A DNA stretch of 64,000 nt, from the IMG/VR virus record IMGVR_UViG_3300037519_000101; one strand, 5' to 3'. The translations under genes and the position numbers were made by a program. Positions 1 through 64,000 of this stretch are shown here, in pieces. A model generated the notes under the pieces. The model saw only the letters and a list, made by a program, of their open reading frames with translations, did not search any database and had not been told where the DNA came from. The stretch comes from an uncultured virus (IMG/VR IMGVR_UViG_3300037519_000101). Its lineage: Duplodnaviria > Heunggongvirae > Uroviricota > Caudoviricetes. Within the stretch, counting starts at the first letter, position 1; every line of letters starts with the position of its first letter.

Positions 1-80
1 GCAAGAGCAAAAGTGCAAAGAGCAAAACTGGATTATCATTTAGATATGTAATCAGTGGCACTAAAGAAGAAATTGCTGAG

Positions 81-392
81 TTGGTAAAAACTGAGAATTT
101 CAAAGAGTATCCTCAATATGAAGAAGCAACAGGTTTACCACTTGTATTCAGAAATGAGCCATTATTGATGAATCCATGTGATGTGGGTATCAGTAAGAAT
201 AACAGGTATTACTTAGATGATACAGATGTTATGGTAGAGATGGCAATGACTGAAAAGATGAGTAAGACATCTGTGACATTTGCTACTGAGTATGCTAAAT
301 CAAGTGTTAGCAAATTGAGTGGTATAAGTGGCTTCCTTGGTAAGATGTCTGCACCTGTGGAAGAGCAGGTAGAGACAGAGGCTAAGAAGTAG
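81..392 (+). CDS. Hypothetical phage protein, true start uncertain (may lie upstream of the window)
   Basis: ORF begins at TTG near the window edge and is followed directly by a terminator hairpin. Confidence 0.6.
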   Translation: MVKTENFKEYPQYEEATGLPLVFRNEPLLMNPCDVGISKNNRYYLDDTDVMVEMAMTEKMSKTSVTFATEYAKSSVSKLSGISGFLGKMSAPVEEQVETEAKK

Positions 393-397
393 TCATG

Positions 398-440
398 AGA
401 GTATAGTATGCATAATAGCATACTATATTCTTTTTCTTTC
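398..440 (+). terminator. Rho-independent terminator
   Basis: 14-bp stem AGAGTATAGTATGC/GCATACTATATTCT (one G-U pair) followed by a T tract, just after a stop codon. Confidence 0.8.
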
Positions 441-651
441 CCTCTTTTTCACTAACCCTTTTATTATAGTGCGGAAACTAAATACTATATATACAATAAT
501 TGGCATTTGGTAATCCGCATAGTGTACAGTTCAACCTGTTGCATTATGCATACTATGTTGTTCTATAGGAAAATTAATACTATGTTCAACATATTGCTTT
601 ATGCTACAGTGTTGTCTCCACCCTGTTATTGTTTATCTCCATAATAATTAT

Positions 652-659
652 TATATTTG
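652..659 (+). promoter_or_regulatory. Bacteroidota sigmaA-type -7 box
   Basis: TATATTTG matches TAnnTTTG, about 20 nt upstream of the HNH gene. Confidence 0.55.
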
Positions 660-677
660 TAGAGACAACTAATAATA

Positions 678-1088
678 TTGATTATGAGAAAGAAATGTAA
701 AGACTGTGACAAACCTGTTGCTACTGATGCTAGTATAAGATGTTTTGATTGTAAAGTAAAGCTTAGAAGAGAGACACAAAGGCTTAATAAGATTAAGTAT
801 CAGTATCATAAAACACCAAAGCATAGATATGCTACATACAAGAGAGGTGCATTAAGCAGAGGTATTGAGTTTAACATAACATATGAAGAGTTTAATACCT
901 ATTGGAACAAGTCTTGTACTTATTGTACACAGACTATTGCTGGTATTGGTTTAGATAGACAGGATAATAACAAAGGATACACTATAGATAACCTTGTTAC
1001 TTGCTGTAGAACCTGCAACTTTATGAAACATACACTGGATGATAAAACATTTATAGAGCATTGTAAACTTATTGCAAGTAATAATTAG
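678..1088 (+). CDS. HNH-superfamily endonuclease with zinc fingers (free-standing homing type)
   Basis: CxxC pairs plus GLDRQDNNKGYTIDNLVTCCRTCNFMK beta-beta-alpha-metal motif. Confidence 0.85.
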   Translation: MIMRKKCKDCDKPVATDASIRCFDCKVKLRRETQRLNKIKYQYHKTPKHRYATYKRGALSRGIEFNITYEEFNTYWNKSCTYCTQTIAGIGLDRQDNNKGYTIDNLVTCCRTCNFMKHTLDDKTFIEHCKLIASNN

Positions 1089-1150
1089 TTTTGTTTTACC
1101 TGTGGAGCATTGGCACTTTGATACTGATAATCAAGCAGTTAATTTTTTGT

Positions 1151-1190
1151 AAATTGTGTGAGAATGTGTGATAAAGTGTGGAAAGGTGTT
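1151..1190. repeat. Four degenerate 10-bp tandem repeats in a long intergenic region
   Basis: AAATTGTGTG AGAATGTGTG ATAAAGTGTG GAAAGGTGTT. Confidence 0.6.
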
Positions 1191-1425
1191 CAACTCCTCA
1201 CATATCTATACCCTATCACATGCATACATAATCTGCTAACTTGCTGTATATGAATATTTATATAGCTAACACATGATTAAGCATTTCCCTGTATATAACA
1301 TATAGAGTGTGTCTATACATATATTAATCAGTATTACTATTACTTATAGTATTGTTATTAGTGTTATGTGCTTTAAGACAGTAAATGCTTCCGGAACCTT
1401 TGTAACCAATTAAACTATATATAAA

Positions 1426-1608
1426 ATGGAACTAATTATTTCAGCAAACGTAATGAAGCAGTTAATGGAAACTGCTGATGATACTATTAAAACATTTGTC
1501 TCTACACCAAGAGATAAAGAAATAGTAGAAGGACTTAAAATTATGGAGTCTATGGGTGTAAGAACCATTGAAGTTGATTTATCAGAAGATGATGAATCAT
1601 TATTATAA
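1426..1608 (+). CDS. Small hypothetical early protein
   Basis: ATG after an A-rich leader, followed by a hairpin at about 1615-1640. Confidence 0.65.
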   Translation: MELIISANVMKQLMETADDTIKTFVSTPRDKEIVEGLKIMESMGVRTIEVDLSEDDESLL

Positions 1609-1671
1609 TCTTATTAGACTACTCTGCATAAGGGTAGTCTATTTCTAATCTATAATCTAAACTAAACTACC

Positions 1672-1860
1672 ATGAAAAAAGTAACAGAATACGGTACATA
1701 TGTATTAAACAGTACTGAAGGTTCATTAGAAAATGAATCAGAACATGCAGAATTACTACAGCATTTATTAAACAATGATAATGTAGAATTTTGTTCAGTA
1801 TCAAAATTGATTGATGGTCAAATTATTACTGAAGTCATCATTGATAAAAACAGCAGGTGA
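1672..1860 (+). CDS. Small hypothetical early protein
   Basis: ATG after an A-rich leader, co-oriented with neighbours. Confidence 0.65.
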   Translation: MKKVTEYGTYVLNSTEGSLENESEHAELLQHLLNNDNVEFCSVSKLIDGQIITEVIIDKNSR

Positions 1861-1868
1861 AAGTCCTG

Positions 1869-1996
1869 CAGTAATGCACCATAACTCACTTCCCAAGGGT
1901 GAGCAGTTGTAATAGGCTCAAGACTTTTTAGTCTGTAAGTAGTGGAAACAGTTAGGTTCAAATCCTACATATTACAACTGAGTGCAGAGGGATATT
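1869..1996 (+). ncRNA. Twister-ribozyme-like structured RNA with a long P5 insertion
   Basis: UAA-UGCA-CC ... CUCAC-UUCCCAAGG-GUGAG ... 11-bp stem ... UGCA-GA-GGG follows the twister element order; P1 is weak. Confidence 0.6.
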
Positions 1997-2029
1997 AATC
2001 TAAATATTAATCTCAAAAATAATCTCAAA

Positions 2030-2788
2030 ATGAAAATTCACTTAAATTCAAGACAAGGTATGTATACTGTAACTTCTTACAATGATACATATATCTGGTT
2101 AGTCACTAGTAAGCTACCAGAATTTACTGTTCCATGTACTGACTTCAAGTCATTTGCTGGTTCAGGATATAACCATGATGTTACAACAGCTGAGTCAGAT
2201 AGATTCTTGTCAGTTGTTAATCCTAGTATGTTTCAGCATCAACAAAAGATGACTGAAAGTATTATGGAAGCTGTCAAAGCTTTATCTATGCAACCAATGA
2301 AACATGCTAATAACAATGAGCCTGATGAAGCTGATAACATCCAGTATGAAAACTGGTATTATCAGAAAACAGAGGAGTTTGATAGATATAAAGACAAGAT
2401 ACGCAAGACTGCATCTGAAGTATATAAACAGAAGTTAGACTTTAGTAATTTAGAAATTACTAAAGGTATCAAGTTTATCATACAGAAAAACAGAGATGAT
2501 AACTCTTATAGATTTTGTTTTGACCCTTATAGTTTTGTGGATAATTTCCACAGTGCTATTAGTGATGTCTTCCGTGAAATTGGTTGGAATACTATCAATG
2601 GTGGTTGGATTAAAGTTATAGAACATAATGTTGTTCTGTATGCTCAGTCTGGTGACTATGGTGTATATGATGATTCTATTGCTATAGAAGCAGCATCTAA
2701 ATTGTTCCCAAATCATAAGATTTTTTCTCATGCTGGAAGACAGTGGGATGCTGAACTAACTGAAAAGTATGATGATTTACCTTTCTGA
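2030..2788 (+). CDS. Early protein with a C-terminal Janus/Ocnus (PHPT1)-like domain and YDDLPF tail
   Basis: Start moved from GTG 1982 (inside the RNA structure) to in-frame ATG 2030; motifs FHSAI, GGWI, LYAQSGDYG, KLFP. Confidence 0.6.
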   Translation: MKIHLNSRQGMYTVTSYNDTYIWLVTSKLPEFTVPCTDFKSFAGSGYNHDVTTAESDRFLSVVNPSMFQHQQKMTESIMEAVKALSMQPMKHANNNEPDEADNIQYENWYYQKTEEFDRYKDKIRKTASEVYKQKLDFSNLEITKGIKFIIQKNRDDNSYRFCFDPYSFVDNFHSAISDVFREIGWNTINGGWIKVIEHNVVLYAQSGDYGVYDDSIAIEAASKLFPNHKIFSHAGRQWDAELTEKYDDLPF

Positions 2789-2789
2789 T

Positions 2790-2823
2790 ATGAGTGAGCA
2801 ATATTAAGCTCACTCATTTTATT
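2790..2823 (+). terminator. Terminator-like hairpin
   Basis: Perfect 10-bp stem ATGAGTGAGC/GCTCACTCAT followed by TTTATT. Confidence 0.7.
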
Positions 2824-2844
2824 AATCTTAAAAATAAACTCAAA

Positions 2845-3039
2845 ATGAAATGTCCTAATTGTAAGAGTGACTGCAGACTGAAAATGTCAGGTGCAGTATG
2901 TACTAACCTTGACTGTGGTTGGTACACGGGAAGAACTACTTCTCAAAAAGAAATAGAAACTAGTAGTATAGGAAGAAGATTCAAAGAGCTTGAAGTACAA
3001 GCTATGATGGATGACTACGAAGACTATATGGAATTGTAA
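2845..3039 (+). CDS. Small zinc-ribbon protein
   Basis: CPNC...CTNLDC; start moved to in-frame ATG 2845, downstream of the hairpin. Confidence 0.65.
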   Translation: MKCPNCKSDCRLKMSGAVCTNLDCGWYTGRTTSQKEIETSSIGRRFKELEVQAMMDDYEDYMEL

Positions 3040-3057
3040 CTAATAAAATTAAATCCC

Positions 3058-3333
3058 ATGAAAACATTTAAAGACTTAGAATTCCATGAAGATGACATGG
3101 ATGGTATAGCTGGATGGCTACTGTTTGACAACCATTATGGTGTGTCAGTAATCAAAGGACCTTATTCACAAGGTGGTGACAAAGGTCTATATGAATTAGC
3201 TGTAATCTACATGTCTCCTGATATGCAAGAATCCAAGATTCATTATGACAATGAAGTTGCTCAAGGTGATGTAAGAGGACATCTTACAGAAGATGAGGTA
3301 TCTGAATTAATAGAACAAGTTGCTAACTTTTAA
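3058..3333 (+). CDS. Hypothetical phage protein
   Basis: FDNHYGVSVI...GLYELAV pattern recalls a widespread small phage protein family. Confidence 0.75.
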   Translation: MKTFKDLEFHEDDMDGIAGWLLFDNHYGVSVIKGPYSQGGDKGLYELAVIYMSPDMQESKIHYDNEVAQGDVRGHLTEDEVSELIEQVANF

Positions 3334-3344
3334 AAACAAATAAT

Positions 3345-3575
3345 ATGAGCAAGTTAATTTTTGTATGGTTCCTAATGAATGGAACCATTACTCCTGCGGG
3401 AGAACATGAAGGACATAAAATGTATACTATCTGGTTCAAAGATGGTAAAGTAATTGATTATGCTTACAAAGGTGAAGTAATTAATTATATCAAGACAGGA
3501 ACATTTGAGTATGATGATTTTCTTGAAATGCCTGATACTTCTATTGATGAAGAAGTATTTTATACTAACAATTAA
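3345..3575 (+). CDS. Hypothetical protein
   Basis: Tightly packed co-oriented ORF. Confidence 0.7.
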   Translation: MSKLIFVWFLMNGTITPAGEHEGHKMYTIWFKDGKVIDYAYKGEVINYIKTGTFEYDDFLEMPDTSIDEEVFYTNN

Positions 3576-3586
3576 AAATTAAAATT

Positions 3587-3766
3587 ATGATTGCAAAAAG
3601 AAAAAAAGAAGTAGTTGAGATAACAAAATTTGTTGCTTGTCTTCCGGGATATGAAGACTTTGAGTATAAACCAATGAATTACATACATTCATGGTTTGGT
3701 AAAAAAAGTGCTAATGATTATAATACAGAGAAGCAATGGAAAAGACAGAGATTGACCAAAGAATAA
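3587..3766 (+). CDS. Hypothetical 59-aa protein (not in ORF track)
   Basis: MIAKRKKEVVEITKFVAC...RLTKE fills the gap; A-rich leader. Confidence 0.6.
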   Translation: MIAKRKKEVVEITKFVACLPGYEDFEYKPMNYIHSWFGKKSANDYNTEKQWKRQRLTKE

Positions 3767-3987
3767 AATCACTAATCTTCTATAGTGATTCAGTAGAACG
3801 TAGTGATGCTCCGCTAGAACTAAAAAGGGAAAAGTTAGAAAACATTGAGCGTGAGAAACTATATCTAGAATCTATTATAGATGATATGAAATTTAAAGAG
3901 TTCATGAGAGAATTCATCATTGGTATGGCATTATTTATTGCTGCTATGAGTATATTATTATTTTGTTTTATATTCTATGGAAGATAA
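3736..3987 (+). CDS. Small membrane protein
   Basis: C-terminal hydrophobic helix FIIGMALFIAAMSILLFCFIFY. Confidence 0.7.
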   Translation: MEKTEIDQRIKSLIFYSDSVERSDAPLELKREKLENIEREKLYLESIIDDMKFKEFMREFIIGMALFIAAMSILLFCFIFYGR

Positions 3988-4393
3988 CAGAAGTGTAATG
4001 GTCAAGTATGACTTCAACACTATAAAAGTTTTATTACACAGGATTCTTAATGGTCCTGATAGTATAGAGAAAAGTAAGTTAATAGAAATGTTAACTTACT
4101 ATACTTATGATTCAGAACAGTTTTGTAGAAAGGTATTTGATATTTCTGTAGGAAATATGTTACCGGAACCTATCCGTGTAGGCCTAGAAGTAGTAATTGA
4201 TCCTAATAAAACAGGATGGTTATCTCAATCAGATAAAGATATTATTGCTAATGCCACTAAAGATGGTGTGATATATGGTACAGTTATGAAATTCATAGGT
4301 TATCATGGATATAGTAACTATGAAATTGGATTTTCTAAAGGTACAATTGCAGTACCTATAGAAGCAGTTAGTACTATGAATAAGATTATATAA
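3977..4393 (+). CDS. Hypothetical protein
   Basis: 138-aa ORF overlapping the upstream stop. Confidence 0.75.
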   Translation: MEDNRSVMVKYDFNTIKVLLHRILNGPDSIEKSKLIEMLTYYTYDSEQFCRKVFDISVGNMLPEPIRVGLEVVIDPNKTGWLSQSDKDIIANATKDGVIYGTVMKFIGYHGYSNYEIGFSKGTIAVPIEAVSTMNKII

Positions 4394-4433
4394 GAAATTT
4401 TGTCCTGTATGGACGCTTTTCCCAGGCAATGAT

Positions 4434-4462
4434 AAGAGAGAGTTAATAGCTCTCTCTTTATT
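4434..4462 (+). terminator. Rho-independent terminator
   Basis: AAGAGAGAGT/GCTCTCTCTT stem followed by TATT. Confidence 0.7.
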
Positions 4463-4546
4463 GTTAGCTATATAGTGGCATCTTTTTGATTAATTTTGAA
4501 CAGTATTTGTTATTTATGTAATACATTTACTACACATTAATCAAAC

Positions 4547-4813
4547 ATGTTATACCAGCTACCAAACGGAAAAGTAATTAACATTAGTATAGAGCAGTAT
4601 TTAAATATGACTGACCTTGATATTCAGTATTTAATATCTGTTGGTGGTGGTGATTATGCTACAAATCCATTTACAGATTCAGCATGTATTGATAATGCCA
4701 AAGAAAAGTCTTATGACTTTGAATTTCTCCCAAATGATGAAATTGATGATATAGCAGATGACAGTATACCGTTTGATGACATCATTGATTTAACAGATAA
4801 TCTGGATATATAA
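4547..4813 (+). CDS. Hypothetical acidic protein
   Basis: 88-aa ORF with an Asp-rich C-terminus. Confidence 0.75.
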   Translation: MLYQLPNGKVINISIEQYLNMTDLDIQYLISVGGGDYATNPFTDSACIDNAKEKSYDFEFLPNDEIDDIADDSIPFDDIIDLTDNLDI

Positions 4814-4834
4814 ATACTTCCTGTATTTATGACT

Positions 4835-4876
4835 TATTGCACAATGGAGTAGTTGTGTGATATAGTATTTCTACTC
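4835..4876 (+). promoter_or_regulatory. H-type RNA pseudoknot in the leader of the 4917 gene
   Basis: Stem 1 4835-4844/4853-4862; loop GAGTAG (4847-4852) complementary to CTACTC (4871-4876). Confidence 0.7.
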
Positions 4877-4916
4877 AACAATCAATTTATTTATTAATCT
4901 CAAAAAACTTAAAGAG

Positions 4917-5417
4917 ATGGACACTAAAGTTAAAGTTGTAGCTGATGCTACCACAAAATTGGTAATTAACCAATCCGCAAACCCTATTTTTGGATATGTT
5001 AGAGTAATTCAAAACAGAGTTGTTATTGATGACAATGGATTCATGAAAAGAAAAGAATTCAGTGCATTAATCCACGGTCTTATAGAAGACTTACAATCAG
5101 TAGGTTACTATGATGGTATGGAATTAAATGGAACTATTGTTGCAGAAGAGTCATTAGACCCTTTTAACAAAAAAGAACCAAGTAAATCAATCAAGAAAGC
5201 AGGTGATTCTAATGTAGCATGTACTTTAGGTGGATTTCCTATTCACAGAAGAACAAAGTATACTGCTAAATCAGGTGCTGAAGATATTTTGATTGCACAT
5301 GATAACAAAGCTGAAGTTAAAGCTGCATATGCTTCTACTGAAGCTAGTAAAGCTAAAACAAAAGCAATGCAACCTAATGCTGAGTTTGATTCAGAAGCAG
5401 AAGGTTTCAACTTATAG
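4917..5417 (+). CDS. Putative single-stranded DNA-binding protein
   Basis: Beta-rich N-terminal part, acidic-aromatic tail EFDSEAEGFNL, pseudoknot leader, own terminator; function inferred. Confidence 0.5.
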   Translation: MDTKVKVVADATTKLVINQSANPIFGYVRVIQNRVVIDDNGFMKRKEFSALIHGLIEDLQSVGYYDGMELNGTIVAEESLDPFNKKEPSKSIKKAGDSNVACTLGGFPIHRRTKYTAKSGAEDILIAHDNKAEVKAAYASTEASKAKTKAMQPNAEFDSEAEGFNL

Positions 5418-5425
5418 TAATTAAC

Positions 5426-5455
5426 AAGAGCCTGTTTCGGCAGGCTCTTATTTTA
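5426..5455 (+). terminator. Rho-independent terminator
   Basis: AAGAGCCTGT-TTCG-GCAGGCTCTT then ATTTT. Confidence 0.85.
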
Positions 5456-5476
5456 TGATTTTTAATAAATATAACA

Positions 5477-5668
5477 ATGGAAAATATAGAACAAATCAAA
5501 GCTGAATTAAGAGAATTAATCAGTAAAAGTATTGAGATACTAGAAGAAAACTTCAATGTAGAAGATTTTGAAACTGAAGGTCCAGCAACAATGCTTACTA
5601 CAGCATTATTAGGTTCTTTATTGGATATATCTGAATTAAGTGAAGAAGATTTGAAAGAATCTGTTTAG
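5477..5668 (+). CDS. Small acidic hypothetical protein
   Basis: ORF flanked by 16-bp direct repeats. Confidence 0.65.
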   Translation: MENIEQIKAELRELISKSIEILEENFNVEDFETEGPATMLTTALLGSLLDISELSEEDLKESV

Positions 5669-5691
5669 GTAAATTATTTTATGATTTTTTA

Positions 5692-6147
5692 ATGTATATG
5701 ATTATGGAAATGGAAAAGCTAAAACAAGACATCAAAGATTATATGGCAAAACCTGTGAAATATCAGGATTTTGAAAAAGATAAGTATAACACTTATCAGA
5801 ATTATCTTTATAAAAGAGCACTGTATGGTTTAGACTCTCTATCAGTAGATGAGCTTAATACTATGTGCAGTAAGAAAAGGTCCCGCATTATCAATGTTTA
5901 CAACAGAACACAGATTGTTGTAAATAAGTATAAACATCAGGTAACCAAACAATTAAGTGATAAGCTCTTAACATCACTATTTCCTAATAGTTCACTTATA
6001 AGTGAATTATGTAAATATGGTGCAACTGATGATAACTATAAGAATACATTGACCTTTAAAGATCTTTGTATTCAAAAAGATACATTAGTCCAAGTATTTA
6101 TGACTGAAGGAATATTACCTAAGAATTTCTTATCTTTGGAAAAATAA
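5692..6147 (+). CDS. Hypothetical protein
   Basis: 151-aa ORF with several possible starts. Confidence 0.75.
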   Translation: MYMIMEMEKLKQDIKDYMAKPVKYQDFEKDKYNTYQNYLYKRALYGLDSLSVDELNTMCSKKRSRIINVYNRTQIVVNKYKHQVTKQLSDKLLTSLFPNSSLISELCKYGATDDNYKNTLTFKDLCIQKDTLVQVFMTEGILPKNFLSLEK

Positions 6148-6156
6148 AAACCAACA

Positions 6157-6243
6157 ATGAGAAAAAATGATAATCAGCCAGCATTTGCTACGGTACATGC
6201 TGGCTTTCTTCAAATCAGAAACAGTATTAAATTTAATGGATGA
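6157..6243 (+). CDS. 28-aa leader-like ORF containing a terminator-like hairpin
   Basis: MRKNDNQPAFATVHAGFLQIRNSIKFNG; ATGA overlap with the next gene; TATCTTTG at 6131-6138. Confidence 0.4.
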   Translation: MRKNDNQPAFATVHAGFLQIRNSIKFNG

Positions 6244-6632
6244 AAAATCTTAAAGTTTGCAGTGGTTGTAACAAAGAATCTGTTATATGGAAAAATCACG
6301 AGGGTAATAAATACTGTCAATACTGTTGGAACAAAGTAAAGTCAGGTGATCCTGAGCATAAGTATGTTATTCCACAGGTATCTGCTAAAAGAAAAAAACA
6401 AGATGCTGAGTACCTTAAGTTAAGGGCAAGATTTCTCACAGAAAATCCAATGTGTGAGATAGGTGTACCAGGTTGTACAAGAAATGCAACTGATGTTCAT
6501 CATACCAGAGGAGGTGAAGAAAGAAGTGTTTATTACTTGATTCAATCTACTTGGAGAAGTTCATGTAGAAACTGCCATGACTGGGTTCACATGAATCCAG
6601 AGAAAGCAAGAGTAATGAGTTGGTTAAAATAA
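6240..6632 (+). CDS. HNH nuclease-like zinc-binding protein
   Basis: CxxC pairs; CEIGVPGC...TDVHH...CRNCHDWVH. Confidence 0.75.
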   Translation: MKNLKVCSGCNKESVIWKNHEGNKYCQYCWNKVKSGDPEHKYVIPQVSAKRKKQDAEYLKLRARFLTENPMCEIGVPGCTRNATDVHHTRGGEERSVYYLIQSTWRSSCRNCHDWVHMNPEKARVMSWLK

Positions 6633-6652
6633 AAGTCTGATTAAAAAAGTTT

Positions 6653-7399
6653 ATGATTATGAAAAAGCAAGTTATTCAAATTAGTGTAACAACAAATTAT
6701 TCATTGTTTAATTATTTACCAATGAATAGAAACATTAATTCTGAACAAGTAGAAAAATTAGTTGAAAGTATAAGAGCAATTGGTATTACTAGACAAGTTA
6801 TATGTGTAAGAACTAATGCAATTGATGGTGAATTAAAGACATATGTTATTGATGGTCAACATCTTGTACATGCTTGTCAAAGAGAAAATATACCTGTTGA
6901 ATACAGATATATTGAAATTAAAGATGAAACTGATATAGTTAGAAAAATGGCTTATTATAATAATTCTGGTAAATCTTGGAATTTACTTGATTATATTAAT
7001 GCATGGATGTATTCTAATCCTGATTATTTAATTCTTAAAAAGTATAAGAACTTATATAATTTAGAACCTTTGATGATTGCTTCAATCTGTTACAATGAAA
7101 ATCAATTTAAGCAAAATTCCACTATGAGTAATATTATTAAAAATGGTGAATTTAAAATTATGAATGTAAATGCTGAAGAAATGTGTAAAAAATTCAGTGA
7201 TTTGTTTATAAAAATTGGCAAAGCAGACAGATGGGTTAAGTTTAATTTCTTAAGTAATTTTATAAAAGCTTATGGAGAAAACTACAATCATGAAAATGTT
7301 TTAAAAAATATTGAATTAAACATTAATGTTGTCAAACTAATGACAGATACAACAGTAGCTAATCATTTTATTCAACAAAAAGTTTTTAATATTATATAA
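6653..7399 (+). CDS. ParB/Srx N-terminal domain protein
   Basis: NRNIN...VEKLVESI...YVIDGQH motif. Confidence 0.75.
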   Translation: MIMKKQVIQISVTTNYSLFNYLPMNRNINSEQVEKLVESIRAIGITRQVICVRTNAIDGELKTYVIDGQHLVHACQRENIPVEYRYIEIKDETDIVRKMAYYNNSGKSWNLLDYINAWMYSNPDYLILKKYKNLYNLEPLMIASICYNENQFKQNSTMSNIIKNGEFKIMNVNAEEMCKKFSDLFIKIGKADRWVKFNFLSNFIKAYGENYNHENVLKNIELNINVVKLMTDTTVANHFIQQKVFNII

Positions 7400-7442
7400 T
7401 ATTCAAAAGAAAACCAAACAAAATTTTCAAAAATAAAATAAA

Positions 7443-8543
7443 ATGATTACAAAAGATGATGTACAAGATATAGCTATCAGCAAGACTGATGACCATAGAC
7501 GTTGTAGTATTGTACTTGGAACAGGTGTTGGGAAGACTAAAGTTGGTTTGACTCACTTAGAAAGAAATACTACACCTCTTCAGAAAGTTTTGGTTGTAGC
7601 ACCAAAGAAGTCTATATTCATATCATGGATTGATGATGCAGGTAAATTTGATAAAGCTCATTTACTTGGAAGAATTGTGTTTACTACTTATCTAAGCATA
7701 AACAAACATGATCCTAATGATTATGATATTGTTTATTTGGATGAAGTACACAGTCTTTTGGATTCACATAGACTTTTCTTAGAGAACTACAAAGGAAAGA
7801 TACTAGGTCTTACTGGTACTCCTCCTAAACACCATGGCTCTGAAAAGGGTAAAATGGTAAATGATTTCTGTCCTGTTGTATATTCTTTTCAAGCAGATGA
7901 TGCAGTAGAGAATAATATCTTGAATGATTACAAGATATTTGTTCATATGCTTGAGTTGTCCGATAAGAAAGATTATTTAGTAAAGAATAAGAATAACAGT
8001 TTCCTGACCTCAGAGAAATTAAATTATCAGTACTGGTCTCAAAGAGTTGAGTCCGGAGCAGGTAATTTACATATGCTTAGAGTGATGAGAATGCGTGCTC
8101 TTATGGAGTATCCTAGTAAAGAAAGATATACTAAGAAATTATTAGCAAGCATTACTCAAAAGAACAAAGTTATTGTCTTTGCAAATACACAGGAGCAAGC
8201 AGATTTATTATCTCCTTACTCTTACCATAGTGGTAATAAAGGAAGTGAAGATTGTTTAACTTGGTTTAAAGAAGGTAGTATTAAATGTCTTTCAACTGTT
8301 CATCAGTTGAGTGAAGGTGTTAATATTCCTGATCTTAGACAAGGTATCATTCTTCATGCTTATGGTAATGAGAGAAAGTCTGCCCAAAGAATTGGTAGAT
8401 TATTGAGACTTAATCCAGATGAGACAGCAGTGGTACATATTTTATGTTATAAGAATACTATTGATGAACATTGGGTTAAGCAGGCTTTAGAAGGATTTGA
8501 TCAAACTAAAGTAATTTATAAAACATTTAATGTGATATATTAA
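7443..8543 (+). CDS. Superfamily 2 (DExH) helicase
   Basis: GTGVGKT, DEVH, GLTGTP, EGVNIP, QRIGRLLR. Confidence 0.92.
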   Translation: MITKDDVQDIAISKTDDHRRCSIVLGTGVGKTKVGLTHLERNTTPLQKVLVVAPKKSIFISWIDDAGKFDKAHLLGRIVFTTYLSINKHDPNDYDIVYLDEVHSLLDSHRLFLENYKGKILGLTGTPPKHHGSEKGKMVNDFCPVVYSFQADDAVENNILNDYKIFVHMLELSDKKDYLVKNKNNSFLTSEKLNYQYWSQRVESGAGNLHMLRVMRMRALMEYPSKERYTKKLLASITQKNKVIVFANTQEQADLLSPYSYHSGNKGSEDCLTWFKEGSIKCLSTVHQLSEGVNIPDLRQGIILHAYGNERKSAQRIGRLLRLNPDETAVVHILCYKNTIDEHWVKQALEGFDQTKVIYKTFNVIY

Positions 8544-8578
8544 TGTTGAATACTGAGAAAAATTCCATAAATTATAAT

Positions 8579-8821
8579 ATGGAAGATACTAAAACACACA
8601 AGATTGTTCTACACAATGATAATCAGCATGATTTCTTATATGTTATTGCATGCTTAATTAGATTTTGTAATCATGATGCTCATCAAGCAGAACAATGTGC
8701 TCTTATAGCAGACGGTAAAGGTTCAGTAGATGTTGCATCTGGTAATTATATGGATATGCTAGAAATTAGCAGTTCTTTAGAACAGATGCAATTAAAAACA
8801 GAACTTAGAGAGTATGTTTAA
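8579..8821 (+). CDS. clpS: ClpS-like Clp protease adaptor
   Basis: KIVLHNDNQHDFLYVIACL...QAEQCALIADGKG resembles ClpS; start 8579 or 8543. Confidence 0.8.
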   Translation: MEDTKTHKIVLHNDNQHDFLYVIACLIRFCNHDAHQAEQCALIADGKGSVDVASGNYMDMLEISSSLEQMQLKTELREYV

Positions 8822-9086
8822 AGTAGTTTGTATTAATGCTCAAAATAAGCCGGATAAGATTCCTCTTACAGAATGGCTTATTCAAGGAGAAATATATACT
8901 GTAAGAAAGGTTGTCAACATGGCACTTATGAACAACCAAGTTGGATTTGAATTGGAGGAAGTATCTCTTTCTCCAGATTCTTTTCCGTATGAATATTATA
9001 GTGCTTCACGCTTTATACCTTTAGAAATTTATGAAAAACAAGAAATTACAGTCAAAGAAGAAGAATTGGATCTCTCAATTATTTAG
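8814..9086 (+). CDS. Hypothetical protein
   Basis: KVVCIN...GEIYTV...SRF pattern; overlaps upstream stop. Confidence 0.75.
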   Translation: MFKVVCINAQNKPDKIPLTEWLIQGEIYTVRKVVNMALMNNQVGFELEEVSLSPDSFPYEYYSASRFIPLEIYEKQEITVKEEELDLSII

Positions 9087-9408
9087 TAAGAAAGAAACTC
9101 CTGTAACTTTACCTGATTACCAAGACTATCTTACAGTTAAGATTATTGATGATGCAGATGATACTATCACAGGTACATTAGGTATTACACCTGAAAGAAA
9201 AAGTGAGTTGTATGCAATAACAAAAACAGCTTGTGCTAATGAGTCTATAACAAATATACTTGCTGAAGCAAGTAAAGGTGTAACACATCCTAATGAGCTT
9301 GCATTTGTATGTTTTTTAGTTGGTCATAGACTTGGTAAAGAAGAAAATGATCCTTTTAAAGGTATTATTGGTGCAATCATGAGAGGTACACAAAATGGGG
9401 AAGATTAA
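9031..9408 (+). CDS. Hypothetical protein
   Basis: 125-aa co-oriented ORF. Confidence 0.7.
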   Translation: MKNKKLQSKKKNWISQLFSKKETPVTLPDYQDYLTVKIIDDADDTITGTLGITPERKSELYAITKTACANESITNILAEASKGVTHPNELAFVCFLVGHRLGKEENDPFKGIIGAIMRGTQNGED

Positions 9409-9562
9409 ACAGATCTACATGGATCTGATAAACTCTGGTGTTACACCTGATGGTTTATCTCTTGGAGAAGCTCTTGATATTTTAAAACAAAAAGAGAATG
9501 AAGAAGGAGAACAATATGCCAGACTACAATCTGGTGAACAAGAAAATAGCAGAGAGGCTTGA
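9395..9562 (+). CDS. Hypothetical 55-aa protein (not in ORF track)
   Basis: MGKIKQIYMDL...SREA, overlaps the upstream stop. Confidence 0.55.
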   Translation: MGKIKQIYMDLINSGVTPDGLSLGEALDILKQKENEEGEQYARLQSGEQENSREA

Positions 9563-9656
9563 GTACTTTAACAAGCTTGATGAAAAAGAAAGAAAGTCTA
9601 AAAAATGTGTTGTTCCCTTGAGAAAGGAAAAAGATAGTACTTATAGACTCGTATAA
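9516..9656 (+). CDS. Hypothetical 46-aa protein (not in ORF track)
   Basis: MPDYNLVNKKIAERLEYF...; its 3' end overlaps a structured RNA element. Confidence 0.4.
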   Translation: MPDYNLVNKKIAERLEYFNKLDEKERKSKKCVVPLRKEKDSTYRLV

Positions 9657-9679
9657 GCAACACAGAGGCTCTCAACCTC
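9606..9679 (+). ncRNA. Candidate structured RNA with a loop-loop pseudoknot
   Basis: TGTGTTG/CAACACA stem, internal hairpins, loop TTGAGA complementary to loop TCTCAA. Confidence 0.5.
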
Positions 9680-9844
9680 AAAACAGTCTCAAAGTCATGA
9701 GAAAGCAAAAGTTGGTACTATAATGCTGTACGCAAAAAGGCAGATGACATCTGTCAAAACAGATTGACCCAAAGGCATGGGGTATAAAAAACTGTAACCA
9801 TTTGTATGTTACACAATCTGAACAGGTTGCTTCCTGTTATTTAT

Positions 9845-9962
9845 AGTCAGGTAGCTCAGTGGTAGAGCAAGTGGTCAGTGTTGAAAGAATAAGGAGTCAT
9901 GACCTGAAGGTATCAAAGTAAATCTGGCCGCTAGGTCATTGGTTCAAATCCAATCTTGACTA
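9845..9962 (+). ncRNA. tRNA-like RNA with the anticodon loop replaced by a 45-nt insert
   Basis: Acceptor AGTCAGG/CTTGACT, D arm GCTC-AGTGGTA-GAGC, variable AGGTC, T arm ATTGG-TTCAAAT-CCAAT, 9-bp anticodon stem; no assignable anticodon and no encoded CCA. Confidence 0.8.
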
Positions 9963-10042
9963 CACGGGAGTGAATAAGTAGCTCTAAGCCTTGCGGATTA
10001 CAACAGGGTATAGCAGGTGGAATTCCTGCATTTTTAAAAAAT

Positions 10043-10576
10043 ATGTATATGAAAGTAACAGTAATGTTTGTGATGATTGCAGTATTTACAACTGGTTTAG
10101 TAAGCTTAGGGAAAAGTGAAAATAAAAAAATTAAGGTTGTAAAGAAAGTGATTAAAGATACTACAGATGTAGTAGCAGTAGATAGTTCTAAATTAGATAG
10201 TTCTAAATTAGATAGAGAACTACTAGTAAGTTATATTCTAGAAAAGAATATACATCATCCTGAGATAGCATATGCTATTGTACGGCAAGAAAGTAACATG
10301 TGTAGTAACTTGTTTAAAACAAATAATAATTTATTTGGTATGAGACATCCTAGAGTAAGACCTACTAAAAGTTTGGGAAGCAAGAAAGGTTTTGCACATT
10401 TTGAAAAATGGCAGCATAGTGTACTTGATTACAAATTATACTTAGAATTTGTAGGAGGACATAAAATGACAAGAGCTCAATACTTATTACATATTGACAG
10501 AAGCTATGCTCATGCTGGTTACAGTACTTACATAAGTAAGTTTTTTGATGAGTTTCATGCACTTAAAAATAATTAA
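10043..10576 (+). CDS. Lysozyme-like peptidoglycan hydrolase (GH73 glucosaminidase-like) with N-terminal signal/anchor
   Basis: Hydrophobic N-terminus; QES...NNLFGM...F..W..SV.DY...YA motifs. Confidence 0.8.
   Translation: MYMKVTVMFVMIAVFTTGLVSLGKSENKKIKVVKKVIKDTTDVVAVDSSKLDSSKLDRELLVSYILEKNIHHPEIAYAIVRQESNMCSNLFKTNNNLFGMRHPRVRPTKSLGSKKGFAHFEKWQHSVLDYKLYLEFVGGHKMTRAQYLLHIDRSYAHAGYSTYISKFFDEFHALKNN
10179..10215. repeat. In-frame 15-bp tandem duplication
   Basis: GATAGTTCTAAATTA twice plus a partial copy, encoding DSSKL DSSKL D. Confidence 0.9.
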
Positions 10577-10577
10577 G

Positions 10578-10931
10578 ATGAAAGCAAGTGAATTAAGAAT
10601 AGGGAATTCAATAATGCAAGATGATGAACTTGTATTCGTTACATGGTGGAGATTAGAATTAATGGAAAAAAATAAAATTGAGTATAATCCAATTCCACTA
10701 ACAGAAGAATGGTTATTAAAATTAGGATTTAAATATAAAAAATGGGATGATCATTTTATTATTAAAAATGGAAATTATTTTAATTCAATAAAAAAATATG
10801 ATGATGGATGGCGTTATAATACTGATGAATCAGAGGCTACATGTTACTATTTAACTACAATTAAATATATTCACCAACTCCAAAACCTATACTTTGCTTT
10901 AACTGGTGAAGAATTAACCATTATAGAATGA
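10578..10931 (+). CDS. Hypothetical phage protein (MKASELRIGN type)
   Basis: ELRIGN, PIPLTEEWLLKLGF and IHQLQNLYFALTGEEL motifs, recalled from Bacteroidota phages; start moved to 10578. Confidence 0.8.
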   Translation: MKASELRIGNSIMQDDELVFVTWWRLELMEKNKIEYNPIPLTEEWLLKLGFKYKKWDDHFIIKNGNYFNSIKKYDDGWRYNTDESEATCYYLTTIKYIHQLQNLYFALTGEELTIIE

Positions 10932-11836
10932 ACTTAGTTACACAGGTGTCTAGAAAGTCAATGCTTATTAGACCCAGTGGCAGATCTACAGATTATATTT
11001 CACCGTCCTTTGGGCACGGCTGTTTATATAACTGTAGTTATTGCTACATGAAAAGAAATAAACCTACAGGTTTATCTATTGCTAAAAATCATGGAGATAT
11101 ATTAACAGCTATCAGTGACCATGCATGGTTTGCTGATGTGGAAAAACCAAATCAAACACATGAAGAGTATATCACTTATGATATCTCTTGCAATGAAGAC
11201 TTTGCTCTGCATGCTAAATACCATCAGTGGGAGAGAATCTTTGATTTCTTTATCTTACATCCAAGGGCTATGGCATCATTTGCTACTAAGTATGTCAATG
11301 AAAAGTTCTTAACTTTTAATCCTCAAGGTAAGGTAAGAATTAGATTCAGCATGATGCCTGAAGAATATAGACAACAGCTTGAACCAGGAACTGATCATAT
11401 TATTGATAGGCTTGCTGCTGTAAGATGGTTTCTTAATGCGGGTTATGAGGTTCATTTAAACTTTAGTCCTGTTATTGTAGAGGAAGGTTTTGAAGGTTGG
11501 GGACTAAAATATGAAAATTTATTTATGGATATTAAAGCAATGGCCTCAATGAATGGTTGGGCTGATAGCAGAGTAAAAGCTGAAGTAATATTTTTAACTC
11601 ACAATGTAGATAAGCATTATGCTAATCTTGCTAATAATCTTCCCGGAGAAAGTTTGCTTTGGAAACCAGAAATACAAGAGAAGAAAATATCTCAGTATGG
11701 AGGTGCTAACTTGAGGTATAAACATACTCTTAAAGCAGATTATATTGAGCAGTTTAAACAATTACACCAGGAGATAATACCCTGGAACACAATAAGGTAT
11801 TGTTTTACTTTATTGTTATTAATTAACATATTTTAA
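10928..11836 (+). CDS. splB: Spore photoproduct lyase-like radical SAM protein
   Basis: GCLYNCSYCYM CxxxCxxC; FATK, RIRFS, HLNFSPVI and LRYK segments resemble the SplB family. Confidence 0.8.
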   Translation: MNLVTQVSRKSMLIRPSGRSTDYISPSFGHGCLYNCSYCYMKRNKPTGLSIAKNHGDILTAISDHAWFADVEKPNQTHEEYITYDISCNEDFALHAKYHQWERIFDFFILHPRAMASFATKYVNEKFLTFNPQGKVRIRFSMMPEEYRQQLEPGTDHIIDRLAAVRWFLNAGYEVHLNFSPVIVEEGFEGWGLKYENLFMDIKAMASMNGWADSRVKAEVIFLTHNVDKHYANLANNLPGESLLWKPEIQEKKISQYGGANLRYKHTLKADYIEQFKQLHQEIIPWNTIRYCFTLLLLINIF

Positions 11837-11847
11837 ATTAAAGAGTT

Positions 11848-12108
11848 ATGGAAAAAGAAACATTAGAAGAAGCTGCTAGAAGAAATCATAATGAACAAAA
11901 ATTAAATACACATACTCCATATAGTTTTAATGATGCATTTAAAGACGGTGCTAAATGGCAATCTGAAACAATGTATAGTGAGGAAGAAAAAGAATTGATG
12001 ATTAAAATTTTTCATAGTTATTGGTTTGAAAACAATCCTGAACATGAAGATAACTTAAAAGAATGGGAGTTATCTAAAAAATTATTTGAACAATTTAAAA
12101 AGACATAG
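11848..12108 (+). CDS. Hypothetical phage protein
   Basis: ETLEEAA...GAKWQ...MYSEEE pattern. Confidence 0.75.
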   Translation: MEKETLEEAARRNHNEQKLNTHTPYSFNDAFKDGAKWQSETMYSEEEKELMIKIFHSYWFENNPEHEDNLKEWELSKKLFEQFKKT

Positions 12109-12670
12109 TATGGAAGGCAGACTAAAGAAAATTGGCAATGAGTATAAACTCTATGCACAAGATGATAGCTGTATAGCTACAACTCATGAATCCCCATATA
12201 AAAAACTATCACTCAAAAACTGTGAAGCAATTGCTAATGGTTATGATTTGGATGAGGTGGTTGAGGATATTGTAAAAACTATTGTCCCTAATGATAGAGG
12301 TGAAGATATTTGGTATGGAACGTCTATGGCGGTAGGTAAATTATGTTTCCAAAAAGCACTTGAAATTCTTGGTGATAAGAAGTTTAGTGAGTCTAATCTA
12401 AGAATAGGTTGTAGTTCATTACTTAATCTAGAGAAAGAAGAAGGTGAACTGTCTGAAGTATTTACAGAAAAGCAGTATAGACACATAGACAATTATATCC
12501 AATCACTACAACAAACTGAATGGGATGTTGAGATTGAAATGATATGTCCTCACCCAGAAGATACTTATGTATGTGGTATACAATATGGGTGTGATGAAGA
12601 TGGGTGCAATCATCCTAACCAAATACCTTATTTAGATTCAGATAGTTGTTTAATATTAAAAAGAAAGTAA
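12109..12670 (+). CDS. Hypothetical protein
   Basis: Long ORF in the 12086 frame; probable ATG start just after the upstream stop (about 12109). Confidence 0.7.
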
Positions 12671-12671
12671 G

Positions 12672-12779
12672 ATGTGGAAAAAAATTAAAAGATTATTTTG
12701 CAAGCATACATGGGTTCCAAGTGTAAATCCTGGATATCACATATGTATAGATTGTTTAAAGCATAAAAAGTTGATATGA
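12672..12779 (+). CDS. 35-aa zinc-finger-like protein (not in ORF track)
   Basis: MWKKIKRLFCKHTW...ICIDC; ATGA overlap with the next gene. Confidence 0.6.
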   Translation: MWKKIKRLFCKHTWVPSVNPGYHICIDCLKHKKLI

Positions 12780-12985
12780 AAACAATTAGGAGATCAATAA
12801 TTCCGGTATCTGAAATACCAAAGGAGTTAAGAACAAATACTTTGATTCATGGTTATAAAAAGCATGTATATATTGAATGCCATATTGATGGTAAAGAAAG
12901 TACTGATGCTTTGACAAAATGGTTACTAGAAAAATATCCAAATATTAAAAGAAAAATCAGTTTTTTAATTCATATTGATATTTAA
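12776..12985 (+). CDS. Hypothetical protein
   Basis: Packed co-oriented ORF. Confidence 0.65.
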   Translation: MKTIRRSIIPVSEIPKELRTNTLIHGYKKHVYIECHIDGKESTDALTKWLLEKYPNIKRKISFLIHIDI

Positions 12986-12987
12986 TT

Positions 12988-13308
12988 ATGAAAAAGGAAG
13001 ATTCTTATCAAATTGATTATTGTAGGTATACAACTAATGCTTTACTTAATAAACTTATAAAACTTGATAAAGACTCACAATTGTATTTTTCAATTATATG
13101 TATTCTTAGAAAAAGAAAATGTAATGAAAACTATTTTAGTAAAGAATCTAAATTACAATTAGAAAGAGAAAGATTTATAAACCTTCAATCTGTTTGTTTT
13201 GGTCATAAGAATCAACAGTATTATACAGAAGAAGAAATGATTATTGGTTATGTTATACCTAAATATGAAGAACTTAGTCCTGAAGAAAAAGAAATCTATG
13301 ACAGTTAA
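12988..13308 (+). CDS. Hypothetical protein
   Basis: Packed co-oriented ORF. Confidence 0.7.
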   Translation: MKKEDSYQIDYCRYTTNALLNKLIKLDKDSQLYFSIICILRKRKCNENYFSKESKLQLERERFINLQSVCFGHKNQQYYTEEEMIIGYVIPKYEELSPEEKEIYDS

Positions 13309-13483
13309 AAAGAAAAGAAAATCAGATTATGTCTGTGTAAAATGTGGAGTAAAATATCTTACAGAAGCACAAAAAGATAAAGCACAGATTTGTACATTCT
13401 TTGTTGGAGAATGTGGTTTATGTGATGAAGAAACTGGAATCACACATATTAGAAATTATAATTACTTAAATAAAAAAGTATGA
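13298..13483 (+). CDS. Small zinc-ribbon protein
   Basis: CVKCG...CGLC; probable start MTVKKK. Confidence 0.65.
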   Translation: MTVKKKRKSDYVCVKCGVKYLTEAQKDKAQICTFFVGECGLCDEETGITHIRNYNYLNKKV

Positions 13484-13486
13484 AAG

Positions 13487-13693
13487 ATGGAAACAATTGT
13501 AAATAAAAGATCAAAGTATCTTTTTCAGCACAAACCTACAGGAGCTAAACTTTCATTTGAAGCAGATAATGATCAAGCAGCTATTATGACATTAGGAAAA
13601 TTGTGCCAAACTGTAATGGATTGGGATATGAAAAAGTTTAGACTTTCAAAAACTAAAAGAAAAAAACTAAAAAGAAATGAAAGCAACATTTGA
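13487..13693 (+). CDS. Hypothetical protein
   Basis: Packed co-oriented ORF. Confidence 0.65.
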   Translation: METIVNKRSKYLFQHKPTGAKLSFEADNDQAAIMTLGKLCQTVMDWDMKKFRLSKTKRKKLKRNESNI

Positions 13694-13931
13694 ATTTGAT
13701 ATGAATGAGCCCGAAGATGTAATGGAACATAGAAGAATGTCCAAAGCACTTGACATGGCTTTAGTATTATGGGAAATTAAACACAATGTTCGGAGAAAGA
13801 TTAATTATAGTCTTGATTACACAGAAGAAAATAAGCCTAAAACTGCACATGAAACTGCAGAATTAGTATTTGATATGATTTATGAGCTTATGGAAGATCA
13901 TGGTATAAATATTGACAATTTAATACAGTAA
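13677..13931 (+). CDS. Hypothetical phage protein
   Basis: MKATFEFD...ALDMALVLWEI pattern. Confidence 0.75.
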   Translation: MKATFEFDMNEPEDVMEHRRMSKALDMALVLWEIKHNVRRKINYSLDYTEENKPKTAHETAELVFDMIYELMEDHGINIDNLIQ

Positions 13932-13933
13932 AT

Positions 13934-14128
13934 ATGAGTAGTGTAATGTATAGAACAAATACTAAGAGTAAAAGAAAACTTGATAATTACATTGATTATT
14001 GTCAGTACATGCTTGGAATTTGTAATAGAAAATCAAATAAATTAAAATCTTACTATTTCAAGAAACAGCATGAAACAGCAAAGAAAAATTTAAAACAACT
14101 TTTAAAATCTGAAAAAAATGGTAAGTAA
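13934..14128 (+). CDS. Hypothetical basic protein
   Basis: Packed co-oriented ORF. Confidence 0.6.
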   Translation: MSSVMYRTNTKSKRKLDNYIDYCQYMLGICNRKSNKLKSYYFKKQHETAKKNLKQLLKSEKNGK

Positions 14129-14297
14129 TATATCTGAAACTGATGTAGTAGTAGTAGCTAATAGCATCAAGAAAAAATTAACTACAGAACAAGTTAATAA
14201 AGTAATCTTAATGTTTCCACATGAAGAAGAATGTGATACAACAGGTACATGGAATCTTATTGTAGAGCATTGCATTCATCAAGTATTACAACCATGA
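14118..14297 (+). CDS. Hypothetical 59-aa protein (not in ORF track)
   Basis: MVSNISETDVVVVANSI...GTWNLIVEHCIHQVLQP fills the gap. Confidence 0.6.
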   Translation: MVSNISETDVVVVANSIKKKLTTEQVNKVILMFPHEEECDTTGTWNLIVEHCIHQVLQP

Positions 14298-14348
14298 AAG
14301 GGTTGTTCTATAAGATAGTTGAGGAGATCCGGTTAATTTTAGTATTAA

Positions 14349-14789
14349 TTGTATATGGAAAAGAGTGATATAAAAGCAGATGTTGGTAAAGAAGTATTGT
14401 ATTTAGCAAAAGATCTTCTTAGATTACATAATAGTCTATCACTAAAGGCAAATACTGATGTAAATTATATTTTATTTAAGCATCAAGTAAATATGACAAG
14501 ACCAAGATATGACTTTCTTAATAAAAAAGAATGGTTGTTTGTCTATAAACTTGAACTTAATCTATTAGAGCTTTTAGAGATAATCAATAGAGAGGAAAAT
14601 GATAGAATGTTTGAAATGCTCCAATCTGATGAAGATAATATTTACATTGCTGTTTTGAGTTTAAAACACTTTATAGTATTAAGAGAAGAAAAACTTGAAT
14701 CAGTATGGTATATGGAACATATTAAAGATAACTATCTTAAAATTGCAACACCGGAGTTAATGATGTTTAAAATGAAACACAAATTATGA
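14349..14789 (+). CDS. Hypothetical protein
   Basis: 146-aa ORF. Confidence 0.7.
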   Translation: MYMEKSDIKADVGKEVLYLAKDLLRLHNSLSLKANTDVNYILFKHQVNMTRPRYDFLNKKEWLFVYKLELNLLELLEIINREENDRMFEMLQSDEDNIYIAVLSLKHFIVLREEKLESVWYMEHIKDNYLKIATPELMMFKMKHKL

Positions 14790-15046
14790 CAGAACAAGAT
14801 TTAATAGATGCAGGCTTTGAGAAAGTTCATGTATCTAAAGAAGATAGTGGAGATGATGAAGATTACAGTTATTACTTACTAGATGCTACAGAAGGTATTA
14901 CACTAGTATCTGATTCACCTGTTGAAAATAATGGAGATAATTGGTCTGTACATTCTTTTGAATTAGATAAGGTATTTATCACAGAAGCAGACCATTTAGT
15001 TCACTTTCTTAATGCATTAAAATTATGTACACAGGCAAACTTATAA
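14786..15046 (+). CDS. Hypothetical protein
   Basis: ATGA overlap with the upstream gene. Confidence 0.7.
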   Translation: MTEQDLIDAGFEKVHVSKEDSGDDEDYSYYLLDATEGITLVSDSPVENNGDNWSVHSFELDKVFITEADHLVHFLNALKLCTQANL

Positions 15047-15399
15047 AAAAAGATGGCAAGCTTACTTATGGACATCCAAAGGATAAGCTGGCCTATGAAC
15101 TGTTCCTACAGAAGTTACAAGAAGGACAGGAAGTAGAAATGTATATTGATCTAGCTAATGCAGATCATAGTAGAGCACAAATTAATAAAGTGCATGCATG
15201 TATTAGAGAGTTAGCCAAAGAATCCGGCTATACTTTTGAAGAAATGAAAAAGATTGTCAAAGAAAGATCTGGTCTTTGCTACACAGACTCAGAAGGTGAG
15301 TTTTGCAAATCATTTGCAGAGTGTACCAAAGACCAGCTTATGCTAACTATTCAAGCTTGTATTGAAATAGGAGTTGAATTGAATGTTAACCTTCAGTAG
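15025..15399 (+). CDS. NinB-like/hypothetical recombination-associated protein
   Basis: SRAQINKVHACIRELAKESGYTFEEMK loosely resembles the NinB core. Confidence 0.45.
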   Translation: MYTGKLIKKDGKLTYGHPKDKLAYELFLQKLQEGQEVEMYIDLANADHSRAQINKVHACIRELAKESGYTFEEMKKIVKERSGLCYTDSEGEFCKSFAECTKDQLMLTIQACIEIGVELNVNLQ

Positions 15400-15697
15400 G
15401 AGCTTCAAATCCTTCATCTCCTGGTTGCAATACTTCTTTATCTTGAAATTGTTTCTGAACTACTGCTTGAGCTTCAATTTCAGCAACCAATAAAGTTACA
15501 GTTTGCATTGCTTTTTGATCATCATCAAGTTCAACATATTTTTTAACACCTATTTCTTTAAGATATTCTTCAGATTTTTTATCTTGAATCATTTTATTCA
15601 AAAGAATATAGGCTAAGTTTTTAACCATCATGTAGTAACCTTTACTTACAGGTACTTGAACAATGGCATCATCTTTCATTTCTTTAACTTTAATCAT
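15386..15697 (-). CDS. Hypothetical protein, the only counter-oriented gene in the + strand block
   Basis: 103-aa ORF filling a gap with no + strand ORF; protein-like composition. Confidence 0.75.
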   Translation of the reverse strand: MIKVKEMKDDAIVQVPVSKGYYMMVKNLAYILLNKMIQDKKSEEYLKEIGVKKYVELDDDQKAMQTVTLLVAEIEAQAVVQKQFQDKEVLQPGDEGFEAPTEG

Positions 15698-15728
15698 GTT
15701 GGCTTAGTTTAAATTACAATGTAAAATT

Positions 15729-16442
15729 ATGAAAGAAAAACTAGAATTAGACAAAATTGTAGACAAATTATATGAAGATTTAGTTCCTTCTGGATGGGCC
15801 AGAGTATTAAGAACTTTTATATATAGTTCTGATTTTAAAAATATAATACAATCATTAGCTAATGAAAGTTTATTAGATAGAAGATTTACTCCTCCTTTAA
15901 GAGATATATTTAGAGCATTTAAAGAATGTCCTTATGATGATCTTAAAGTGGTCATAGTAGGTCAAGATCCTTATCCAACTATCAATGTGGCAGATGGTAT
16001 TGCTTTCAGTTGTAGCAAAACAATGAGGTTACAACCAAGTTTAAAGTTTATGTTAGATGAGGTAAACAGAACTGTTTATAATGGAGATTCTGTTAGTAAT
16101 AATCCTGATTTAACCAGATGGTCTAGACAAGGTATACTTATGCTTAATACAGCTCTTACAACTGAAATAGGTAAGATTGGTAAACACTATGATATATGGA
16201 AACCAATGTTAAATTATCTTTTTGATTACTTATCAAATTATAATAATGGATTGGTGTATATTTACATGGGAAAAGAAGCACGTACTTGGGCTGATAATGT
16301 TAATGATAATTGCTTTAAGCTATTTTGTTCTCATCCAGCATCTGCTATTTATAATAAATTTAGAAGATGGGATTCTCAAAATGTATTTCCTATAGCACAA
16401 AAAATAGTGGATGAAAATTATAAACATTTAATTCTTTGGTGA
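15729..16442 (+). CDS. ung: Uracil-DNA glycosylase, family 1
   Basis: VVIVGQDPYP, GIAFS, PSL, LMLNTALT, SHPAS. Confidence 0.95.
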   Translation: MKEKLELDKIVDKLYEDLVPSGWARVLRTFIYSSDFKNIIQSLANESLLDRRFTPPLRDIFRAFKECPYDDLKVVIVGQDPYPTINVADGIAFSCSKTMRLQPSLKFMLDEVNRTVYNGDSVSNNPDLTRWSRQGILMLNTALTTEIGKIGKHYDIWKPMLNYLFDYLSNYNNGLVYIYMGKEARTWADNVNDNCFKLFCSHPASAIYNKFRRWDSQNVFPIAQKIVDENYKHLILW

Positions 16443-17029
16443 TGGAAGAGATATTTAACAGACTAATTAAAGAAGGTTTAATGCCTAATACTTACTATGT
16501 ATTACATTGCTTAAAAGAGAAAGTTATTCCTAACAATATTGTTAATAAAGAACTAGAAATCAGTAGATTAAAAGCTAATGATTGGGTTAGTGAAGATTTG
16601 GTATTAACTGCAAAAAGTCTTATATTTACAGAAGAAATCAACAGTTTCTTTAAGAAAACTAAAAAGAAAACCGTTAGTGCACTTATGGGAGAAGATTACA
16701 TAACAATGATGTTAAACTACTTAGAAATATTTCCTAATAGAAAACTTAACTCTGGCAAACCTGCTAGAGTAAATGTTAAAAATCTAGAAGGAGCATTCAA
16801 GTGGTTTTTTGAAACTTATGATTATAGCTGGGAAACAATTTTAAATGCAACTGAAAAATACGTGTCTGAATATGAATTAAAAAGGTATGAGTATATGAGA
16901 AATTCACAATATTTTATCCGTAAACAAAACTTGGATAAATCCTTTGAGTCAGATCTGGCTACATATTGTGAACTAGTAGTATCTGGTGCAGATGAAGTTC
17001 CTACTTATTTTAGGGACAACATAGTGTGA
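16436..17029 (+). CDS. Hypothetical replication-module protein
   Basis: Lies between UDG and DnaB; function inferred from position only. Confidence 0.6.
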   Translation: MVMEEIFNRLIKEGLMPNTYYVLHCLKEKVIPNNIVNKELEISRLKANDWVSEDLVLTAKSLIFTEEINSFFKKTKKKTVSALMGEDYITMMLNYLEIFPNRKLNSGKPARVNVKNLEGAFKWFFETYDYSWETILNATEKYVSEYELKRYEYMRNSQYFIRKQNLDKSFESDLATYCELVVSGADEVPTYFRDNIV

Positions 17030-17049
17030 TCAATTTTTAAAATCCACAT

Positions 17050-18057
17050 ATGTCAAATTTATTTAATGGTGCAAGACCTTTGCTACCTGTTAGTGAAAGG
17101 CAGTCCGTAGAAAAAGCTATCTATAAAATTAGAGCTAGGCGACAGGGTACATTAAAATCCCTAAAAAGTGCTTGGCCTAAATTTAATGATGCCTTCTGTG
17201 ATGGTCTTGAATGGAGAACAATTACCGTGGTTGGTGCCAGACCTGGAACCGGTAAAACTTTATTTATGGAGCAGTTGATTAGTGATATTATTGCTAATAA
17301 CAGTGACCAATATTTTAGAGTTTTAAAGTTTCAGATGGAGATGGTAGATGAAACCAGCGGTGTAAGAAAACTGAGTCTGATTACAAGTGCTGATTACAAC
17401 ACATTAATGAGTAAAGATGGAAAACTTGTAGATAAGAGAATCTATGATGAATGCGTTAGGTATTACCAAGGAATGCAAGCAATGGACAGGATTAATGTTG
17501 TCTATGATGCTTGTACAGTAGATGAGATGTGTGCTACTATACACTATGAGATGGATAAGTACAAAAATGAAGATGGTACTTTTAATAACATGCTAGTTGC
17601 TATAGATCACTCAGCTTTATTTAAAGTTGGTAAGGGACAGAAAGACAAATTTGATATGCTAGGAAGCTTAGGTGAGGCTCTCACAATGATGAAAAAGAAA
17701 TATCCTATAGCATTTATTGTACTAAGTCAACTTAATAGAAACATAGATGATCCTAAAAGACAAGAGGAAGGTGTTTATGGAAATTATGTGTTAGATTCTG
17801 ATATTTACGGGTCTGATGCTTTGCTACAACATGCTGATGTGGTTATGGGTATTAATAAGCCTTCTGTAAGAAAAATTAGGTTATATGGTCCAGAAAAATT
17901 TATTATTCAGGATGAAGATATCTTAGTGTTTCATTTCCTTAAATCAAGGAATGGTACTACTAGGATTAGCTTTTTTAAACTTGATCGGACTACAATGAGG
18001 ATTGTAGAAGTACCAACACCACCAACAGCAATTAAACCAAAAATTTCAACAATATGA
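17050..18057 (+). CDS. dnaB: Replicative DnaB-like (SF4) helicase
   Basis: GARPGTGKT, FQMEM, IDH, LSQLNR, LLQHADVV, KSRNG. Confidence 0.93.
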   Translation: MSNLFNGARPLLPVSERQSVEKAIYKIRARRQGTLKSLKSAWPKFNDAFCDGLEWRTITVVGARPGTGKTLFMEQLISDIIANNSDQYFRVLKFQMEMVDETSGVRKLSLITSADYNTLMSKDGKLVDKRIYDECVRYYQGMQAMDRINVVYDACTVDEMCATIHYEMDKYKNEDGTFNNMLVAIDHSALFKVGKGQKDKFDMLGSLGEALTMMKKKYPIAFIVLSQLNRNIDDPKRQEEGVYGNYVLDSDIYGSDALLQHADVVMGINKPSVRKIRLYGPEKFIIQDEDILVFHFLKSRNGTTRISFFKLDRTTMRIVEVPTPPTAIKPKISTI

Positions 18058-18740
18058 GTGTAACAATTAGAAAAACAAGAGAGAAAGAATTCTATGTGCA
18101 TCACATAGAAACATTTAAGAAGCTTGGTCTTGCTGATCCAGCTTTCTTAATCAAAACTGCATTTTTCCAAAAAGGTAAGTATGGAAGACAAGTCCAATTT
18201 TTTGAATCTGAACTGGGAAAAGGTGAAGATTTATATATTGAGCTTTATGACAATGTAACGGATGTTTCAGGTTCCGTTCTTGATGTAAAACCTTTTTATG
18301 AACATAGACAGTTGTTTAAATACAGATACAACCCATTCTTCTCTGAAGAGTATGATAAGAAAAGTGGTGTATCTTCTTCAGGAGCTGAATATTCTTTATT
18401 CACTGTACCATTACAAGAATTAATGGCTATTAATCCTGATGGAACAGCATTAAGCTTTGGTTTGTTTGAGAAAAGACTTACTGAGATTGAAGAAAAGAAA
18501 AAAGTTGGTGACTTTGATATGGATTTACCAAGACTTCAGAATTCTTTAGTTGACAATAATGACTTTCCAGATTTTACTGAAGGGTTAGTAACAAAACCTG
18601 CTACTGCAATAGAAAGTATAGCTATGACTAACAAAGATCCTTTGATGAGTGAAATGACTATTCAAGATTTTGCTGCAATTATGTGGAAAAAACCTGTAAG
18701 TAATAGACAATGGTTAAATGATTTAATTACAAAACAATGA
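18054..18740 (+). CDS. Hypothetical replication-module protein
   Basis: ATGA overlaps at both ends. Confidence 0.8.
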   Translation: MSVTIRKTREKEFYVHHIETFKKLGLADPAFLIKTAFFQKGKYGRQVQFFESELGKGEDLYIELYDNVTDVSGSVLDVKPFYEHRQLFKYRYNPFFSEEYDKKSGVSSSGAEYSLFTVPLQELMAINPDGTALSFGLFEKRLTEIEEKKKVGDFDMDLPRLQNSLVDNNDFPDFTEGLVTKPATAIESIAMTNKDPLMSEMTIQDFAAIMWKKPVSNRQWLNDLITKQ

Positions 18741-19456
18741 GTATAGTACTTCCAACTACAAAAGTAAAAGCTCAAAGAGCTAATCCTAAAAGATTGGTTA
18801 TCTATTCAAAACCTAAAACAGGTAAAACTACTTGTTATGCGGGTCTTGAAGATAATTTAATCTTAGATTTAGAGCATGGTGCAGATTTTATTGAAGCATT
18901 GAAAATTCCAATTACTAATTTGCAAGAATTATTAGATGCCGGTAAGGCAATTAGAGAAGCTAATAAGCCTTATAAGTATGTTACTATTGATACAGTAACA
19001 GCATTGGAAGAAATGATTCACCCGCTTGCAATAAAATTATACAGACAAACAAGCATGGGGAAAAATTATGATGGTGATAATATTACAAGTTTACCAAATG
19101 GTGCAGGATATTTGTATATTCGCCAAGCTTTTTTCCAGGTGCTTGATTTTGTTGATACACTTGCAGATCATGTAATTTTATCTGGACACATCAAAGACAA
19201 ACAAGTTGATGATAAAGGTGAGATGGTTATGGCAGCAAATATAGATTTGACAGGTAAAATCAAATCTCTGGTTTGTGCTAATGCAGATGCAATTGGCTAC
19301 TTATATCGCAAAGGTCCTAAAACTATACTAAGTTTTAAGACTAATGATGAAGTAACTTGTGGTGCAAGACCAGATCACTTGAGAAATAAAGAAATAGTAA
19401 TTGCTGATTCAAGTGAAGGACCTTTGAAAGTGTCTTGGGATGAAGTATATATTTAA
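18737..19456 (+). CDS. AAA_24/Sak4-like P-loop ATPase
   Basis: YSKPKTGKTT, LDLEHG, TIDTVT, LSGH. Confidence 0.85.
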   Translation: MSIVLPTTKVKAQRANPKRLVIYSKPKTGKTTCYAGLEDNLILDLEHGADFIEALKIPITNLQELLDAGKAIREANKPYKYVTIDTVTALEEMIHPLAIKLYRQTSMGKNYDGDNITSLPNGAGYLYIRQAFFQVLDFVDTLADHVILSGHIKDKQVDDKGEMVMAANIDLTGKIKSLVCANADAIGYLYRKGPKTILSFKTNDEVTCGARPDHLRNKEIVIADSSEGPLKVSWDEVYI

Positions 19457-19490
19457 AAAGTAAGTTTAACAATTAAAAAGTAAAAAAAAG

Positions 19491-20168
19491 ATGGCTTTAA
19501 GTACAACTGATTTAGGAACAGGCACAGGGATGCCTAAAACAATTACTCCAGGTAATAATGTTTTAAAAATTAATTCTATTCACTTAGAAGATTTCTCATT
19601 TATTGAAGGTGCATACCACTTAATGTTAAATGTAGAAACTCCAGCTATTGATGATTTTGAAGGTTTTCAAATTGACAAAGATGATGAAAGTAAAGGACGC
19701 TATGCTGGTCAAATTGGTAGAGTAAAAGCATCTCAATATGCATTTGCGGATGGTGAAACTAAATCCGGTGTTAAAATTCAAAGAGATAGATCTATCATGA
19801 TTTTCTTAAAGAACTTAGCACATAGCTATGGTATTGATGAGTGGTTTGTTGCTCAAGATAACAAGTTTGATACAATTGAAGACTTTGTTAAAAACTTCAG
19901 TGCAAATGCACCTATCAAAGATAAATATCTTAACTGGTGTGTAGGTGGTAAAGAGTATATGGGTAAAACTGGTTATACCAACTATGATATGTATTTACCA
20001 AAAGGTGAAGGTCAAAAATATGCTTATGGTGCTGAAGCTGCTAAAGTTTTAGAATATAATGAAGCTAAACACCTTAAAAAGCTTGAAGTAACTGAAAAGA
20101 AAGAATTTGGTGAAGATGCTGATTTATCTATTCCAAGTAAGAATGCTGCTGACTTCAGCTTAGATTAA
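19491..20168 (+). CDS. Hypothetical protein, possible ssDNA-binding partner of the ATPase
   Basis: Follows the Sak4-like gene; acidic tail ending DFSLD; own terminator. Confidence 0.55.
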   Translation: MALSTTDLGTGTGMPKTITPGNNVLKINSIHLEDFSFIEGAYHLMLNVETPAIDDFEGFQIDKDDESKGRYAGQIGRVKASQYAFADGETKSGVKIQRDRSIMIFLKNLAHSYGIDEWFVAQDNKFDTIEDFVKNFSANAPIKDKYLNWCVGGKEYMGKTGYTNYDMYLPKGEGQKYAYGAEAAKVLEYNEAKHLKKLEVTEKKEFGEDADLSIPSKNAADFSLD

Positions 20169-20184
20169 GTAATTAACTTTTGAG

Positions 20185-20214
20185 AAAGGGAGTCTCAGTG
20201 CTCCCTTTTTTATT
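20185..20214 (+). terminator. Rho-independent terminator
   Basis: AAAGGGAGT/GCTCCCTTT stem followed by a T tract. Confidence 0.85.
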
Positions 20215-20229
20215 CTAATATAAATTGTT

Positions 20230-21204
20230 ATGATTTCTACTAAAGCAATTATATATGATTTGAATCAAGTTCCTACAGAATGGCCTTTTGAATTCTATCT
20301 TAATCTTCCAGAAAAACTTACTGGACAAGATCTTAAAATCAAATCAGTATTTTCTCCAGAGAAAACACCTTCCTTTTGTATTTATCCTGATAAAATGGGT
20401 AAGTATAGATTTAAGGATTTTTCTTCAGGAAAATCTGGTGATACTATTGACTTTGTTTTGTTTTATTATAATCTAGAATCAAGAGGTGTTGCTGTAAGAA
20501 AGATAATGGATGACTATTCAGAATACATTTCTAGGCATGACATTATTCCCAGAGAGTATGTGGCTGAAAGTAGGTATGAAGTTTCAGATTATGAGATTAG
20601 ACACTGGAATAATCTTGATCAAGATTTCTGGATGGGTTACAAAATTTCTTCTAGGTTACTAAAAGAATATAATGTTCAACCTATAAAGTATTTTATCTTG
20701 AGTAAAACAGATAATGAAGGTGAGGTAAAAGAATTAAGATTTGAGAATCAATATACTTATGGTTATTTTAGAAAAGATGGTACTTTATATAAGATCTATC
20801 AGCCTAAAAATAAGAAAAGTAAATTTATCAAAGTCTCTGATTATATTCAGGGTTCTGAGCAGGTTAACTTTGATTGTAAATATCTTATTCTTACTAAATC
20901 TCTAAAGGATATTATGTCTTTTAAGACTCTTGGTATTGGTAATGCTGAAGCTATTGCTCCGGATAGTGAGAACACTGTCATTTCTGAAGGTATTATGAAA
21001 AAGTATATGCATAAATATGCTAAGATCTTAGTACTTTTTGATAATGATGAGCCCGGAATTGAAGCTTCTAAAGCATATCAAAAGAGATATGGTTTTGATT
21101 ACTTAATACTACCTTTTGAAAAGGACATTTCAGATACTGTTAAAGCCAGAGGTGTTCAAGAAACAAGAAACATTGTGTTTAATCTAATAAAAAGTAAATT
21201 ATGA
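20230..21204 (+). CDS. DNA primase (DnaG-like TOPRIM)
   Basis: EKTPSF...FKDFSSGKSGD N-domain; LFDNDEPG and KDISD TOPRIM motifs. Confidence 0.85.
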   Translation: MISTKAIIYDLNQVPTEWPFEFYLNLPEKLTGQDLKIKSVFSPEKTPSFCIYPDKMGKYRFKDFSSGKSGDTIDFVLFYYNLESRGVAVRKIMDDYSEYISRHDIIPREYVAESRYEVSDYEIRHWNNLDQDFWMGYKISSRLLKEYNVQPIKYFILSKTDNEGEVKELRFENQYTYGYFRKDGTLYKIYQPKNKKSKFIKVSDYIQGSEQVNFDCKYLILTKSLKDIMSFKTLGIGNAEAIAPDSENTVISEGIMKKYMHKYAKILVLFDNDEPGIEASKAYQKRYGFDYLILPFEKDISDTVKARGVQETRNIVFNLIKSKL

Positions 21205-21635
21205 GTGTGGATTTTTGGACATACAAAGGACAAGTATTTGGGGAACTAGATATTCCTGATAAGGCAATAGGTTTTATTTATTCTATGACAGCTATAATAG
21301 ATGGTAAGTCTGTTGCTTACATAGGAAAGAAGAACTTCTTTGCTAACATCAAGAGACCGCTTGGTAAAAAAGCTTTAGCTGTAACTACTGATAAAAGGTT
21401 AAAGAAATATAAACTGGTTATTAGACCGGATTTTCTTAATTACTACAGTTCAAATGCAGTACTAAAGCAAGCACATAAGCAAGGTGTGACAATAAAAAGA
21501 GAAATACTTAAAATATGTTATTCAAGTATGGAGCTTACTTATCAAGAAACTAAACATCAATTTTGTATGGAAGTACTTGAAAAAGAAGAGTTTCTGAATG
21601 GTAATATTCTAGGTAGATTTTATAAAGTAAAATAA
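21201..21635 (+). CDS. GIY-YIG family nuclease
   Basis: GFIY...YIGKK...YYSS...E...NGNI. Confidence 0.75.
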   Translation: MSVDFWTYKGQVFGELDIPDKAIGFIYSMTAIIDGKSVAYIGKKNFFANIKRPLGKKALAVTTDKRLKKYKLVIRPDFLNYYSSNAVLKQAHKQGVTIKREILKICYSSMELTYQETKHQFCMEVLEKEEFLNGNILGRFYKVK

Positions 21636-21636
21636 T

Positions 21637-22053
21637 ATGGAAAAATTCTCATTTGGAAAAGAAGAATGTAAAAATCTGATTGCAATGATTAAGTCACCTG
21701 ATGAAAGTAACCATGAAATAGCAAAAACAATATTAGAATCCCTTGACATTGAAGAGAATCTTCAGTGGGTTTTTATAATTATTGTATTTGCTGGTAAATC
21801 TGAAAGATTCTGGATGCATAATAATTTTTATAATGAACTCACTAAAAGATTTGGTAGTTTTCTACAAGCTTCTCTAGAGAACAGAGCAATGAGTTTAACA
21901 CTCTTGAATACTGTTTTACCTAATGAAGTAAAGTTAAAATCTCCTTATGTTGAGTTGTATTTTGAATTATACTTTCTAGAAATGAAAAAGAGTCTGAATC
22001 AGTATGGGTATGATTTTGTGAATGAAATTCAAATAAAAGCAAAAGATGAATAA
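21637..22053 (+). CDS. Hypothetical protein
   Basis: 138-aa packed ORF. Confidence 0.75.
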   Translation: MEKFSFGKEECKNLIAMIKSPDESNHEIAKTILESLDIEENLQWVFIIIVFAGKSERFWMHNNFYNELTKRFGSFLQASLENRAMSLTLLNTVLPNEVKLKSPYVELYFELYFLEMKKSLNQYGYDFVNEIQIKAKDE

Positions 22054-22266
22054 AGTAGATTTACTAAGCAAGGCTATAAAAGACCTTATGCTTAAAGAAC
22101 CCTATTATGGGTATTTTCTAATTCAGCTGAATAAGCATTGGAGAAATGACATTCCTACAGCAGGTGTAAGTAAAAATGGTATTAACTACCAGTTGGCCAT
22201 AAATGAAGATTTCTGGGTTAACACACTTACAGACCTACATAGACTAGGTATCATGAAACATGAGCT
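22046..22266 (+). CDS. Metallopeptidase-vWA protein, exon 1
   Basis: EPYYG...IPTAGV...INEDF...GIMKHE(L); ends at the U of the P1 U-G pair. Confidence 0.9.
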
Positions 22267-23374
22267 CAATTAGGGCTCCTTATACAGCAATGTATATGTA
22301 AAACGTCTTAAATTGCGGGAACTGCCTAAAGCTTTATCTACCAAGTATACATAGTGATATAGTATATGGCCAGAGTAACTACCTGGGTATGGTAAAAAGG
22401 ATAAAGATGTCTTAATGGCAAATCCGCAGCCAAATTTCTTGATTATATGATTTATTTTTGGTATATTATAGTATAAATACTTACATATATGAAAACAGAA
22501 ATAGAACAAAGTGTAATTGATTATTATATTACTGATAGGTTATCAGGTCAAAAAATTGCAAGTACATTAGAAATAAATGTAAAAACTGTATTTGCAATTT
22601 TAAAAAGAAATAATATAAAATCAAGAACTCTGTCTGAATCAGCAATGAAATATACTTGTCAAGATGACTTTTTTAATGTTATAAACACAGAAAAAAAAGC
22701 ATATTGGTTAGGAGTATTGTTTGCTGATGGTAATATTACAAAAAAAGCAAGTAAATCTGGACAAATTATTTTTTCATCAAAAGACAAAGAATGGGTAAAA
22801 CTATTTTTATCAGATGTTGGATCAAATAATTCTCCAAATTGTGAATATCAAAGAGTATATAAAAAGTATATATGGAAAGCTCAAATAACATCAGCTCAAA
22901 TGTATAATGATCTAAATAATCTAGGATGTACACCTACTAAAACTAAAACAATAAGAATACCTATATTAGAAGATGAATTAATTCATCATTTTATTAGAGG
23001 ATATTTTGATGGTGATGGTACAGTTGGTGTTTATAAAAATCTAAAAAATAATGATTGGAAAATCTTAAAATCAGGTTTTTGTTCAGGTTCACAAGAATTT
23101 ATTATTGACTTATTAAAAATATTACCTGTAAAAAATAAAACTATTAAGGAAAGTAATGAGTGTTATATTACACAACATTCTTTGCAGGATACTCTTAATC
23201 TATTTAAATACATGTATAAAGATTATATTACATGTTTAGAGAGAAAGAGACAAGTTTTTATTAATTACTTAGACACATATAAAGCAAGAAAGAGGTTCAA
23301 CGACTACAATAGACCATCCCTAGCGGATGAAGGTATAGTCTGATCTTATGTGAAAACATGAGTTAACAAAAATG
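22267..23374 (+). mobile_element. Group I intron (1108 nt) carrying a homing endonuclease gene
   Basis: P1 GAGCU/GGCUC; P AAATTGCGGGAA (22310), Q AATCCGCAGC (22421), R GTTCAACGACTA (23295), S AAGGTATAGTC (23330); terminal G 23374; splicing restores the frame. Confidence 0.95.
22489..23343 (+). CDS. Intron-encoded LAGLIDADG homing endonuclease with N-terminal HTH
   Basis: AYWLGVLFADG and HFIRGYFDGDG motifs. Confidence 0.93.
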   Translation: MKTEIEQSVIDYYITDRLSGQKIASTLEINVKTVFAILKRNNIKSRTLSESAMKYTCQDDFFNVINTEKKAYWLGVLFADGNITKKASKSGQIIFSSKDKEWVKLFLSDVGSNNSPNCEYQRVYKKYIWKAQITSAQMYNDLNNLGCTPTKTKTIRIPILEDELIHHFIRGYFDGDGTVGVYKNLKNNDWKILKSGFCSGSQEFIIDLLKILPVKNKTIKESNECYITQHSLQDTLNLFKYMYKDYITCLERKRQVFINYLDTYKARKRFNDYNRPSLADEGIV

Positions 23375-24464
23375 CTTGCATATTGCTTTTGGACACTTAA
23401 CAGCTTATCATGGATATTCTGATAAGAAGATGGCAAATGTTGCAATGGATATGGAGATCAACCAGTATATAGAAGATACATGGTTACCAGGTGGTGAATA
23501 TACTCCTGAAGAATATACAGCTCTTAAAGAGACTGTAATGGCTGAATATAAACAAGCCAAAGATTCTGGTTCTACGGAAGAAGAATTGAAAGAAATTGAA
23601 GCTAAATTACCTATGAGAGGTATAATGATTGATGATTATCATGAGTTAAACCTTGATAGAAAAGCAGGTACTAAATACTACTATAAGAAGCTCAAAGAAG
23701 GTAAGGAGAAGAAAGAACAAACCGGTAGTTCAGGTTCTGAAGCACTTGACCAATTACTTGACCAAATGGATCAAGGAATGGATACAGGTGCTGAACATGA
23801 TACATGGGAAGAATTTGAAGATATAAGTGAAACAGAACAAAAGCTTATTGACCGTCAGATTCAGAGAATTCTTACAGAAGCAAAGGAACAGACCATAAAG
23901 AAAAGAGGTACTATTCCTGGTGAGATGGGAGCTTTGATAAAAGTAGACCAAATTGTAAAACCCAAATTTGATTGGAAAGGTTATGTCAGAAGATTTACTG
24001 GTACAAGTACAAAAGTATTTACCAAGAAACTTCAAAGAAAGGAAAACAAAAAATTCCCAACTTATCCAGGTCTAAAAATTAAAATGCGTCAGCATGTTTT
24101 GTTGGCTATTGACACTTCAGGTTCAGTAAGTGATACAGAGCTTAAAGAATTTATGAATGAGATTTTTCACATTTATAAAACTGGAGTAGATATAACTATC
24201 ATACAATGTGATACAAAAATCAATAGTATTGAACCTTATAAGGGCAAGAATGATTTGAACATTGTAGGTAGAGGTGGGACTGAATTTGATCCCGTCCTAG
24301 AGTATTATGATGCTAATATTAGAAAATATACAAGTTTGATATATTTTACTGATGGTGAGTGTTACACTAGAATAAAGCCAAAAGGCAAAATATTGTGGGT
24401 ATTATCTGAAAGATCAAGTATGAATACAGAATTACCAGGCAAAGTTATTAAGTTAGAGTTATAA
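23375..24464 (+). CDS. Metallopeptidase-vWA protein, exon 2 (spliced product 436 aa)
   Basis: LHIAFGH...NVAMDMEINQ peptidase part; IDTSGS MIDAS, GGGT-like GRGGT, FTDG. Confidence 0.92.
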
Positions 24465-24482
24465 AAATTAAAAAGAAAAGTT

Positions 24483-25652
24483 ATGAGCCAAGTTCAATTA
24501 AATTTAGATGAGTTAAAAGATTTTGTAAAGTATATGGTTACTAATAACCAACATATTCAAAGTATAGGTAAAGTACCTGTTGCTATAAATGTTGAGGGTG
24601 ATGCAGGTTTGGGTAAAACTTCATCAGTAAAGCAATTAGCTTCTGAACTTAACATGGATATCATCAGATTAAACTTAGCAGAGTTTGAGGAATTAGGTGA
24701 CTTAGTAGGTTTTCCTGTAAAAGAATTTGAGATTTCAAATGCTGAAGGTAAAACTACCTGGATTAATGAGCATCAAATTGATGCTGCCATGAAGAAAGGT
24801 TACAAAGTAATTAATAAGAGAATGTCACATGCTGCTCCGGAATGGATTCAAGGAAGAAAAGAAGGTGGTTTCTTAATTCTTGATGACTACACCAGAGCTG
24901 ACCATAGATTTATGCAAGCTACCATGACTTTGATTGATGAGCAAGCATATGCTTCTTGGAAATTACCAAAGAACTGGCATATTTTATTGACAACTAATCC
25001 AGACAATGGAGATTACAATGTAACTTCTTTGGATGTTGCTCAGAAAACTAGATTTATTTCCACAGAAGTAAAATTTGATGTTAATATCTGGGCTAAATGG
25101 GCTGAGAAAGCTCAGATAGACAGTAGAGGTATCAACTTCTTACTAATGAATCCTGAATTAGTTTCTCAAAGAATTAATCCAAGGATGATTACTACATTCT
25201 TTAACTCTATCAGTTCTATCCAAGATTTCTCTAAGAATTTACCAATTATTCAAATGATTGGTGAGGGTTCTGTAGGTAATGATTTTGCATCTATGTTTAC
25301 TATGTTTATCAATAACAAACTAGATAAGATTATTGGCCCTAAAGATATCTTTGAGAAAGATGAGCAATATGTGTTAAACACACTTAAAAGTGCTATAGGA
25401 GAAGGTGATGACTTCCGTGCTGATTTATCTAGTGTAGTTGCAACAAGAATTGTCAATTATGGTTTAACTCATGCAGAGAAAAATCCTATAACTAAAGTAA
25501 TGACTGATAGAATCATCAAATTAACTACTGAGTGTGATTCTTTCACTGATGATTTAAGATACTATATCATCAAAGAATTAATCAATGGTAACAAGGTTAA
25601 ATTTGCTCCATTGATGATGAATGCTAATGTAGTAAAGATGTCTGTTAAATAA
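24483..25652 (+). CDS. MoxR-like AAA+ ATPase
   Basis: GDAGLGKT, LILDD, TTNP, DVAQKTRF, NPR; adjacent to the vWA gene. Confidence 0.88.
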   Translation: MSQVQLNLDELKDFVKYMVTNNQHIQSIGKVPVAINVEGDAGLGKTSSVKQLASELNMDIIRLNLAEFEELGDLVGFPVKEFEISNAEGKTTWINEHQIDAAMKKGYKVINKRMSHAAPEWIQGRKEGGFLILDDYTRADHRFMQATMTLIDEQAYASWKLPKNWHILLTTNPDNGDYNVTSLDVAQKTRFISTEVKFDVNIWAKWAEKAQIDSRGINFLLMNPELVSQRINPRMITTFFNSISSIQDFSKNLPIIQMIGEGSVGNDFASMFTMFINNKLDKIIGPKDIFEKDEQYVLNTLKSAIGEGDDFRADLSSVVATRIVNYGLTHAEKNPITKVMTDRIIKLTTECDSFTDDLRYYIIKELINGNKVKFAPLMMNANVVKMSVK

Positions 25653-25701
25653 TCAGGACTATTCAGTTCCCTGTAAAAAAAGTTAACTTAATTATTAACC
25701 T

Positions 25702-25733
25702 GGATAGGGGTGGATTATTCCCCTATCCTTTTT
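25702..25733 (+). terminator. Rho-independent terminator
   Basis: GGATAGGGG/CCCCTATCC stem followed by TTTTT. Confidence 0.8.
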
Positions 25734-25745
25734 ATATTAAAAAAA

Positions 25746-27068
25746 ATGATTCCAAAAATTTATATTATAGTAGCTGGTGGTAATTTAAATACTCAGCTAA
25801 AATATTTAGTTAATTCTCAAGATAAATTATTTCATCTTACTGATATTGATTATACTCCTACCAAAGGAGATAAGTTATGTTTATTACCCGGTGTTGAATT
25901 ACCTAGAACAAAACTTAAAGCTTTTAATGATGAAAATGGAACAAAAAATGTAAGAGAAGCTAGTAATGCTGATTATATTTTTGCTTCAAATAAAACATTT
26001 AATGAATATTTTACTAGTAGTGGTAATCATTGGTATTATAAAATGACTAAAAGTGATTTAGATAAGTTAATACCTTATTTTAGTTCAGTATTAAATGTAG
26101 ATCCTGTTGATATTTCAGATTTAAAAGATATAGTGGAAGCTCATCAAACTTTATACGGTGAAGTAGAATGTACAATTAACTACAATTGGTCTACTCTTAA
26201 TGATATAAGAGATATAATTGCTAAAAAGAAGATTGAACTATCTAGTGGATGGGATGATTCTATTACATTTAATGAAATCCATTCTGATTTTATTGAAGAA
26301 GTAAAATTCTTAAAAACACAAACTATTTATGATGTCTCTGGTTTAATTGCTTCTATCAGTGCTAAAAATGTAGTTATTGACTATGAAATGTATGGTCAGT
26401 TAAAAAACATGCTTAACAGTAATGATACAGACAACCATGTTTTAGCTATGGAAATTATGGCTAACTCTAATATTGTAGAAAGTTTACTTTTCATAGAAAT
26501 GTTGTTTAAAGAACACAGTTATGAAATATATAATTGTCATACAAGAAATCATGTAAACTTTAAAAGTTTATGTTCTATGATTAATAAAGAAAAGTATAGA
26601 TGTAGTACAGAACTGGATGATATTGTAAAGTCTTTAATTAACTTTAATGTGTTGACTACCGACAAGTTAAATTTATTAATGAGACATTATAATAAGGAAA
26701 TTATGCAAACAGGTAACAGTACATATTTTCATGTAAAAACCATAACTGTAGCTGATATAGTACACCAAACAGTTAATGAAAACTATACTTATACTATAGT
26801 AGATGACTTTGAACCTGTAGTAACTGAAGAAGAAACTGTTGAAGAAGAGGTTGTAAACACTGAAAGTTTAAACTTAGAAGATGTAGTTACAGAAGAAGTA
26901 TTAATTATAGAAGAAGAGCCTTCTTTTGAGTTAGAAGATGTAAACACTCTAGTTGAAGAAGAAATTGATGAAGAAGAAATTGAAGATACTATTGAGAATA
27001 CTCAAGAAGAAGTTATTGTTGAACCTAATAAAGAAAAAGAAGATGAGTCAAGCATTGATTGGTTCTAA
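25746..27068 (+). CDS. Hypothetical protein with a long Glu-rich tail
   Basis: Start moved to ATG 25746 because GTG 25710 lies in the terminator stem. Confidence 0.8.
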   Translation: MIPKIYIIVAGGNLNTQLKYLVNSQDKLFHLTDIDYTPTKGDKLCLLPGVELPRTKLKAFNDENGTKNVREASNADYIFASNKTFNEYFTSSGNHWYYKMTKSDLDKLIPYFSSVLNVDPVDISDLKDIVEAHQTLYGEVECTINYNWSTLNDIRDIIAKKKIELSSGWDDSITFNEIHSDFIEEVKFLKTQTIYDVSGLIASISAKNVVIDYEMYGQLKNMLNSNDTDNHVLAMEIMANSNIVESLLFIEMLFKEHSYEIYNCHTRNHVNFKSLCSMINKEKYRCSTELDDIVKSLINFNVLTTDKLNLLMRHYNKEIMQTGNSTYFHVKTITVADIVHQTVNENYTYTIVDDFEPVVTEEETVEEEVVNTESLNLEDVVTEEVLIIEEEPSFELEDVNTLVEEEIDEEEIEDTIENTQEEVIVEPNKEKEDESSIDWF

Positions 27069-28062
27069 TGAAGAATTAGAAAAGTTTTATAAAAAGAAGT
27101 TTTACTTCAGCTACAGTGGAATAAATAAGTTATTATTCTCACCAGTAGTTTTCTACAACCATTATGTATTAAATCAAAGAGAGGACTCTACAGACGCGCA
27201 CCTAGTTGCAGGGCGCGTTCTGCATTGTCTACTATTTGAAGAAGAAAAGTTTGATGAGAATTTCTTAGAGTTACCTGGCAAAATGCCAACAGATAGCCAA
27301 AGAAAAATTATTTATGATTTGTTTAAAATCCATATGTCCATTGGGAATAATTCCCTATCTTTGGAAGACTACTCCCAAGATATTCTCACCCTACTTCTTA
27401 CAGCTAATCTCTACCAATCTCTCAAAACAGATCAGCAAAGAATTGACAAGATTCTCACAGAAGAAAACAAGACCTATTTTGAATTCTTGAAAAACAGCGT
27501 TGGTAAAACTGTTGTGGATCAAGAGACTCTGAGTGGCTGCAGAGTGCAAGTTGAAATACTAAGAAGCAATAAAGATGTCAGAGCTTTATTACAATTAGAT
27601 AGATCACCGGAAGATGATCATCTTGTTATCCAAAGTGAGTTGCGTTTAGAGTATGATAACCCTAAACTAAGCTTTGGTCTTCATGGAATACTTGATCATG
27701 TAGTTGTTGATTATGAATCTAAAACTATATTCATCAATGATCTCAAAACCACATCAAAAGCAATCCAAGATTTTCCAGATTCTGTAGAATATTATAAGTA
27801 TTGGATGCAAGCCGTTATTTATACTATTCTCACAAACAACAAGTATCTTGCTGATAGAGAAGATAAGTTAGATTGGAAATTTCAAGTAACATTTATTGTT
27901 ATTGACAAGTACAATTTAGTGTATCCATTTCAAGTTAGTCAAGAGACTTTAGAGAAATGGAAGGAATCTTTTAATGAAATAGTGAAAACTGTTAAGTGGC
28001 ACTATGATAATAGAAGATATGACCTACCATACTCATTAATTACTAATAATGTAAAATTGTAG
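27043..28062 (+). CDS. PD-(D/E)XK exonuclease (RecB/RecE-like)
   Basis: FSYSGI, GRVLHC, E...GILD...INDLKTT, YWMQAVIY; probable start MSQALIG. Confidence 0.85.
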   Translation: MSQALIGSNEELEKFYKKKFYFSYSGINKLLFSPVVFYNHYVLNQREDSTDAHLVAGRVLHCLLFEEEKFDENFLELPGKMPTDSQRKIIYDLFKIHMSIGNNSLSLEDYSQDILTLLLTANLYQSLKTDQQRIDKILTEENKTYFEFLKNSVGKTVVDQETLSGCRVQVEILRSNKDVRALLQLDRSPEDDHLVIQSELRLEYDNPKLSFGLHGILDHVVVDYESKTIFINDLKTTSKAIQDFPDSVEYYKYWMQAVIYTILTNNKYLADREDKLDWKFQVTFIVIDKYNLVYPFQVSQETLEKWKESFNEIVKTVKWHYDNRRYDLPYSLITNNVKL

Positions 28063-28067
28063 GAGTT

Positions 28068-28664
28068 ATGGCTTTAAATTCAGTGTATAGGAAATATTTC
28101 CAAAAATCCCAGGTGTTTGTATATCCGCTCCTGGGAATTAAAAGAGGCGCAGCATATGTCCCTAAAGCAACTTATTTTGCTTGGGACGATAATGCTATTG
28201 TCTCTGAGGATATGAAATTAGTATGTGTATATGAAAATGATGAGTCAAATACTTTTGATGTATTTGTAAAAACAGTTCTACTTAAACATCCAAGATTATT
28301 TGGATATGTAAAAGCTGACTCAAAAACTAGTGTATTCACATTTGATTTTTCTGATTTGGTAGAGGAGTGGGCTAACTTTCTTGATGGAAAGTATAGTAAA
28401 GTAAATCTGAATTTAAAGAATAAAATTTTAAACTTTTTTGATCCCCAAAGTGGAAACTTTCAGTATGTAAAAAGTTATTTATATCCTGAAAAACACTTTG
28501 ATGAGTATGCATCTTTGTTAGACACTGACGTGGAAGTACTTAAATCTGTTGGAGAACTTTGTAGTAAACCTGATTTAGCTAAAGAAACTCTAAAATTAGA
28601 GATAGCTAATTTAGGAACTATAGAGGAAACTACATTAAATTTGCAAAATAATGACAAAATCTAA
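28068..28664 (+). CDS. Hypothetical protein
   Basis: 198-aa packed ORF with AGGAG upstream. Confidence 0.8.
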   Translation: MALNSVYRKYFQKSQVFVYPLLGIKRGAAYVPKATYFAWDDNAIVSEDMKLVCVYENDESNTFDVFVKTVLLKHPRLFGYVKADSKTSVFTFDFSDLVEEWANFLDGKYSKVNLNLKNKILNFFDPQSGNFQYVKSYLYPEKHFDEYASLLDTDVEVLKSVGELCSKPDLAKETLKLEIANLGTIEETTLNLQNNDKI

Positions 28665-29049
28665 ATTAATTTTTATGGAAAACAAAACAATGATGCTTGT
28701 ACAAGCAACGTGGAATGAACAACAAACTTTCAGAATGATTCCTGTTTCAGAATCATGTCCTTATGTAGAATGTATCTTTGATCCAGCTACAAAAGTATTT
28801 GTAATCATTTCTAAAATTACAAAAGTGAGTTTACACATGTTACCTAAAATGGATGAGAATGGTGATCCAGTAGCATGCAAAGCAGTAAGACCTAATGGTA
28901 GAAACTTCAAAGAAGAGAGAAACAAAATTGAAGTTTTCCAAGAGTACTATGTTGAGGATAAAGTTGCTATTAATCAACTGATTCACTACACTGCAATCAA
29001 TGCTGATAGTTTTGATTATAATGCATTTATGCAAGCAGAGACAAAGTAA
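28651..29049 (+). CDS. Hypothetical protein
   Basis: 132-aa ORF; TAAATTTG (TAnnTTTG) at 28636-28643 just upstream. Confidence 0.8.
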   Translation: MTKSKLIFMENKTMMLVQATWNEQQTFRMIPVSESCPYVECIFDPATKVFVIISKITKVSLHMLPKMDENGDPVACKAVRPNGRNFKEERNKIEVFQEYYVEDKVAINQLIHYTAINADSFDYNAFMQAETK

Positions 29050-29057
29050 ATGATGTC

Positions 29058-29088
29058 ACAGAGTGTCATCAGTGACACTCTGTTTCTT
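29058..29088 (+). terminator. Terminator-like hairpin
   Basis: Perfect 11-bp stem ACAGAGTGTCA/TGACACTCTGT followed by TTCTT. Confidence 0.75.
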
Positions 29089-29124
29089 AACTAAATGGGG
29101 AGACAGCTTAACTGAATATATCTT

Positions 29125-31110
29125 ATGAAAACAAATTATGTACATGATTATGAGACACTTAAGAATTGTTTCATAGCAGTCTTTGAAGATGTAAAATCTG
29201 ACAATAAAGAAATATTTGTTTGCCATGAATCCAGAAATGATATCTTTGATTTTATAGTATTTTTAGAAACCAATATTGCTTATAATGAATGGCATATAAG
29301 TTTTAATGGTTTAGCATTTGATGCTCAAATAACAGAACATGTTTTAAGGAACAAGAAAATGTTACTTGCAAGTGATGGAGACAAGGTAGCAAGATTTATT
29401 TATAGTAAGGCACAAGATGTCATTGGTAGACAAAACAATGGTGAGTTTACTGAGTTCAGTCCAAGAGAATTGCAAATAAGCCAGATTGATTTGTTTAAAC
29501 TAAATCACTGGGATAACCCTGCAAAGAGAAGTTCTTTAAAATGGATCCAATATACAATGGATTGGCACAACATAGTTGATATGCCTATACACCATAGTAA
29601 AGAGATAACAGATGATCAAATTGATATGGTTATTAGTTACTGTATTAATGATGTTAGATCAACTAAAGCTATCCTGATGTTGAGTAAGAGTCAGATTGAT
29701 TTGCGGAAAAATCTAACTATAGAGTATAACATTGATCTTTTTAGTGCATCTGAGCCAAGAATTTCTAAGGAGTTGTTCCTTTATTTCCTCAGTGAAAAAA
29801 CCGGATACAAGAAGTGGGATCTTAGAAAACTCAGAACATATAGATCTGAGATTAGATTTGCTGATATAATCCTACCTTATACAAAGTTTGAGACCGCAAC
29901 ATTTCAAAACTTACATGATAGGTTTAGAGAAATTATATTAAATCCAATGAATACTAAAGGAGGCTTTAAATATTCTGTGCAATATAAAGGCGTGAAGACA
30001 GACTTTGGTCTGGGTGGTGTCCATGGAGCTAAAACTGCTGGTATATATGAATCAGATGAAGAAATGGTAATTCTATCTTCCGATGTTGTGAGTTATTATC
30101 CAAACTTAGCTATTAGAAATAAATGGGCCCCTTATCACCTTCCTAAAGCAGAGTTTTGTGAGCTGTATGAATGGTTCTTTGATGAGAGAAAGAAAATAAG
30201 TAAGAAAGATCCTAAGAACTATGTATATAAGATCATCCTGAACTCAACTTATGGTTTAAGTAATGATGAGAATAGTTTCCTGTATGATCCGGAGTTTACT
30301 ATGAGAATTACTGTGAATGGTCAGTTAAGTCTAATGATGCTGTATGAGATGATTTGTCTTGAGATACCTGATGTAATGCCTTTAATGCAAAATACAGATG
30401 GTCTTGAGACTATGATTCCAAGAAAGTATTATGATAAGTATATGGAAATATGCGCAAGATGGGAAGAGATAACTAATCTTAAACTTGAGCATGATACTTA
30501 TAGTAAATTAATACTTGGTGATGTCAATAACTATATTGCCATTACAGAAAGTAAAAAAGTTGATAAAGAAACTTATGAGGAGCTAAAGAAAAAGGTTCCT
30601 TATGATGTCTATGAAGAAGTTAATGGTGAGTATTTTGTCAAGTTTACTAAATCTAAAGGTAGATTTGAGTTTAGTAATCTAGCTCTACATAAAAACAAAA
30701 GTTTCTTAATTATTCCAAAGGCTATATTTATGTATTTTGTACATGGGATAGAGCCCGAAGATTACCTTATTACAGAAAAGAATATTTTTGATTACTGTGG
30801 TGGTGTAAAAATCAAAGGGAATTGGAAATTTGTAGAGCATGAAGTTTTAATGGGGGACTATACAAAAACTACTTTACAAGATACTTTGAGGTATTACATC
30901 TCTACTAAAGGTAGTAAGATTATAAAAAGTAACCGTGGAGATAACAGAGAGATCCAGATAGAAGCTGGACGCTGGTTACAAACAGTTTATGTAAAACATG
31001 TAGAAACACCATTTGATGAATATGGTATTGATCTAAGATATTACTTAGATAAAATTAAAAAAGAGATTCAGTCTCTTGAACCAGTAATTAATCAATTAAA
31101 ATTATTTTAG
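29125..31110 (+). CDS. polB: Family B DNA polymerase with 3'-5' exonuclease
   Basis: DYE, FNGLAFD, YCIND exonuclease motifs; DVVSYYP, KIILNSTYG, NTDG polymerase motifs; C-terminal QLKLF. Confidence 0.93.
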   Translation: MKTNYVHDYETLKNCFIAVFEDVKSDNKEIFVCHESRNDIFDFIVFLETNIAYNEWHISFNGLAFDAQITEHVLRNKKMLLASDGDKVARFIYSKAQDVIGRQNNGEFTEFSPRELQISQIDLFKLNHWDNPAKRSSLKWIQYTMDWHNIVDMPIHHSKEITDDQIDMVISYCINDVRSTKAILMLSKSQIDLRKNLTIEYNIDLFSASEPRISKELFLYFLSEKTGYKKWDLRKLRTYRSEIRFADIILPYTKFETATFQNLHDRFREIILNPMNTKGGFKYSVQYKGVKTDFGLGGVHGAKTAGIYESDEEMVILSSDVVSYYPNLAIRNKWAPYHLPKAEFCELYEWFFDERKKISKKDPKNYVYKIILNSTYGLSNDENSFLYDPEFTMRITVNGQLSLMMLYEMICLEIPDVMPLMQNTDGLETMIPRKYYDKYMEICARWEEITNLKLEHDTYSKLILGDVNNYIAITESKKVDKETYEELKKKVPYDVYEEVNGEYFVKFTKSKGRFEFSNLALHKNKSFLIIPKAIFMYFVHGIEPEDYLITEKNIFDYCGGVKIKGNWKFVEHEVLMGDYTKTTLQDTLRYYISTKGSKIIKSNRGDNREIQIEAGRWLQTVYVKHVETPFDEYGIDLRYYLDKIKKEIQSLEPVINQLKLF

Positions 31111-31112
31111 TT

Positions 31113-32348
31113 ATGCCAAAGAAAATTAGCGAGTGTAGCAAAGCACATTTAATTAATGTGCCGCTACCACAACATGGTTCTACCTATACTGTAATTAGTC
31201 ACCAATTTGTGATTGACTATGTACACCAAGCATTAGCACTTGCTGGGTTTGGAATGTTACATGAAGAATATAGATGTACAGCAGATGGTCAGATAGCTCA
31301 AGGTATTCACAAGTTAAATTTTAACAATGATCCTGAATTATCTATGATGTTTGCTTGGACAAATAGTTACAATAAGCAAATCAAGTTTAAGTGTCTTGTT
31401 GGTGCCTATATTGAATCTACAAGTACTGTGATGGTATCCGGAGAAATGGGTGCCTGGATTAGAAAGCACATGGGTACTGCAGATGTAGAAACAAAACAAA
31501 ATATTGATGAGCAGATACAAAATGCTCACCAGTATTACAATCAGATGGTGTCCGATAAGAATGAGATGGTTGACAAGACTCTGGATATTAGAAAAAAGGC
31601 TCAATTATTAGGTATCTTATTTGCTGAGTATGGTGTTCTAACTACAGAACAAGCTAGTATTGTAAGAAGTTATATTGATAGACCTATCAAATCTTTTAGT
31701 AATCCTGATAGTTTGTGGGCTTTCTATAATGGTGTGACTATTGCTTTGCAACAATCACACCCTAGAACTTGGATGGAGGATCAAAGAGTATTACACTATT
31801 TTATTGATAGCATCTACAAGTTTCCTAAGCATACTACTACAGCTGCAATAGCTCCTGTTACACCTGTAGAAGATGAAGTAGTAGTAGAAGCAGAGGAAAA
31901 AGGGCCAGAAACGGACCAAGAAGCATCAGAAGACATTCCGAATCCTAATCAAATAAACATCTTTGATGTTATTGAAGAAGAGGAAGAAATGGCTGTTTGC
32001 CCACCTCCAGCTGAAATTCAAATTCATATTGAATCTGATGAAGAGTATGCTAAAAGAGTAGCTGAAATAGAAGGTGAACCAGAAGAACCTGAAGCTGAAG
32101 ATGAGTTTGCTGTTGAGGATAATGTTGATGATGTTGTTGTCTATACAGACCCTGCGGGAAATACATTTGAAGCACCGGTAGTGGAAACTGTTGAAGAACC
32201 AAAAGTTGAAAGATTATCACTTGATGATATCTTAATAAGAATACCAAATGAAGAGAAAGCTAAACAAGATGAAGAACCAGATTTTTCATTAGACTTTAAC
32301 TCTTCAGATGATGAAGAAGATTCTGATTTCATGCCTGATTTGTTTTAA
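31113..32348 (+). CDS. DUF932-like protein with a long acidic tail
   Basis: YTVISH, WTNSYN, RKH, SLWAFYNGVT pattern. Confidence 0.65.
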   Translation: MPKKISECSKAHLINVPLPQHGSTYTVISHQFVIDYVHQALALAGFGMLHEEYRCTADGQIAQGIHKLNFNNDPELSMMFAWTNSYNKQIKFKCLVGAYIESTSTVMVSGEMGAWIRKHMGTADVETKQNIDEQIQNAHQYYNQMVSDKNEMVDKTLDIRKKAQLLGILFAEYGVLTTEQASIVRSYIDRPIKSFSNPDSLWAFYNGVTIALQQSHPRTWMEDQRVLHYFIDSIYKFPKHTTTAAIAPVTPVEDEVVVEAEEKGPETDQEASEDIPNPNQINIFDVIEEEEEMAVCPPPAEIQIHIESDEEYAKRVAEIEGEPEEPEAEDEFAVEDNVDDVVVYTDPAGNTFEAPVVETVEEPKVERLSLDDILIRIPNEEKAKQDEEPDFSLDFNSSDDEEDSDFMPDLF

Positions 32349-32370
32349 TTGTTTAATTTATTTTTTTTAG

Positions 32371-32396
32371 AGAGGTGGGAAACTGCCTCTTTTTTT
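32371..32396 (+). terminator. Rho-independent terminator
   Basis: AGAGGTGG-GAAA-CTGCCTCT followed by a T tract. Confidence 0.85.
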
Positions 32397-32407
32397 ATCT
32401 TTGTAAA

Positions 32408-32548
32408 ATGAAATTTTTATTAATCATAGCTTTATTGTGTGGGTCTTGTGTTACCATATCTGAACAAGAATGGAGACAAAAGAAAATGCAAAAAGCTGAT
32501 AAGAAAATGATAAGAAAAGTTTGGAGAACCCGTAGATTTGCTAAGTAA
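32408..32548 (+). CDS. 46-aa predicted lipoprotein (not in ORF track)
   Basis: MKFLLIIALLCGSC lipobox-like signal and a basic mature part; TATCTTTG at 32396-32403. Confidence 0.6.
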   Translation: MKFLLIIALLCGSCVTISEQEWRQKKMQKADKKMIRKVWRTRRFAK

Positions 32549-32567
32549 CAATTAAAAATAAAATATC

Positions 32568-32753
32568 ATGCCTAGAACAAAAAGTGAAATTGAAAGAGAT
32601 ATTGAGATTTACAGAACTCATTTAACAGGAGATCTTTTCCAGGATGGAGAGATCCAACAAAAGATTTATGAATTAAAAAAAGAACTTAACCCTAGAATAG
32701 AAGAACATCCTGAAGAAGATGATGATGAGGGTTGCTTAAACTGTGGAAGTTAA
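32568..32753 (+). CDS. Small protein with a C-terminal CxxCGS
   Basis: Ends EEDDDEGCLNCGS. Confidence 0.7.
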   Translation: MPRTKSEIERDIEIYRTHLTGDLFQDGEIQQKIYELKKELNPRIEEHPEEDDDEGCLNCGS

Positions 32754-33271
32754 TGGAAAAAGAAGTAAGTCCAAAAGATACAATAAGAATTGTTAGAGTA
32801 GCATTAAAATGTGCTGATGCCTTAATAGATTTTGATGTTGTTAATGATCTTATAGAAGATAAGAGTGTTAAATATGTAAAGCATGGTTTAAAAAAAGATT
32901 TTTTAAAATCTGGTTATGTTGTTGAATTGTTTAGTTCAGAGTTCTTAACACATTTTGTAAAAGAAGATGAAAATACTCAAATGGAATTACAAAAAATCTT
33001 TAGAGAATTTTCTGAAAAAATAAAGTTTATGAATGAAGAAATGACAGCTTTAGTATTGTACTACTCAAAGTTAAAATCTATTATTGATGATCTTAATGAG
33101 TTGAAATATAATGATCCTTACATTTCTTATTTATTAGAAACTTGTTTACTTTTTACAAAACATCTAGGTACAAAATATAAAACTATACTAGAGCGTACAG
33201 ATAGAGAAGGTCATGGTGTAGAAGACATCATAAAAGGATTAAATAAACTAGGTAAAACAATAATGTATTAA
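32753..33271 (+). CDS. Hypothetical protein
   Basis: Probable start MEKEVS overlapping the upstream stop. Confidence 0.75.
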   Translation: MEKEVSPKDTIRIVRVALKCADALIDFDVVNDLIEDKSVKYVKHGLKKDFLKSGYVVELFSSEFLTHFVKEDENTQMELQKIFREFSEKIKFMNEEMTALVLYYSKLKSIIDDLNELKYNDPYISYLLETCLLFTKHLGTKYKTILERTDREGHGVEDIIKGLNKLGKTIMY

Positions 33272-33272
33272 A

Positions 33273-33923
33273 ATGAATGTAGAGTTAATAAATCACTTTG
33301 GGAGTGATGACATGATTGTAGATGTAGCCCGTGTGAGCTATGATAAAAAAGCAGAAAATTATACTGATGAGCAAAATAAAAAACTTGTTAAGTTTCTATG
33401 GAACCATAAACATACAAGTCCTTTTAGACATCCTACTTTACAATTTAGAATTACTTGTCCCATTTATGTTGAGCGTCAGCTCTTTAAACATCAAGTAGGT
33501 ATATCAGTTAATAGTATTTCTGGTAGATATGTTGATTTTTCAGACACTTATGGTACTGTAGGTGAGTGGCGAAAACAAAGTCAAAATAGCAAACAAGGAA
33601 GTGACGGGCCAGTAAAGAACCAACTTGCATGTAAGAGAATTGAAAGAAAAGTAATTGACACTTGTCAAGAAGCTTACTCAATGTTATTATCCTTGGGTGT
33701 AAGTAAAGAACAAGCTAGAACTGTATTACCTCTTTGTTTAAATACAAGTTTTGTTTGGACTGGTACTATGCTTGCTTTTATGCATATGTGTGCATTAAGA
33801 CTTAAACCTGATGCTCAAGCTGAGACTAGAGAGGTTGTAGATGCTATGTTATCTGCTGTAAGAAGTATTCCGGGGAATCCTTTTGAACAAATATTAGAAG
33901 TTATAGATTCAGAATTAATATAA
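33273..33923 (+). CDS. thyX: Flavin-dependent thymidylate synthase
   Basis: ARVSY, HTSPFRH, RQLFKH...NSISGRY, EQARTVLP, LRLKPDAQAE. Confidence 0.93.
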   Translation: MNVELINHFGSDDMIVDVARVSYDKKAENYTDEQNKKLVKFLWNHKHTSPFRHPTLQFRITCPIYVERQLFKHQVGISVNSISGRYVDFSDTYGTVGEWRKQSQNSKQGSDGPVKNQLACKRIERKVIDTCQEAYSMLLSLGVSKEQARTVLPLCLNTSFVWTGTMLAFMHMCALRLKPDAQAETREVVDAMLSAVRSIPGNPFEQILEVIDSELI

Positions 33924-33928
33924 GTAAA

Positions 33929-34138
33929 ATGAATTTTTTAAGATACTTGATAATCAATGGTGTTCAAAGGTGGGGTTCATTTATGTGGGTTGGTACTCAC
34001 GTAAGCATGACTCAAACTGATTGGCACTGGCTATTAGAAACTATCTTATGTATTGGTTTAGATATAATTTTAGTTACTGGTTTATATTTAGAGTGGGTAG
34101 AATATAAAAAAAATAATAATAATGAAAAAGCAAATTGA
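33929..34138 (+). CDS. Small membrane protein
   Basis: Hydrophobic segments. Confidence 0.65.
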   Translation: MNFLRYLIINGVQRWGSFMWVGTHVSMTQTDWHWLLETILCIGLDIILVTGLYLEWVEYKKNNNNEKAN

Positions 34139-34517
34139 ATCTGTAAGAGAGTTCCATGAAACTTTCAACCAAGAAAATGGTGTACAACCAAGATTGATAG
34201 AAAATCATGAGTGGATGTTAAGACATAAGCTTATGGCTGAAGAAAATGATGAGTATTATGATGCTACTGATAAAGGTGACTTAACAGAAATAGCAGATGC
34301 TCTTGGTGATCAGTTATATATCTTGTGTGGTACTATACTTAAACATGGTATGCAAGATATAATAGAAAAAGTATTTGATGAAATCCATAGAAGCAACATG
34401 AGTAAGGTTGGTGAAGATGGAAAAGCAATTATGAGAGAAGATGGTAAAATCTTAAAAGGACCACAATATTTTAAACCAAATTTAAAACAATTTGTAGAAG
34501 AGTATGAGCAAAAATAA
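34122..34517 (+). CDS. MazG-like nucleotide pyrophosphohydrolase
   Basis: EENDEY, EIADALGD, EIHRSNMSK, REDGKILKG. Confidence 0.9.
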   Translation: MKKQIESVREFHETFNQENGVQPRLIENHEWMLRHKLMAEENDEYYDATDKGDLTEIADALGDQLYILCGTILKHGMQDIIEKVFDEIHRSNMSKVGEDGKAIMREDGKILKGPQYFKPNLKQFVEEYEQK

Positions 34518-34671
34518 TAAAAACAGAAACAGAAAAAGAATAATAAAATTGGATTTAATGTGTCCAATTAGTTACAATAGATTTAAGTTTAGAGAAAATA
34601 GAAAAGGTGTTTTTAATATTACAAGAGAAAGAATTAGAAAAACCTATATTAGTAATGATGATTTAAATTAA
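34504..34671 (+). CDS. Hypothetical 55-aa basic protein (not in ORF track)
   Basis: MSKNNKNRNRKR...; overlaps the upstream stop. Confidence 0.5.
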   Translation: MSKNNKNRNRKRIIKLDLMCPISYNRFKFRENRKGVFNITRERIRKTYISNDDLN

Positions 34672-34676
34672 TAATT

Positions 34677-34850
34677 ATGCATCCTGGTACATTTAGAAAA
34701 CTTATGATTGATGCCTACTTATCAGGGGCAAAAGTAATGGATTGTGGTTGTTATGATTTACCAACTAAACAAGAAGCCAGAGATTGGTTTGATAATGAAT
34801 ATGGTAAACAAGAGTCAGATGAAGAATGTGACTGTTGTGATGAGGAATAA
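34677..34850 (+). CDS. Hypothetical 57-aa Cys-rich acidic protein (not in ORF track)
   Basis: MHPGTFRKLMIDAYLSGA...ECDCCDEE; stop lies immediately before the terminator. Confidence 0.65.
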   Translation: MHPGTFRKLMIDAYLSGAKVMDCGCYDLPTKQEARDWFDNEYGKQESDEECDCCDEE

Positions 34851-34853
34851 ATT

Positions 34854-34885
34854 AGGGAGAGCTTTCGGGCTCTCCCTTTTTTTTT
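34854..34885 (+). terminator. Terminator at the convergence of the two transcription blocks
   Basis: AGGGAGAGCT-TTCG-GGCTCTCCCT followed by a T run. Confidence 0.9.
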
Positions 34886-35005
34886 CTATCTCCCTTGACC
34901 TTTGTACATTTTTTTGTAGTTCTTAGACATTTTACTTTTTGAAATTTTTGTCTTTGAGTGAATTCCCGGTCTTGAAACTTTCACTGATTTTGTTTTAGCT
35001 GCCAT
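34886..35005 (-). CDS. 39-aa highly basic protein (not in ORF track)
   Basis: MAAKTKSVKVSRPGIHSKTKISKSKMSKNYKKMYKGQGR. Confidence 0.75.
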   Translation of the reverse strand: MAAKTKSVKVSRPGIHSKTKISKSKMSKNYKKMYKGQGR

Positions 35006-35023
35006 TGTATTTGATTTTAATTG

Positions 35024-38000
35024 TTACCTGATTCTACCTCCACTTTTTGATAAGTTTTTAAGCAATGTTTCAGGATCTCCTGTACCACCACTGAAACCTA
35101 ACAAACTAAATACTCTTTTGTAAATTTTGTTTTCACCTTTTTTCTGGAACCAGTATGGTCCCACATCTTTTTTGTATTTATTTGCATCACTTGCTGTAGC
35201 AAAATTTAGTATATCTCCAAAGATCTCCATATAAGTAAGAACTGTATTACTAAATGCTGTACTAGTTGAAGTTAATAACTTTGAGTAATCATCAGCACCA
35301 AGGTTGATTGATACACCATTTACAGTAATTTTTGGTAATGGAATAAAAGCACCTGTTTCAGCTTGTACTCCTAATAGTAATAAGAGAGCATGATTAGTAA
35401 GGAAGCCGTATGTATTAAAGTTATCAGAGTTTATTGGTCCTGATCTTTCTTTTATTTTTTTCCATCTATCTTCATCACCGTCTTCATAGCCAAATAATAA
35501 TGATGCTAGTAATGCTGACATGGTAACAATCATACCTTCAGCCATAGCTCTTCTTAAATCAGCTTTTTCATCTTCGGTCATAAACTGGAACTCTACACCT
35601 TTGGATTTTAAACCTCTGTATATTACTTGTAATGAATTTACATAAAAACCTTTTGTAGTTTTTCCTAAAGCCCAATCATATCTAGCACCACCAAAGTTTT
35701 CTTTAGATGTGTCCATTCCAAATCTGTTAGTAAACATTGGAGTAAACCATTTTCTCATAAAGAAAAACATTCTGTAAAGTAATAACTTATTACCTTCTGG
35801 TTGTCCAAAGTCATCATAAACCCCAAATAGTGCTCTTGAAGTACCTTGCAATCTGTTTTTAAATAATTTATACTTTTCAGATTTTGCAATAACAATTTCT
35901 TGTCCTTCTGTTAATTGAACTTGAGATTTGATTCTGTTTTTAGCTTTAAGTTCTTCTACTGTTACGTTATATTTTTTAGCAATTTCCTCAAGACTTTCTC
36001 CTTTTTGGTATGTGTGATAAACTGAAAGATTACTCCATCCTGGGTGAATACCAGCTTTTAATCTAGCAACACCATTTTCATCAGTTTCCCATGCATCAAC
36101 ATATCTTATTGTAGCTTTATCACCACTTATTAAGTCTTGTTCAAGTTTTTGACCGTACAAGAAGGCACCAAACAATCTCATTGCTACATCCATCTCACCA
36201 AATTTTCTATGCATGTAAGTCCATTCAAAGTTCATCAAATCCTTAAATAAACTTTTGTAAACAGTATTACCATACTCATCAGTAGTTTTAAAGTTTGGAT
36301 CAAATATTTGAACTAACTGGCTAGATAGATTTCCTGGTCCAGTTGTATACATACCATTCATTGCCCAATCCATCATAGCTTTAGTAGCCCATGCTGAAGA
36401 TAATGCTAAGTCTTTTCCTGTAACAAATCTACCTCCTGAAGATTCAATAATAGTTTGAACATAACCTGAGAACTGATTTTTTAAATCAGAAGGTATATTC
36501 ATCATCAAAGAAGATCTACTTGACCATTTGGTTAAGTTACTTAACCATTTTGTAAGTCTTGGGTTTGCTTCTTCCATACCTACTACTTTCCTACCGAAGT
36601 ATTCTCTATCAATAAGAGATCTAATTTGTTCTAATCTGTTATAAGTATCCGTTTTTAAATTTACAAAAGCTCTAACTTTGTTTTTACCATCCTGTAACTG
36701 TTTAGATTTTTTCTGTAAATTCTTAGGTTGATTTTTTGGATCTTCCAGTGTGGATATAATTGACTTAACTAGAGGTAAGGATTTATATAATTGTTTTTGT
36801 GTTTGAAGAGACAATGCATATCTAAACAATGAATTGAATATATCTGCATCAACTACATCAGCATCAAGATTAAATATACCTGTAACAGGAATATATGATA
36901 TCTCATCACCATTTAAATCTGTATTCACTAAGTTATTATCAGCATCATAATTTAAGTCATTTAAGTAATCTTCTGTTGACTTACCAAATTTTTGCTTCAA
37001 CCATTCTTTAACATTAGAGTTAATGTTTTTGAATTTATCCCCGTATTGACCTTTTTGGAATGCTTGATAGAAGTCTCCTTTTTTAGTACTATATCTTGGT
37101 ACATCCATATATAACTTACCATAGTTACTACCATTTTTCTGCATGTCTAAATGATGCTCTTTTATAGCTTCTAATAACTTAAATTCAGGTGACTCAGGAT
37201 TAGCTTTTAAAGCTTGGTATCTCTTATCAATAAATCTATCATCTACAGCACTGTATTTGGTCCCTGGTTGAAATAATCTAGGTAAATATTCACCTTTATT
37301 ATCCACATATTTACCAATATAGTCTTCTCTTATAGCACCTCTTGGTATAGTTCTATACTTGTCTTTTACTTCTCTTCTTGAATGTCTTGCGTTAGGAACA
37401 CCTAGTAAAGTAACTTCTTCACCTGTTTCATTATCAAAGATTGTAGTAGTTTCATAGTACTTACCCTCTTTTGGTCTCATTACAGAGTTAGCTGAAGTTC
37501 TTTGGAACTTATCAACCTCTTTACCTTTATCATATCTTTTAACTTCAATATGATTTATGTTAAACCATTTTCTTAATTCTTCATCTTGTACAAGCAGCTC
37601 AGTAAATTCTTCAGAATTAATAAAGTTATCCACTGTTGTTTCAGTCACTTCTACAACATTGAATTTAGATAAGCGCATATTTAAGGCATCTAAATAATAT
37701 TCTGTAGGAAGGTTGCTGGATAAATTAGACAAGGAGTTAAAAATATCAGTCATTTCCTCAACCAATTCTACATCAACCCCCTTAGCTTTTTGTTTCTGAA
37801 TTAGATCATTTAAAAGCATAGCTTCATTTGTATCTAAGTCTTCTACTTTTGATTTTTCTAATAAAAAACTTAATGTACCAGCATCTTCTTTTGACAAACC
37901 TGTTCTATAATCAAACTTAGATCTAAAATCTACTATGTCTTGCTCAAGGTTTTTTATTTTTTCTAATCTATCATTACCTAGTTGACCTGCATCTGGTTGA

Positions 38001-41000
38001 CCAAACTCATCACGGTAAGTAAAAATTAAATCTGAAATAGTTTTATATGCACCAGAAATATCAAAATCCAAATTCATGTTTTCTCTCATGTTTTTTTGGA
38101 TCTCAGTAAGTCTATTTAAAAGATTAGCTCTTCTTTCATAGAATTCTTGTGAATATTTAATCTTAATGTTTTGTTTTTCCCATTTTCTTAGTTCTGTTTG
38201 AAATTTTGGATCATCTCTTTTTATTCTTTTAGCCTCTAATTCAGTAACAAATTCATTGTATGCTGTAGATAATGAATTAGGAATTGGAACCCATTCATAA
38301 AACTCACTGGTTGCATTTCTATGCTTAATAAGTAATTCAGCAATAGACTTATCATATATACCATTAGCTGGATCATCAACTTTTTCTGTAGCATCTTCAT
38401 AGTGTAAAGAGTACAGTTGTTGATATGCTCTAAAGGCTGCTTCTATAGTACTATAGTTTTCAAATCTTTCAAGTTCTTTTTCAAATTGGTTTTGTAAGTT
38501 TAAGAAATTATCAAAAGCAGTTTTCTTAGCTAAGTATGCAAGTTTTCCTATTTCAGATTCATTAAAGATATCATCTTTCTCATAAAGCTCTGGAACAAAT
38601 TCTTGCCACATATAAGCTTTATTGAATTGTCTTAATCTATCAAGAGCTTCTGCAGTTTTTTCTTTATCTCCACTGTCCTTAGCTAAAGCATATTCATACT
38701 CTAAATTATCTTTTTCATATCTCCACCCATTACCAAATTCATTAAGGAATGTGTATACTTCTTTAGGAGCAGGTTTTCCAGTTTGTTTGTCAATATAAAA
38801 GATGGTGTCTCTTGTAGCCACCATATCTCTAATTTGTAAAGAATTTAACTTACTAAAGTTAACCTGTGGTAAAAGCTTAGCTAAGACATTTCTAAATATT
38901 TGAGACTTATTCCATACTTCATTTTCTACTTCAGTTTTTTCATTCTGAATATACATAGCAAGTGAACCTACTATAGGGTCATTACTTGATGAATAAGATT
39001 CTAACCATCTATTGAACCAGCTTACATCTTTTGTTTTACCGGATAAGATATCAGATATTTTATCTTCATTAAGTACATAAGTATTATATTGTTGAACAAA
39101 TCTATCCAGTACTTCTTTTGGAACACCTTTTTGATAAAGTCTTTCCAAATCAGCATCTGTTATAGTATTGCTAATAACTTTATTATACAAGTCAGTAACT
39201 TCATTTTCTTGTTCCTCAAGAGGTAGTTTTTTTAGAGCTATCTTTAAGTTATCATTTAACTGGTTTTGAACAAAATCTGTCATGTAACCAGTAATTTGAA
39301 CAAAAAGTTGAACATTATTTTTCTTATATATTTCTCCAATCTTTTTAACAATCATGGTTGAATTGTTCAAAACTTCATTTAGAGTTTGATAAAATAAACT
39401 ATCTGTACCTAATGTATAGTCTTCAAGTATTTCATTTATTTCATTTATCAAACCTATCCAAGAATTTGCTGTAGAGCTATATAAGGCAAGTAAAGCAACA
39501 ACATTTCTATTGTTTATTAAAGATGCATTTTCATCAATAACTCTAAGCTCACCTAATGTATTTATACTTGCACTTTTGATACGGTCAATACTGTTAACAA
39601 GAGCTGTTGCTTTTATCAAGGCAAGTTCTTGTAATTTTTCTTCAGCATTAATTGCATTTTCAATTATTGATTCCGGTGAAACATTATTTGTAGGATTAAC
39701 ATCCTGGAACCCTTTTAAACTTTTATCTACAGCAGGTAATAATTCTGTGTTACCTTCTTTTAATAAAGCTCTTTGCAACATTGCTTTATTTACACTGTCC
39801 TTACCAGTATTAAACTCTCTAGCTTTATTTAAAGTAGCTTTACCATTCAAGTAAGTATAGTTTACTATAGACTGAACTGCTTCTGGAGAGGAATTCTTTA
39901 ATAAATCTTCCGCTCTTTCTACTACTTCTTTGTAATACATTACTACATCAGCTTCAGTAATTGGTTTAGTTCCTAAATCAAGGTCAATTTCCTCATCACT
40001 AAGTAATATGTCTCCTAAGTCAGAGATAGTTGTTGTTGAACTTAGGTTTTTTACGTTTACTCCATTTCCAAATATTCCACGTAAAAACTTTTTTAATGCA
40101 GCTAATAACTGATTGATAAATGATTCAAACCCTTCTGATGCAACTTTATCATTAACTTTATTTACAGCATCTAATTGTAAAGCATAAACTAAAACTTCTT
40201 CTTTAAAAAGAGGTGTGTCTTGACCAAGTTCAGGATATAATTTTTTAACATGAGCAATTATTGCTTGACCTTCATCTGTTTCTGACAGTGATGCAAATAA
40301 ATTTTCAAATAATTCTGGATTAGATCTTCTAATACCTTGTATAAAAGGATGTGAGAATTCATGTAAAACAGTATTAATATTTACATTATCTCCTACAAAA
40401 TAAACACCTCCCGCAAAATAAAAAGCAGGCTCTCCCATATAAGGTTTAGAACTATTTTCTAAGATTTTTTGTGCTTCTTCAGGTGATACGCTAAAGAAAT
40501 CTGTATTCATTTGAGCAGCAAGTTTTTTTGCAAGTACTTCAGCAACTTCTTTAGTTCTTGCATTATTTACTGACTCAAGATCAATATTTAATGTTTGTGG
40601 TTCTTCACTGTTTAATTGAAAGTATGTAAACTGTGGAAATGATTCTGAAAGATCTGTAGGTTGATGTAAGACATAATCTTGTTGATCTTTAGGTCTAGCA
40701 AACATTCTTTCTTCACTCATTAAACGTGACAAACTAAGCTTACCTTTAAATATAACAGCAGTAGTTTTATGTATACCTTTTGAATTACCACTATCAACAT
40801 TGTCTTTATGTACAAAAAAATCTACAGCCATGTGATTTTGACTTGTTGGTTTTACAATATTACCATCTTTATCTCTAAGATTATACGCAGTAAGCCAACC
40901 ATTTCCTCTAGTAAAATCTCTTCCTAAAACTTCAACAGTAAGACCTTCTTTAGGAATTAAAAAAGCATAAGTTGTATATCCTTTAGCATCACTATCCCAA

Positions 41001-42544
41001 CCATAATGATAAGGTACACCATTTATAGACTCAACTTTTTCAAGCATAACTTCATAGTCTTCTTTATTCTTTACAGAAAAATCAATATCATGTATAGGTT
41101 CTTCTGAACTTCTATATACTGCGTCTCCTTGTGCAGCAATAGCAAGTGATCCTGTAAGTTTAGCATCTAGTTTACTAAATACATTTATGATATGTTGAGC
41201 AAATTCATTACCTGATAATGCTTTTTCATAGTCTAATTTAGCAGTAGATGTAGCTAATTTGGCAATATAATCTTTATCACCCATTAATACATTAATTGCA
41301 ATATGATCAGCAACTCTATCATTATACTCCATTTGAGCAAGTATGTTATTCTTATAGATACCTCTCAGCTTTTCAAAAACTTCATAAAGTAATTCTAAAG
41401 CTTTGTCTAATAATGATTTATCTAAACCACTTGCTTTGTAATTTTTAACTAATGCTTTAGCAATTAATTTACCAACAGCTTCAATCTTAACTTGCTTTTC
41501 ATTATTGTATAAAGGCATATATTGTGCTTTTACACTTGAATATTCAGACCAAGTTGTGATATTATCTATTAGATATTTTATAGCTTTATTTTGCTCACCC
41601 ATTAACATTACTATCATATGGGCTGCTTCTTCAGGCAGTGTTTCAGCATTTCGGTGTGTACTGTACCAGATAAGTTTATTTAAAACATCAGTAGCTCCTA
41701 AAGCATCAACTCCTAATTTAGATTTAAGATCTGCAAACTCTTTACTTTTTACACCAAAAGGTTTAAGAAACTCTAATAGGTAATTATCTAATTCTTTGAT
41801 AGCAGGTTCTAAAACTTTTTCATTCTCTAATTGGAATAAAGTTAACTGCTCACCTTCTTTATAGTTTGTGTATTCATAAGAGCCCGGATTTATTTCTTTA
41901 GCAAAACCTCTTCTAACTAAACCTTTCCAAACCCCTGTGCTATTTTCATTTAAATTACCACTTCTTAAAGCAATATTAGTTCTACTTAAACTTTTATTTA
42001 GTTCTTTATAGGCCCTTATAGCAATACCTTGATTTCTATATTCAGGATAAATTTCAACCGCATCTACTGTAGCAATATTACCTTCTAGTTTATAATTTAT
42101 GTCACCTACTTTAGTACCATTTCTTACTATATCTAGATTAAAACTGTTATCATCATAACCAGAATTAAACTCTAAAGTAATTTGTTCTTGTTTAGCTTTA
42201 TTGGCGTCAGGCATTATTGACTGATCAGCTATTGCTTTAGCACTATCATAGTTACTTTTTAAAACTTGTAACTGTTGAAACAATGATTCATTTGGTTCTG
42301 CTCTTTCAACATTAATAGTAGTATTTCTTCTATAAGTAGAAGTTCTTTCATCAACAAGTTGTTTACTTGTCTTATCAAACAGCAACTGACCATTTGTTTT
42401 AAGACCATACCTTTCTATAGCAATATCTGTTAGAGCTCTATTTACTTTTTCAAACAAAGGTTCATTGATGATCTTTCTTGAATCATCAACGGACTTTGTT
42501 TTCATCAGAGTTTTTATTGCATTTACTTTAACCTCACAAACCAT
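35024..42544 (-). CDS. Giant polyvalent virion cargo protein (GNAT, zincin-like x2, nucleotidyltransferase-like, LysM)
   Basis: IYPEYRNQGIA; LPEEAAH; TGSLA...HDIDF; VLHEFSH...EE; HTYQKGESLEEIAKKYNVTVEELKAKN; probable start MVCEV at 42544. Confidence 0.8.
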   Translation of the reverse strand: MVCEVKVNAIKTLMKTKSVDDSRKIINEPLFEKVNRALTDIAIERYGLKTNGQLLFDKTSKQLVDERTSTYRRNTTINVERAEPNESLFQQLQVLKSNYDSAKAIADQSIMPDANKAKQEQITLEFNSGYDDNSFNLDIVRNGTKVGDINYKLEGNIATVDAVEIYPEYRNQGIAIRAYKELNKSLSRTNIALRSGNLNENSTGVWKGLVRRGFAKEINPGSYEYTNYKEGEQLTLFQLENEKVLEPAIKELDNYLLEFLKPFGVKSKEFADLKSKLGVDALGATDVLNKLIWYSTHRNAETLPEEAAHMIVMLMGEQNKAIKYLIDNITTWSEYSSVKAQYMPLYNNEKQVKIEAVGKLIAKALVKNYKASGLDKSLLDKALELLYEVFEKLRGIYKNNILAQMEYNDRVADHIAINVLMGDKDYIAKLATSTAKLDYEKALSGNEFAQHIINVFSKLDAKLTGSLAIAAQGDAVYRSSEEPIHDIDFSVKNKEDYEVMLEKVESINGVPYHYGWDSDAKGYTTYAFLIPKEGLTVEVLGRDFTRGNGWLTAYNLRDKDGNIVKPTSQNHMAVDFFVHKDNVDSGNSKGIHKTTAVIFKGKLSLSRLMSEERMFARPKDQQDYVLHQPTDLSESFPQFTYFQLNSEEPQTLNIDLESVNNARTKEVAEVLAKKLAAQMNTDFFSVSPEEAQKILENSSKPYMGEPAFYFAGGVYFVGDNVNINTVLHEFSHPFIQGIRRSNPELFENLFASLSETDEGQAIIAHVKKLYPELGQDTPLFKEEVLVYALQLDAVNKVNDKVASEGFESFINQLLAALKKFLRGIFGNGVNVKNLSSTTTISDLGDILLSDEEIDLDLGTKPITEADVVMYYKEVVERAEDLLKNSSPEAVQSIVNYTYLNGKATLNKAREFNTGKDSVNKAMLQRALLKEGNTELLPAVDKSLKGFQDVNPTNNVSPESIIENAINAEEKLQELALIKATALVNSIDRIKSASINTLGELRVIDENASLINNRNVVALLALYSSTANSWIGLINEINEILEDYTLGTDSLFYQTLNEVLNNSTMIVKKIGEIYKKNNVQLFVQITGYMTDFVQNQLNDNLKIALKKLPLEEQENEVTDLYNKVISNTITDADLERLYQKGVPKEVLDRFVQQYNTYVLNEDKISDILSGKTKDVSWFNRWLESYSSSNDPIVGSLAMYIQNEKTEVENEVWNKSQIFRNVLAKLLPQVNFSKLNSLQIRDMVATRDTIFYIDKQTGKPAPKEVYTFLNEFGNGWRYEKDNLEYEYALAKDSGDKEKTAEALDRLRQFNKAYMWQEFVPELYEKDDIFNESEIGKLAYLAKKTAFDNFLNLQNQFEKELERFENYSTIEAAFRAYQQLYSLHYEDATEKVDDPANGIYDKSIAELLIKHRNATSEFYEWVPIPNSLSTAYNEFVTELEAKRIKRDDPKFQTELRKWEKQNIKIKYSQEFYERRANLLNRLTEIQKNMRENMNLDFDISGAYKTISDLIFTYRDEFGQPDAGQLGNDRLEKIKNLEQDIVDFRSKFDYRTGLSKEDAGTLSFLLEKSKVEDLDTNEAMLLNDLIQKQKAKGVDVELVEEMTDIFNSLSNLSSNLPTEYYLDALNMRLSKFNVVEVTETTVDNFINSEEFTELLVQDEELRKWFNINHIEVKRYDKGKEVDKFQRTSANSVMRPKEGKYYETTTIFDNETGEEVTLLGVPNARHSRREVKDKYRTIPRGAIREDYIGKYVDNKGEYLPRLFQPGTKYSAVDDRFIDKRYQALKANPESPEFKLLEAIKEHHLDMQKNGSNYGKLYMDVPRYSTKKGDFYQAFQKGQYGDKFKNINSNVKEWLKQKFGKSTEDYLNDLNYDADNNLVNTDLNGDEISYIPVTGIFNLDADVVDADIFNSLFRYALSLQTQKQLYKSLPLVKSIISTLEDPKNQPKNLQKKSKQLQDGKNKVRAFVNLKTDTYNRLEQIRSLIDREYFGRKVVGMEEANPRLTKWLSNLTKWSSRSSLMMNIPSDLKNQFSGYVQTIIESSGGRFVTGKDLALSSAWATKAMMDWAMNGMYTTGPGNLSSQLVQIFDPNFKTTDEYGNTVYKSLFKDLMNFEWTYMHRKFGEMDVAMRLFGAFLYGQKLEQDLISGDKATIRYVDAWETDENGVARLKAGIHPGWSNLSVYHTYQKGESLEEIAKKYNVTVEELKAKNRIKSQVQLTEGQEIVIAKSEKYKLFKNRLQGTSRALFGVYDDFGQPEGNKLLLYRMFFFMRKWFTPMFTNRFGMDTSKENFGGARYDWALGKTTKGFYVNSLQVIYRGLKSKGVEFQFMTEDEKADLRRAMAEGMIVTMSALLASLLFGYEDGDEDRWKKIKERSGPINSDNFNTYGFLTNHALLLLLGVQAETGAFIPLPKITVNGVSINLGADDYSKLLTSTSTAFSNTVLTYMEIFGDILNFATASDANKYKKDVGPYWFQKKGENKIYKRVFSLLGFSGGTGDPETLLKNLSKSGGRIR

Positions 42545-42546
42545 TT

Positions 42547-45500
42547 TTATACACAATTAAAAGGATCTGTCTCAAAACCATACGCTTGTAAGATTTCTTC
42601 ATCAGATATTCCTTGTTTACTAACTATTAGATCATCTATCTCTTTATGTAGGAGAGAACCAGGGTTCAAATATCCTAATTTTTCATATAACTCCCTACTT
42701 AAATATACAAATAAATCTTGAGGCATGAGGTTTGGATTTCCAAATCCTGCTGTAGGAAGGGCAATGTTTCCACCTTTTTCCTTAATGCTCTCAGCAGTAC
42801 TTAAAATTTTACTCCAATATTCTTTTATTAATTCTTTATCATCAGCTGAAAGATCAGATAAATTATCATTTTTATCTAAAGAAATTATAACTGGAATACT
42901 CATATCTGGTGCATGCAATTGCATAACTGATTGCTCAGTATGATTTTTATTTCTATTGTCTTCAAATTCTGAATTAGTAAATGAATGTAAGAAGATAACT
43001 TTAGAATTTTTGTCTGTTAAATTCTTATAGTATTTACTGTCTTTATTCTTAGAATCATACAAGAATACATTTGGTTCTTTTGTTTCAATTAAATCTGATG
43101 TAACATCTACTGATTCCGGTTCTGTTTTATTAACTTCAGTTTTATTAACATCAAAATCAGTTAAGTAATTTTTGAATTCTTTTTTAGTTGGGTTTGTTAC
43201 TTTGTTATTTGCAAACTCAAACTTATTCAAGTAGTCATTAAGTATAAAAATTCCTTTTAGAGGATCTTTATCTAGTAATTCTATAAGCTCATTACCAGAA
43301 TCTTGAATAATATCAATTACTTTAGTATAATCCACAAATGGTACTAAGTTATAAGAAGACTTGTTTATACCAGATTGTAAGTATGCAAAAGTAGGTAACA
43401 TAGAAAACAAATCAGTTATTTTCTTTATGTCAGCATCATTTAGCTTTAACTCTTTAGCAAAAGTTTTTAGAACTACAGGATCAGCTAAATCTTTAAAGTT
43501 ACTTATAAACATATTAGCTTTAGTACTGTTGATATCTCTATCGGCAATACCTAAGTTGAATATAGTTTGGTCAAAGTTTGATTCAGATTTCAATACTGAT
43601 AGAACATCAAATTTTTTGGTTAACAAAGGATAGTCAAATATAACTTTTGATACTCTGTTTGCATATGCAGTGTTTACATTATTGAACAAATGGTTAAAGT
43701 TATATGTATTGTCTAATGCTTTCTCTGCTAAGAATTTTTCATATTCTTTTTTAGATTGAGATTCTTCTTTAGGATAAATGCTTCTCAAGTATTCTCTTTC
43801 AATCACAAATTTCTTATACTGGTTAAAGTTTTGACCTTTTTCAATTCCAGTAAAAGTCATCTCATCTACTTGATGTAAACCTAATACCTTATATGGATTT
43901 TCCGGATCTTCATTTGATGTAGCCCAAGCTTTATTTTCAAATTGTAATTTTAAAACATCATCATTAACAAATAAAGTTTTAGATTCATCTTTGTTAGTTT
44001 TTACATAAGCTCCAAAATACTTAGATTCAAAACTTTTAATATCTGCAGTTTCTTTCAAATCATAAGACATGTAACTGTCTCCTAACTTATCTTTAAGCAA
44101 AGCATTTTGGAAAATATAACTTACAAGATCATTTCTGAATGCATTAATAAAAGCTTTTTCATTTCCATTAAAAGTTTTATCTACAATTTTATCTAGTAAA
44201 CCGGTCTTCTTTAAAGTGATTATGTAGTTACTAAATGTTTTATTGTATCTTAATTTAAATAATGGTCTACTTAATGCTAATGCTAAAGGTCCGTTAAAGA
44301 AGGAACTAATAACAGAATCATTCATCAAACCTGTAATTAAATCTGACATGTATTCATCATCTACTAAATCAGATAATGTATTTTCAGATAACTCAATGTT
44401 AGTAAGTGTAGTGTTAGTATTGGTATCCGGATTTGCATTCATTTTAACTTTTGTCAAACCTTTAATTTGATCTTCAATTTTTAAATAATGCAAGAACATA
44501 GCTAATGACACCTCTCTTTTCTTTTTACTTGGATCAGCTGCGGATTCTTCAATAAGTTTTAACATTCCTTTTTCAGTAAAAACTTTCTCATCTCTGTCTT
44601 TCATTACTTTTTCTAAAAGTGAATCAGCAGTATCTAGAATAGTTTTAACTTTTGCATCTGCAGGAAGTATATTTTTTGGGAAATTATTAGCTATTACTTC
44701 TTTCATAGCTGTGTATTTAACCAAGTTTTGACTATCTACAGCTTTACCTAACATAGGTGCAAATGTAGAACCTATTAAGCGTTGTTGATCTACATACTCT
44801 CTTACTAATGGTTGTGACACAAAGTAAATAGCTTCTTTAACTGGTACACCAGCTTTTACTAAAAATAATAATATAGGTGCTACTTCATAGTTACCTTGGA
44901 TAAAGAATATCCATGCATCTTTTTCAACATCCACCCAACCATTTATTGCTTGAGAAAATATATCGGCAATTTTATTTACATTATCAACATCATAGATATT
45001 AGAAAGAGAAATTCTTTCTTCTCCATTAACATTCATTGTATTATGTCTTAATGCAAGACTTGTTTCTCTTATCTCTTCATTTTTGGTACCAGGTTTACTC
45101 ATATAAGTTTTTGGTAAACTTGCTCCTATAGAATTTAATAAGATATTAAATGTATTTTCAATTGCTCCAAGACCAAGGGTAGCCTTACCTACTATATTAG
45201 ATTCATGTTTGTATAAATTATACATTGTCTCTAAAACTCTAGTAGGACTAATTTGTTTTTCTTTACCTGGAGTCATTAATGTAGAATATGGATTATACTG
45301 CATTACATATTCAGCTAATCTATCTGCAGTTTCTTTAAGTAAGAAAGTACCATTAGGAGTAACCAGAGACACAAAGTTCTCAGGTAATTCCAATATTGCT
45401 TTAACATCCTTAATTAATTCATTTTCTAAACCTGCCATTTGCTCTTTAAATAATTGATCTAAAGATTCACCAGCAGCATTTTTTTCTTTTATAGCATTTT

Positions 45501-48500
45501 TAACAGTTTCAATATCTGCCATAGTTGGTTCAGCTAACTTACCATCTGCATTAATGTTAGTCATGAAGATTGTAAGTTTATCAATATCAAAGTCACCCCC
45601 GGACTTAGCAACTATCTCTGCTGGCGGGATAATGATGTTACCTGCTTGTGGAGGTAAGAATTCATAAACTTCCATGAACTCCATAGAGTTTAGACCCTGA
45701 ACCGGAATCCTAACCCCTACAAGAGTTATTGCTTTTCTGTTAGCTTCATTATCAGCATCTAACCATTCATCATCTTTGATAGCCTGGTTTAATCTTTCAA
45801 TAGTACCAATGGTTTCTCCATTATATTCAAGATTCAACAAGTTAGCATAGTCCCCCTGTAATGCAATCATAACCTTCATTGCTGCAGTTTTACCATTAGC
45901 CTTCTTGTGATATGTAGGAAGTACATTACTACCTCTCCATTTTTTCTTCTCAGCATCTGTTGCATTTGTAAAATCTCCAATACTACTTATGTTATTTTCA
46001 AACATTGCTGAGGATACTTGTACTAATGGTTCACCTTTAATTTTTTGTTTAATGATTCTTTTATTAATCATTGACAAAAGCACTTTTTCAATTTTAAGTA
46101 CCTCTGGGTGATAAGATAAGTCAATTGCTATTTGACCAGAATCTACTGAATCAATGAAATCAATTAACTCATTTCCATAAGCATCTTCTCTTTCTAAGTT
46201 AGCTCTGATTAATTCTAATAGTTTAGAAACACTGTCTTTATCTCTTGGTTGGTATTCACCTTCTGATACTTCATCATAACCAATTTCTTCTAATAGTTTT
46301 AATTTAACTAGTTCAGTATATGCAGTTACATCTTTTAAGTATTTTTCTACAACCGGTTTAGCTGATTCAGAAGTAATTTTACCATTCTCATAAAGGTTAT
46401 CTAAGATTAACTTTCTCATCTGAGTAGAGAAGATAGACTTACCTTTAAAGTCAGCATTAACTTCTGTTTGGTTCTTTAGGAACTCTGTGAAGATTGTATT
46501 TACAGTAAACTTGCTATCTTCAATTATTTTACCTTTCTCATCAAATATTTCATCACCTTTACCAATATGTCCAATTTTTGAACCAGATTCATATACAACA
46601 TAGTCTAGCTGATCTCTCATCATTTTCTCATGTAAATCATATAGTGGTGTACCTTTTTTTGCTACACCTGGTATAATTGGATTAAGTGAAAACTTATGGA
46701 AAGATGTTACAGGTAAGAAATCTGATTTGATATTACCTATATACTGTAATTTATATGGTGGGAAAAACTTAGTAATATCTCCTGCAGCTACATCTTCACC
46801 TTTAGCAATTTTTTTGTAAAGTTCTTCTTGTTCTGGTAACCAGCTTCCTTCAAGATTTTTTAACTTTCTATATGCTTCAAATGTAACATGCCCTTGACCA
46901 TCACCAATTTCCATACCTTTATAACCTTTAAGTGCTATTTCAGTAAGTTGTTTTGCTTTGTCTTTATCTTTTAATCTAGAATAGTAATCATTATATACAG
47001 CATCATAGTACTCATCATAGTAAATTGATTTATCAATTTCTCTTTCTTTTAGAATTGCTGTCTTTAAAGTACCATCATAAGCTCTAGAACTAAAACCAAA
47101 TGAATCTGAATAGTAAGTAGGTAAGGAGTTTACAAAATCTAATATTTTTTTATCAGATGAGAAACTTCTTCCACCCCCACCAAAACCAGCATTACGCTTA
47201 TGGAACTCTTCTTTGGTATGATTATATTGAGCTAAGTCACCATATACTATAATTGCAGTCTCAAATTTATGAATCCAAGAGTTATATGTATAAGCTTTTA
47301 AAAGAATTTCATTAACCTCATCATCTGAAAGATTATCAAATCCAGGTATTCTTTCTTTTAAACCAGTGTCAATATATTTTGCTTGCTCTAATCTATCAAG
47401 ATTTTGTTTAGTAAGCTTTGTAAAATAGTCAGTTGTTTCTGCTTCTAGTATAGCTCTCAAAGAAGGATCTGAATTAATCACATCCATCATGTCAAAAGAA
47501 GTGTTTTTATCTGCTACAGCTTTGTCTATGATAGCATATAACAATGCTTGTGTATCTTCTGTAAGAACATCATCAAATGCAGTAAATGCACCCCCGGCCA
47601 TTACCTCAGTATTTTTTTTATCTTTTCTTGTTACTTTTCTGTTATAACCCTTATAGTTTTTAAGAGTGTCTTTATTAAGACCAAACTTAAATATTCTATT
47701 AGACTCAGCCATTATATAACCAGAAATGATATCAAAAGCTCTTGACTCACCAAATCCATATGGTGCAAAGTTCTTGATGTCTACATATAATTTGTTATCA
47801 CCTTTAGCAATACCGGTATCAATTTTTCCTGTTACAGTCAAACCTTGAGCCATTTGCTTAGAAGCATGTCTCATAAATTCTTCTACACCATTCATCAACA
47901 TAGTATGTATCTCTTGTAAGAACTTACTTGTTGCATCCATTGATGCAGTAGAAATACCATCTTTTTTATCTTGAGCTCCTTTTCTTTGTTCTATTAACTG
48001 TGTACCAGCAACATTATTCAATAATAAATTGTTTTTTAATCTTGTTCCTGCAGGTTTCTTTTTGTCTTTTAAATCAAAAAGAGAACCAAGTAAGTAAGAA
48101 TGTAAAGAATAAGGATTTATCTCCTCAGATAACCAACGCATGTGTTGGAATTTGTTTGATGGATCAGCCTCTGCTCTGGTAAGTTCTGACCAGGACTTAG
48201 CAAAATTGATTGATGTTATTTTTCTAGTGATTGTATTATCTAAGAAATGTTCCCATACTCTATTTCCTTCAGGGCTTAGGGCACTAAAATTAGAATATAA
48301 ATCAGAATTAGCTGCTTGTAATCTTGCAAGTTCTTTAACACGGGTATTAGATATCTTCATTTTAGCATTGCTACTAAAGTCTTTAGTAACACCCTCCATG
48401 ATATATTTAATTGGATTTCTTGCAATGAATAAAGCTTCAGTATTTGATGTAGCAACAGCACTTCTTATAGTACTAAATATATGGTCAACACCATATCTGA

Positions 48501-51500
48501 TACCAAATCTTGGATCATCAGTTATCTCTCTAATTGCTTTATTTGTATAATCTAATTTAATACCAATAGCATTTAAAAAGTCTTTTGATAATTCATACTT
48601 AAAGTCTCCGTTTTTATTGGTAAATGTTTTGAATACTTTCTCAGTATCCAATACATATCTGTTATTTATTGGATCAAATACCATAAACATATTAGTACTT
48701 GGATCTTCATTAACAAACATAAAGTTCCAATCTCTAATCACATTATTAACAGGGAAGTCTGATTTACTTACTACAGCATCATAAACTGCTTCTCCTTTTT
48801 TAATTGGAGTAGCATTTACATTTAACTGTAAATAAGAAATTCTTGGTTTTTTTAAATCTTGCCAAAAATTAACATCAATATTAAATTCAGTAATGTCATT
48901 GTAATTAGCCAATGATGGATCAGGAAGCAATGCTAAAAGTTGTTTTATTTCTGGCTCAGACTTAATAGCATTTTGTAATCTACTATACATCTCAATTTTA
49001 TCAAAGGAACCGGCTAATATTTTAGCAAGCTTGTTCCACATGATCCCCATGTCAACTAATATTGGTTCTCCAAATTCATTTAATTCATATTCAATATTGA
49101 ATTTAGTTTTACCATCTACTACTTCAAAATCAAACTTTGATCTATTAACTTTATAGATACTACTTAAAATAGTTTTGGTAGCTTCACTTGCCTCATCTTT
49201 TGATGATATAGTGTTACCACTGTCCAATTTAAAAGTTTGAGACTGCTCCATGTTAGTAGGATCATTATCAATCTCTACATAAGTATTATTTAAAATTTTA
49301 AATCTTGAGTTTTCTAAGTGGTAAGCAACAACACCTGATTTTTCTTTTCCTTCTACTGCAGCTTTAGGATCACCAAAATTGGTAATCATCTTCTCAATAA
49401 AAGTTAAGTTACTTAATAAGTAATCTGGAACATCCTCTCCTGTAGATGCAAGCTGTGCAGCTTCTACCTGATAAGCACTAAATTTATTTTTCAATATACC
49501 AAGAACTGTGTTATACATTGCTACACGGTTATTGTTATTGTATAAAATTTTAATAGCTCCTGCTGTATTGTTTTTAGATTGGTTGTATTTAAGAAAAATT
49601 TTAGGCAGAATAGTATCCACTAAATTCGCAGCTTTTAAAGACTCAGATTCTGTAAAGTCTTTGTATTCACTTTTAAATTCTTTAAGTGGTGTAATTACTT
49701 TAGCTCTGTTAAGTTTAGTAAACATCATATTATCTGCAGATGGTTGCATGTTTTGTAACAACTCAGGTCTTTCAGAAGCATAGTATAATTTGTCAAACAA
49801 TTCTTTTACCGCAGCAATTTCTCTTGGTCTTGTAATAACTTGTTGTTTTGTTGCTTTACCAAAGAGGTTATTTAGGAAATTATATATTCTTCTAAATACT
49901 GTACCTAAGAAGCCTTTAGGAGCTTTGTTTTTACCTTTGCTTCTAGCATAATCTCTAAAGTCTTCAGCAATATCTTCTTCAATTTCCCAATAAGATTTAT
50001 CAGCCCATTTTGGTTGAGCTTTTAATTCATTATATAATTTAATTTTTTCAGGTTTGGTAAGAAACAATTGTGAGAATCCGTGCCATGCTTCATGGTATAT
50101 ATCTACAGAAGTACCACCATCACCTTCATAAAGTGTAATACCTGATTTACTAAAAGTAGCAAAGGCATTAGAGTTTACAATTTTTGCAATTCTGGTTAAA
50201 CTTATTTCTTTATTTAATGGAGAATTATCCCACCAAGTATCAGCTACTTGTTTATCTTCTTCAGTAGTAAATAACTTGTCTAAAAAATTATCTAAAGATT
50301 TACTTCTTTCAAATTCATCAACATCAAAATCAAAATCTAAATCATCAGGCATATCAGAAAGATCTACTTTATCTAATGTCTCATCAGTTATATTGTCAAG
50401 TTCTTCTTCAAATGGAGCTTCTTCAGTAACTTTAGCTGCTTCAGTTCTAGACTCTTTGTATTTTTCTTCTTTTGTTGTAGGAGCCGGTGTGTTTACTTTT
50501 GTATTTTCAACAGCTATAGCATACTCAGAATTATCCATGAATTCAGCTGGAATCTCATATACTAAATATGGATTATTACCATAAGCATACTGTTGATATT
50601 CTTTACTGTATTTAACTTTTGTATAATCTTTTTTGAATTCAAGGTACTCTACTGGAGTTACAGTAATTTTATTACCTTCTACAGTAAAGTCATTGAAAGT
50701 AGTATTCTTATAAGTATCATTAAAATGTACTGAGACAGGTAAAGCATTACCATTTTTACTTATTCTTTTAACTTTTAAATGTTTTTTGATTGCTTCTTTT
50801 GCTTTTTCAGTATATAAGTCATCTCCTGAAAATACAATGTCATTACCTTCAGAATCTTTTATTGCTACTGTAAGAACACCATCTTTAATTTTAGCAGTGA
50901 TTTGTTCTCTGTTTGTTTTCTCAGGATAGTTGATTGTGTTATTGATAAAAACTTCAAAGTACTCTTGTCTTTGTTTATTATCTAATTCTTTACCTGTTGA
51001 TAATTTTGCTTTGGTTGTTAAAACTGTTGCAACTTTTTCAGCAAGTACTTCATCAAAGTCACCATACATACAATCAATAACTTGCGGGATTCTTCCTACA
51101 GGAGTATCAATAAATACTGTAATAACAGGTACACCTTTCTTACTATTGTTCTTATCCTTTATAATATCATATGTAGATAATTCTTCTTTAGTGATACCAA
51201 CTTGACTAGCAGGTTTTGCATATGCATCTGGTGCAATACCTAAACTACCACCAGTAATATTTAATTTTACAGGTTCTTCACTTGCTTCAACTAAGTTTCT
51301 TAAATTATACAAACCATTCATTAGTTCAGTTTGTTCTTTTAAGATCTCTTCAGTTCTTACATCAACCCATTCTTGAGTTATTTCTCCTCCTTGATCAGCA
51401 AATAAGTCTGCTTCATCATTAGCTAATTTCTCAGCATTAACAAGAGTATTTTTATAAATACGTTTTTGACCATCACCAAGTGTTCTGCTATATACTAAAG

Positions 51501-52368
51501 CAAGTTCACCATCTACTTTTATTACTTTTCTTAAAAAAGTATAAACAACAGTACCATTCTCTTCATCAGTTATGTTACCATCTTTATCAAAATAAATATA
51601 GTTACCTTCTTTATCAGTTATAACTCCAAATACACCAACAGATTCCTCATCTTTGGCAATTAAATGTTCTCTTAATTTATATTCATCAGGAAAAGATGAA
51701 GCTCTGGTAGCAGACATTATGATTGGAACACCTTGATATATAACATCAGTTTCAGTTAATGATCTGTATGTTATTGCTGCTACAATATTTTTCTGAACTA
51801 TATTGAATATACCTTTTTTTTGATCATCTGGATTTCTATTCTCACCTTTCTTAAACTCAGTAGGATTTTTAGATCTTGATGTTTGTAAAGATGTAACATT
51901 AGGATAAGAAATTTTAGCAGCATTTCTTTTTTCTAAATCAGAATCACTCAGTGCAGCATCACTTTCAACTTTTACATCATTCTTAGTTTTGTTTACTTCC
52001 TCAAGTTCTTTTTCTATATCATCAAAAGATTCCTTTTTTGGATTTATAAATTTCTGAACATTTTCTAATTCTTCAAATTCAATAGACTTATCAAGAATTG
52101 GATCAAGACTAAAGTTATTAGATCTTAAATATTTTTTGATTTTATTATTGCTAACAGCAACTAAAGAAAAAACATCCGGTATAGCTTGTGCATACAATAA
52201 AGCTTTATCTGCTTCCCCTGTAGCTTCTTTTACACCTTCATAAATTTCTTTTATCATTCCATCAACTGAAATATCAAAAGGTTTTCCAGCACTCATACGG
52301 TCAAATACTTCACCGTATAATGCTACATATAAATCTTTAATCTGATTGTCTTTTAATGCACAAGCCAT
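42547..52368 (-). CDS. Virion-packaged single-subunit two-barrel RNA polymerase (crAss-like) with a zincin domain
   Basis: VRIPVQG...GGDFDIDKL (45580-45594), DGQG, FHKFS, STQMRKL; YHEAWH at 50080-50094. Confidence 0.92.
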   Translation of the reverse strand: MACALKDNQIKDLYVALYGEVFDRMSAGKPFDISVDGMIKEIYEGVKEATGEADKALLYAQAIPDVFSLVAVSNNKIKKYLRSNNFSLDPILDKSIEFEELENVQKFINPKKESFDDIEKELEEVNKTKNDVKVESDAALSDSDLEKRNAAKISYPNVTSLQTSRSKNPTEFKKGENRNPDDQKKGIFNIVQKNIVAAITYRSLTETDVIYQGVPIIMSATRASSFPDEYKLREHLIAKDEESVGVFGVITDKEGNYIYFDKDGNITDEENGTVVYTFLRKVIKVDGELALVYSRTLGDGQKRIYKNTLVNAEKLANDEADLFADQGGEITQEWVDVRTEEILKEQTELMNGLYNLRNLVEASEEPVKLNITGGSLGIAPDAYAKPASQVGITKEELSTYDIIKDKNNSKKGVPVITVFIDTPVGRIPQVIDCMYGDFDEVLAEKVATVLTTKAKLSTGKELDNKQRQEYFEVFINNTINYPEKTNREQITAKIKDGVLTVAIKDSEGNDIVFSGDDLYTEKAKEAIKKHLKVKRISKNGNALPVSVHFNDTYKNTTFNDFTVEGNKITVTPVEYLEFKKDYTKVKYSKEYQQYAYGNNPYLVYEIPAEFMDNSEYAIAVENTKVNTPAPTTKEEKYKESRTEAAKVTEEAPFEEELDNITDETLDKVDLSDMPDDLDFDFDVDEFERSKSLDNFLDKLFTTEEDKQVADTWWDNSPLNKEISLTRIAKIVNSNAFATFSKSGITLYEGDGGTSVDIYHEAWHGFSQLFLTKPEKIKLYNELKAQPKWADKSYWEIEEDIAEDFRDYARSKGKNKAPKGFLGTVFRRIYNFLNNLFGKATKQQVITRPREIAAVKELFDKLYYASERPELLQNMQPSADNMMFTKLNRAKVITPLKEFKSEYKDFTESESLKAANLVDTILPKIFLKYNQSKNNTAGAIKILYNNNNRVAMYNTVLGILKNKFSAYQVEAAQLASTGEDVPDYLLSNLTFIEKMITNFGDPKAAVEGKEKSGVVAYHLENSRFKILNNTYVEIDNDPTNMEQSQTFKLDSGNTISSKDEASEATKTILSSIYKVNRSKFDFEVVDGKTKFNIEYELNEFGEPILVDMGIMWNKLAKILAGSFDKIEMYSRLQNAIKSEPEIKQLLALLPDPSLANYNDITEFNIDVNFWQDLKKPRISYLQLNVNATPIKKGEAVYDAVVSKSDFPVNNVIRDWNFMFVNEDPSTNMFMVFDPINNRYVLDTEKVFKTFTNKNGDFKYELSKDFLNAIGIKLDYTNKAIREITDDPRFGIRYGVDHIFSTIRSAVATSNTEALFIARNPIKYIMEGVTKDFSSNAKMKISNTRVKELARLQAANSDLYSNFSALSPEGNRVWEHFLDNTITRKITSINFAKSWSELTRAEADPSNKFQHMRWLSEEINPYSLHSYLLGSLFDLKDKKKPAGTRLKNNLLLNNVAGTQLIEQRKGAQDKKDGISTASMDATSKFLQEIHTMLMNGVEEFMRHASKQMAQGLTVTGKIDTGIAKGDNKLYVDIKNFAPYGFGESRAFDIISGYIMAESNRIFKFGLNKDTLKNYKGYNRKVTRKDKKNTEVMAGGAFTAFDDVLTEDTQALLYAIIDKAVADKNTSFDMMDVINSDPSLRAILEAETTDYFTKLTKQNLDRLEQAKYIDTGLKERIPGFDNLSDDEVNEILLKAYTYNSWIHKFETAIIVYGDLAQYNHTKEEFHKRNAGFGGGGRSFSSDKKILDFVNSLPTYYSDSFGFSSRAYDGTLKTAILKEREIDKSIYYDEYYDAVYNDYYSRLKDKDKAKQLTEIALKGYKGMEIGDGQGHVTFEAYRKLKNLEGSWLPEQEELYKKIAKGEDVAAGDITKFFPPYKLQYIGNIKSDFLPVTSFHKFSLNPIIPGVAKKGTPLYDLHEKMMRDQLDYVVYESGSKIGHIGKGDEIFDEKGKIIEDSKFTVNTIFTEFLKNQTEVNADFKGKSIFSTQMRKLILDNLYENGKITSESAKPVVEKYLKDVTAYTELVKLKLLEEIGYDEVSEGEYQPRDKDSVSKLLELIRANLEREDAYGNELIDFIDSVDSGQIAIDLSYHPEVLKIEKVLLSMINKRIIKQKIKGEPLVQVSSAMFENNISSIGDFTNATDAEKKKWRGSNVLPTYHKKANGKTAAMKVMIALQGDYANLLNLEYNGETIGTIERLNQAIKDDEWLDADNEANRKAITLVGVRIPVQGLNSMEFMEVYEFLPPQAGNIIIPPAEIVAKSGGDFDIDKLTIFMTNINADGKLAEPTMADIETVKNAIKEKNAAGESLDQLFKEQMAGLENELIKDVKAILELPENFVSLVTPNGTFLLKETADRLAEYVMQYNPYSTLMTPGKEKQISPTRVLETMYNLYKHESNIVGKATLGLGAIENTFNILLNSIGASLPKTYMSKPGTKNEEIRETSLALRHNTMNVNGEERISLSNIYDVDNVNKIADIFSQAINGWVDVEKDAWIFFIQGNYEVAPILLFLVKAGVPVKEAIYFVSQPLVREYVDQQRLIGSTFAPMLGKAVDSQNLVKYTAMKEVIANNFPKNILPADAKVKTILDTADSLLEKVMKDRDEKVFTEKGMLKLIEESAADPSKKKREVSLAMFLHYLKIEDQIKGLTKVKMNANPDTNTNTTLTNIELSENTLSDLVDDEYMSDLITGLMNDSVISSFFNGPLALALSRPLFKLRYNKTFSNYIITLKKTGLLDKIVDKTFNGNEKAFINAFRNDLVSYIFQNALLKDKLGDSYMSYDLKETADIKSFESKYFGAYVKTNKDESKTLFVNDDVLKLQFENKAWATSNEDPENPYKVLGLHQVDEMTFTGIEKGQNFNQYKKFVIEREYLRSIYPKEESQSKKEYEKFLAEKALDNTYNFNHLFNNVNTAYANRVSKVIFDYPLLTKKFDVLSVLKSESNFDQTIFNLGIADRDINSTKANMFISNFKDLADPVVLKTFAKELKLNDADIKKITDLFSMLPTFAYLQSGINKSSYNLVPFVDYTKVIDIIQDSGNELIELLDKDPLKGIFILNDYLNKFEFANNKVTNPTKKEFKNYLTDFDVNKTEVNKTEPESVDVTSDLIETKEPNVFLYDSKNKDSKYYKNLTDKNSKVIFLHSFTNSEFEDNRNKNHTEQSVMQLHAPDMSIPVIISLDKNDNLSDLSADDKELIKEYWSKILSTAESIKEKGGNIALPTAGFGNPNLMPQDLFVYLSRELYEKLGYLNPGSLLHKEIDDLIVSKQGISDEEILQAYGFETDPFNCV

Positions 52369-52371
52369 TTC

Positions 52372-55300
52372 TTAACAAGTTTTTGAATTATTGAATAGGT
52401 TATTAAATCTAGTAGCTTTATCTGTTGACTCAGCTTCTTTTTCAGCTTCTTGAATTACATCTTTGTTATTTGAAAATTCTTCAAAGTTTTCTTTACTGAT
52501 AGTAGAGTTGTCTTGAGTTTCTTCAGTAACTGGAGTTTCTTTTTCTTTTTCAGCTTCCATGGCTTCTTTAGAGTATTTAGTAAAATTATCTTTAAGTTCC
52601 TGTTCAGTAAATGTTTTCTTAGTGTCTGTACCATAGATCTTTACAACAACTTGTTTAGAGCTCTTGTTCATTGAAGTAACTTCCACTACAACATTTTCTG
52701 CACCATCAAAGATAGCTGTTTTTGAGATAAGAAGTGAACCTTTTTCTAATGTATCTGCTGAAACATTTTGTAATTCTTTCTTTCTATTTTCAAAAGCTTG
52801 TTGAACATTAACTGCTGATACATCACCTCTATTATTAATAGCATTTGTGTATGCCTCACGAAGTTCAGTTTCATTCTTAGCATTGTTTATACCATCAAAT
52901 AAATCTGAATTTTCAGTTGCTTGTACTTTAGGTGCTGTAAAAACAGGTTTTATCTGTTTAGCAGAGCCTACTATTTGTTTAAGTTCTTCTGTTGAGACTC
53001 CTTGTTCAGGTAATCCAGAAACTGCTTTTGTTTGTTTTCCGGTAGACTTTTCATTCTGAGATACACCAGTCCCTTTCTGTACTTTTGTGGTTGCTCCGAA
53101 GACTTTGTTTGCTGCCCCTTGTTGCTTGCTGATTCTTGGTTTTTTTGTTTTTCCATCTTCAATAATTTTTATCAAATTTAAGTCATTTTTAAGATGTAAC
53201 AACTCATTAATTTGATTTGATACATCATCTACTAAATCCCCTCTATTAATAATTGTTTCCCCTAATGCATTTAAAGAATCAATTGACTGGTCTATCCAAT
53301 AATAAATACCCATTAACTGAACAGGAGTTATTGCCTTAACACCTTTTTCCATTAAAGTATCTAATTGCTCAGGATAATCTGTTTCTAAAGCTTCTGTTAT
53401 TGCTTTACTTACAGCAGAAGATAAACTAAGTCTATCAATTTCTTTAAGATGTTTTACTTCCTCTAAGGGTTTGAAATTTTTAGTAGCTTTTTGGAAACTA
53501 TTAGGTAAAGTATTTAAAGCAAATATGTAATCATTTGCATTACCACCTTTTTCAAATATCAAGTCATTAGTTTCTATAAGTTTATTATTTACTTTTTCTA
53601 ATACTTCAATACTATCTTTAAGTTGAGCAATTTGATTTAATACAAATAACTTAGTAATGGTACTTTTTTGTTTTACATTTTGTTTTTTAACAATTTGGTA
53701 AATTCTATTGAGCTCTTTATTTAACTCTTGAATTTCTAAATCATTTCTTAAAATTTGCTTTTCATTTTTTCTATAACTTAAAGCTGCAATTGCACCTGTC
53801 TTATCTCTAATAACATCATATCTAACATCATTAATAATAGCAGTAGTTTCATCCTCATTAGTAAATTCAGCTTTTATGTATTGACCATTTAGTCTGTTTA
53901 CCTGGAATGGGAAAGTAATACCGGTAACAACACCAATACCTAAGTCTAATCCATCTAAAGAACTATCTGTAACAGGTTTAAATTTATAGTAAAGAGTTAC
54001 TATTTCTTTACCACCTTTAGCATTACCATCTTTGATTTCTTTTTGTAATTCAGTGATTTTATTGTCAAGTCCTTTTCTATATTCTGGATCCGGTGTTTCT
54101 AATAAATCATCTGCTTCTAGATCTTTTTCTAAACTTGCTACAAGTTGCTCTAGTAAATCTATATCTTTAGTTACTCTATATTCAATACCAAATGATCCAT
54201 TAGGCAAAGTAACAACTTTACCAAGACGGCCATTAAACAGTACTGTTTTATTTAACAGATTGCTCAAACTTGTTTTTGATAAATCTTCAATTTCTTCTAC
54301 TTTATCTGAGGTATCTTTTGTTTCACCAGTCCCCTCTAAATCACCATCTTCTTCAGTTAAATCAGTTTCAAATTTAGGTTCTATCATGGTTACACCATAC
54401 TCAGCAATGTCTTCTAAGAATGGTAATGGATAATAACCTTTAGCAAGAAGTTCTTGTTTATTGGTTTTATTATCATCCATTTTTATTGGTTTACCATCTT
54501 CACCTAAAACATCTACTTTAGCTTTATCAATGTCTCTTACATAACCATCAACATTTACATCAATCTGTAAAGGCAATACTCTTAATTGTTCAGCTTTAAT
54601 ACCAGTCATGTTATAAAACAATGTAGCATAAATTGATAACTGGGCACGGTGACTTATGTTTTTATAGTTGTTAGGGTTTTTATAATCTCCCCATTTCTTA
54701 GAAGTCTTGATATCAATAATCATGATTTCACCTTTAGCATTGACAGCTAATAAATCTATCTCACCTGTAATACCCAAAGTTTTATCAAACACTAAAAGGT
54801 TTTCCGGAAACAATACAAATTTCCCGTCAATCATCTTGCTTCTTATAGAAGATACTATACCACCCGGTCCAAACAATCTATTGAAAGCTTTCTGAGACAT
54901 GAAGTCTGAAACTTTGTAATCAACACCATTTATATCTATTGTACCTGTATACTTAACTTCAGCAAATCCTTCACCAGAACCAGAATCAAGAGTTAAAAAT
55001 TTTCTAATTAACTCATCAACTTTTGTACCTGCATCAGTAGATTCCTTAAATGCATATTCATCAATTAATTTTTCTAGTCTTTCAACAGTAGGCTCTTTTC
55101 TCAAACCTTCTTCTACAGCAGCTAACTTAGCTTTAGAATTAAACTGATCGTAACCACCACCTAAAGAAAGTTTTTTAAACAAAGCCATGAATGTATCAAC
55201 GGCTTTATTTGGATCTGTCTCATTTTCTAAAACAGAAGCAAACCTTTTTATAAGATCACCTTTCTTATTGTAACCTGCATATTCAAATCCACTTTTGTCA

Positions 55301-58300
55301 ACAGCTATTTGTGATGCAATTTCAGATACCCTTCTTAATATTTTACCAGCCTCAGATGTATCTTCTTCTTCACCAACAAACTTTCTAGTTTTTCTACCTT
55401 CCTCATCAACTACATCCTGTACCTCTTCTCTTCTATTAATTACTCTTTCAATAATAGTATCTACTACTTTTTGAGCAACCGATTTAGGTTTGTATGTTTT
55501 ACTTAATGCATCTAAGTATCCCGCTAAATTTTCTAAGTCTTCTTTTAAGTCAGCTTTTTGTTGTTCAGTTAAAGAATCTCCTTTAGCATTTTTACCTGAG
55601 TTGTAAAGTTTTTCTAGTTGTTTATACAATTGGTTTAAGGAAGCAGCAGATTCATTAGCTTCTACTTGCTTCTTGTTGTACTTTAGGAACGGTGGTTTCT
55701 TTAGCTGTTCTGCACGGGCTTTTGACTCAGCTAGTTTTTCTGCATTATAAGTAGCTATTATTTGAGCACCATTTTGTTCAACCCAGTTTGCTCTAGTTTC
55801 TTCATACTTTTCTGGATCAATAGTTTTTAATGTTGGATCACCAGCCTCTACCAAAAATTCATTAAAAGCATTATCAATTAAAACTTTTAAATCATCAGGC
55901 ATGTTATCATATGGAGTATTTACATTTATCTCATCAAAAGTATTTTCATCAATACCTTTCTCAGCATAAGTTGCTTTTATGTCCTCCTCTTTAGCAGTGT
56001 ATTGAGCATCAAGTTGACCAACTTTTTCAGTATATACTTTAAAAGCTTCTGTTGCTTGAACATCCACAACTTCAGCAAAAGGTTTATTTAAGATTTCTTT
56101 TTGCTCTTCAATTTTATCTACTATAAATTCCGGTAATGTTAATGCTGATACAGATGCAAATAATAATTCCTCTTCAGATAATTTATCTGTATATAATTTT
56201 TGGAACATTCCTTGAACTAATGCAAATACTTCAGGATCTGTAGAATCAAGTGCTGTAACTTTATCAAATTCCTCTTCAGAAATTATATTTAATTCAGTTA
56301 ATTTTTCTACTGTATTAATAATATTAGAAGCATTGTTTTTACCAAGAGCATCTAATGCATCAGTTATAGCTTCTATTTTCTCTTGAGCAAGTTTTTTTTG
56401 TTTTTCTAACTCTTCATTTTCTGAAACTATTTCTGCATTTCTTGATTCAACGGTATCTAGTTCTTCACCATACTCATCTAAGAAAGCTTGCTTATAAACA
56501 CCTCTAGCTTTTGCTACAGCAGATTCTTTCTGAGTTTTTAATTCAGAAAGCTGTGCTTCCATCTGTTGTTTATCAGTAAGTTTTTCTCCAGCTGGTTTTC
56601 TATTTATTGTTCTTGAAGCATCTAAGAATATACGTGCATATCTTTCATACAAAACACTCTCTTGAGGAATCACCATCTCTTTTGTAGTGTCAATAAAGTA
56701 TGAAGGTATGTATCTAGGATCATTACACCATTCTGCAAATTCATCTAAGTCAACAAAAATACCTTGAGATGCTAATGTATTTAACACTTCATTTTTTTCT
56801 GAATCAGTAATTTCTTTATTTACAATGTCTTTATAAAGTTCTTTTCTATTTGCATAGATGTTTTTCATCCACTCAAAGTTTCTATTTATATGTTCATAGA
56901 AACCTTTTGGATCAGCAAGTAAGTTGATATATTGAGCAACAGAACCATTTTCTTTTTTTAATTTTTCAATGTCTTTTAACTCATTGAATATTTGATCCAT
57001 ACCACCATTAGTATCTATTTCTCCTCTTAGTTTTGCTATTGCTTGAGCTTCATCATCATAAGAACCATCTTCTTTATTGTTTATAGCTATAGCTTCAAAT
57101 ACATTTTGTAAGCTTTCTCTATAAAGAGTTTCATCCTCTTCACTGATTTCACCTTTTTCATTTAGAATATTTCTCTGAACTGTTTCAAATGCATGTAATG
57201 ATTCAAGTAATTTTGCTTTTCTATTTAGCTCATCATATAATTTTGGATCATTTGTTTCTGCACCAGCTTTGATTTCTTCTATAAGATAACTTATCTGAGT
57301 ACTTAATTTATTTGGGTCAGATAGAATAGCAAAATTACCAAATTGACTACCTGATAAACTTTTAATTTTATTAGTTGACCCATATAATTTTTGTAACCTT
57401 CCTAAATTATTATCAAAAGTGTTTTGTAAAAAGACAAAGCTACCTACAGCTTCACTATATGCTTGATTATATATTTGAGCTTTTTGGTACTCTGGAGAGT
57501 CTTTTTCAAAGTTCTCAATATTTATAAAGTCCTTAAACTTATCTTGAGCAAACTTATATCTTTGATCAGTTATTTTAGCTGTGTTAAGTGCTTTATCAAT
57601 ACTTAATAATGCTTTTTCACCTTGACCTGATTCCAATGACCATGCTTCTTCCAGTTCTTCAGGAGTAAGTGTTTTATATTCACCAAGATTTTTAACAAAC
57701 ATATCAAAAGTACCTGTCTTTAAAGCAGTTATTACAGATTTTTGAAAACCATGGAACTCTAAATCTTTAGCAGTTTTAGTATCTAAGTCATTCGGATTAT
57801 CTACAGCTTTAGCTATTAACATTTGTGTAGAGTAATTACTCATTCTTGGATCAAAGAAATACTTAGCATTCTGATGCATATCATTTAATGCATTAACAAT
57901 GTTATCAGCTTGAGCTTCTCTGTCTTTTAAATTTTGTTGATACAGTTCTTTATCTTTAAATATTCTACTGTATGTTTTAGTACCAAACTTAAATAGCTTA
58001 CTTGGTCCTTCTAATAAACCTGCCATTAAGAAACCAGATCCAAATATTTCAGCACCTTGTGCATTCATTTGTTTACCTAATCCATCTAAGAGAGCTCCAT
58101 AACTATACATAAAACCTGAAGCAGCTTTATTATAGTAACCATCCACAAATTCTTTTTCAGTTGCTGCAGCTAATGCTTCTTGTCCAATCTCTTGAACACC
58201 TTCAACAAGATTTTTCTTAAAGTAGTTAAAACCAGCAGCTCCTAATTTTTTAGGATCTCTTAATGCTTTAAGGGAATTCTTTAGTGATATTGCTTCCTTT

Positions 58301-59595
58301 GAGTAATAAGACTTAGTAATATCATCCGCAGGATTAAAGACAAGTTGAAATTCATCACCTACTTCACCAATTACTTTTCCAAAATTAAATCTTGGAGCAT
58401 TCTTTAAGAAACCTGCTCTTGTAATAGAAGGGAAAGCAATTTTATTTGAATAAAATACTAATCCAGTATTCCATAATGTATTTTTAAATCCAGCTTGTTT
58501 GGCTGTCATCATCATCCGTTGTTGTTCATCTGATGATGGAGCTTGACCAAATTTAGCATAGTGCTCATTGTATAGTCTATCATAAACACTTTTCTGAGAA
58601 AAGCCTCCTTCTAGTCTACCTTCAGACAATGCTAAGTTTACACCCATTATATCATGCCAAAATGCACCAGCAGTTTTAGCTGTCTTAGCTAATCTAGTTA
58701 TATCATCAACTCCTTTTAGAGATTTGTATGCATCATATGTATTCTCTAATGGATTTAAAAATTTAGCAGTACCCTTTACAGTAGATGTAAAAAAGTTTTT
58801 AGCAGCATTTATATTTTTTAATTCACTTACAGCAGTACTGATTTTACCAATGTTTTTAACTGACTGGTAAAGTGCATTAGGGATTTTTGCAAATGCCTCT
58901 AACCCTTTTACAGCACCACCTATAATAGTACCAGGAACAGCACCAACACCTTCTCCACCTACAGCTCCAACAGTTGCTCCAATCATCATACCTTCAGCAA
59001 CACCTTCTAATAAGATACCTGCTGAGTAAGAAACAGAGTTTAATAAGTTTGTAGTAAATCCACCTACACCACCTTTACTTGAGTAACCAAGAGCATTATA
59101 GTATTCATAATCTTTTGCTTCTTGTCTACTTGCTCCAACATCACCACCCATTGCTCCAGCATATGAATTAATAGGAGACATAAAACCAAGTCCGACCATA
59201 GGTAAGGCTGCATTTACAGCCCATCTTTTCATATCATCAAATGTATTTGTCTGTTGATTATATACAGCCTCATTATCAATATGTGGATCAAAACCTATTT
59301 TGTTATATGTTTCTTGACCGTAAGCTTTATATCTTGCTTTGAAAGAAGGACCTGATGGACTATTGTCATAAGCAAAAACATTACCGTATTCATTTTTATC
59401 TTGAAAAGCTGCATCACTTTGTTTTATTGAACTTGACAGACCTTTCATAAAATCTCTAGTACTACTAGTATTTTTAGCAGGTGTCTTTGGAGTTACACCT
59501 GATATAGCTTGTCTAGTATCAATAATTTTACTAGTATTGGATAAATTATTAACATCCAAATCATTCATGTTTGAAACAATCTTAGTATTTGCCAT
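52372..59595 (-). CDS. Giant virion cargo protein with Gly-rich hydrophobic segments and a PD-(D/E)XK nuclease domain
   Basis: GATVGAVGGEGVGAVPGTIIGG; E...GEIDLL...IIDIKT...QLSIY. Confidence 0.8.
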   Translation of the reverse strand: MANTKIVSNMNDLDVNNLSNTSKIIDTRQAISGVTPKTPAKNTSSTRDFMKGLSSSIKQSDAAFQDKNEYGNVFAYDNSPSGPSFKARYKAYGQETYNKIGFDPHIDNEAVYNQQTNTFDDMKRWAVNAALPMVGLGFMSPINSYAGAMGGDVGASRQEAKDYEYYNALGYSSKGGVGGFTTNLLNSVSYSAGILLEGVAEGMMIGATVGAVGGEGVGAVPGTIIGGAVKGLEAFAKIPNALYQSVKNIGKISTAVSELKNINAAKNFFTSTVKGTAKFLNPLENTYDAYKSLKGVDDITRLAKTAKTAGAFWHDIMGVNLALSEGRLEGGFSQKSVYDRLYNEHYAKFGQAPSSDEQQRMMMTAKQAGFKNTLWNTGLVFYSNKIAFPSITRAGFLKNAPRFNFGKVIGEVGDEFQLVFNPADDITKSYYSKEAISLKNSLKALRDPKKLGAAGFNYFKKNLVEGVQEIGQEALAAATEKEFVDGYYNKAASGFMYSYGALLDGLGKQMNAQGAEIFGSGFLMAGLLEGPSKLFKFGTKTYSRIFKDKELYQQNLKDREAQADNIVNALNDMHQNAKYFFDPRMSNYSTQMLIAKAVDNPNDLDTKTAKDLEFHGFQKSVITALKTGTFDMFVKNLGEYKTLTPEELEEAWSLESGQGEKALLSIDKALNTAKITDQRYKFAQDKFKDFINIENFEKDSPEYQKAQIYNQAYSEAVGSFVFLQNTFDNNLGRLQKLYGSTNKIKSLSGSQFGNFAILSDPNKLSTQISYLIEEIKAGAETNDPKLYDELNRKAKLLESLHAFETVQRNILNEKGEISEEDETLYRESLQNVFEAIAINNKEDGSYDDEAQAIAKLRGEIDTNGGMDQIFNELKDIEKLKKENGSVAQYINLLADPKGFYEHINRNFEWMKNIYANRKELYKDIVNKEITDSEKNEVLNTLASQGIFVDLDEFAEWCNDPRYIPSYFIDTTKEMVIPQESVLYERYARIFLDASRTINRKPAGEKLTDKQQMEAQLSELKTQKESAVAKARGVYKQAFLDEYGEELDTVESRNAEIVSENEELEKQKKLAQEKIEAITDALDALGKNNASNIINTVEKLTELNIISEEEFDKVTALDSTDPEVFALVQGMFQKLYTDKLSEEELLFASVSALTLPEFIVDKIEEQKEILNKPFAEVVDVQATEAFKVYTEKVGQLDAQYTAKEEDIKATYAEKGIDENTFDEINVNTPYDNMPDDLKVLIDNAFNEFLVEAGDPTLKTIDPEKYEETRANWVEQNGAQIIATYNAEKLAESKARAEQLKKPPFLKYNKKQVEANESAASLNQLYKQLEKLYNSGKNAKGDSLTEQQKADLKEDLENLAGYLDALSKTYKPKSVAQKVVDTIIERVINRREEVQDVVDEEGRKTRKFVGEEEDTSEAGKILRRVSEIASQIAVDKSGFEYAGYNKKGDLIKRFASVLENETDPNKAVDTFMALFKKLSLGGGYDQFNSKAKLAAVEEGLRKEPTVERLEKLIDEYAFKESTDAGTKVDELIRKFLTLDSGSGEGFAEVKYTGTIDINGVDYKVSDFMSQKAFNRLFGPGGIVSSIRSKMIDGKFVLFPENLLVFDKTLGITGEIDLLAVNAKGEIMIIDIKTSKKWGDYKNPNNYKNISHRAQLSIYATLFYNMTGIKAEQLRVLPLQIDVNVDGYVRDIDKAKVDVLGEDGKPIKMDDNKTNKQELLAKGYYPLPFLEDIAEYGVTMIEPKFETDLTEEDGDLEGTGETKDTSDKVEEIEDLSKTSLSNLLNKTVLFNGRLGKVVTLPNGSFGIEYRVTKDIDLLEQLVASLEKDLEADDLLETPDPEYRKGLDNKITELQKEIKDGNAKGGKEIVTLYYKFKPVTDSSLDGLDLGIGVVTGITFPFQVNRLNGQYIKAEFTNEDETTAIINDVRYDVIRDKTGAIAALSYRKNEKQILRNDLEIQELNKELNRIYQIVKKQNVKQKSTITKLFVLNQIAQLKDSIEVLEKVNNKLIETNDLIFEKGGNANDYIFALNTLPNSFQKATKNFKPLEEVKHLKEIDRLSLSSAVSKAITEALETDYPEQLDTLMEKGVKAITPVQLMGIYYWIDQSIDSLNALGETIINRGDLVDDVSNQINELLHLKNDLNLIKIIEDGKTKKPRISKQQGAANKVFGATTKVQKGTGVSQNEKSTGKQTKAVSGLPEQGVSTEELKQIVGSAKQIKPVFTAPKVQATENSDLFDGINNAKNETELREAYTNAINNRGDVSAVNVQQAFENRKKELQNVSADTLEKGSLLISKTAIFDGAENVVVEVTSMNKSSKQVVVKIYGTDTKKTFTEQELKDNFTKYSKEAMEAEKEKETPVTEETQDNSTISKENFEEFSNNKDVIQEAEKEAESTDKATRFNNLFNNSKTC

Positions 59596-59597
59596 TA

Positions 59598-62500
59598 TTA
59601 TAATGTATTAAATCCTGGATTTTTTGGAGCTCTACCAAATTTTTCATTAAAAGCTTTTACAACTTTTTCATTATTTGAATTATGAAATCTTTCATAATCT
59701 CCTTTAAGTCTTGCATTTGCATCAGCAAAGCTTTTCATAATATTATTTAATTTATTATCAATTTGTTTACCAAAAGGCTGTGCCATACTAGATTCTTTCT
59801 GTTCAAAATATTCACCATTTTCATCAACAGCTCTTATTACAGTAGTGTAACGATAATTACCTGTAACATTATCTTTGTCAAAAATTACTGTATGTCCATA
59901 AGAAGGATCTACATAAGATAATTTTTTACCAGTGTTTAATATTGCTTCTGTAGGAGTAATTCTGTTTGATTGAAATAAACTATTTTTCCAATTACTTGTA
60001 GGTGCAATATAAGTGATACCGTTTGTTTTTATCTTATCAATTACTTCAGCATCTGTTTTTTCATCAAAATATTTTTTAATAACTTCATTAGGTATATTAC
60101 TAATTTCCATAGCTCCTAAATCAGAATTTTCAGCAGCAATTTGAGATTGTGCAAGCTTGAATATAGTTGGGTTACTTCTTTGATTTTTATTTTTTGACAG
60201 ATTTTTTAAATCAAATAACATGTTATATAATTTGTTATTTAAATTCACATCAGGATTAGCATCAGGATCATATTCATTACCATCTAAAGAAACTCTATAA
60301 CTATTTTTATCAGCTTGATTAAAATTAATCTTAGTTAAGTCATATAAAAATTGATTAAAAGAAATTAAATTATCATCTTTTCTTCCTAAGTTTACGTCAA
60401 TAAATGTTGGTATTGCACCCTTTGATGCTTTACTACCTGCAGTACCTTTTGTATCTGGTAAATAAGATATCAAACCTAACTTATGATCAGGTTGATAAAC
60501 AATATTTTCATATTCATTATTCATTTCACTTAATAAATCAGAAGAAGAAAATGAATTTGAAATTGCTTCTAAAGTACCTAATGGATTTCCTGGATTAAGA
60601 CCAACTATAGTTGGAAGAGCTTTAATAGTTTTACCCGCTCTTTCAAAGAATCCAGGAGGACTTGCTTTTTTTCCTGTTCTTTTTTCATAGCTGTCAAATA
60701 TGTTTTCTAAAACATCATTGAATTCATCATCTTCCCATGTTTCACCAGTTACATATTTTTTAAGATATTGATCAATAATTGTATATCTTAATGCTTTATC
60801 TTTAATACCGGTATTTTCTAACTTAGTACTTAATGTATTAGCAATTCTTTTTCTATTTTCTTCTTTAGTATCTCTATGAACTTTATAAAACATTCTCATT
60901 TGATCAAGTTTATAACTTGAAATTGATGAGTGTGTATTATAGTCTTCACCTACACTTGTACCATTATTTTTTAAAGCCCAAGCATCCATTCTCTTTTTAT
61001 AATCAAAAATTTTAGCATTAATAGTAAGATCTCTAACAAGTTTTTGTCTACCATCCGCACCATTATCAAAGTTATTTTGAATTTCATTCCAAATTTTTTG
61101 ACCACCAGCACGGTCTGTACCAAATAAATATGCTAAATCATTAGCTTTAATTTCACCGAGAGTAATACCATTTTTGATAGAGTTGACCCAAGTCTCAACA
61201 TAACCACTTGACAAGTTATCAATGTTTTCAATTAGAACTTCTCTATTATGTTTAACCATATTAACAGTACGACTATCTGTTTGACCTCCTTTACCACTTT
61301 TACTTTTATCTAGTTGTTGTGGTGAAGCTGGTGTAAGAATTATTTCTCCTGAATAAGGATCCCTAGCTATTTGTCCTGTATCAGGATCTATCTCTGCTAA
61401 GTCATTCTCTAATAGATATTTTATTCTAGCATCCTCACTTGCAGCATTTATTTTTGCAGTTGCTCTTCTATCCGCTCTTTCATTATTAATTTGATCTCTC
61501 TGCATTGCATTCTGATGCCTAACAGTCTCAAGACCTAGAGGACTTATTTCTTTCTTGTAGATCATATCATTTTTAGAATATGCATCTGCAGCAAATATAA
61601 TATCTTGTTCAGCTAAATAACTTGCAAGCAATCTATCTACATTAGATCTAGCTTGCTCAAGATTATCTAAGTTTAATCCTTCAACACTAGTTATGTCATT
61701 TCCTTGTATAGTTCCATTACCAGATGGATCAATTTCTTCACTTAGATCTCTGTTATGTTTGTATACAATTTCATCTACTTCAATTGCTTGTGCAATTTTT
61801 TGTAAGTAAGCAGGTTGAAAAGGATTTACTTTACCGTTACTTATATCTTGTTCTACATTATTTTTTTTATTAGTAGATACTGTAACAGCTTCTTCAGATT
61901 GTTTTGTTTTTTCTTTAGTATAATCTTTAAGGAATAAAAACTGTTCCTTTAAAAATTCTTTTTCAGCTAAAACTTCATTATCACCATATTTACTTGCTCT
62001 AGCTTTTGCTTCATCTTTTCTTTTTACATATGCTTCTGTAGAATATTTCTTTTGTAAAGCAGGATCATTAATGTAATCAGCATAAAACATCTTTTGTAGT
62101 GTAGGAATAATAAGGTCTCCATTTTTTTGTCTAACTGTATACATACCACTTGCATCTGGTTCAGTAATATCAACAGATAAGTTGTATTCCTTAGCCATAT
62201 CCAAGTATTGTTTTGTAGCATTAACATTTGGAGTATACATAATATTTCCAAAACCTAAAACATCAGCTTCAGCTGCATTTTTAAATTCTTCCAATCTGTA
62301 ATCCATGTCTTTAATACCTACATCCCAGTATGCACCTCTATCTTCTTTATTTTTACTTGCTGCTAATGCTAATGCTCTTGACTTTTCATCTTTATAGTTC
62401 TTAGTAAGAGCCATATCTTTCATCAAGTTCTTATTTTCATAGACAGGTCTAAAAATTTGTTTAGCTTGTTCTACATTTTGTTCAAGAGATAAATCTAAAC

Positions 62501-62738
62501 CTGATACTCTCTTTAATTCATAGTCTATATTTTTTAGATAATCATCTTTCATCTTATTACTAGAATCTCTAGTAACATCTTGATAGTATAATTGTCCATA
62601 TAAATTATTTAATTGCTTATAATTCTTGTCATATTGATTTTGCTTTGTTTGCAAAACATTATTATAAAAATTATAGTCAGGCTGAAATGGTTGAAAATCA
62701 GGAATATAATCTGTTACACCTTGTATATATGAAGCCAT
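59598..62738 (-). CDS. Probable virion cargo/structural protein
   Basis: 1046-aa ORF in the cargo operon; function inferred from position. Confidence 0.7.
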   Translation of the reverse strand: MASYIQGVTDYIPDFQPFQPDYNFYNNVLQTKQNQYDKNYKQLNNLYGQLYYQDVTRDSSNKMKDDYLKNIDYELKRVSGLDLSLEQNVEQAKQIFRPVYENKNLMKDMALTKNYKDEKSRALALAASKNKEDRGAYWDVGIKDMDYRLEEFKNAAEADVLGFGNIMYTPNVNATKQYLDMAKEYNLSVDITEPDASGMYTVRQKNGDLIIPTLQKMFYADYINDPALQKKYSTEAYVKRKDEAKARASKYGDNEVLAEKEFLKEQFLFLKDYTKEKTKQSEEAVTVSTNKKNNVEQDISNGKVNPFQPAYLQKIAQAIEVDEIVYKHNRDLSEEIDPSGNGTIQGNDITSVEGLNLDNLEQARSNVDRLLASYLAEQDIIFAADAYSKNDMIYKKEISPLGLETVRHQNAMQRDQINNERADRRATAKINAASEDARIKYLLENDLAEIDPDTGQIARDPYSGEIILTPASPQQLDKSKSGKGGQTDSRTVNMVKHNREVLIENIDNLSSGYVETWVNSIKNGITLGEIKANDLAYLFGTDRAGGQKIWNEIQNNFDNGADGRQKLVRDLTINAKIFDYKKRMDAWALKNNGTSVGEDYNTHSSISSYKLDQMRMFYKVHRDTKEENRKRIANTLSTKLENTGIKDKALRYTIIDQYLKKYVTGETWEDDEFNDVLENIFDSYEKRTGKKASPPGFFERAGKTIKALPTIVGLNPGNPLGTLEAISNSFSSSDLLSEMNNEYENIVYQPDHKLGLISYLPDTKGTAGSKASKGAIPTFIDVNLGRKDDNLISFNQFLYDLTKINFNQADKNSYRVSLDGNEYDPDANPDVNLNNKLYNMLFDLKNLSKNKNQRSNPTIFKLAQSQIAAENSDLGAMEISNIPNEVIKKYFDEKTDAEVIDKIKTNGITYIAPTSNWKNSLFQSNRITPTEAILNTGKKLSYVDPSYGHTVIFDKDNVTGNYRYTTVIRAVDENGEYFEQKESSMAQPFGKQIDNKLNNIMKSFADANARLKGDYERFHNSNNEKVVKAFNEKFGRAPKNPGFNTL

Positions 62739-62798
62739 AATTAATTTTTTCTATTGTAAATCTATAAAATTTTTAATTTCTCAGTAAACATCAAAAGT

Positions 62799-64000
62799 TT
62801 AGAGTATAAATGGGTAAGTTATATCACTATACATAAAGCCTCCTTTTTGTTTATATATTGACATAACTTTTTGAGCATCCTCATCACTACCATCACCACC
62901 AGAACTCATACTTTCGCTTTTGCGTTTTGCACAATTTTCAAGAGCCTGACCCTCAAGACCTTGTTTTCTACAAAATGCATATATTGCATCATCATCAGGT
63001 CCTGACATTTCAGGTTTAACCTTTCTAGATTTAGTCGGATCATATGTAACTTTACCACCTCTACCAGCAGCAGTATCAAACTGAGGATACAATTGATTCA
63101 TCGCATCTGTTTTCATCATGTTTGTTATACCTGATGTAGTTTGATTCAATAAATTATTTCTTAATGCTCTCTTAGTATTATCATACTGTTGATTAGAAAT
63201 TGTATTTTGGTCATACATTTTTTGTTGAGCCGCTGTATTTAATTGTTGCTCTTGATTCTCAATGTTAGAAATATTTGATTCAAATTGGTTAGCAATATTT
63301 ACATTGGCGTTATTGTATTTAGCCATTACATCAGCAGCATTTTTACTAGCCGCACCCATCACACCAGAAGATCTAGCTGACAAAGCTTGAGGACCTGCAA
63401 ATTGACCCAAAGCTTGAGTTTGGATATTAGCTTGTTCAGCATTAGCAGCAAGTTCTCTTGTTGGATCCATGAATGTAGGTTTTGGTGTTCTCAAATCATA
63501 CTTAGCAGCCCAAGGCATGTATTTCTTAGCACCCATTAAATCACCAAAAGCACCTGCAATTTTCATTTTATCTTGCAACCACATTTCAGGTTCAGTCTCT
63601 TGAGCAGGAGTACCACTTTCTACACATGGAGGACAACTATTATCAGCATTTCTTTCTGGTACATAAGAAGTTCCATCAGCTCTAGTACATTCTGGACATG
63701 GACCTGTAGCTTGTTCTTTCTTTTCTTCTGGTACAGCTTCAAAGTTTCCTCTATCAACTGCTGGATCAACACCATGAGCAAGTGTGGAATTTTCTGCATC
63801 ACCATCTATAGGAGACATTGTAGCATATTCAGAACCATATAATGTTCCCATTTCAGTTTCATCTGCACCACCTGTATTAGTTTCTCTACTTTTATCTTTT
63901 CCTAAGAATTGATACATTGAATATTTTTGATCATCATCAAATTTATCATAAGCACCACTTTTTTTATTTCTTTGTACTCCTGCAATAGCATGTGTACTAG
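62799..64000 (-). CDS. Probable virion protein, 5'-truncated by the window
   Basis: Frame stays open from 63917 to the window end; Gln/Asn/Ala-rich helical region. Confidence 0.75.
   Translation of the reverse strand, partial: STHAIAGVQRNKKSGAYDKFDDDQKYSMYQFLGKDKSRETNTGGADETEMGTLYGSEYATMSPIDGDAENSTLAHGVDPAVDRGNFEAVPEEKKEQATGPCPECTRADGTSYVPERNADNSCPPCVESGTPAQETEPEMWLQDKMKIAGAFGDLMGAKKYMPWAAKYDLRTPKPTFMDPTRELAANAEQANIQTQALGQFAGPQALSARSSGVMGAASKNAADVMAKYNNANVNIANQFESNISNIENQEQQLNTAAQQKMYDQNTISNQQYDNTKRALRNNLLNQTTSGITNMMKTDAMNQLYPQFDTAAGRGGKVTYDPTKSRKVKPEMSGPDDDAIYAFCRKQGLEGQALENCAKRKSESMSSGGDGSDEDAQKVMSIYKQKGGFMYSDITYPFIL

What the first reader, a model, noticed from the sequence alone, without database searches (positions are those of the whole stretch)
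1869..1996. Twister-like self-cleaving ribozyme between early genes
Seen: U-AA (1872-1874), P2 UGCA/UGCA, CC, P4 CUCAC/GUGAG with loop UUCCCAAGG, then GA-GGG (1987-1991). This allows both twister pseudoknots: CCC/GGG, and CC/GG in place of the usual GC/GC. Established: twister cuts between U and A of the UAA and needs the G after P2, which is present. Deviations are a weak P1 and an L4 one nt longer than I recall as typical. Inference: it processes the early polycistronic mRNA just upstream of the 2030 gene.
Basis: partly seen in the sequence, partly recalled or inferred. Interest (0 to 1): 0.75.

Follow-up and report, generated by a model that had tools for sequence, protein, structure and literature searches.

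The report
Uncatalogued twister-type ribozyme in phage
This 125-base gap between two phage genes folds like the self-cutting twister ribozyme and belongs to a large, highly conserved phage RNA family that the standard RNA catalogue misses; actual self-cutting has not been shown.

Summary

Base-pair changes across relatives support P1, P2, P4 and P5. They also support all three pairs of the L4 CCC : 3' GGG pseudoknot, which is twister's T1. Eight pairing-compatible states were seen.

The twister active-site bases are in place and nearly invariant: U1872/A1873, A1874, A1895, G1987 and A1988.

It differs from catalogued twisters in four ways:
- No Rfam twister or twister-sister model detects it, even in compact ~65-nt relatives.
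- The L2 "GC" that forms T2 is "CC".
- P5 is always present, forming a three-way junction, and its interior differs in almost every phage.
- This copy has almost no P1.

Verdict: a real structured RNA. It is most likely (~0.7) a self-cleaving twister variant cutting between U1872 and A1873. Cleavage and its role in mRNA processing are untested.

This scan reached the same reading earlier on other genomes.

The parts
1853..1869 (+). Upstream hairpin GCAGG-UGAAAGU-CCUGC, ending 3 nt before the predicted cut. It holds the stop codon of ORF 1672-1860. It sits where P0 or a protective hairpin would sit.
   Evidence: The same motif recurs at 10013-10029 and directly upstream of the element in L054 and L058. 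A stable hairpin ends within 8 nt of the site in 83 of 198 upstream contexts, against 28 of 198 control windows.
1866..1871 (+). 5' strand of P1, nearly unpaired in this copy
   Evidence: In the family the two inner P1 pairs form in 54 and 55 of 65 sequences (permutation means 42.8 and 29.9; 0 of 5000 permutations reach this). The window has 0 contiguous pairs.
1872..1873 (+). Predicted scissile step U1872 / A1873
   Evidence: Position by homology to the twister J1-2 step (review passages). U in 98 of 113 and A in 108 of 113 aligned family members. Cleavage not tested.
1874..1874 (+). A1874, placed to form the sheared A-G pair with G1987 that extends P2 in twisters
   Evidence: A in 109 of 113. 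The structural role is inferred.
1875..1879 (+). P2 5' strand UGCAC, pairing with 1982-1986
   Evidence: All five pairs show changes on both sides and 99.5% of cells are paired. The pair C1879:G1982 reads CG 104, UA 5, UG 2, other 1.
1880..1884 (+). Junction strand C-A-UAA. C1880 and A1881 are conserved and the rest varies. C1880 may pair with G1897.
   Evidence: C in 107 of 113 and A in 106 of 113. The pair with G1897 never breaks but never covaries.
1885..1903 (+). P4 (CUCAC/GUGAG) with loop L4, UUCCCAAGG
   Evidence: All five P4 pairs change on both sides. Loop positions are near-invariant.
1892..1894 (+). L4 CCC, the 5' half of pseudoknot T1
   Evidence: Pairs with G1991, G1990 and G1989. 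Compensated states seen: UCC:GGA, GCC:GGC, CAC:GUG, CUC:GAG, CCA:UGG, CCG:CGG, CCU:AGG.
1904..1980 (+). P5: conserved 10-bp base (CAGUUGUAAU/AUUACAACUG) carrying a variable interior. Here the interior has a small hairpin and a T-loop-like arm, UAGG-UUCAAAU-CCUA.
   Evidence: 9 of 10 base pairs change on both sides. The fold has z = -2.9. The interior is shared only with L081. 96 elements fall into 79 unrelated interior clusters.
1982..1986 (+). P2 3' strand GUGCA
1987..1991 (+). G1987 (candidate catalytic guanine), A1988, and GGG 1989-1991 (3' half of T1)
   Evidence: G in 110 of 113, A in 112 of 113, GGG in 111, 111 and 108 of 113. Covariation with L4 as listed above.
1992..1997 (+). 3' strand of P1, weak here
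1870..2002 (+). 133-nt block absent from a relative
   Evidence: One contig in run X1 joins 1869 directly to 2003 (table 5). Whether that form is DNA or RNA cannot be told.
1672..1860 (+). Upstream ORF, 62 aa, no family match
2030..2788 (+). Downstream ORF, 252 aa, no family match. Relatives exist in 8 viral contigs.

Best explanation
Window 1866-1997 (+ strand) encodes a member of a large phage family of twister-type self-cleaving ribozymes with a non-standard build. The RNA folds into P1 (vestigial here), P2 (5 bp), P4 with the loop UUCCCAAGG, and an obligatory P5 arm that makes a P2/P4/P5 three-way junction. The loop CCC (1892-1894) docks onto GGG (1989-1991) as pseudoknot T1. That brings A1895/A1988, A1874/G1987 and the U1872-A1873 step together as in twister. 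Cleavage would then run by attack of the U1872 2'-OH, with G1987 and A1873 as general base and acid. The upstream fragment would end in a 2',3'-cyclic phosphate 3 nt after hairpin 1853-1869. The downstream RNA would start with a 5'-OH at A1873 and carry the ribozyme, its P5 arm and the 2030 gene. Shown: the sequence, the family, the fold by covariation, and the conservation of the active-site bases. Inferred: catalysis, the cut site, and any effect on mRNA stability or translation.
For: Sequence is as described. Family: at least 120 viral contigs share the probe, and 50 of 50 whole records searched hold 1-3 clustered copies. Across 113 aligned members 90.2% of cells pair against 82.6% in shuffles, and 26 of 30 pairs change on both sides (0 of 500 shuffles reach this; slid controls 25-52% paired). 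P1 is supported by permutation: 0 of 5000 for the two inner pairs. T1 was tested by probes that fixed only the 5' half. Position 1892 variants: 5 of 5 pair with their partner (2 U-A, 1 G-C, 2 U.G). Position 1893 variants: 36 of 37 are compensated (35 A-U, 1 U-A). Position 1894 variants: 70 of 88 A-U, plus 2 U-A, 1 G-C, 1 G.U and 2 U.G. Active-site bases are 87-99% conserved. G.U pairs in P1, P2, P5 and T1 fix the strand. Compact ~65-nt relatives keep the same core. Twister features are taken from review passages. P1 is reported dispensable for twister cleavage. A near-threshold pistol ribozyme lies 1.3 kb from the element in L021, which fits the reported clustering of self-cleaving ribozymes near phage genes.
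Against: No Rfam twister-P1, Twister-P5 or twister-sister match at E<=10 was found in the window, in 15 loci with short P5, or in compact forms. The conserved L2 GC of twister is CC here, and the second pseudoknot has no covariation. One of its two pairs competes with a covarying P2 pair, although the review calls T2 the most critical tertiary contact. The P4 closing pair is not the near-invariant G-C of twisters. L4 is one nucleotide longer. This copy lacks P1. A few family copies lack the candidate catalytic G: L021 and L011. Relatives without any twister core share the same P5 base, so part of the conservation may serve another function. No experiment or read-level data shows cleavage.
Confidence: 0.7

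Rival explanations
1. A conserved structured RNA that keeps a twister-like fold but does not cleave. It would act as a scaffold presenting the variable P5 arm, for example to a phage or host protein, or as a small regulatory RNA.
For: P5 is always present, and its 10-bp base is conserved in sequence, not only in pairing. Relatives with the same P5 base but a plain helix in place of the UAA/GAGGG loop, and a tetraloop or no P4, lie beside twister-type copies: L069, L063, L010, L072, L011, L052. P5 interiors are almost all different: 79 clusters among 96 elements. No Rfam twister hit. Canonical T2 is absent.
Against: Near-invariance of exactly the bases that twister uses for catalysis, including the unpaired U-A-A and G-A, is hard to explain for a passive scaffold. 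Compact forms reduce P5 to a 3-4 bp hairpin yet keep the whole core, so the core is selected on its own.
Confidence: 0.2
2. A DNA-level element, either a miniature mobile insertion or a recombination cassette. Its conservation would reflect recent spread rather than RNA function.
For: A relative lacks precisely 1870-2002. Presence and position upstream of the homologous gene vary among 8 relatives. The P5 base is an inverted repeat flanking highly variable inserts. Copies cluster and sometimes lie in tandem.
Against: Compensatory changes link positions in a pseudoknot up to about 100-250 nt apart, and G.U pairs appear on one strand only. That points to selection on a single-stranded RNA fold. 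Conserved core next to unrelated interiors argues against simple recency. No transposase or target-site duplication was seen. Mobility and RNA function do not exclude each other.
Confidence: 0.07
3. Chance resemblance in an AT-rich spacer.
For: The MFE z-score of the whole stretch is only -1.8. No Rfam hit.
Against: Hundreds of homologues carry covariation.
Confidence: 0.01

Closest known systems
Twister self-cleaving ribozyme, type P1 with optional P5 (Rfam RF03160; features from reviews PMC5408937 and PMC6154101)
   Same: Same order of elements: P1, U-A-A, P2, P4 with its loop, P5, the 3' strand of P2, G-A-GGG, and the 3' strand of P1. Three-pair pseudoknot T1 between L4 and L1. An A next to the CCC and an A next to the GGG for the A-A pair. 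U and A in L4 placed for the U-A trans pair. Two L4 bases left over after that pair. An A-G juxtaposition at the base of P2. A conserved G after P2. An upstream hairpin where P0 would be.
   Different: Not detected by RF03160 or RF02684. L2 reads CC, not the conserved GC, and T2 is unsupported. P2 has a fifth, covarying pair at its junction end. The P4 closing pair is variable, not G-C. L4 is one nucleotide longer. P3 is absent. P5 is obligatory (reported in about 1% of twisters) and can reach about 190 nt.
Twister-sister ribozyme, three-way-junction form (RF02681; PMC5660989 passages)
   Same: Overall layout: P1, L1, P2, then a junction with P4 followed by P5. The P4 loop zips up with a U-A trans pair and two extruded bases. 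In the three-way form the second long-range contact is a single G-C pair with a junction C. The possible G1897:C1880 contact would resemble this.
   Different: Twister-sister cleaves a C-A step on the 3' strand of L1 and has no three-pair Watson-Crick pseudoknot. Here L1 and L4 are of the twister type and the pseudoknot covaries. No RF02681 match.
Other small self-cleaving ribozymes near phage genes (hammerhead, pistol, hatchet)
   Same: Intergenic position in phage DNA, clustering with other ribozymes, and unknown biological role. A near-threshold pistol lies in L021.
   Different: Unrelated folds.

Membership tests
Twister ribozyme | [quoted passage not shown] | tested here: met
   P2 4 of 4 pairs and P4 5 of 5 pairs change on both sides. 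P1 is short but significant. The window copy itself lacks P1.
Twister ribozyme | Scissile step: a less conserved U followed by a highly conserved A in J1-2, adjoining P1 | tested here: met
   U in 98 of 113 and A in 108 of 113. The position was tested at sequence level only.
Twister ribozyme | Pseudoknot T1: three Watson-Crick pairs between L4 and L1, plus an A-A pair | tested here: met
   All three pairs show compensated changes. A1895 and A1988 are each present in 112 of 113.
Twister ribozyme | Conserved GC dinucleotide in L2 | tested here: not met
   The family has C-C or U-C at this place.
Twister ribozyme | Pseudoknot T2: two L4 bases pair with L2 | tested here: inconclusive
   C1879:G1898 and C1880:G1897 can pair in 98.6% of cells, but with one-sided changes only. 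The L364 G-to-A change is uncompensated. No variant at the G1897 position was found. C1879 covaries with G1982 instead.
Twister ribozyme | P2 of four pairs extended by a sheared A-G next to T1 | tested here: met
   A1874 and G1987 flank a 4-bp UGCA/UGCA. The extra pair lies at the far, junction end of P2.
Twister ribozyme | P4 closed by an essentially invariant G-C pair, followed by a U-A trans pair | tested here: not met
   The closing pair reads C-G 103, A-U 4, U-A 2, U.G 1. The U and A for the trans pair are present in 112 of 113.
Twister ribozyme | Match to an Rfam twister covariance model at its gathering score | tested here: not met
   No match even at E<=10. In some searches the first-look filter often passed no candidate, so the full model was not always scored.
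Twister ribozyme | Mg2+-dependent site-specific self-cleavage | not testable with these tools
   Only assembled contigs of RNA libraries were available.
Twister-sister ribozyme | C-A cleavage step on the 3' strand of L1, no Watson-Crick pseudoknot, RF02681 match | tested here: not met
   L1 is UAA/GAGGG, the pseudoknot covaries, and there is no RF02681 match.

The most novel reading that the evidence does not exclude
The family is a structural link between the twister and twister-sister classes. It has a twister active site and T1, set on the three-way-junction chassis of twister-sister, where the junction plus at most one G-C contact replaces T2. Phages use this chassis, and a non-catalytic sister frame with the same P5 base, to carry and release a swappable library of small hairpin RNAs, the P5 interiors. 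The ribozyme would thus be a processing cassette for cargo RNAs, not merely an mRNA cutter.
Probability: 0.2. Interest if true: 0.8.

Novelty: new variant of a known kind. Interest (0 to 1): 0.6.

Why it matters
If these RNAs cleave, twister ribozymes would gain a large, environmentally abundant subclass found in phages of about 100 kb in lake, river and wastewater samples. That subclass tolerates loss of the canonical second pseudoknot and carries arms of up to about 190 nt.

This bears on three open matters:
- which tertiary contacts twister catalysis really needs;
- how twister and twister-sister are related;
- what self-cleaving ribozymes do in phages, which is a long-standing question.

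The compact ~65-nt natural forms and the many natural compensatory variants make the family easy to test at the bench. The result also shows a blind spot in the Rfam models.

Tried and rejected
- **Rfam scans.** Gathering threshold on the whole window and E<=10 scans on 1500-2400, 15 loci, L356 and 7 compact loci gave only noise. Per-family searches with RF03160, RF02681 and RF02684 gave nothing.
- **ARAGORN** found no tRNA in the window. The P5 arm is not a tRNA by Rfam either.
- **blastn against GenBank phages:** no match. The window's own assembly is not held, and the nearest record lacks the region.
- **Better-specified probes for the last two L4 bases** gave 1 family member of 8 hits and 0 of 1.
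- **RNA libraries.** All 24 runs are kept as contigs with small shares. Laying four of them shows relatives' pieces and one contig without the element, but no information on transcript ends, strand or cleavage. Parts without cover mean nothing.
Natural compact relatives were used instead.
- **Promoter and terminator scan** of 1300-2400: promoter-like sites were no more frequent than in shuffles. It found a terminator-like hairpin at 1615-1641 (+).
- **Literature.** Searches for a description of this phage variant found none. The 'crass' hits were Neurospora crassa, plus one remark on hatchet.

Full report
**Observation.**
- U1872-A1873-A1874;
- UGCA 1875-1878 pairing with UGCA 1983-1986;
- C1879-C1880;
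- CUCAC 1885-1889 pairing with GUGAG 1899-1903, around the loop UUCCCAAGG 1890-1898;
- G1987-A1988-G1989-G1990-G1991.

A 77-nt hairpin (1904-1980) sits between P4 and the 3' strand of P2. Its base is CAGUUGUAAU/AUUACAACUG. The element lies in a 169-nt spacer between two same-strand ORFs, 1672-1860 and 2030-2788. Neither ORF matches Pfam or PHROGs. A hairpin at 1853-1869 ends 3 nt before U1872. P1 is nearly absent in this copy.

**Catalogue searches.** Rfam 15 gives no twister, twister-sister or other ribozyme match:
- whole window at gathering score;
- 1500-2400 at E<=10;
- 15 related loci with P5 of 41-58 nt;
- natural compact relatives with P5 reduced to 11-16 nt.

Per-family searches of 10 viral records also found nothing at E<=10. 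These used RF03160 (twister-P1, gathering score 67.2 bits), RF02684 (Twister-P5) and RF02681 (twister-sister). In those per-family searches the first-look filter often passed no candidate, so they weigh less than a full scoring. ARAGORN finds no tRNA.

**A large family.**
All but one (L079) carry the same flanking core.
- 97 distinct complete elements were extracted. The 66 with P5 of 31-100 nt were aligned as A1 and turned into model R1.
- R1 scores the window copy at 107 bits. It finds 110 matches in 81 sources, including diverged second and third copies in the flanks.
- 50 of 50 whole records hold 1-3 copies, always clustered within a few kb.
- The six records rated at least 90% complete are 96-117 kb.
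- The window itself carries DNA polymerase, DnaB-like helicase, primase-like and Sak4-like genes on the + strand, and ORFs of 2407-3273 aa on the - strand.

**Helices.** On 113 aligned members (A2), 90.2% of cells form standard pairs, against 82.6% in shuffles and 25-52% with slid partners. 26 of 30 pairs change on both sides, which 0 of 500 shuffles reach.
- P2: 4 of 4 pairs covary.
- P4: 5 of 5 pairs covary (for example CUCAC/GUGAG, CCUGA/UCAGG, UCAGC/GCUGA, CCUGU/ACAGG).
- P5 base: 9 of 10 pairs covary.
- P1 is short. Its two inner pairs form in 54 and 55 of 65 sequences, against 42.8 and 29.9 expected (0 of 5000 permutations). The mean contiguous length is 2.8 against 1.24. 11 of 65 sequences, including the window, have none.
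- G.U pairs in P1, P2, P5 and T1 fix the + strand as the RNA strand.

**Pseudoknot T1.** I probed public contigs with patterns that fixed only the 5' half and required a non-C at one loop position, then read the 3' half.
- Position 1892: 5 hits, all family members. Partners were U-A twice, G-C once and U.G twice.
- Position 1893: 37 hits. 35 were A with U at the partner, 1 was U with A (L381), and 1 had a decayed 3' half (L398).
- Position 1894, in metagenome contigs: 88 hits.
  - 70 A-U;
  - 2 U-A, one of which also lacks the conserved G;
  - 1 G-C, 1 G.U and 2 U.G;
  - 2 A.G mismatches;
  - 3 decayed 3' halves;
  - 2 with no 3' half within 400 nt;
  - 4 cut by contig ends;
  - 1 chance match.

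Many of these are close relatives, so the counts are sequences, not independent events. Still, eight distinct pairing-compatible states of the three pairs exist, on many different P4 and P1 backgrounds.

The unpaired bases that twister uses are nearly invariant: A1873 in 108, A1874 in 109, A1895 in 112, G1987 in 110 and A1988 in 112 of 113. The base before the cut is U in 98 of 113.

**Where it departs from twister.** The reviews I read in passages describe:
- a conserved GC in L2 pairing with two L4 bases (T2);
- a four-pair P2;
- an essentially invariant G-C pair closing P4;
- P5 in about 1% of twisters.

Here L2 reads CC. The single family member with a changed last loop base (L364, G to A) is uncompensated, and no variant of the preceding G was found.

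C1879 covaries instead with G1982: CG 104, UA 5, UG 2, other 1. In the A-U subfamily, U goes with A and C goes with G, with one exception. So P2 has five pairs, and T2 is at most one G-C contact with the junction C1880.

The P4 closing pair varies, and L4 has one extra U. P5 is present in every member, from a 3-4 bp mini-hairpin in ~65-nt forms to about 190 nt. The core is therefore a P2/P4/P5 three-way junction.

That layout, and a single G-C contact to a junction C, are what passages of PMC5660989 describe for the three-way twister-sister. Twister-sister, however, cuts a C-A step on the other strand of L1 and has no Watson-Crick pseudoknot.

**Context.**
- A stable hairpin ends within 8 nt of the predicted cut in 83 of 198 distinct upstream contexts. 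The figure is 28 of 198 in control windows 100 nt further up, and 14 of 198 in shuffles.
- The window's hairpin motif recurs at 10013-10029 and before the element in L054 and L058.
- P5 interiors are nearly all unrelated: 96 elements fall into 79 clusters. The window shares its interior only with L081.
- Beside twister-type copies lie relatives with the same P5 base but no catalytic core. They have a continuous covarying helix instead of UAA/GAGGG, and a tetraloop hairpin or nothing instead of P4/L4.
- Of 8 viral relatives of the downstream gene, 3 (identical sequence) have a twister-type copy further upstream, 1 has a weak frame-like match, and 4 have none.
- One contig in an RNA library of lake water joins 1869 directly to 2003, so a relative lacks the 133-nt block. 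Whether that form is DNA or RNA cannot be told.

**Expression.** Only assembled contigs of RNA libraries were available. They show that related sequences occur in lake, river and wastewater libraries, but they say nothing about transcript ends or cleavage.

**Interpretation.** The fold is established. The match to twister covers the whole active-site half: J1-2, the A-G pair, T1, the A-A pair, the L4 U-A pair and the conserved G. I therefore rate self-cleavage between U1872 and A1873 at about 0.7.

Loss of P1 in this copy need not prevent cleavage, because P1 is reported dispensable. The likely consequences are inferred, not shown. The upstream RNA would end just after a protective hairpin, and the downstream RNA would begin with a 5'-OH and carry the ribozyme, P5 and the next gene.

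The main rival (0.2) is a non-cleaving scaffold for the P5 arm. A DNA-level cassette (0.07) explains the presence/absence pattern but not the pseudoknot covariation.

**Novelty and limits.** Full-text searches found no description of this phage variant. The original twister and twister-sister papers and their alignments were not read, so earlier inclusion of such sequences cannot be excluded.

This scan's own earlier notes on other genomes reached the same reading. They are not independent evidence. My tests of T1, T2 and P1 were made here.

Noticed in passing
window 9845-9962 (+): Rfam tRNA match (50.3 bits) spread over 118 nt, with about 46 extra nucleotides inside the anticodon loop. ARAGORN does not call it. 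It may be a tRNA-shaped RNA or an intron-bearing tRNA.
   Followed up: partly
window 1853-1869 and 10013-10029 (+); L054, L058: Recurrent hairpin GCAGG-UGNAANU-CCUGC with compensatory stem changes (GUAGG/CCUAC in L054). In three phages it lies directly before the ribozyme, and once it follows the tRNA-like gene.
   Followed up: partly
L069:2531-2680, L069:1994-2217, L069:1637-1761, L063:530-639, L010:371-447, L072:2008-2115, L011:1241-1377, L052:1079-1220: Sister elements with the same P5 base (AGUUGUAAU...AUUACAACU) but no twister core. They have a continuous covarying helix and a tetraloop hairpin or no P4, and are often in tandem with twister-type copies.
   Followed up: partly
L021:158-217 (+): Pistol ribozyme match just under threshold (33.9 bits against a gathering score of 34.5), 1.3 kb upstream of the twister-type element in the same phage contig.
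   Followed up: no
window 1992-2029; L368-L375 upstream of the homologous gene: Conserved repeated leader (..AATCT.AAA.ATAATCTCAAAATG) in front of the 252-aa gene in relatives, whether or not an RNA element is present. It may be a promoter or a translation signal.
   Followed up: no
L036, L116, L094 just 3' of the element: tRNA-like sequences start within about 10-25 nt after the GAGGG in several relatives. This suggests that some copies sit at the head of RNA gene clusters.
   Followed up: no
window 1904-1980: The P5 interior of this copy has a T-loop-like arm, UAGG-UUCAAAU-CCUA, and a small hairpin that covaries with L081 (AGACU/AGUCU against UGCU/AGCA). Only 2 of 96 elements have it.
   Followed up: partly
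L019:1204-1350, L008:2619-2793, L003:2192-2392: Copies that keep L4, the 3' strand of P4, P5 and the 3' half, but have an unrelated 5' part (..AAUCAG..) without UAAUGCACC. They are either decayed or a further variant.
   Followed up: no

Follow-up and report, generated by a model that had tools for sequence, protein, structure and literature searches.

Cysteines at the abutting ends of three giant cargo proteins of a crAss-like phage: a candidate disulfide-linked chain

Three giant proteins and their cysteines

Among human gut phages, crassviruses are the most abundant; they inject a near-megadalton quantity of protein into the host, among it the RNA polymerase with which infection begins. The locus described here raises the question of why such proteins, otherwise almost free of cysteine, should carry one at each end that faces a neighbour. 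It lies in a 64,000-nucleotide stretch of an uncultured virus (IMG/VR record IMGVR_UViG_3300037519_000101), which we refer to as the window. The genes for three giant proteins, A, B and C, abut within 2-3 nt of one another. The features were as follows:

59598..62738, minus strand: upstream protein of 1046 amino acids with zero cysteines
52372..59595, minus strand: gene A, 2407 amino acids, putative head of the chain, N-terminus without cysteine
56725..56727, minus strand: internal Cys957 of A, not conserved (V in locus L015, A in L065)
52375..52377, minus strand: Cys2407 of A (TGT), its final residue (...SKTC), facing B
42547..52368, minus strand: gene B, 3273 amino acids, crAss-type virion RNA polymerase; its N-terminal extension contains a zincin-like HEAWH motif
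52360..52362, minus strand: Cys3 of B (TGT; MAC...), facing A
51070..51072, minus strand: internal, non-conserved Cys433 of B (L001 and L014 have L, L015 has I, L002 and L003 have V)
50080..50094, minus strand: the HEAWH zincin-like motif, B residues 759-763; a homologous motif is present in protein A of crAss001
45580..45594, minus strand: DFDID, catalytic motif of the RNA polymerase, B residues 2259-2263
42553..42555, minus strand: Cys3272 of B (TGT), penultimate of 3273 residues (...DPFNCV), facing C
35024..42544, minus strand: gene C, 2506 amino acids from the ATG, putative end of the chain, no cysteine near the C-terminus
42536..42538, minus strand: Cys3 of C (TGT; MVC...), facing B

Together A, B and C contained 6 cysteines in 8186 residues (0.07%), at positions 957 and 2407 of A, 3, 433 and 3272 of B, and 3 only of C. 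The window's other ORFs of at least 150 amino acids contained 88 in 8596 residues (1.02%), a rate that would give approximately 83 in the three proteins together. With uniform placement, the probability of at least four of the six falling in the 12 positions no more than 3 residues from the four inner termini was 4e-11. Neither outer end of the row (MANTK... of A, ...GGRIR of C) carried a cysteine. Among the 50 other ORFs of the window, which were used as the control, cysteine was present in the first 6 residues of 1/50 and in the last 10 residues of 4/50; opposite-strand ORFs across the 80 related loci were too small a set (n = 12). An earlier note on this DNA had described this arrangement, with two further cysteines placed internally, and it was confirmed here with the codons verified. 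A TTG at 42556 is a possible alternative start of C, giving LCIKMVC; the ATG (M-x-C) was favoured by relatives.

B was assigned as a crAss-type virion RNA polymerase (vRNAP); it carries the catalytic D-F-D-x-D motif, which was invariant in alignment A1. The core of B aligned with PDB 6VR4 chain A (E 7.7e-13), full-length B gave 0 matches at E 0.001 or better in a phmmer search of PDB sequences, and BLAST of B against phi14:2 gp077 gave an E value of 2e-20. In the 'phages' collection, 109 records matched the conserved core of B, and those listed were nearly all crAss-like phages; no match was obtained there for the whole 24.6-kb region (megablast) or for the C-terminal 450 aa of B (tblastn). 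Residues 1602-1678 of A formed a PD-(D/E)XK-like exonuclease stretch (phrog_298, E 3.9e-8), and residues 1517-1700 aligned with 1709-1887 of crAss001 gp47 (E 1e-9). C contained an HEFSH motif and a LysM domain (E 9.3e-9), and its N-terminal 121 residues aligned with residues 1-125 of phi14:2 gp076 (E 2.6e-10). The upstream 1046-aa protein had no match in Pfam and PHROG searches; to judge by its position and its absence of cysteine, it is probably another cargo protein that does not belong to the chain.

The crAss001 orthologues of A, B and C (gp47, gp50 and gp49) are reported from virions by mass spectrometry (Bayfield 2023, PMC10172136), as is the phi14:2 RNAP gp66 (PDB 6VR4; Drobysheva et al., 10.1101/2020.03.07.982082). 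Packaging in the virion and activity on early genes are reported for the phi14:2 and crAss001 orthologues, from which we infer both for B. The cargo of both phages showed the same terminal-cysteine pattern as A, B and C. In crAss001 the cysteines concerned are Cys2339 of gp47, Cys5 and Cys2404 of gp50 and Cys5 of gp49, and in phi14:2 they are Cys1797 of gp078, Cys3 and Cys2179 of gp077 and Cys3 of gp076. The three crAss001 proteins have reported masses of 262.5, 276.9 and 154.5 kDa (PMC10172136); a chain of them would be close to 0.69 MDa.

N4-like phages, as crassviruses, inject a giant virion RNA polymerase along with the DNA. The N4 vRNAP is one chain of 3500 residues (NTD, core and CTD) with zero cysteines and hence no links, and its fold has no relation to that of the crAss type. 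In the ejected proteins of Schitoviridae cysteine is reported to be strongly suppressed, with vRNAP homologues at 0.00075% vs 0.865% in proteomes, and the reason given is transit through a periplasm that holds disulfide-forming enzymes (PMC11445570). A, B and C shared this type of suppression (0.07% vs 1.02%). A 2026 paper remarks that how the three crassvirus proteins relate to the N4 domains 'warrants further investigation' (PMC13434306).

Terminal cysteines in relatives

Cysteine positions were compared in the best 80 of 534 confirmed IMG/VR matches (core identity 29-94%), with the relatives' starts set mechanically at the first ATG. The first cysteine of B was at position 3-6 in 66/67 relatives; its last cysteine lay within the final 8 residues in 76/76 and was invariant in alignment A2. 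Exactly two cysteines, one per end, were found in 56 of the 63 complete B proteins, which together held 132 cysteines in 226,448 residues (0.058%). A cysteine was present within the final 10 residues of A in 62/64 relatives (in the exceptional locus L087 it was 19 from the end), and the first cysteine of C was at position 3-6 in 76/76 and invariant in alignment A3. At the outer ends, cysteine was found in 0/11 complete N-termini of A and 0/39 last proteins with a complete C-terminus. The terminal cysteines were kept down to approximately 23% identity, with freely varying flanking residues and no conserved His, Cys, Asp or Glu adjoining them. The earlier note had proposed a count of cysteine positions in orthologues, and this showed them to be conserved and paired across the junctions in nearly all of the relatives checked.

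The same arrangement was found in 13 named crassviruses from three families, where cysteines were paired at 8/8 split A|B junctions and 9/10 split B|C junctions; in the exception, cr273_1, the nearest cysteine in the tail of B was 50 residues from the end. Gene A of crAss001 and DAC15 lies apart from B, on the opposite strand, and its product still ends in its only cysteine. Intergenic gaps in the relatives ranged from -11 to >500 nt, and both TGT and TGC encoded the terminal cysteines. Because both codons are used, the gaps vary and gene A of crAss001 and DAC15 is on the opposite strand, the effect acts on the protein and not on the DNA. Some gut crassviruses had many internal cysteines (15 in the cr8_1 fusion, 27 in cr131_1 gp50). 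Additionally, crAssphage LMMB and crAss002 encoded another cargo-like protein with just one cysteine, close to its C-terminus, for which no partner was evident.

The earlier note was right that the window's A|B junction (TGT TAA GAA ATG) reads in frame. The ancestral polyprotein that it read from this was not borne out, as A|B gaps in relatives were between -11 and +62 nt and in all frames, and the B|C junction of the window is itself out of frame. A polyprotein made by read-through or fusion was rejected because in-frame junctions were not conserved. Protein trans-splicing by a split intein was also rejected: intein/Hint families were absent from the Pfam matches (E 0.01 or better) of the three proteins, and cysteines 1-9 residues from the ends leave no room for intein halves.

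Fused, added and displaced junctions

Twelve loci encoded an additional protein of 165-782 aa in the row. Each of these extra modules had exactly two cysteines, one at position 3-5 and one among the last 3 residues; the protein that followed each again began M-x(1-4)-C. At the mapped A+B fusion joints of cr113_1, cr118_1 and cr108_1 there was no cysteine. Cys2018 of cr113_1 and Cys2041 of cr118_1 were considered as relics of a junction and were rejected, since BLAST placed the joint approximately 190-250 residues upstream of them. In L074 the N-terminal cysteine of B and the C-terminal cysteine of the upstream ORF were both missing together. The 4665-aa protein of this locus was taken as a putative A+B fusion from its length and alignment offset only; at an E value of 1e-5 or better its first 1900 residues matched neither A nor the B heads of other loci (0 matches), and no homology to A was found for its N-terminal 1180 residues.

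The joint of the fused B+C proteins of crAssphage LMMB, crAss002 and cr8_1 (Intestiviridae) was not located by BLAST or by mixed B-tail/C-head HMMs. By eye only, 'NSFN-C-PSYTF' and 'D-C-GAN' resemblances were seen in these proteins. One cysteine of crAssphage LMMB, likewise picked out by eye, is in an 'FNC-P' context and is surplus to a simple pairing model.

Residues 2135-2210 of crAss001 gp47 aligned with residues 735-814 of B (E 7e-5). The zincin motif is in A of crAss001 and in B of the window: the break point between A and B has moved, and in both phages the cysteine pair is at the actual break. The terminal-cysteine pattern, its conservation and its tracking of break points are real.

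Conserved domains were found in the last ~85 residues of B and the first ~110 residues of C. In the predicted models, Cys3 of C was in coil that leads straight into the first helix of a confidently modelled domain, and low confidence over the final 25-30 residues of B suggests a flexible tail. Three predictions of a complex between the tail of B (180 aa, A2) and the head of C (125 aa, A3), run without controls, scored 0.45, 0.30 and 0.05 (median 0.30; mark 0.32), which counts neither for nor against their pairing. Foldseek searches of PDB with the models of the B tail and the C head returned no match at E 0.001 or better, only weak phosphatase-like and GNAT-like resemblances.

A cyanophage precedent and the readings of the pattern

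Cyanophage A4 (Anabaena phage A-4L) provides the closest parallel. Its virion structure by cryo-EM is reported to contain a disulfide between Cys1715 of gp27 and Cys5 of gp26, which stabilises a C-terminal helix inserted in its partner within a pentameric pre-ejectosome ring (PNAS 2025, PMC12002296). In the A-4L sequences, Cys1715 was the sole cysteine of gp27 (1717 aa) and Cys5 that of gp26 (1114 aa). As in the window, these are large ejection proteins from adjacent genes with cysteines at their abutting ends: the upstream proteins of the window have theirs at 2407/2407 (A) and 3272/3273 (B), and the downstream proteins, where the A4-type signature is a cysteine at position 3-6, have theirs at Cys3 (B and C). 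In A4 just one link joins two proteins and no RNA polymerase takes part; in crassviruses there would be two to four serial links, with the signature holding across an order. The A4 disulfide also holds a ring layer of the pre-ejectosome and is not a demonstrated thread. BLAST of A-4L gp26 and gp27 against A, B and C gave a best E value of 0.16 or worse, and the best match among gp24-gp29 was gp28 to B (E 0.005, 23% over ~140 residues). On these alignments, the window would work like A4 without being a member by descent.

The pairing of cysteines across each junction, which the earlier note had proposed, is strongly supported by comparison: the putative pairs are kept to ~23% identity, do not depend on strand, are lost at fused joints and gained at extra splits, and have a precedent in A4. 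The note also knew of no description of such an arrangement. This stands for crassviruses, for which we found no paper stating a terminal-cysteine rule, but the A4 disulfide (PMC12002296) and the suppression of cysteine in N4-like phages (PMC11445570) were already known. Neither cysteines nor disulfides of these proteins are mentioned in the text available to us of Bayfield (PMC10172136) or of the Drobysheva preprint, the disulfides in the former concerning proteins of the tail and portal vertex, and cargo and cysteine terms were absent from the Bayfield 2023 supplementary file that was searched. Those tail and portal-vertex disulfides of the crAss001 virion support feasibility (Bayfield 2023, PMC10172136); in the portions of that paper seen, they are given for structural proteins only, and the cargo is not resolved.

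We consider it probable that A, B and C are joined end to end by interchain disulfides into a linear cargo chain. The three proteins would be carried in the capsid until their injection into the host, and would be kept almost free of cysteine save for one on a short end segment at each abutting terminus. In the virion, the C-terminal end of A would pair with the N-terminal end of B, and the C-terminal end of B with the N-terminal end of C, most likely by interchain disulfides; this chemistry in crassvirus cargo is one that we infer from the comparison with A4. The product would be a linear N-to-C chain of ~8200 residues, roughly 0.9 MDa by our own arithmetic, and functionally equivalent to a polyprotein or to N4's single 3500-residue polymerase. 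As the links would be at the very ends, the chain would be unbranched and could still thread the tail channel, and its modules would come apart in the reducing cytoplasm. Ordered packaging and ejection as a single thread, and release by reduction, which the earlier note had also proposed, are hypotheses. AB toxins offer an analogy of principle only, with no homology: their interchain disulfide holds in the oxidising exterior and is released in the reducing cytosol. The host cytoplasm is reducing and gut phages are anaerobic, which counts against the disulfide reading, as does the finding of no thioredoxin or thiol-oxidase families among 53 window ORFs.

A fuller version, which we regard as possible rather than probable, is a post-translational, redox-cleavable polyprotein, in which cysteine-free modules with terminal disulfides form a ~0.9 MDa chain that threads the tail and splits into active enzymes in the cytoplasm. 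One cysteine pair would restore continuity, so the genes could be cut anew, break points could move and the number of modules could vary from two to five. New cuts would be tolerated during evolution, for instance through insertion of a homing-endonuclease gene. More generally, the rule amounts to a concrete hypothesis open to bench tests in cultured crassviruses (phi14:2, crAss001, DAC15). If this hypothesis of linked proteins is true, the three 'RNAP-associated' proteins would be one functional unit comparable to the N4 polymerase, the extreme avoidance of cysteine would be explained, and giant genes would be seen to be split and re-split without functional loss.

It is also conceivable, though we think it unlikely, that the cysteines do pair but for the sake of assembly, either in a locked complex resembling a pre-ejectosome or in 1:1:1 co-packaging by way of a single packaging signal. 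The pentameric ring in which the gp27-gp26 disulfide of A4 sits (PMC12002296) speaks for this, and the conserved ends of B and C could form a docking interface. The limitation of cysteine to the extreme ends and its loss elsewhere match the needs of a threadable chain and not of docking alone. The two readings are mutually compatible.

That the junction cysteines share a metal ion (Zn, Cu or Fe) with no disulfide seems quite improbable. HExxH motifs do occur elsewhere in B and C, but each terminus has one cysteine, with variable flanks and no conserved His, Cys, Asp or Glu beside it, and the sole solved case with this signature, A4, is a disulfide. Still harder to credit is that the terminal cysteines are unpaired, serving as a tether to the portal, capsid or DNA or being relics of polyprotein cleavage sites. 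In certain phages these three proteins occur as fusions and are described as 'likely cleaved' (Drobysheva preprint, 10.1101/2020.03.07.982082), and the cargo-like protein of crAssphage LMMB and crAss002 has a single cysteine without a partner. Against this, cysteine is never at outer ends and nearly always at inner ends, extra modules have two each, and both members of a pair are lost at mapped fused joints; for a relic, invariance would not be expected while every neighbouring residue changes. Chance, a DNA-level junction signal such as translational coupling, or a gene-calling artefact might be thought of for four TGT codons in an AT-rich genome with genes 2-3 nt apart, but is refuted by the P value of ~4e-11 in the window, the counts in relatives with their mechanical first-ATG starts, the use of TGC, the widely varying gaps, and the separate gene A of crAss001 and DAC15.

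Terminal cysteines also provide a simple annotation marker for membership of the cargo chain and for true start codons, for example that of crAss002 gp33.

Giant cargo genes of the window and their cysteines

The window belongs to a divergent crAss-like phage; replication genes (helicases, primase, UDG, ThyX and homing endonucleases) lie in its plus-strand half and three giant, abutting genes, A, B and C, in its minus-strand half:

52372..59595, minus strand, gene A, 2407 aa, with a PD-(D/E)XK-like stretch
42547..52368, minus strand, gene B, 3273 aa, with a DFDID motif
35024..42544 (from ATG), minus strand, gene C, 2506 aa, with a LysM domain and an HExxH motif

By sequence comparison B is a crAss-type virion RNA polymerase; its core matched the phi14:2 enzyme (PDB 6VR4, E 7.7e-13), and the 'phages' collection gave 109 records matching B (21-30% identity), of which those listed were nearly all crAss-like phages. 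A is adjoined upstream by a 1046-aa protein (59598-62738, minus strand) which had no Cys and no family match and is probably another ejected cargo protein. The 372-aa protein at 62799-63917 (minus strand), unlike its Cys-free neighbours, contained two CxxC pairs (residues 74/77 and 95/98) that look like a zinc ribbon. The replication module encoded a ClpS-like adaptor (8543-8818, plus strand; E 1.5e-12) and a spore-photoproduct-lyase-like protein (10928-11833, plus strand; E 4e-20).

A, B and C together contained six Cys in 8186 residues, where about 83 were expected from the Cys content of the other window ORFs (88/8596, 1.02%). They were found at positions 957 and 2407 (the last residue) of A, at 3, 433 and 3272 of B and at position 3 only of C; the outer ends of the A-B-C row had none. 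This position count confirmed the earlier note, which had described Cys at the abutting ends of the three proteins, none at the outer ends and two internal ones. Four of the six lay no more than three residues from the four inner termini (P about 4e-11, assuming uniform placement). As a control, 50 other window ORFs were inspected; Cys was present within the first six residues in 1/50 and within the last ten in 4/50. The internal Cys (A 957 and B 433) were not kept, being V, A, L or I in relatives at 33-77% local identity. The pattern of terminal Cys is real, conserved and far from random.

Terminal cysteines in relatives

Searching with a B-core profile (alignment A1) yielded 534 confirmed IMG/VR loci, of which the best 80 (29-94% identity; 72 non-redundant by junction strings) were analysed, so this sample leans to the window's own clade. 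Table 11 was used, and the first ATG was taken mechanically as each start. Counting Cys positions in orthologues, a check proposed in the earlier note, revealed that the terminal Cys are kept: among these best 80 of 534 loci, the first Cys of B was at position 3-6 in 66/67 and its last Cys inside the final 8 residues in 76/76, and the protein downstream of B had its first Cys at position 3-6 in 76/76 (a single Cys in 62/76). The protein upstream of B, in the same best 80, had a Cys inside its last 10 residues in 62/64 (exactly one Cys in 59/64); the two exceptions were locus L087, with Cys 19 residues from the end, and locus L074, without one. Complete B relatives of the best 80 (n=63, 2237-4903 aa) contained two Cys in 56 cases, three in 5, four in 1 and one in 1, a total of 132 Cys in 226,448 residues. 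Again within the best 80, no Cys was found among the first 20 residues of complete A N-termini (0/11) or the last 20 residues of chain-final proteins with a complete C-end (0/39). Both synonymous Cys codons were used, for example TGT 53 times and TGC 13 times at the B head. The in-frame first junction, taken in the earlier note as a polyprotein sign, fails as such, with gaps at the A/B junction of relatives ranging from -11 to +62 nt.

Thirteen genomes of named crassviruses (Steigviridae, Intestiviridae and Suoliviridae) were also examined. The cleanest case was phi14:2, in which gp078 (1797 aa) ended in its sole Cys, the RNA polymerase gp077 (2180 aa) had Cys 3 and 2179 only and gp076 (1421 aa) had Cys 3 only. 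In crAss001 and DAC15, although gene A lies on the other strand and far from B, its sole Cys is still at the end (2339/2341 and 2220/2222). Split A/B junctions were paired in 8/8 cases (crAss002 counted with the Met33 start, giving MSC) and split B/C junctions in 9/10, the exception being cr273_1, where the nearest B-tail Cys was 50 residues from the end. Internal Cys were more numerous in several gut phages (the cr8_1 fusion had 15, cr131_1 gp50 had 27); gut lineages tolerate many more of these than the window's IMG/VR relatives.

Several annotations in these genomes were noted. In crAss002 gp33 (L011, 15948-16050) Met33 gives MSC..., comparable to MSCGN... in crAssphage LMMB, and the annotated start is probably 32 codons too early. 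LMMB (L010, 4682-7267, 861 aa) and crAss002 (L011, 5253-6926, 557 aa), in which B and C are fused, encode upstream cargo-like proteins in which the only Cys lies 2 (LMMB) or 8 (crAss002) residues from the C-end and has no obvious partner. The RNA polymerase gene was broken right at the DFDxD motif in cr108_1 (L013, 21785-22076), cr116_1 (L098, 20717-21558) and cr131_1 (L099, 17137-17932) by an insert, about 290 nt in cr108_1 and ORF-bearing in the other two, that looks like an intron; the protein ends annotated there are probably not real termini. The 36-73 in-frame stops (table 11) in annotated cargo proteins of cr113_1, cr131_1 and cr273_1 (L095, L099 and L100) point to recoded stop codons.

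Extra splits, fusions and a moved break point

Three natural experiments, as read from sequence, support Cys pairing across junctions. The first is an extra protein of 165-782 aa between B and the last protein, found in 12 loci of the best 80 of 534 (L020, L027, L069, L071, L078, L080, L081, L082, L085, L088, L090 and L091). All 12 modules had exactly two Cys, one at position 3-5 and one in the last three residues, and the protein after each started M-x(1-4)-C. The ORFs between modules that broke the rule were GIY-YIG homing endonucleases. Cys-rich homing-endonuclease ORFs (GIY-YIG or NUMOD-type) lay exactly between modules at L020:15775-16365, L090:10024-10638 and L074:15252-15797; those of L020 and L090 occupy extra splits, and endonuclease insertion may be the way giant genes become cut.

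The second is fusion. A and B form a single protein in cr113_1, cr118_1 and cr108_1, and the BLAST-mapped joint intervals had no Cys; this mapping covered A+B joints. L074 encoded a 4665-aa B-containing protein with no N-terminal Cys and an upstream neighbour with no C-terminal Cys, so that the pair is absent together. No likeness to A was found in the extra roughly 1180 N-terminal residues of this protein.

The third is a moved break point. The zincin-like HEAFH of crAss001 A (2157 of 2341, 184 residues ahead of the C-end) aligned with HEAWH 759 of window B (50080-50094; E 7e-5); the split therefore falls to one side of this domain in crAss001 and to the other in the window, and each phage carries its Cys pair where the split really is. 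This HExxH domain belongs to B in the window and to A in crAss001 (gp47, L008), LMMB and others, which implies that the A/B break point moved several hundred residues.

A proposed disulfide chain between the cargo proteins

Cys occur on both sides of splits, not at outer ends, twice per inserted module and not in mapped fusions; taken together, this is most simply explained if the abutting Cys pair. A disulfide chain through A, B and C, proposed in the earlier note, is the best-supported reading and one we consider fairly probable. The abutting Cys would pair across each junction and link the proteins serially; by our own argument, links at termini only would be the sole cross-links leaving a linear polymer, passable through a channel described as narrower than 50 Angstrom (PMC10172136). 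Reduction in the cytoplasm would then release the proteins. Disulfides are reported in structural proteins of crAss001 virions (PMC10172136).

We infer disulfide chemistry in crassviruses by analogy, with cyanophage A4 as the best guide. In the A-4L ejection protein gp27 (1717 aa) the sole Cys is residue 1715, in gp26 (1114 aa), encoded by the next gene, it is residue 5, and a Cys1715-Cys5 disulfide is described in the cryo-EM map (PNAS 2025, PMC12002296). No sequence similarity was found between these two A4 proteins and A, B or C, so the likeness is one of mechanism, not descent. Against the chain, the A4 disulfide serves ring assembly, no redox enzyme was found among the window ORFs, cr273_1 and L087 are exceptions to the rule, LMMB, judged by eye, may keep a single Cys at its fused joint, and the single-Cys cargo-like proteins of LMMB and crAss002 lack an obvious partner.

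In N4-like phages Cys is reported at 0.00075% in vRNAP homologues versus 0.865% in proteomes, the suggested reason being passage through the periplasm with its disulfide-forming enzymes (PMC11445570). How the three RNAP-associated proteins of crassviruses relate to the NTD, core and CTD of N4 is called an open question in a 2026 N4 paper (PMC13434306). Text-term matching in the accessible portions of Bayfield 2023 (PMC10172136), the Drobysheva preprint (10.1101/2020.03.07.982082) and the 2023 Crassvirales review returned no mention of these Cys, and no paper stating the rule was found in a literature search whose reach excluded most subscription journals. If true, the disulfide reading takes a type of bond known from a single phage and applies it to several cargo proteins in series, the virion RNA polymerase among them, throughout the Crassvirales families examined.

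In AlphaFold models of the C head and B tail, built from 14-row alignments, C Cys3 lay in coil directly ahead of helix 4-15, which belongs to a confidently modelled N-terminal domain (pLDDT 72-91 for residues 1-100), and B Cys3272 lay in a tail of low confidence that follows a folded alpha/beta domain; these predicted positions fit exposed ends. In C, residues about 120-200 (window 41945-42200) were weakly GNAT acetyltransferase-like (Pfam Acetyltransf_CG, E 0.0037, below the cut-off; Foldseek GNAT matches at E about 0.02, where confidence in the model was low). The conserved alpha/beta domain of B (GFGDP..MPQELFVYLS..; residues about 3093-3243, window 42630-43090), ahead of the C-terminal Cys, has no catalytic Cys and a fold weakly like dual-specificity or RNA 5'-phosphatases (E about 0.01-0.02).
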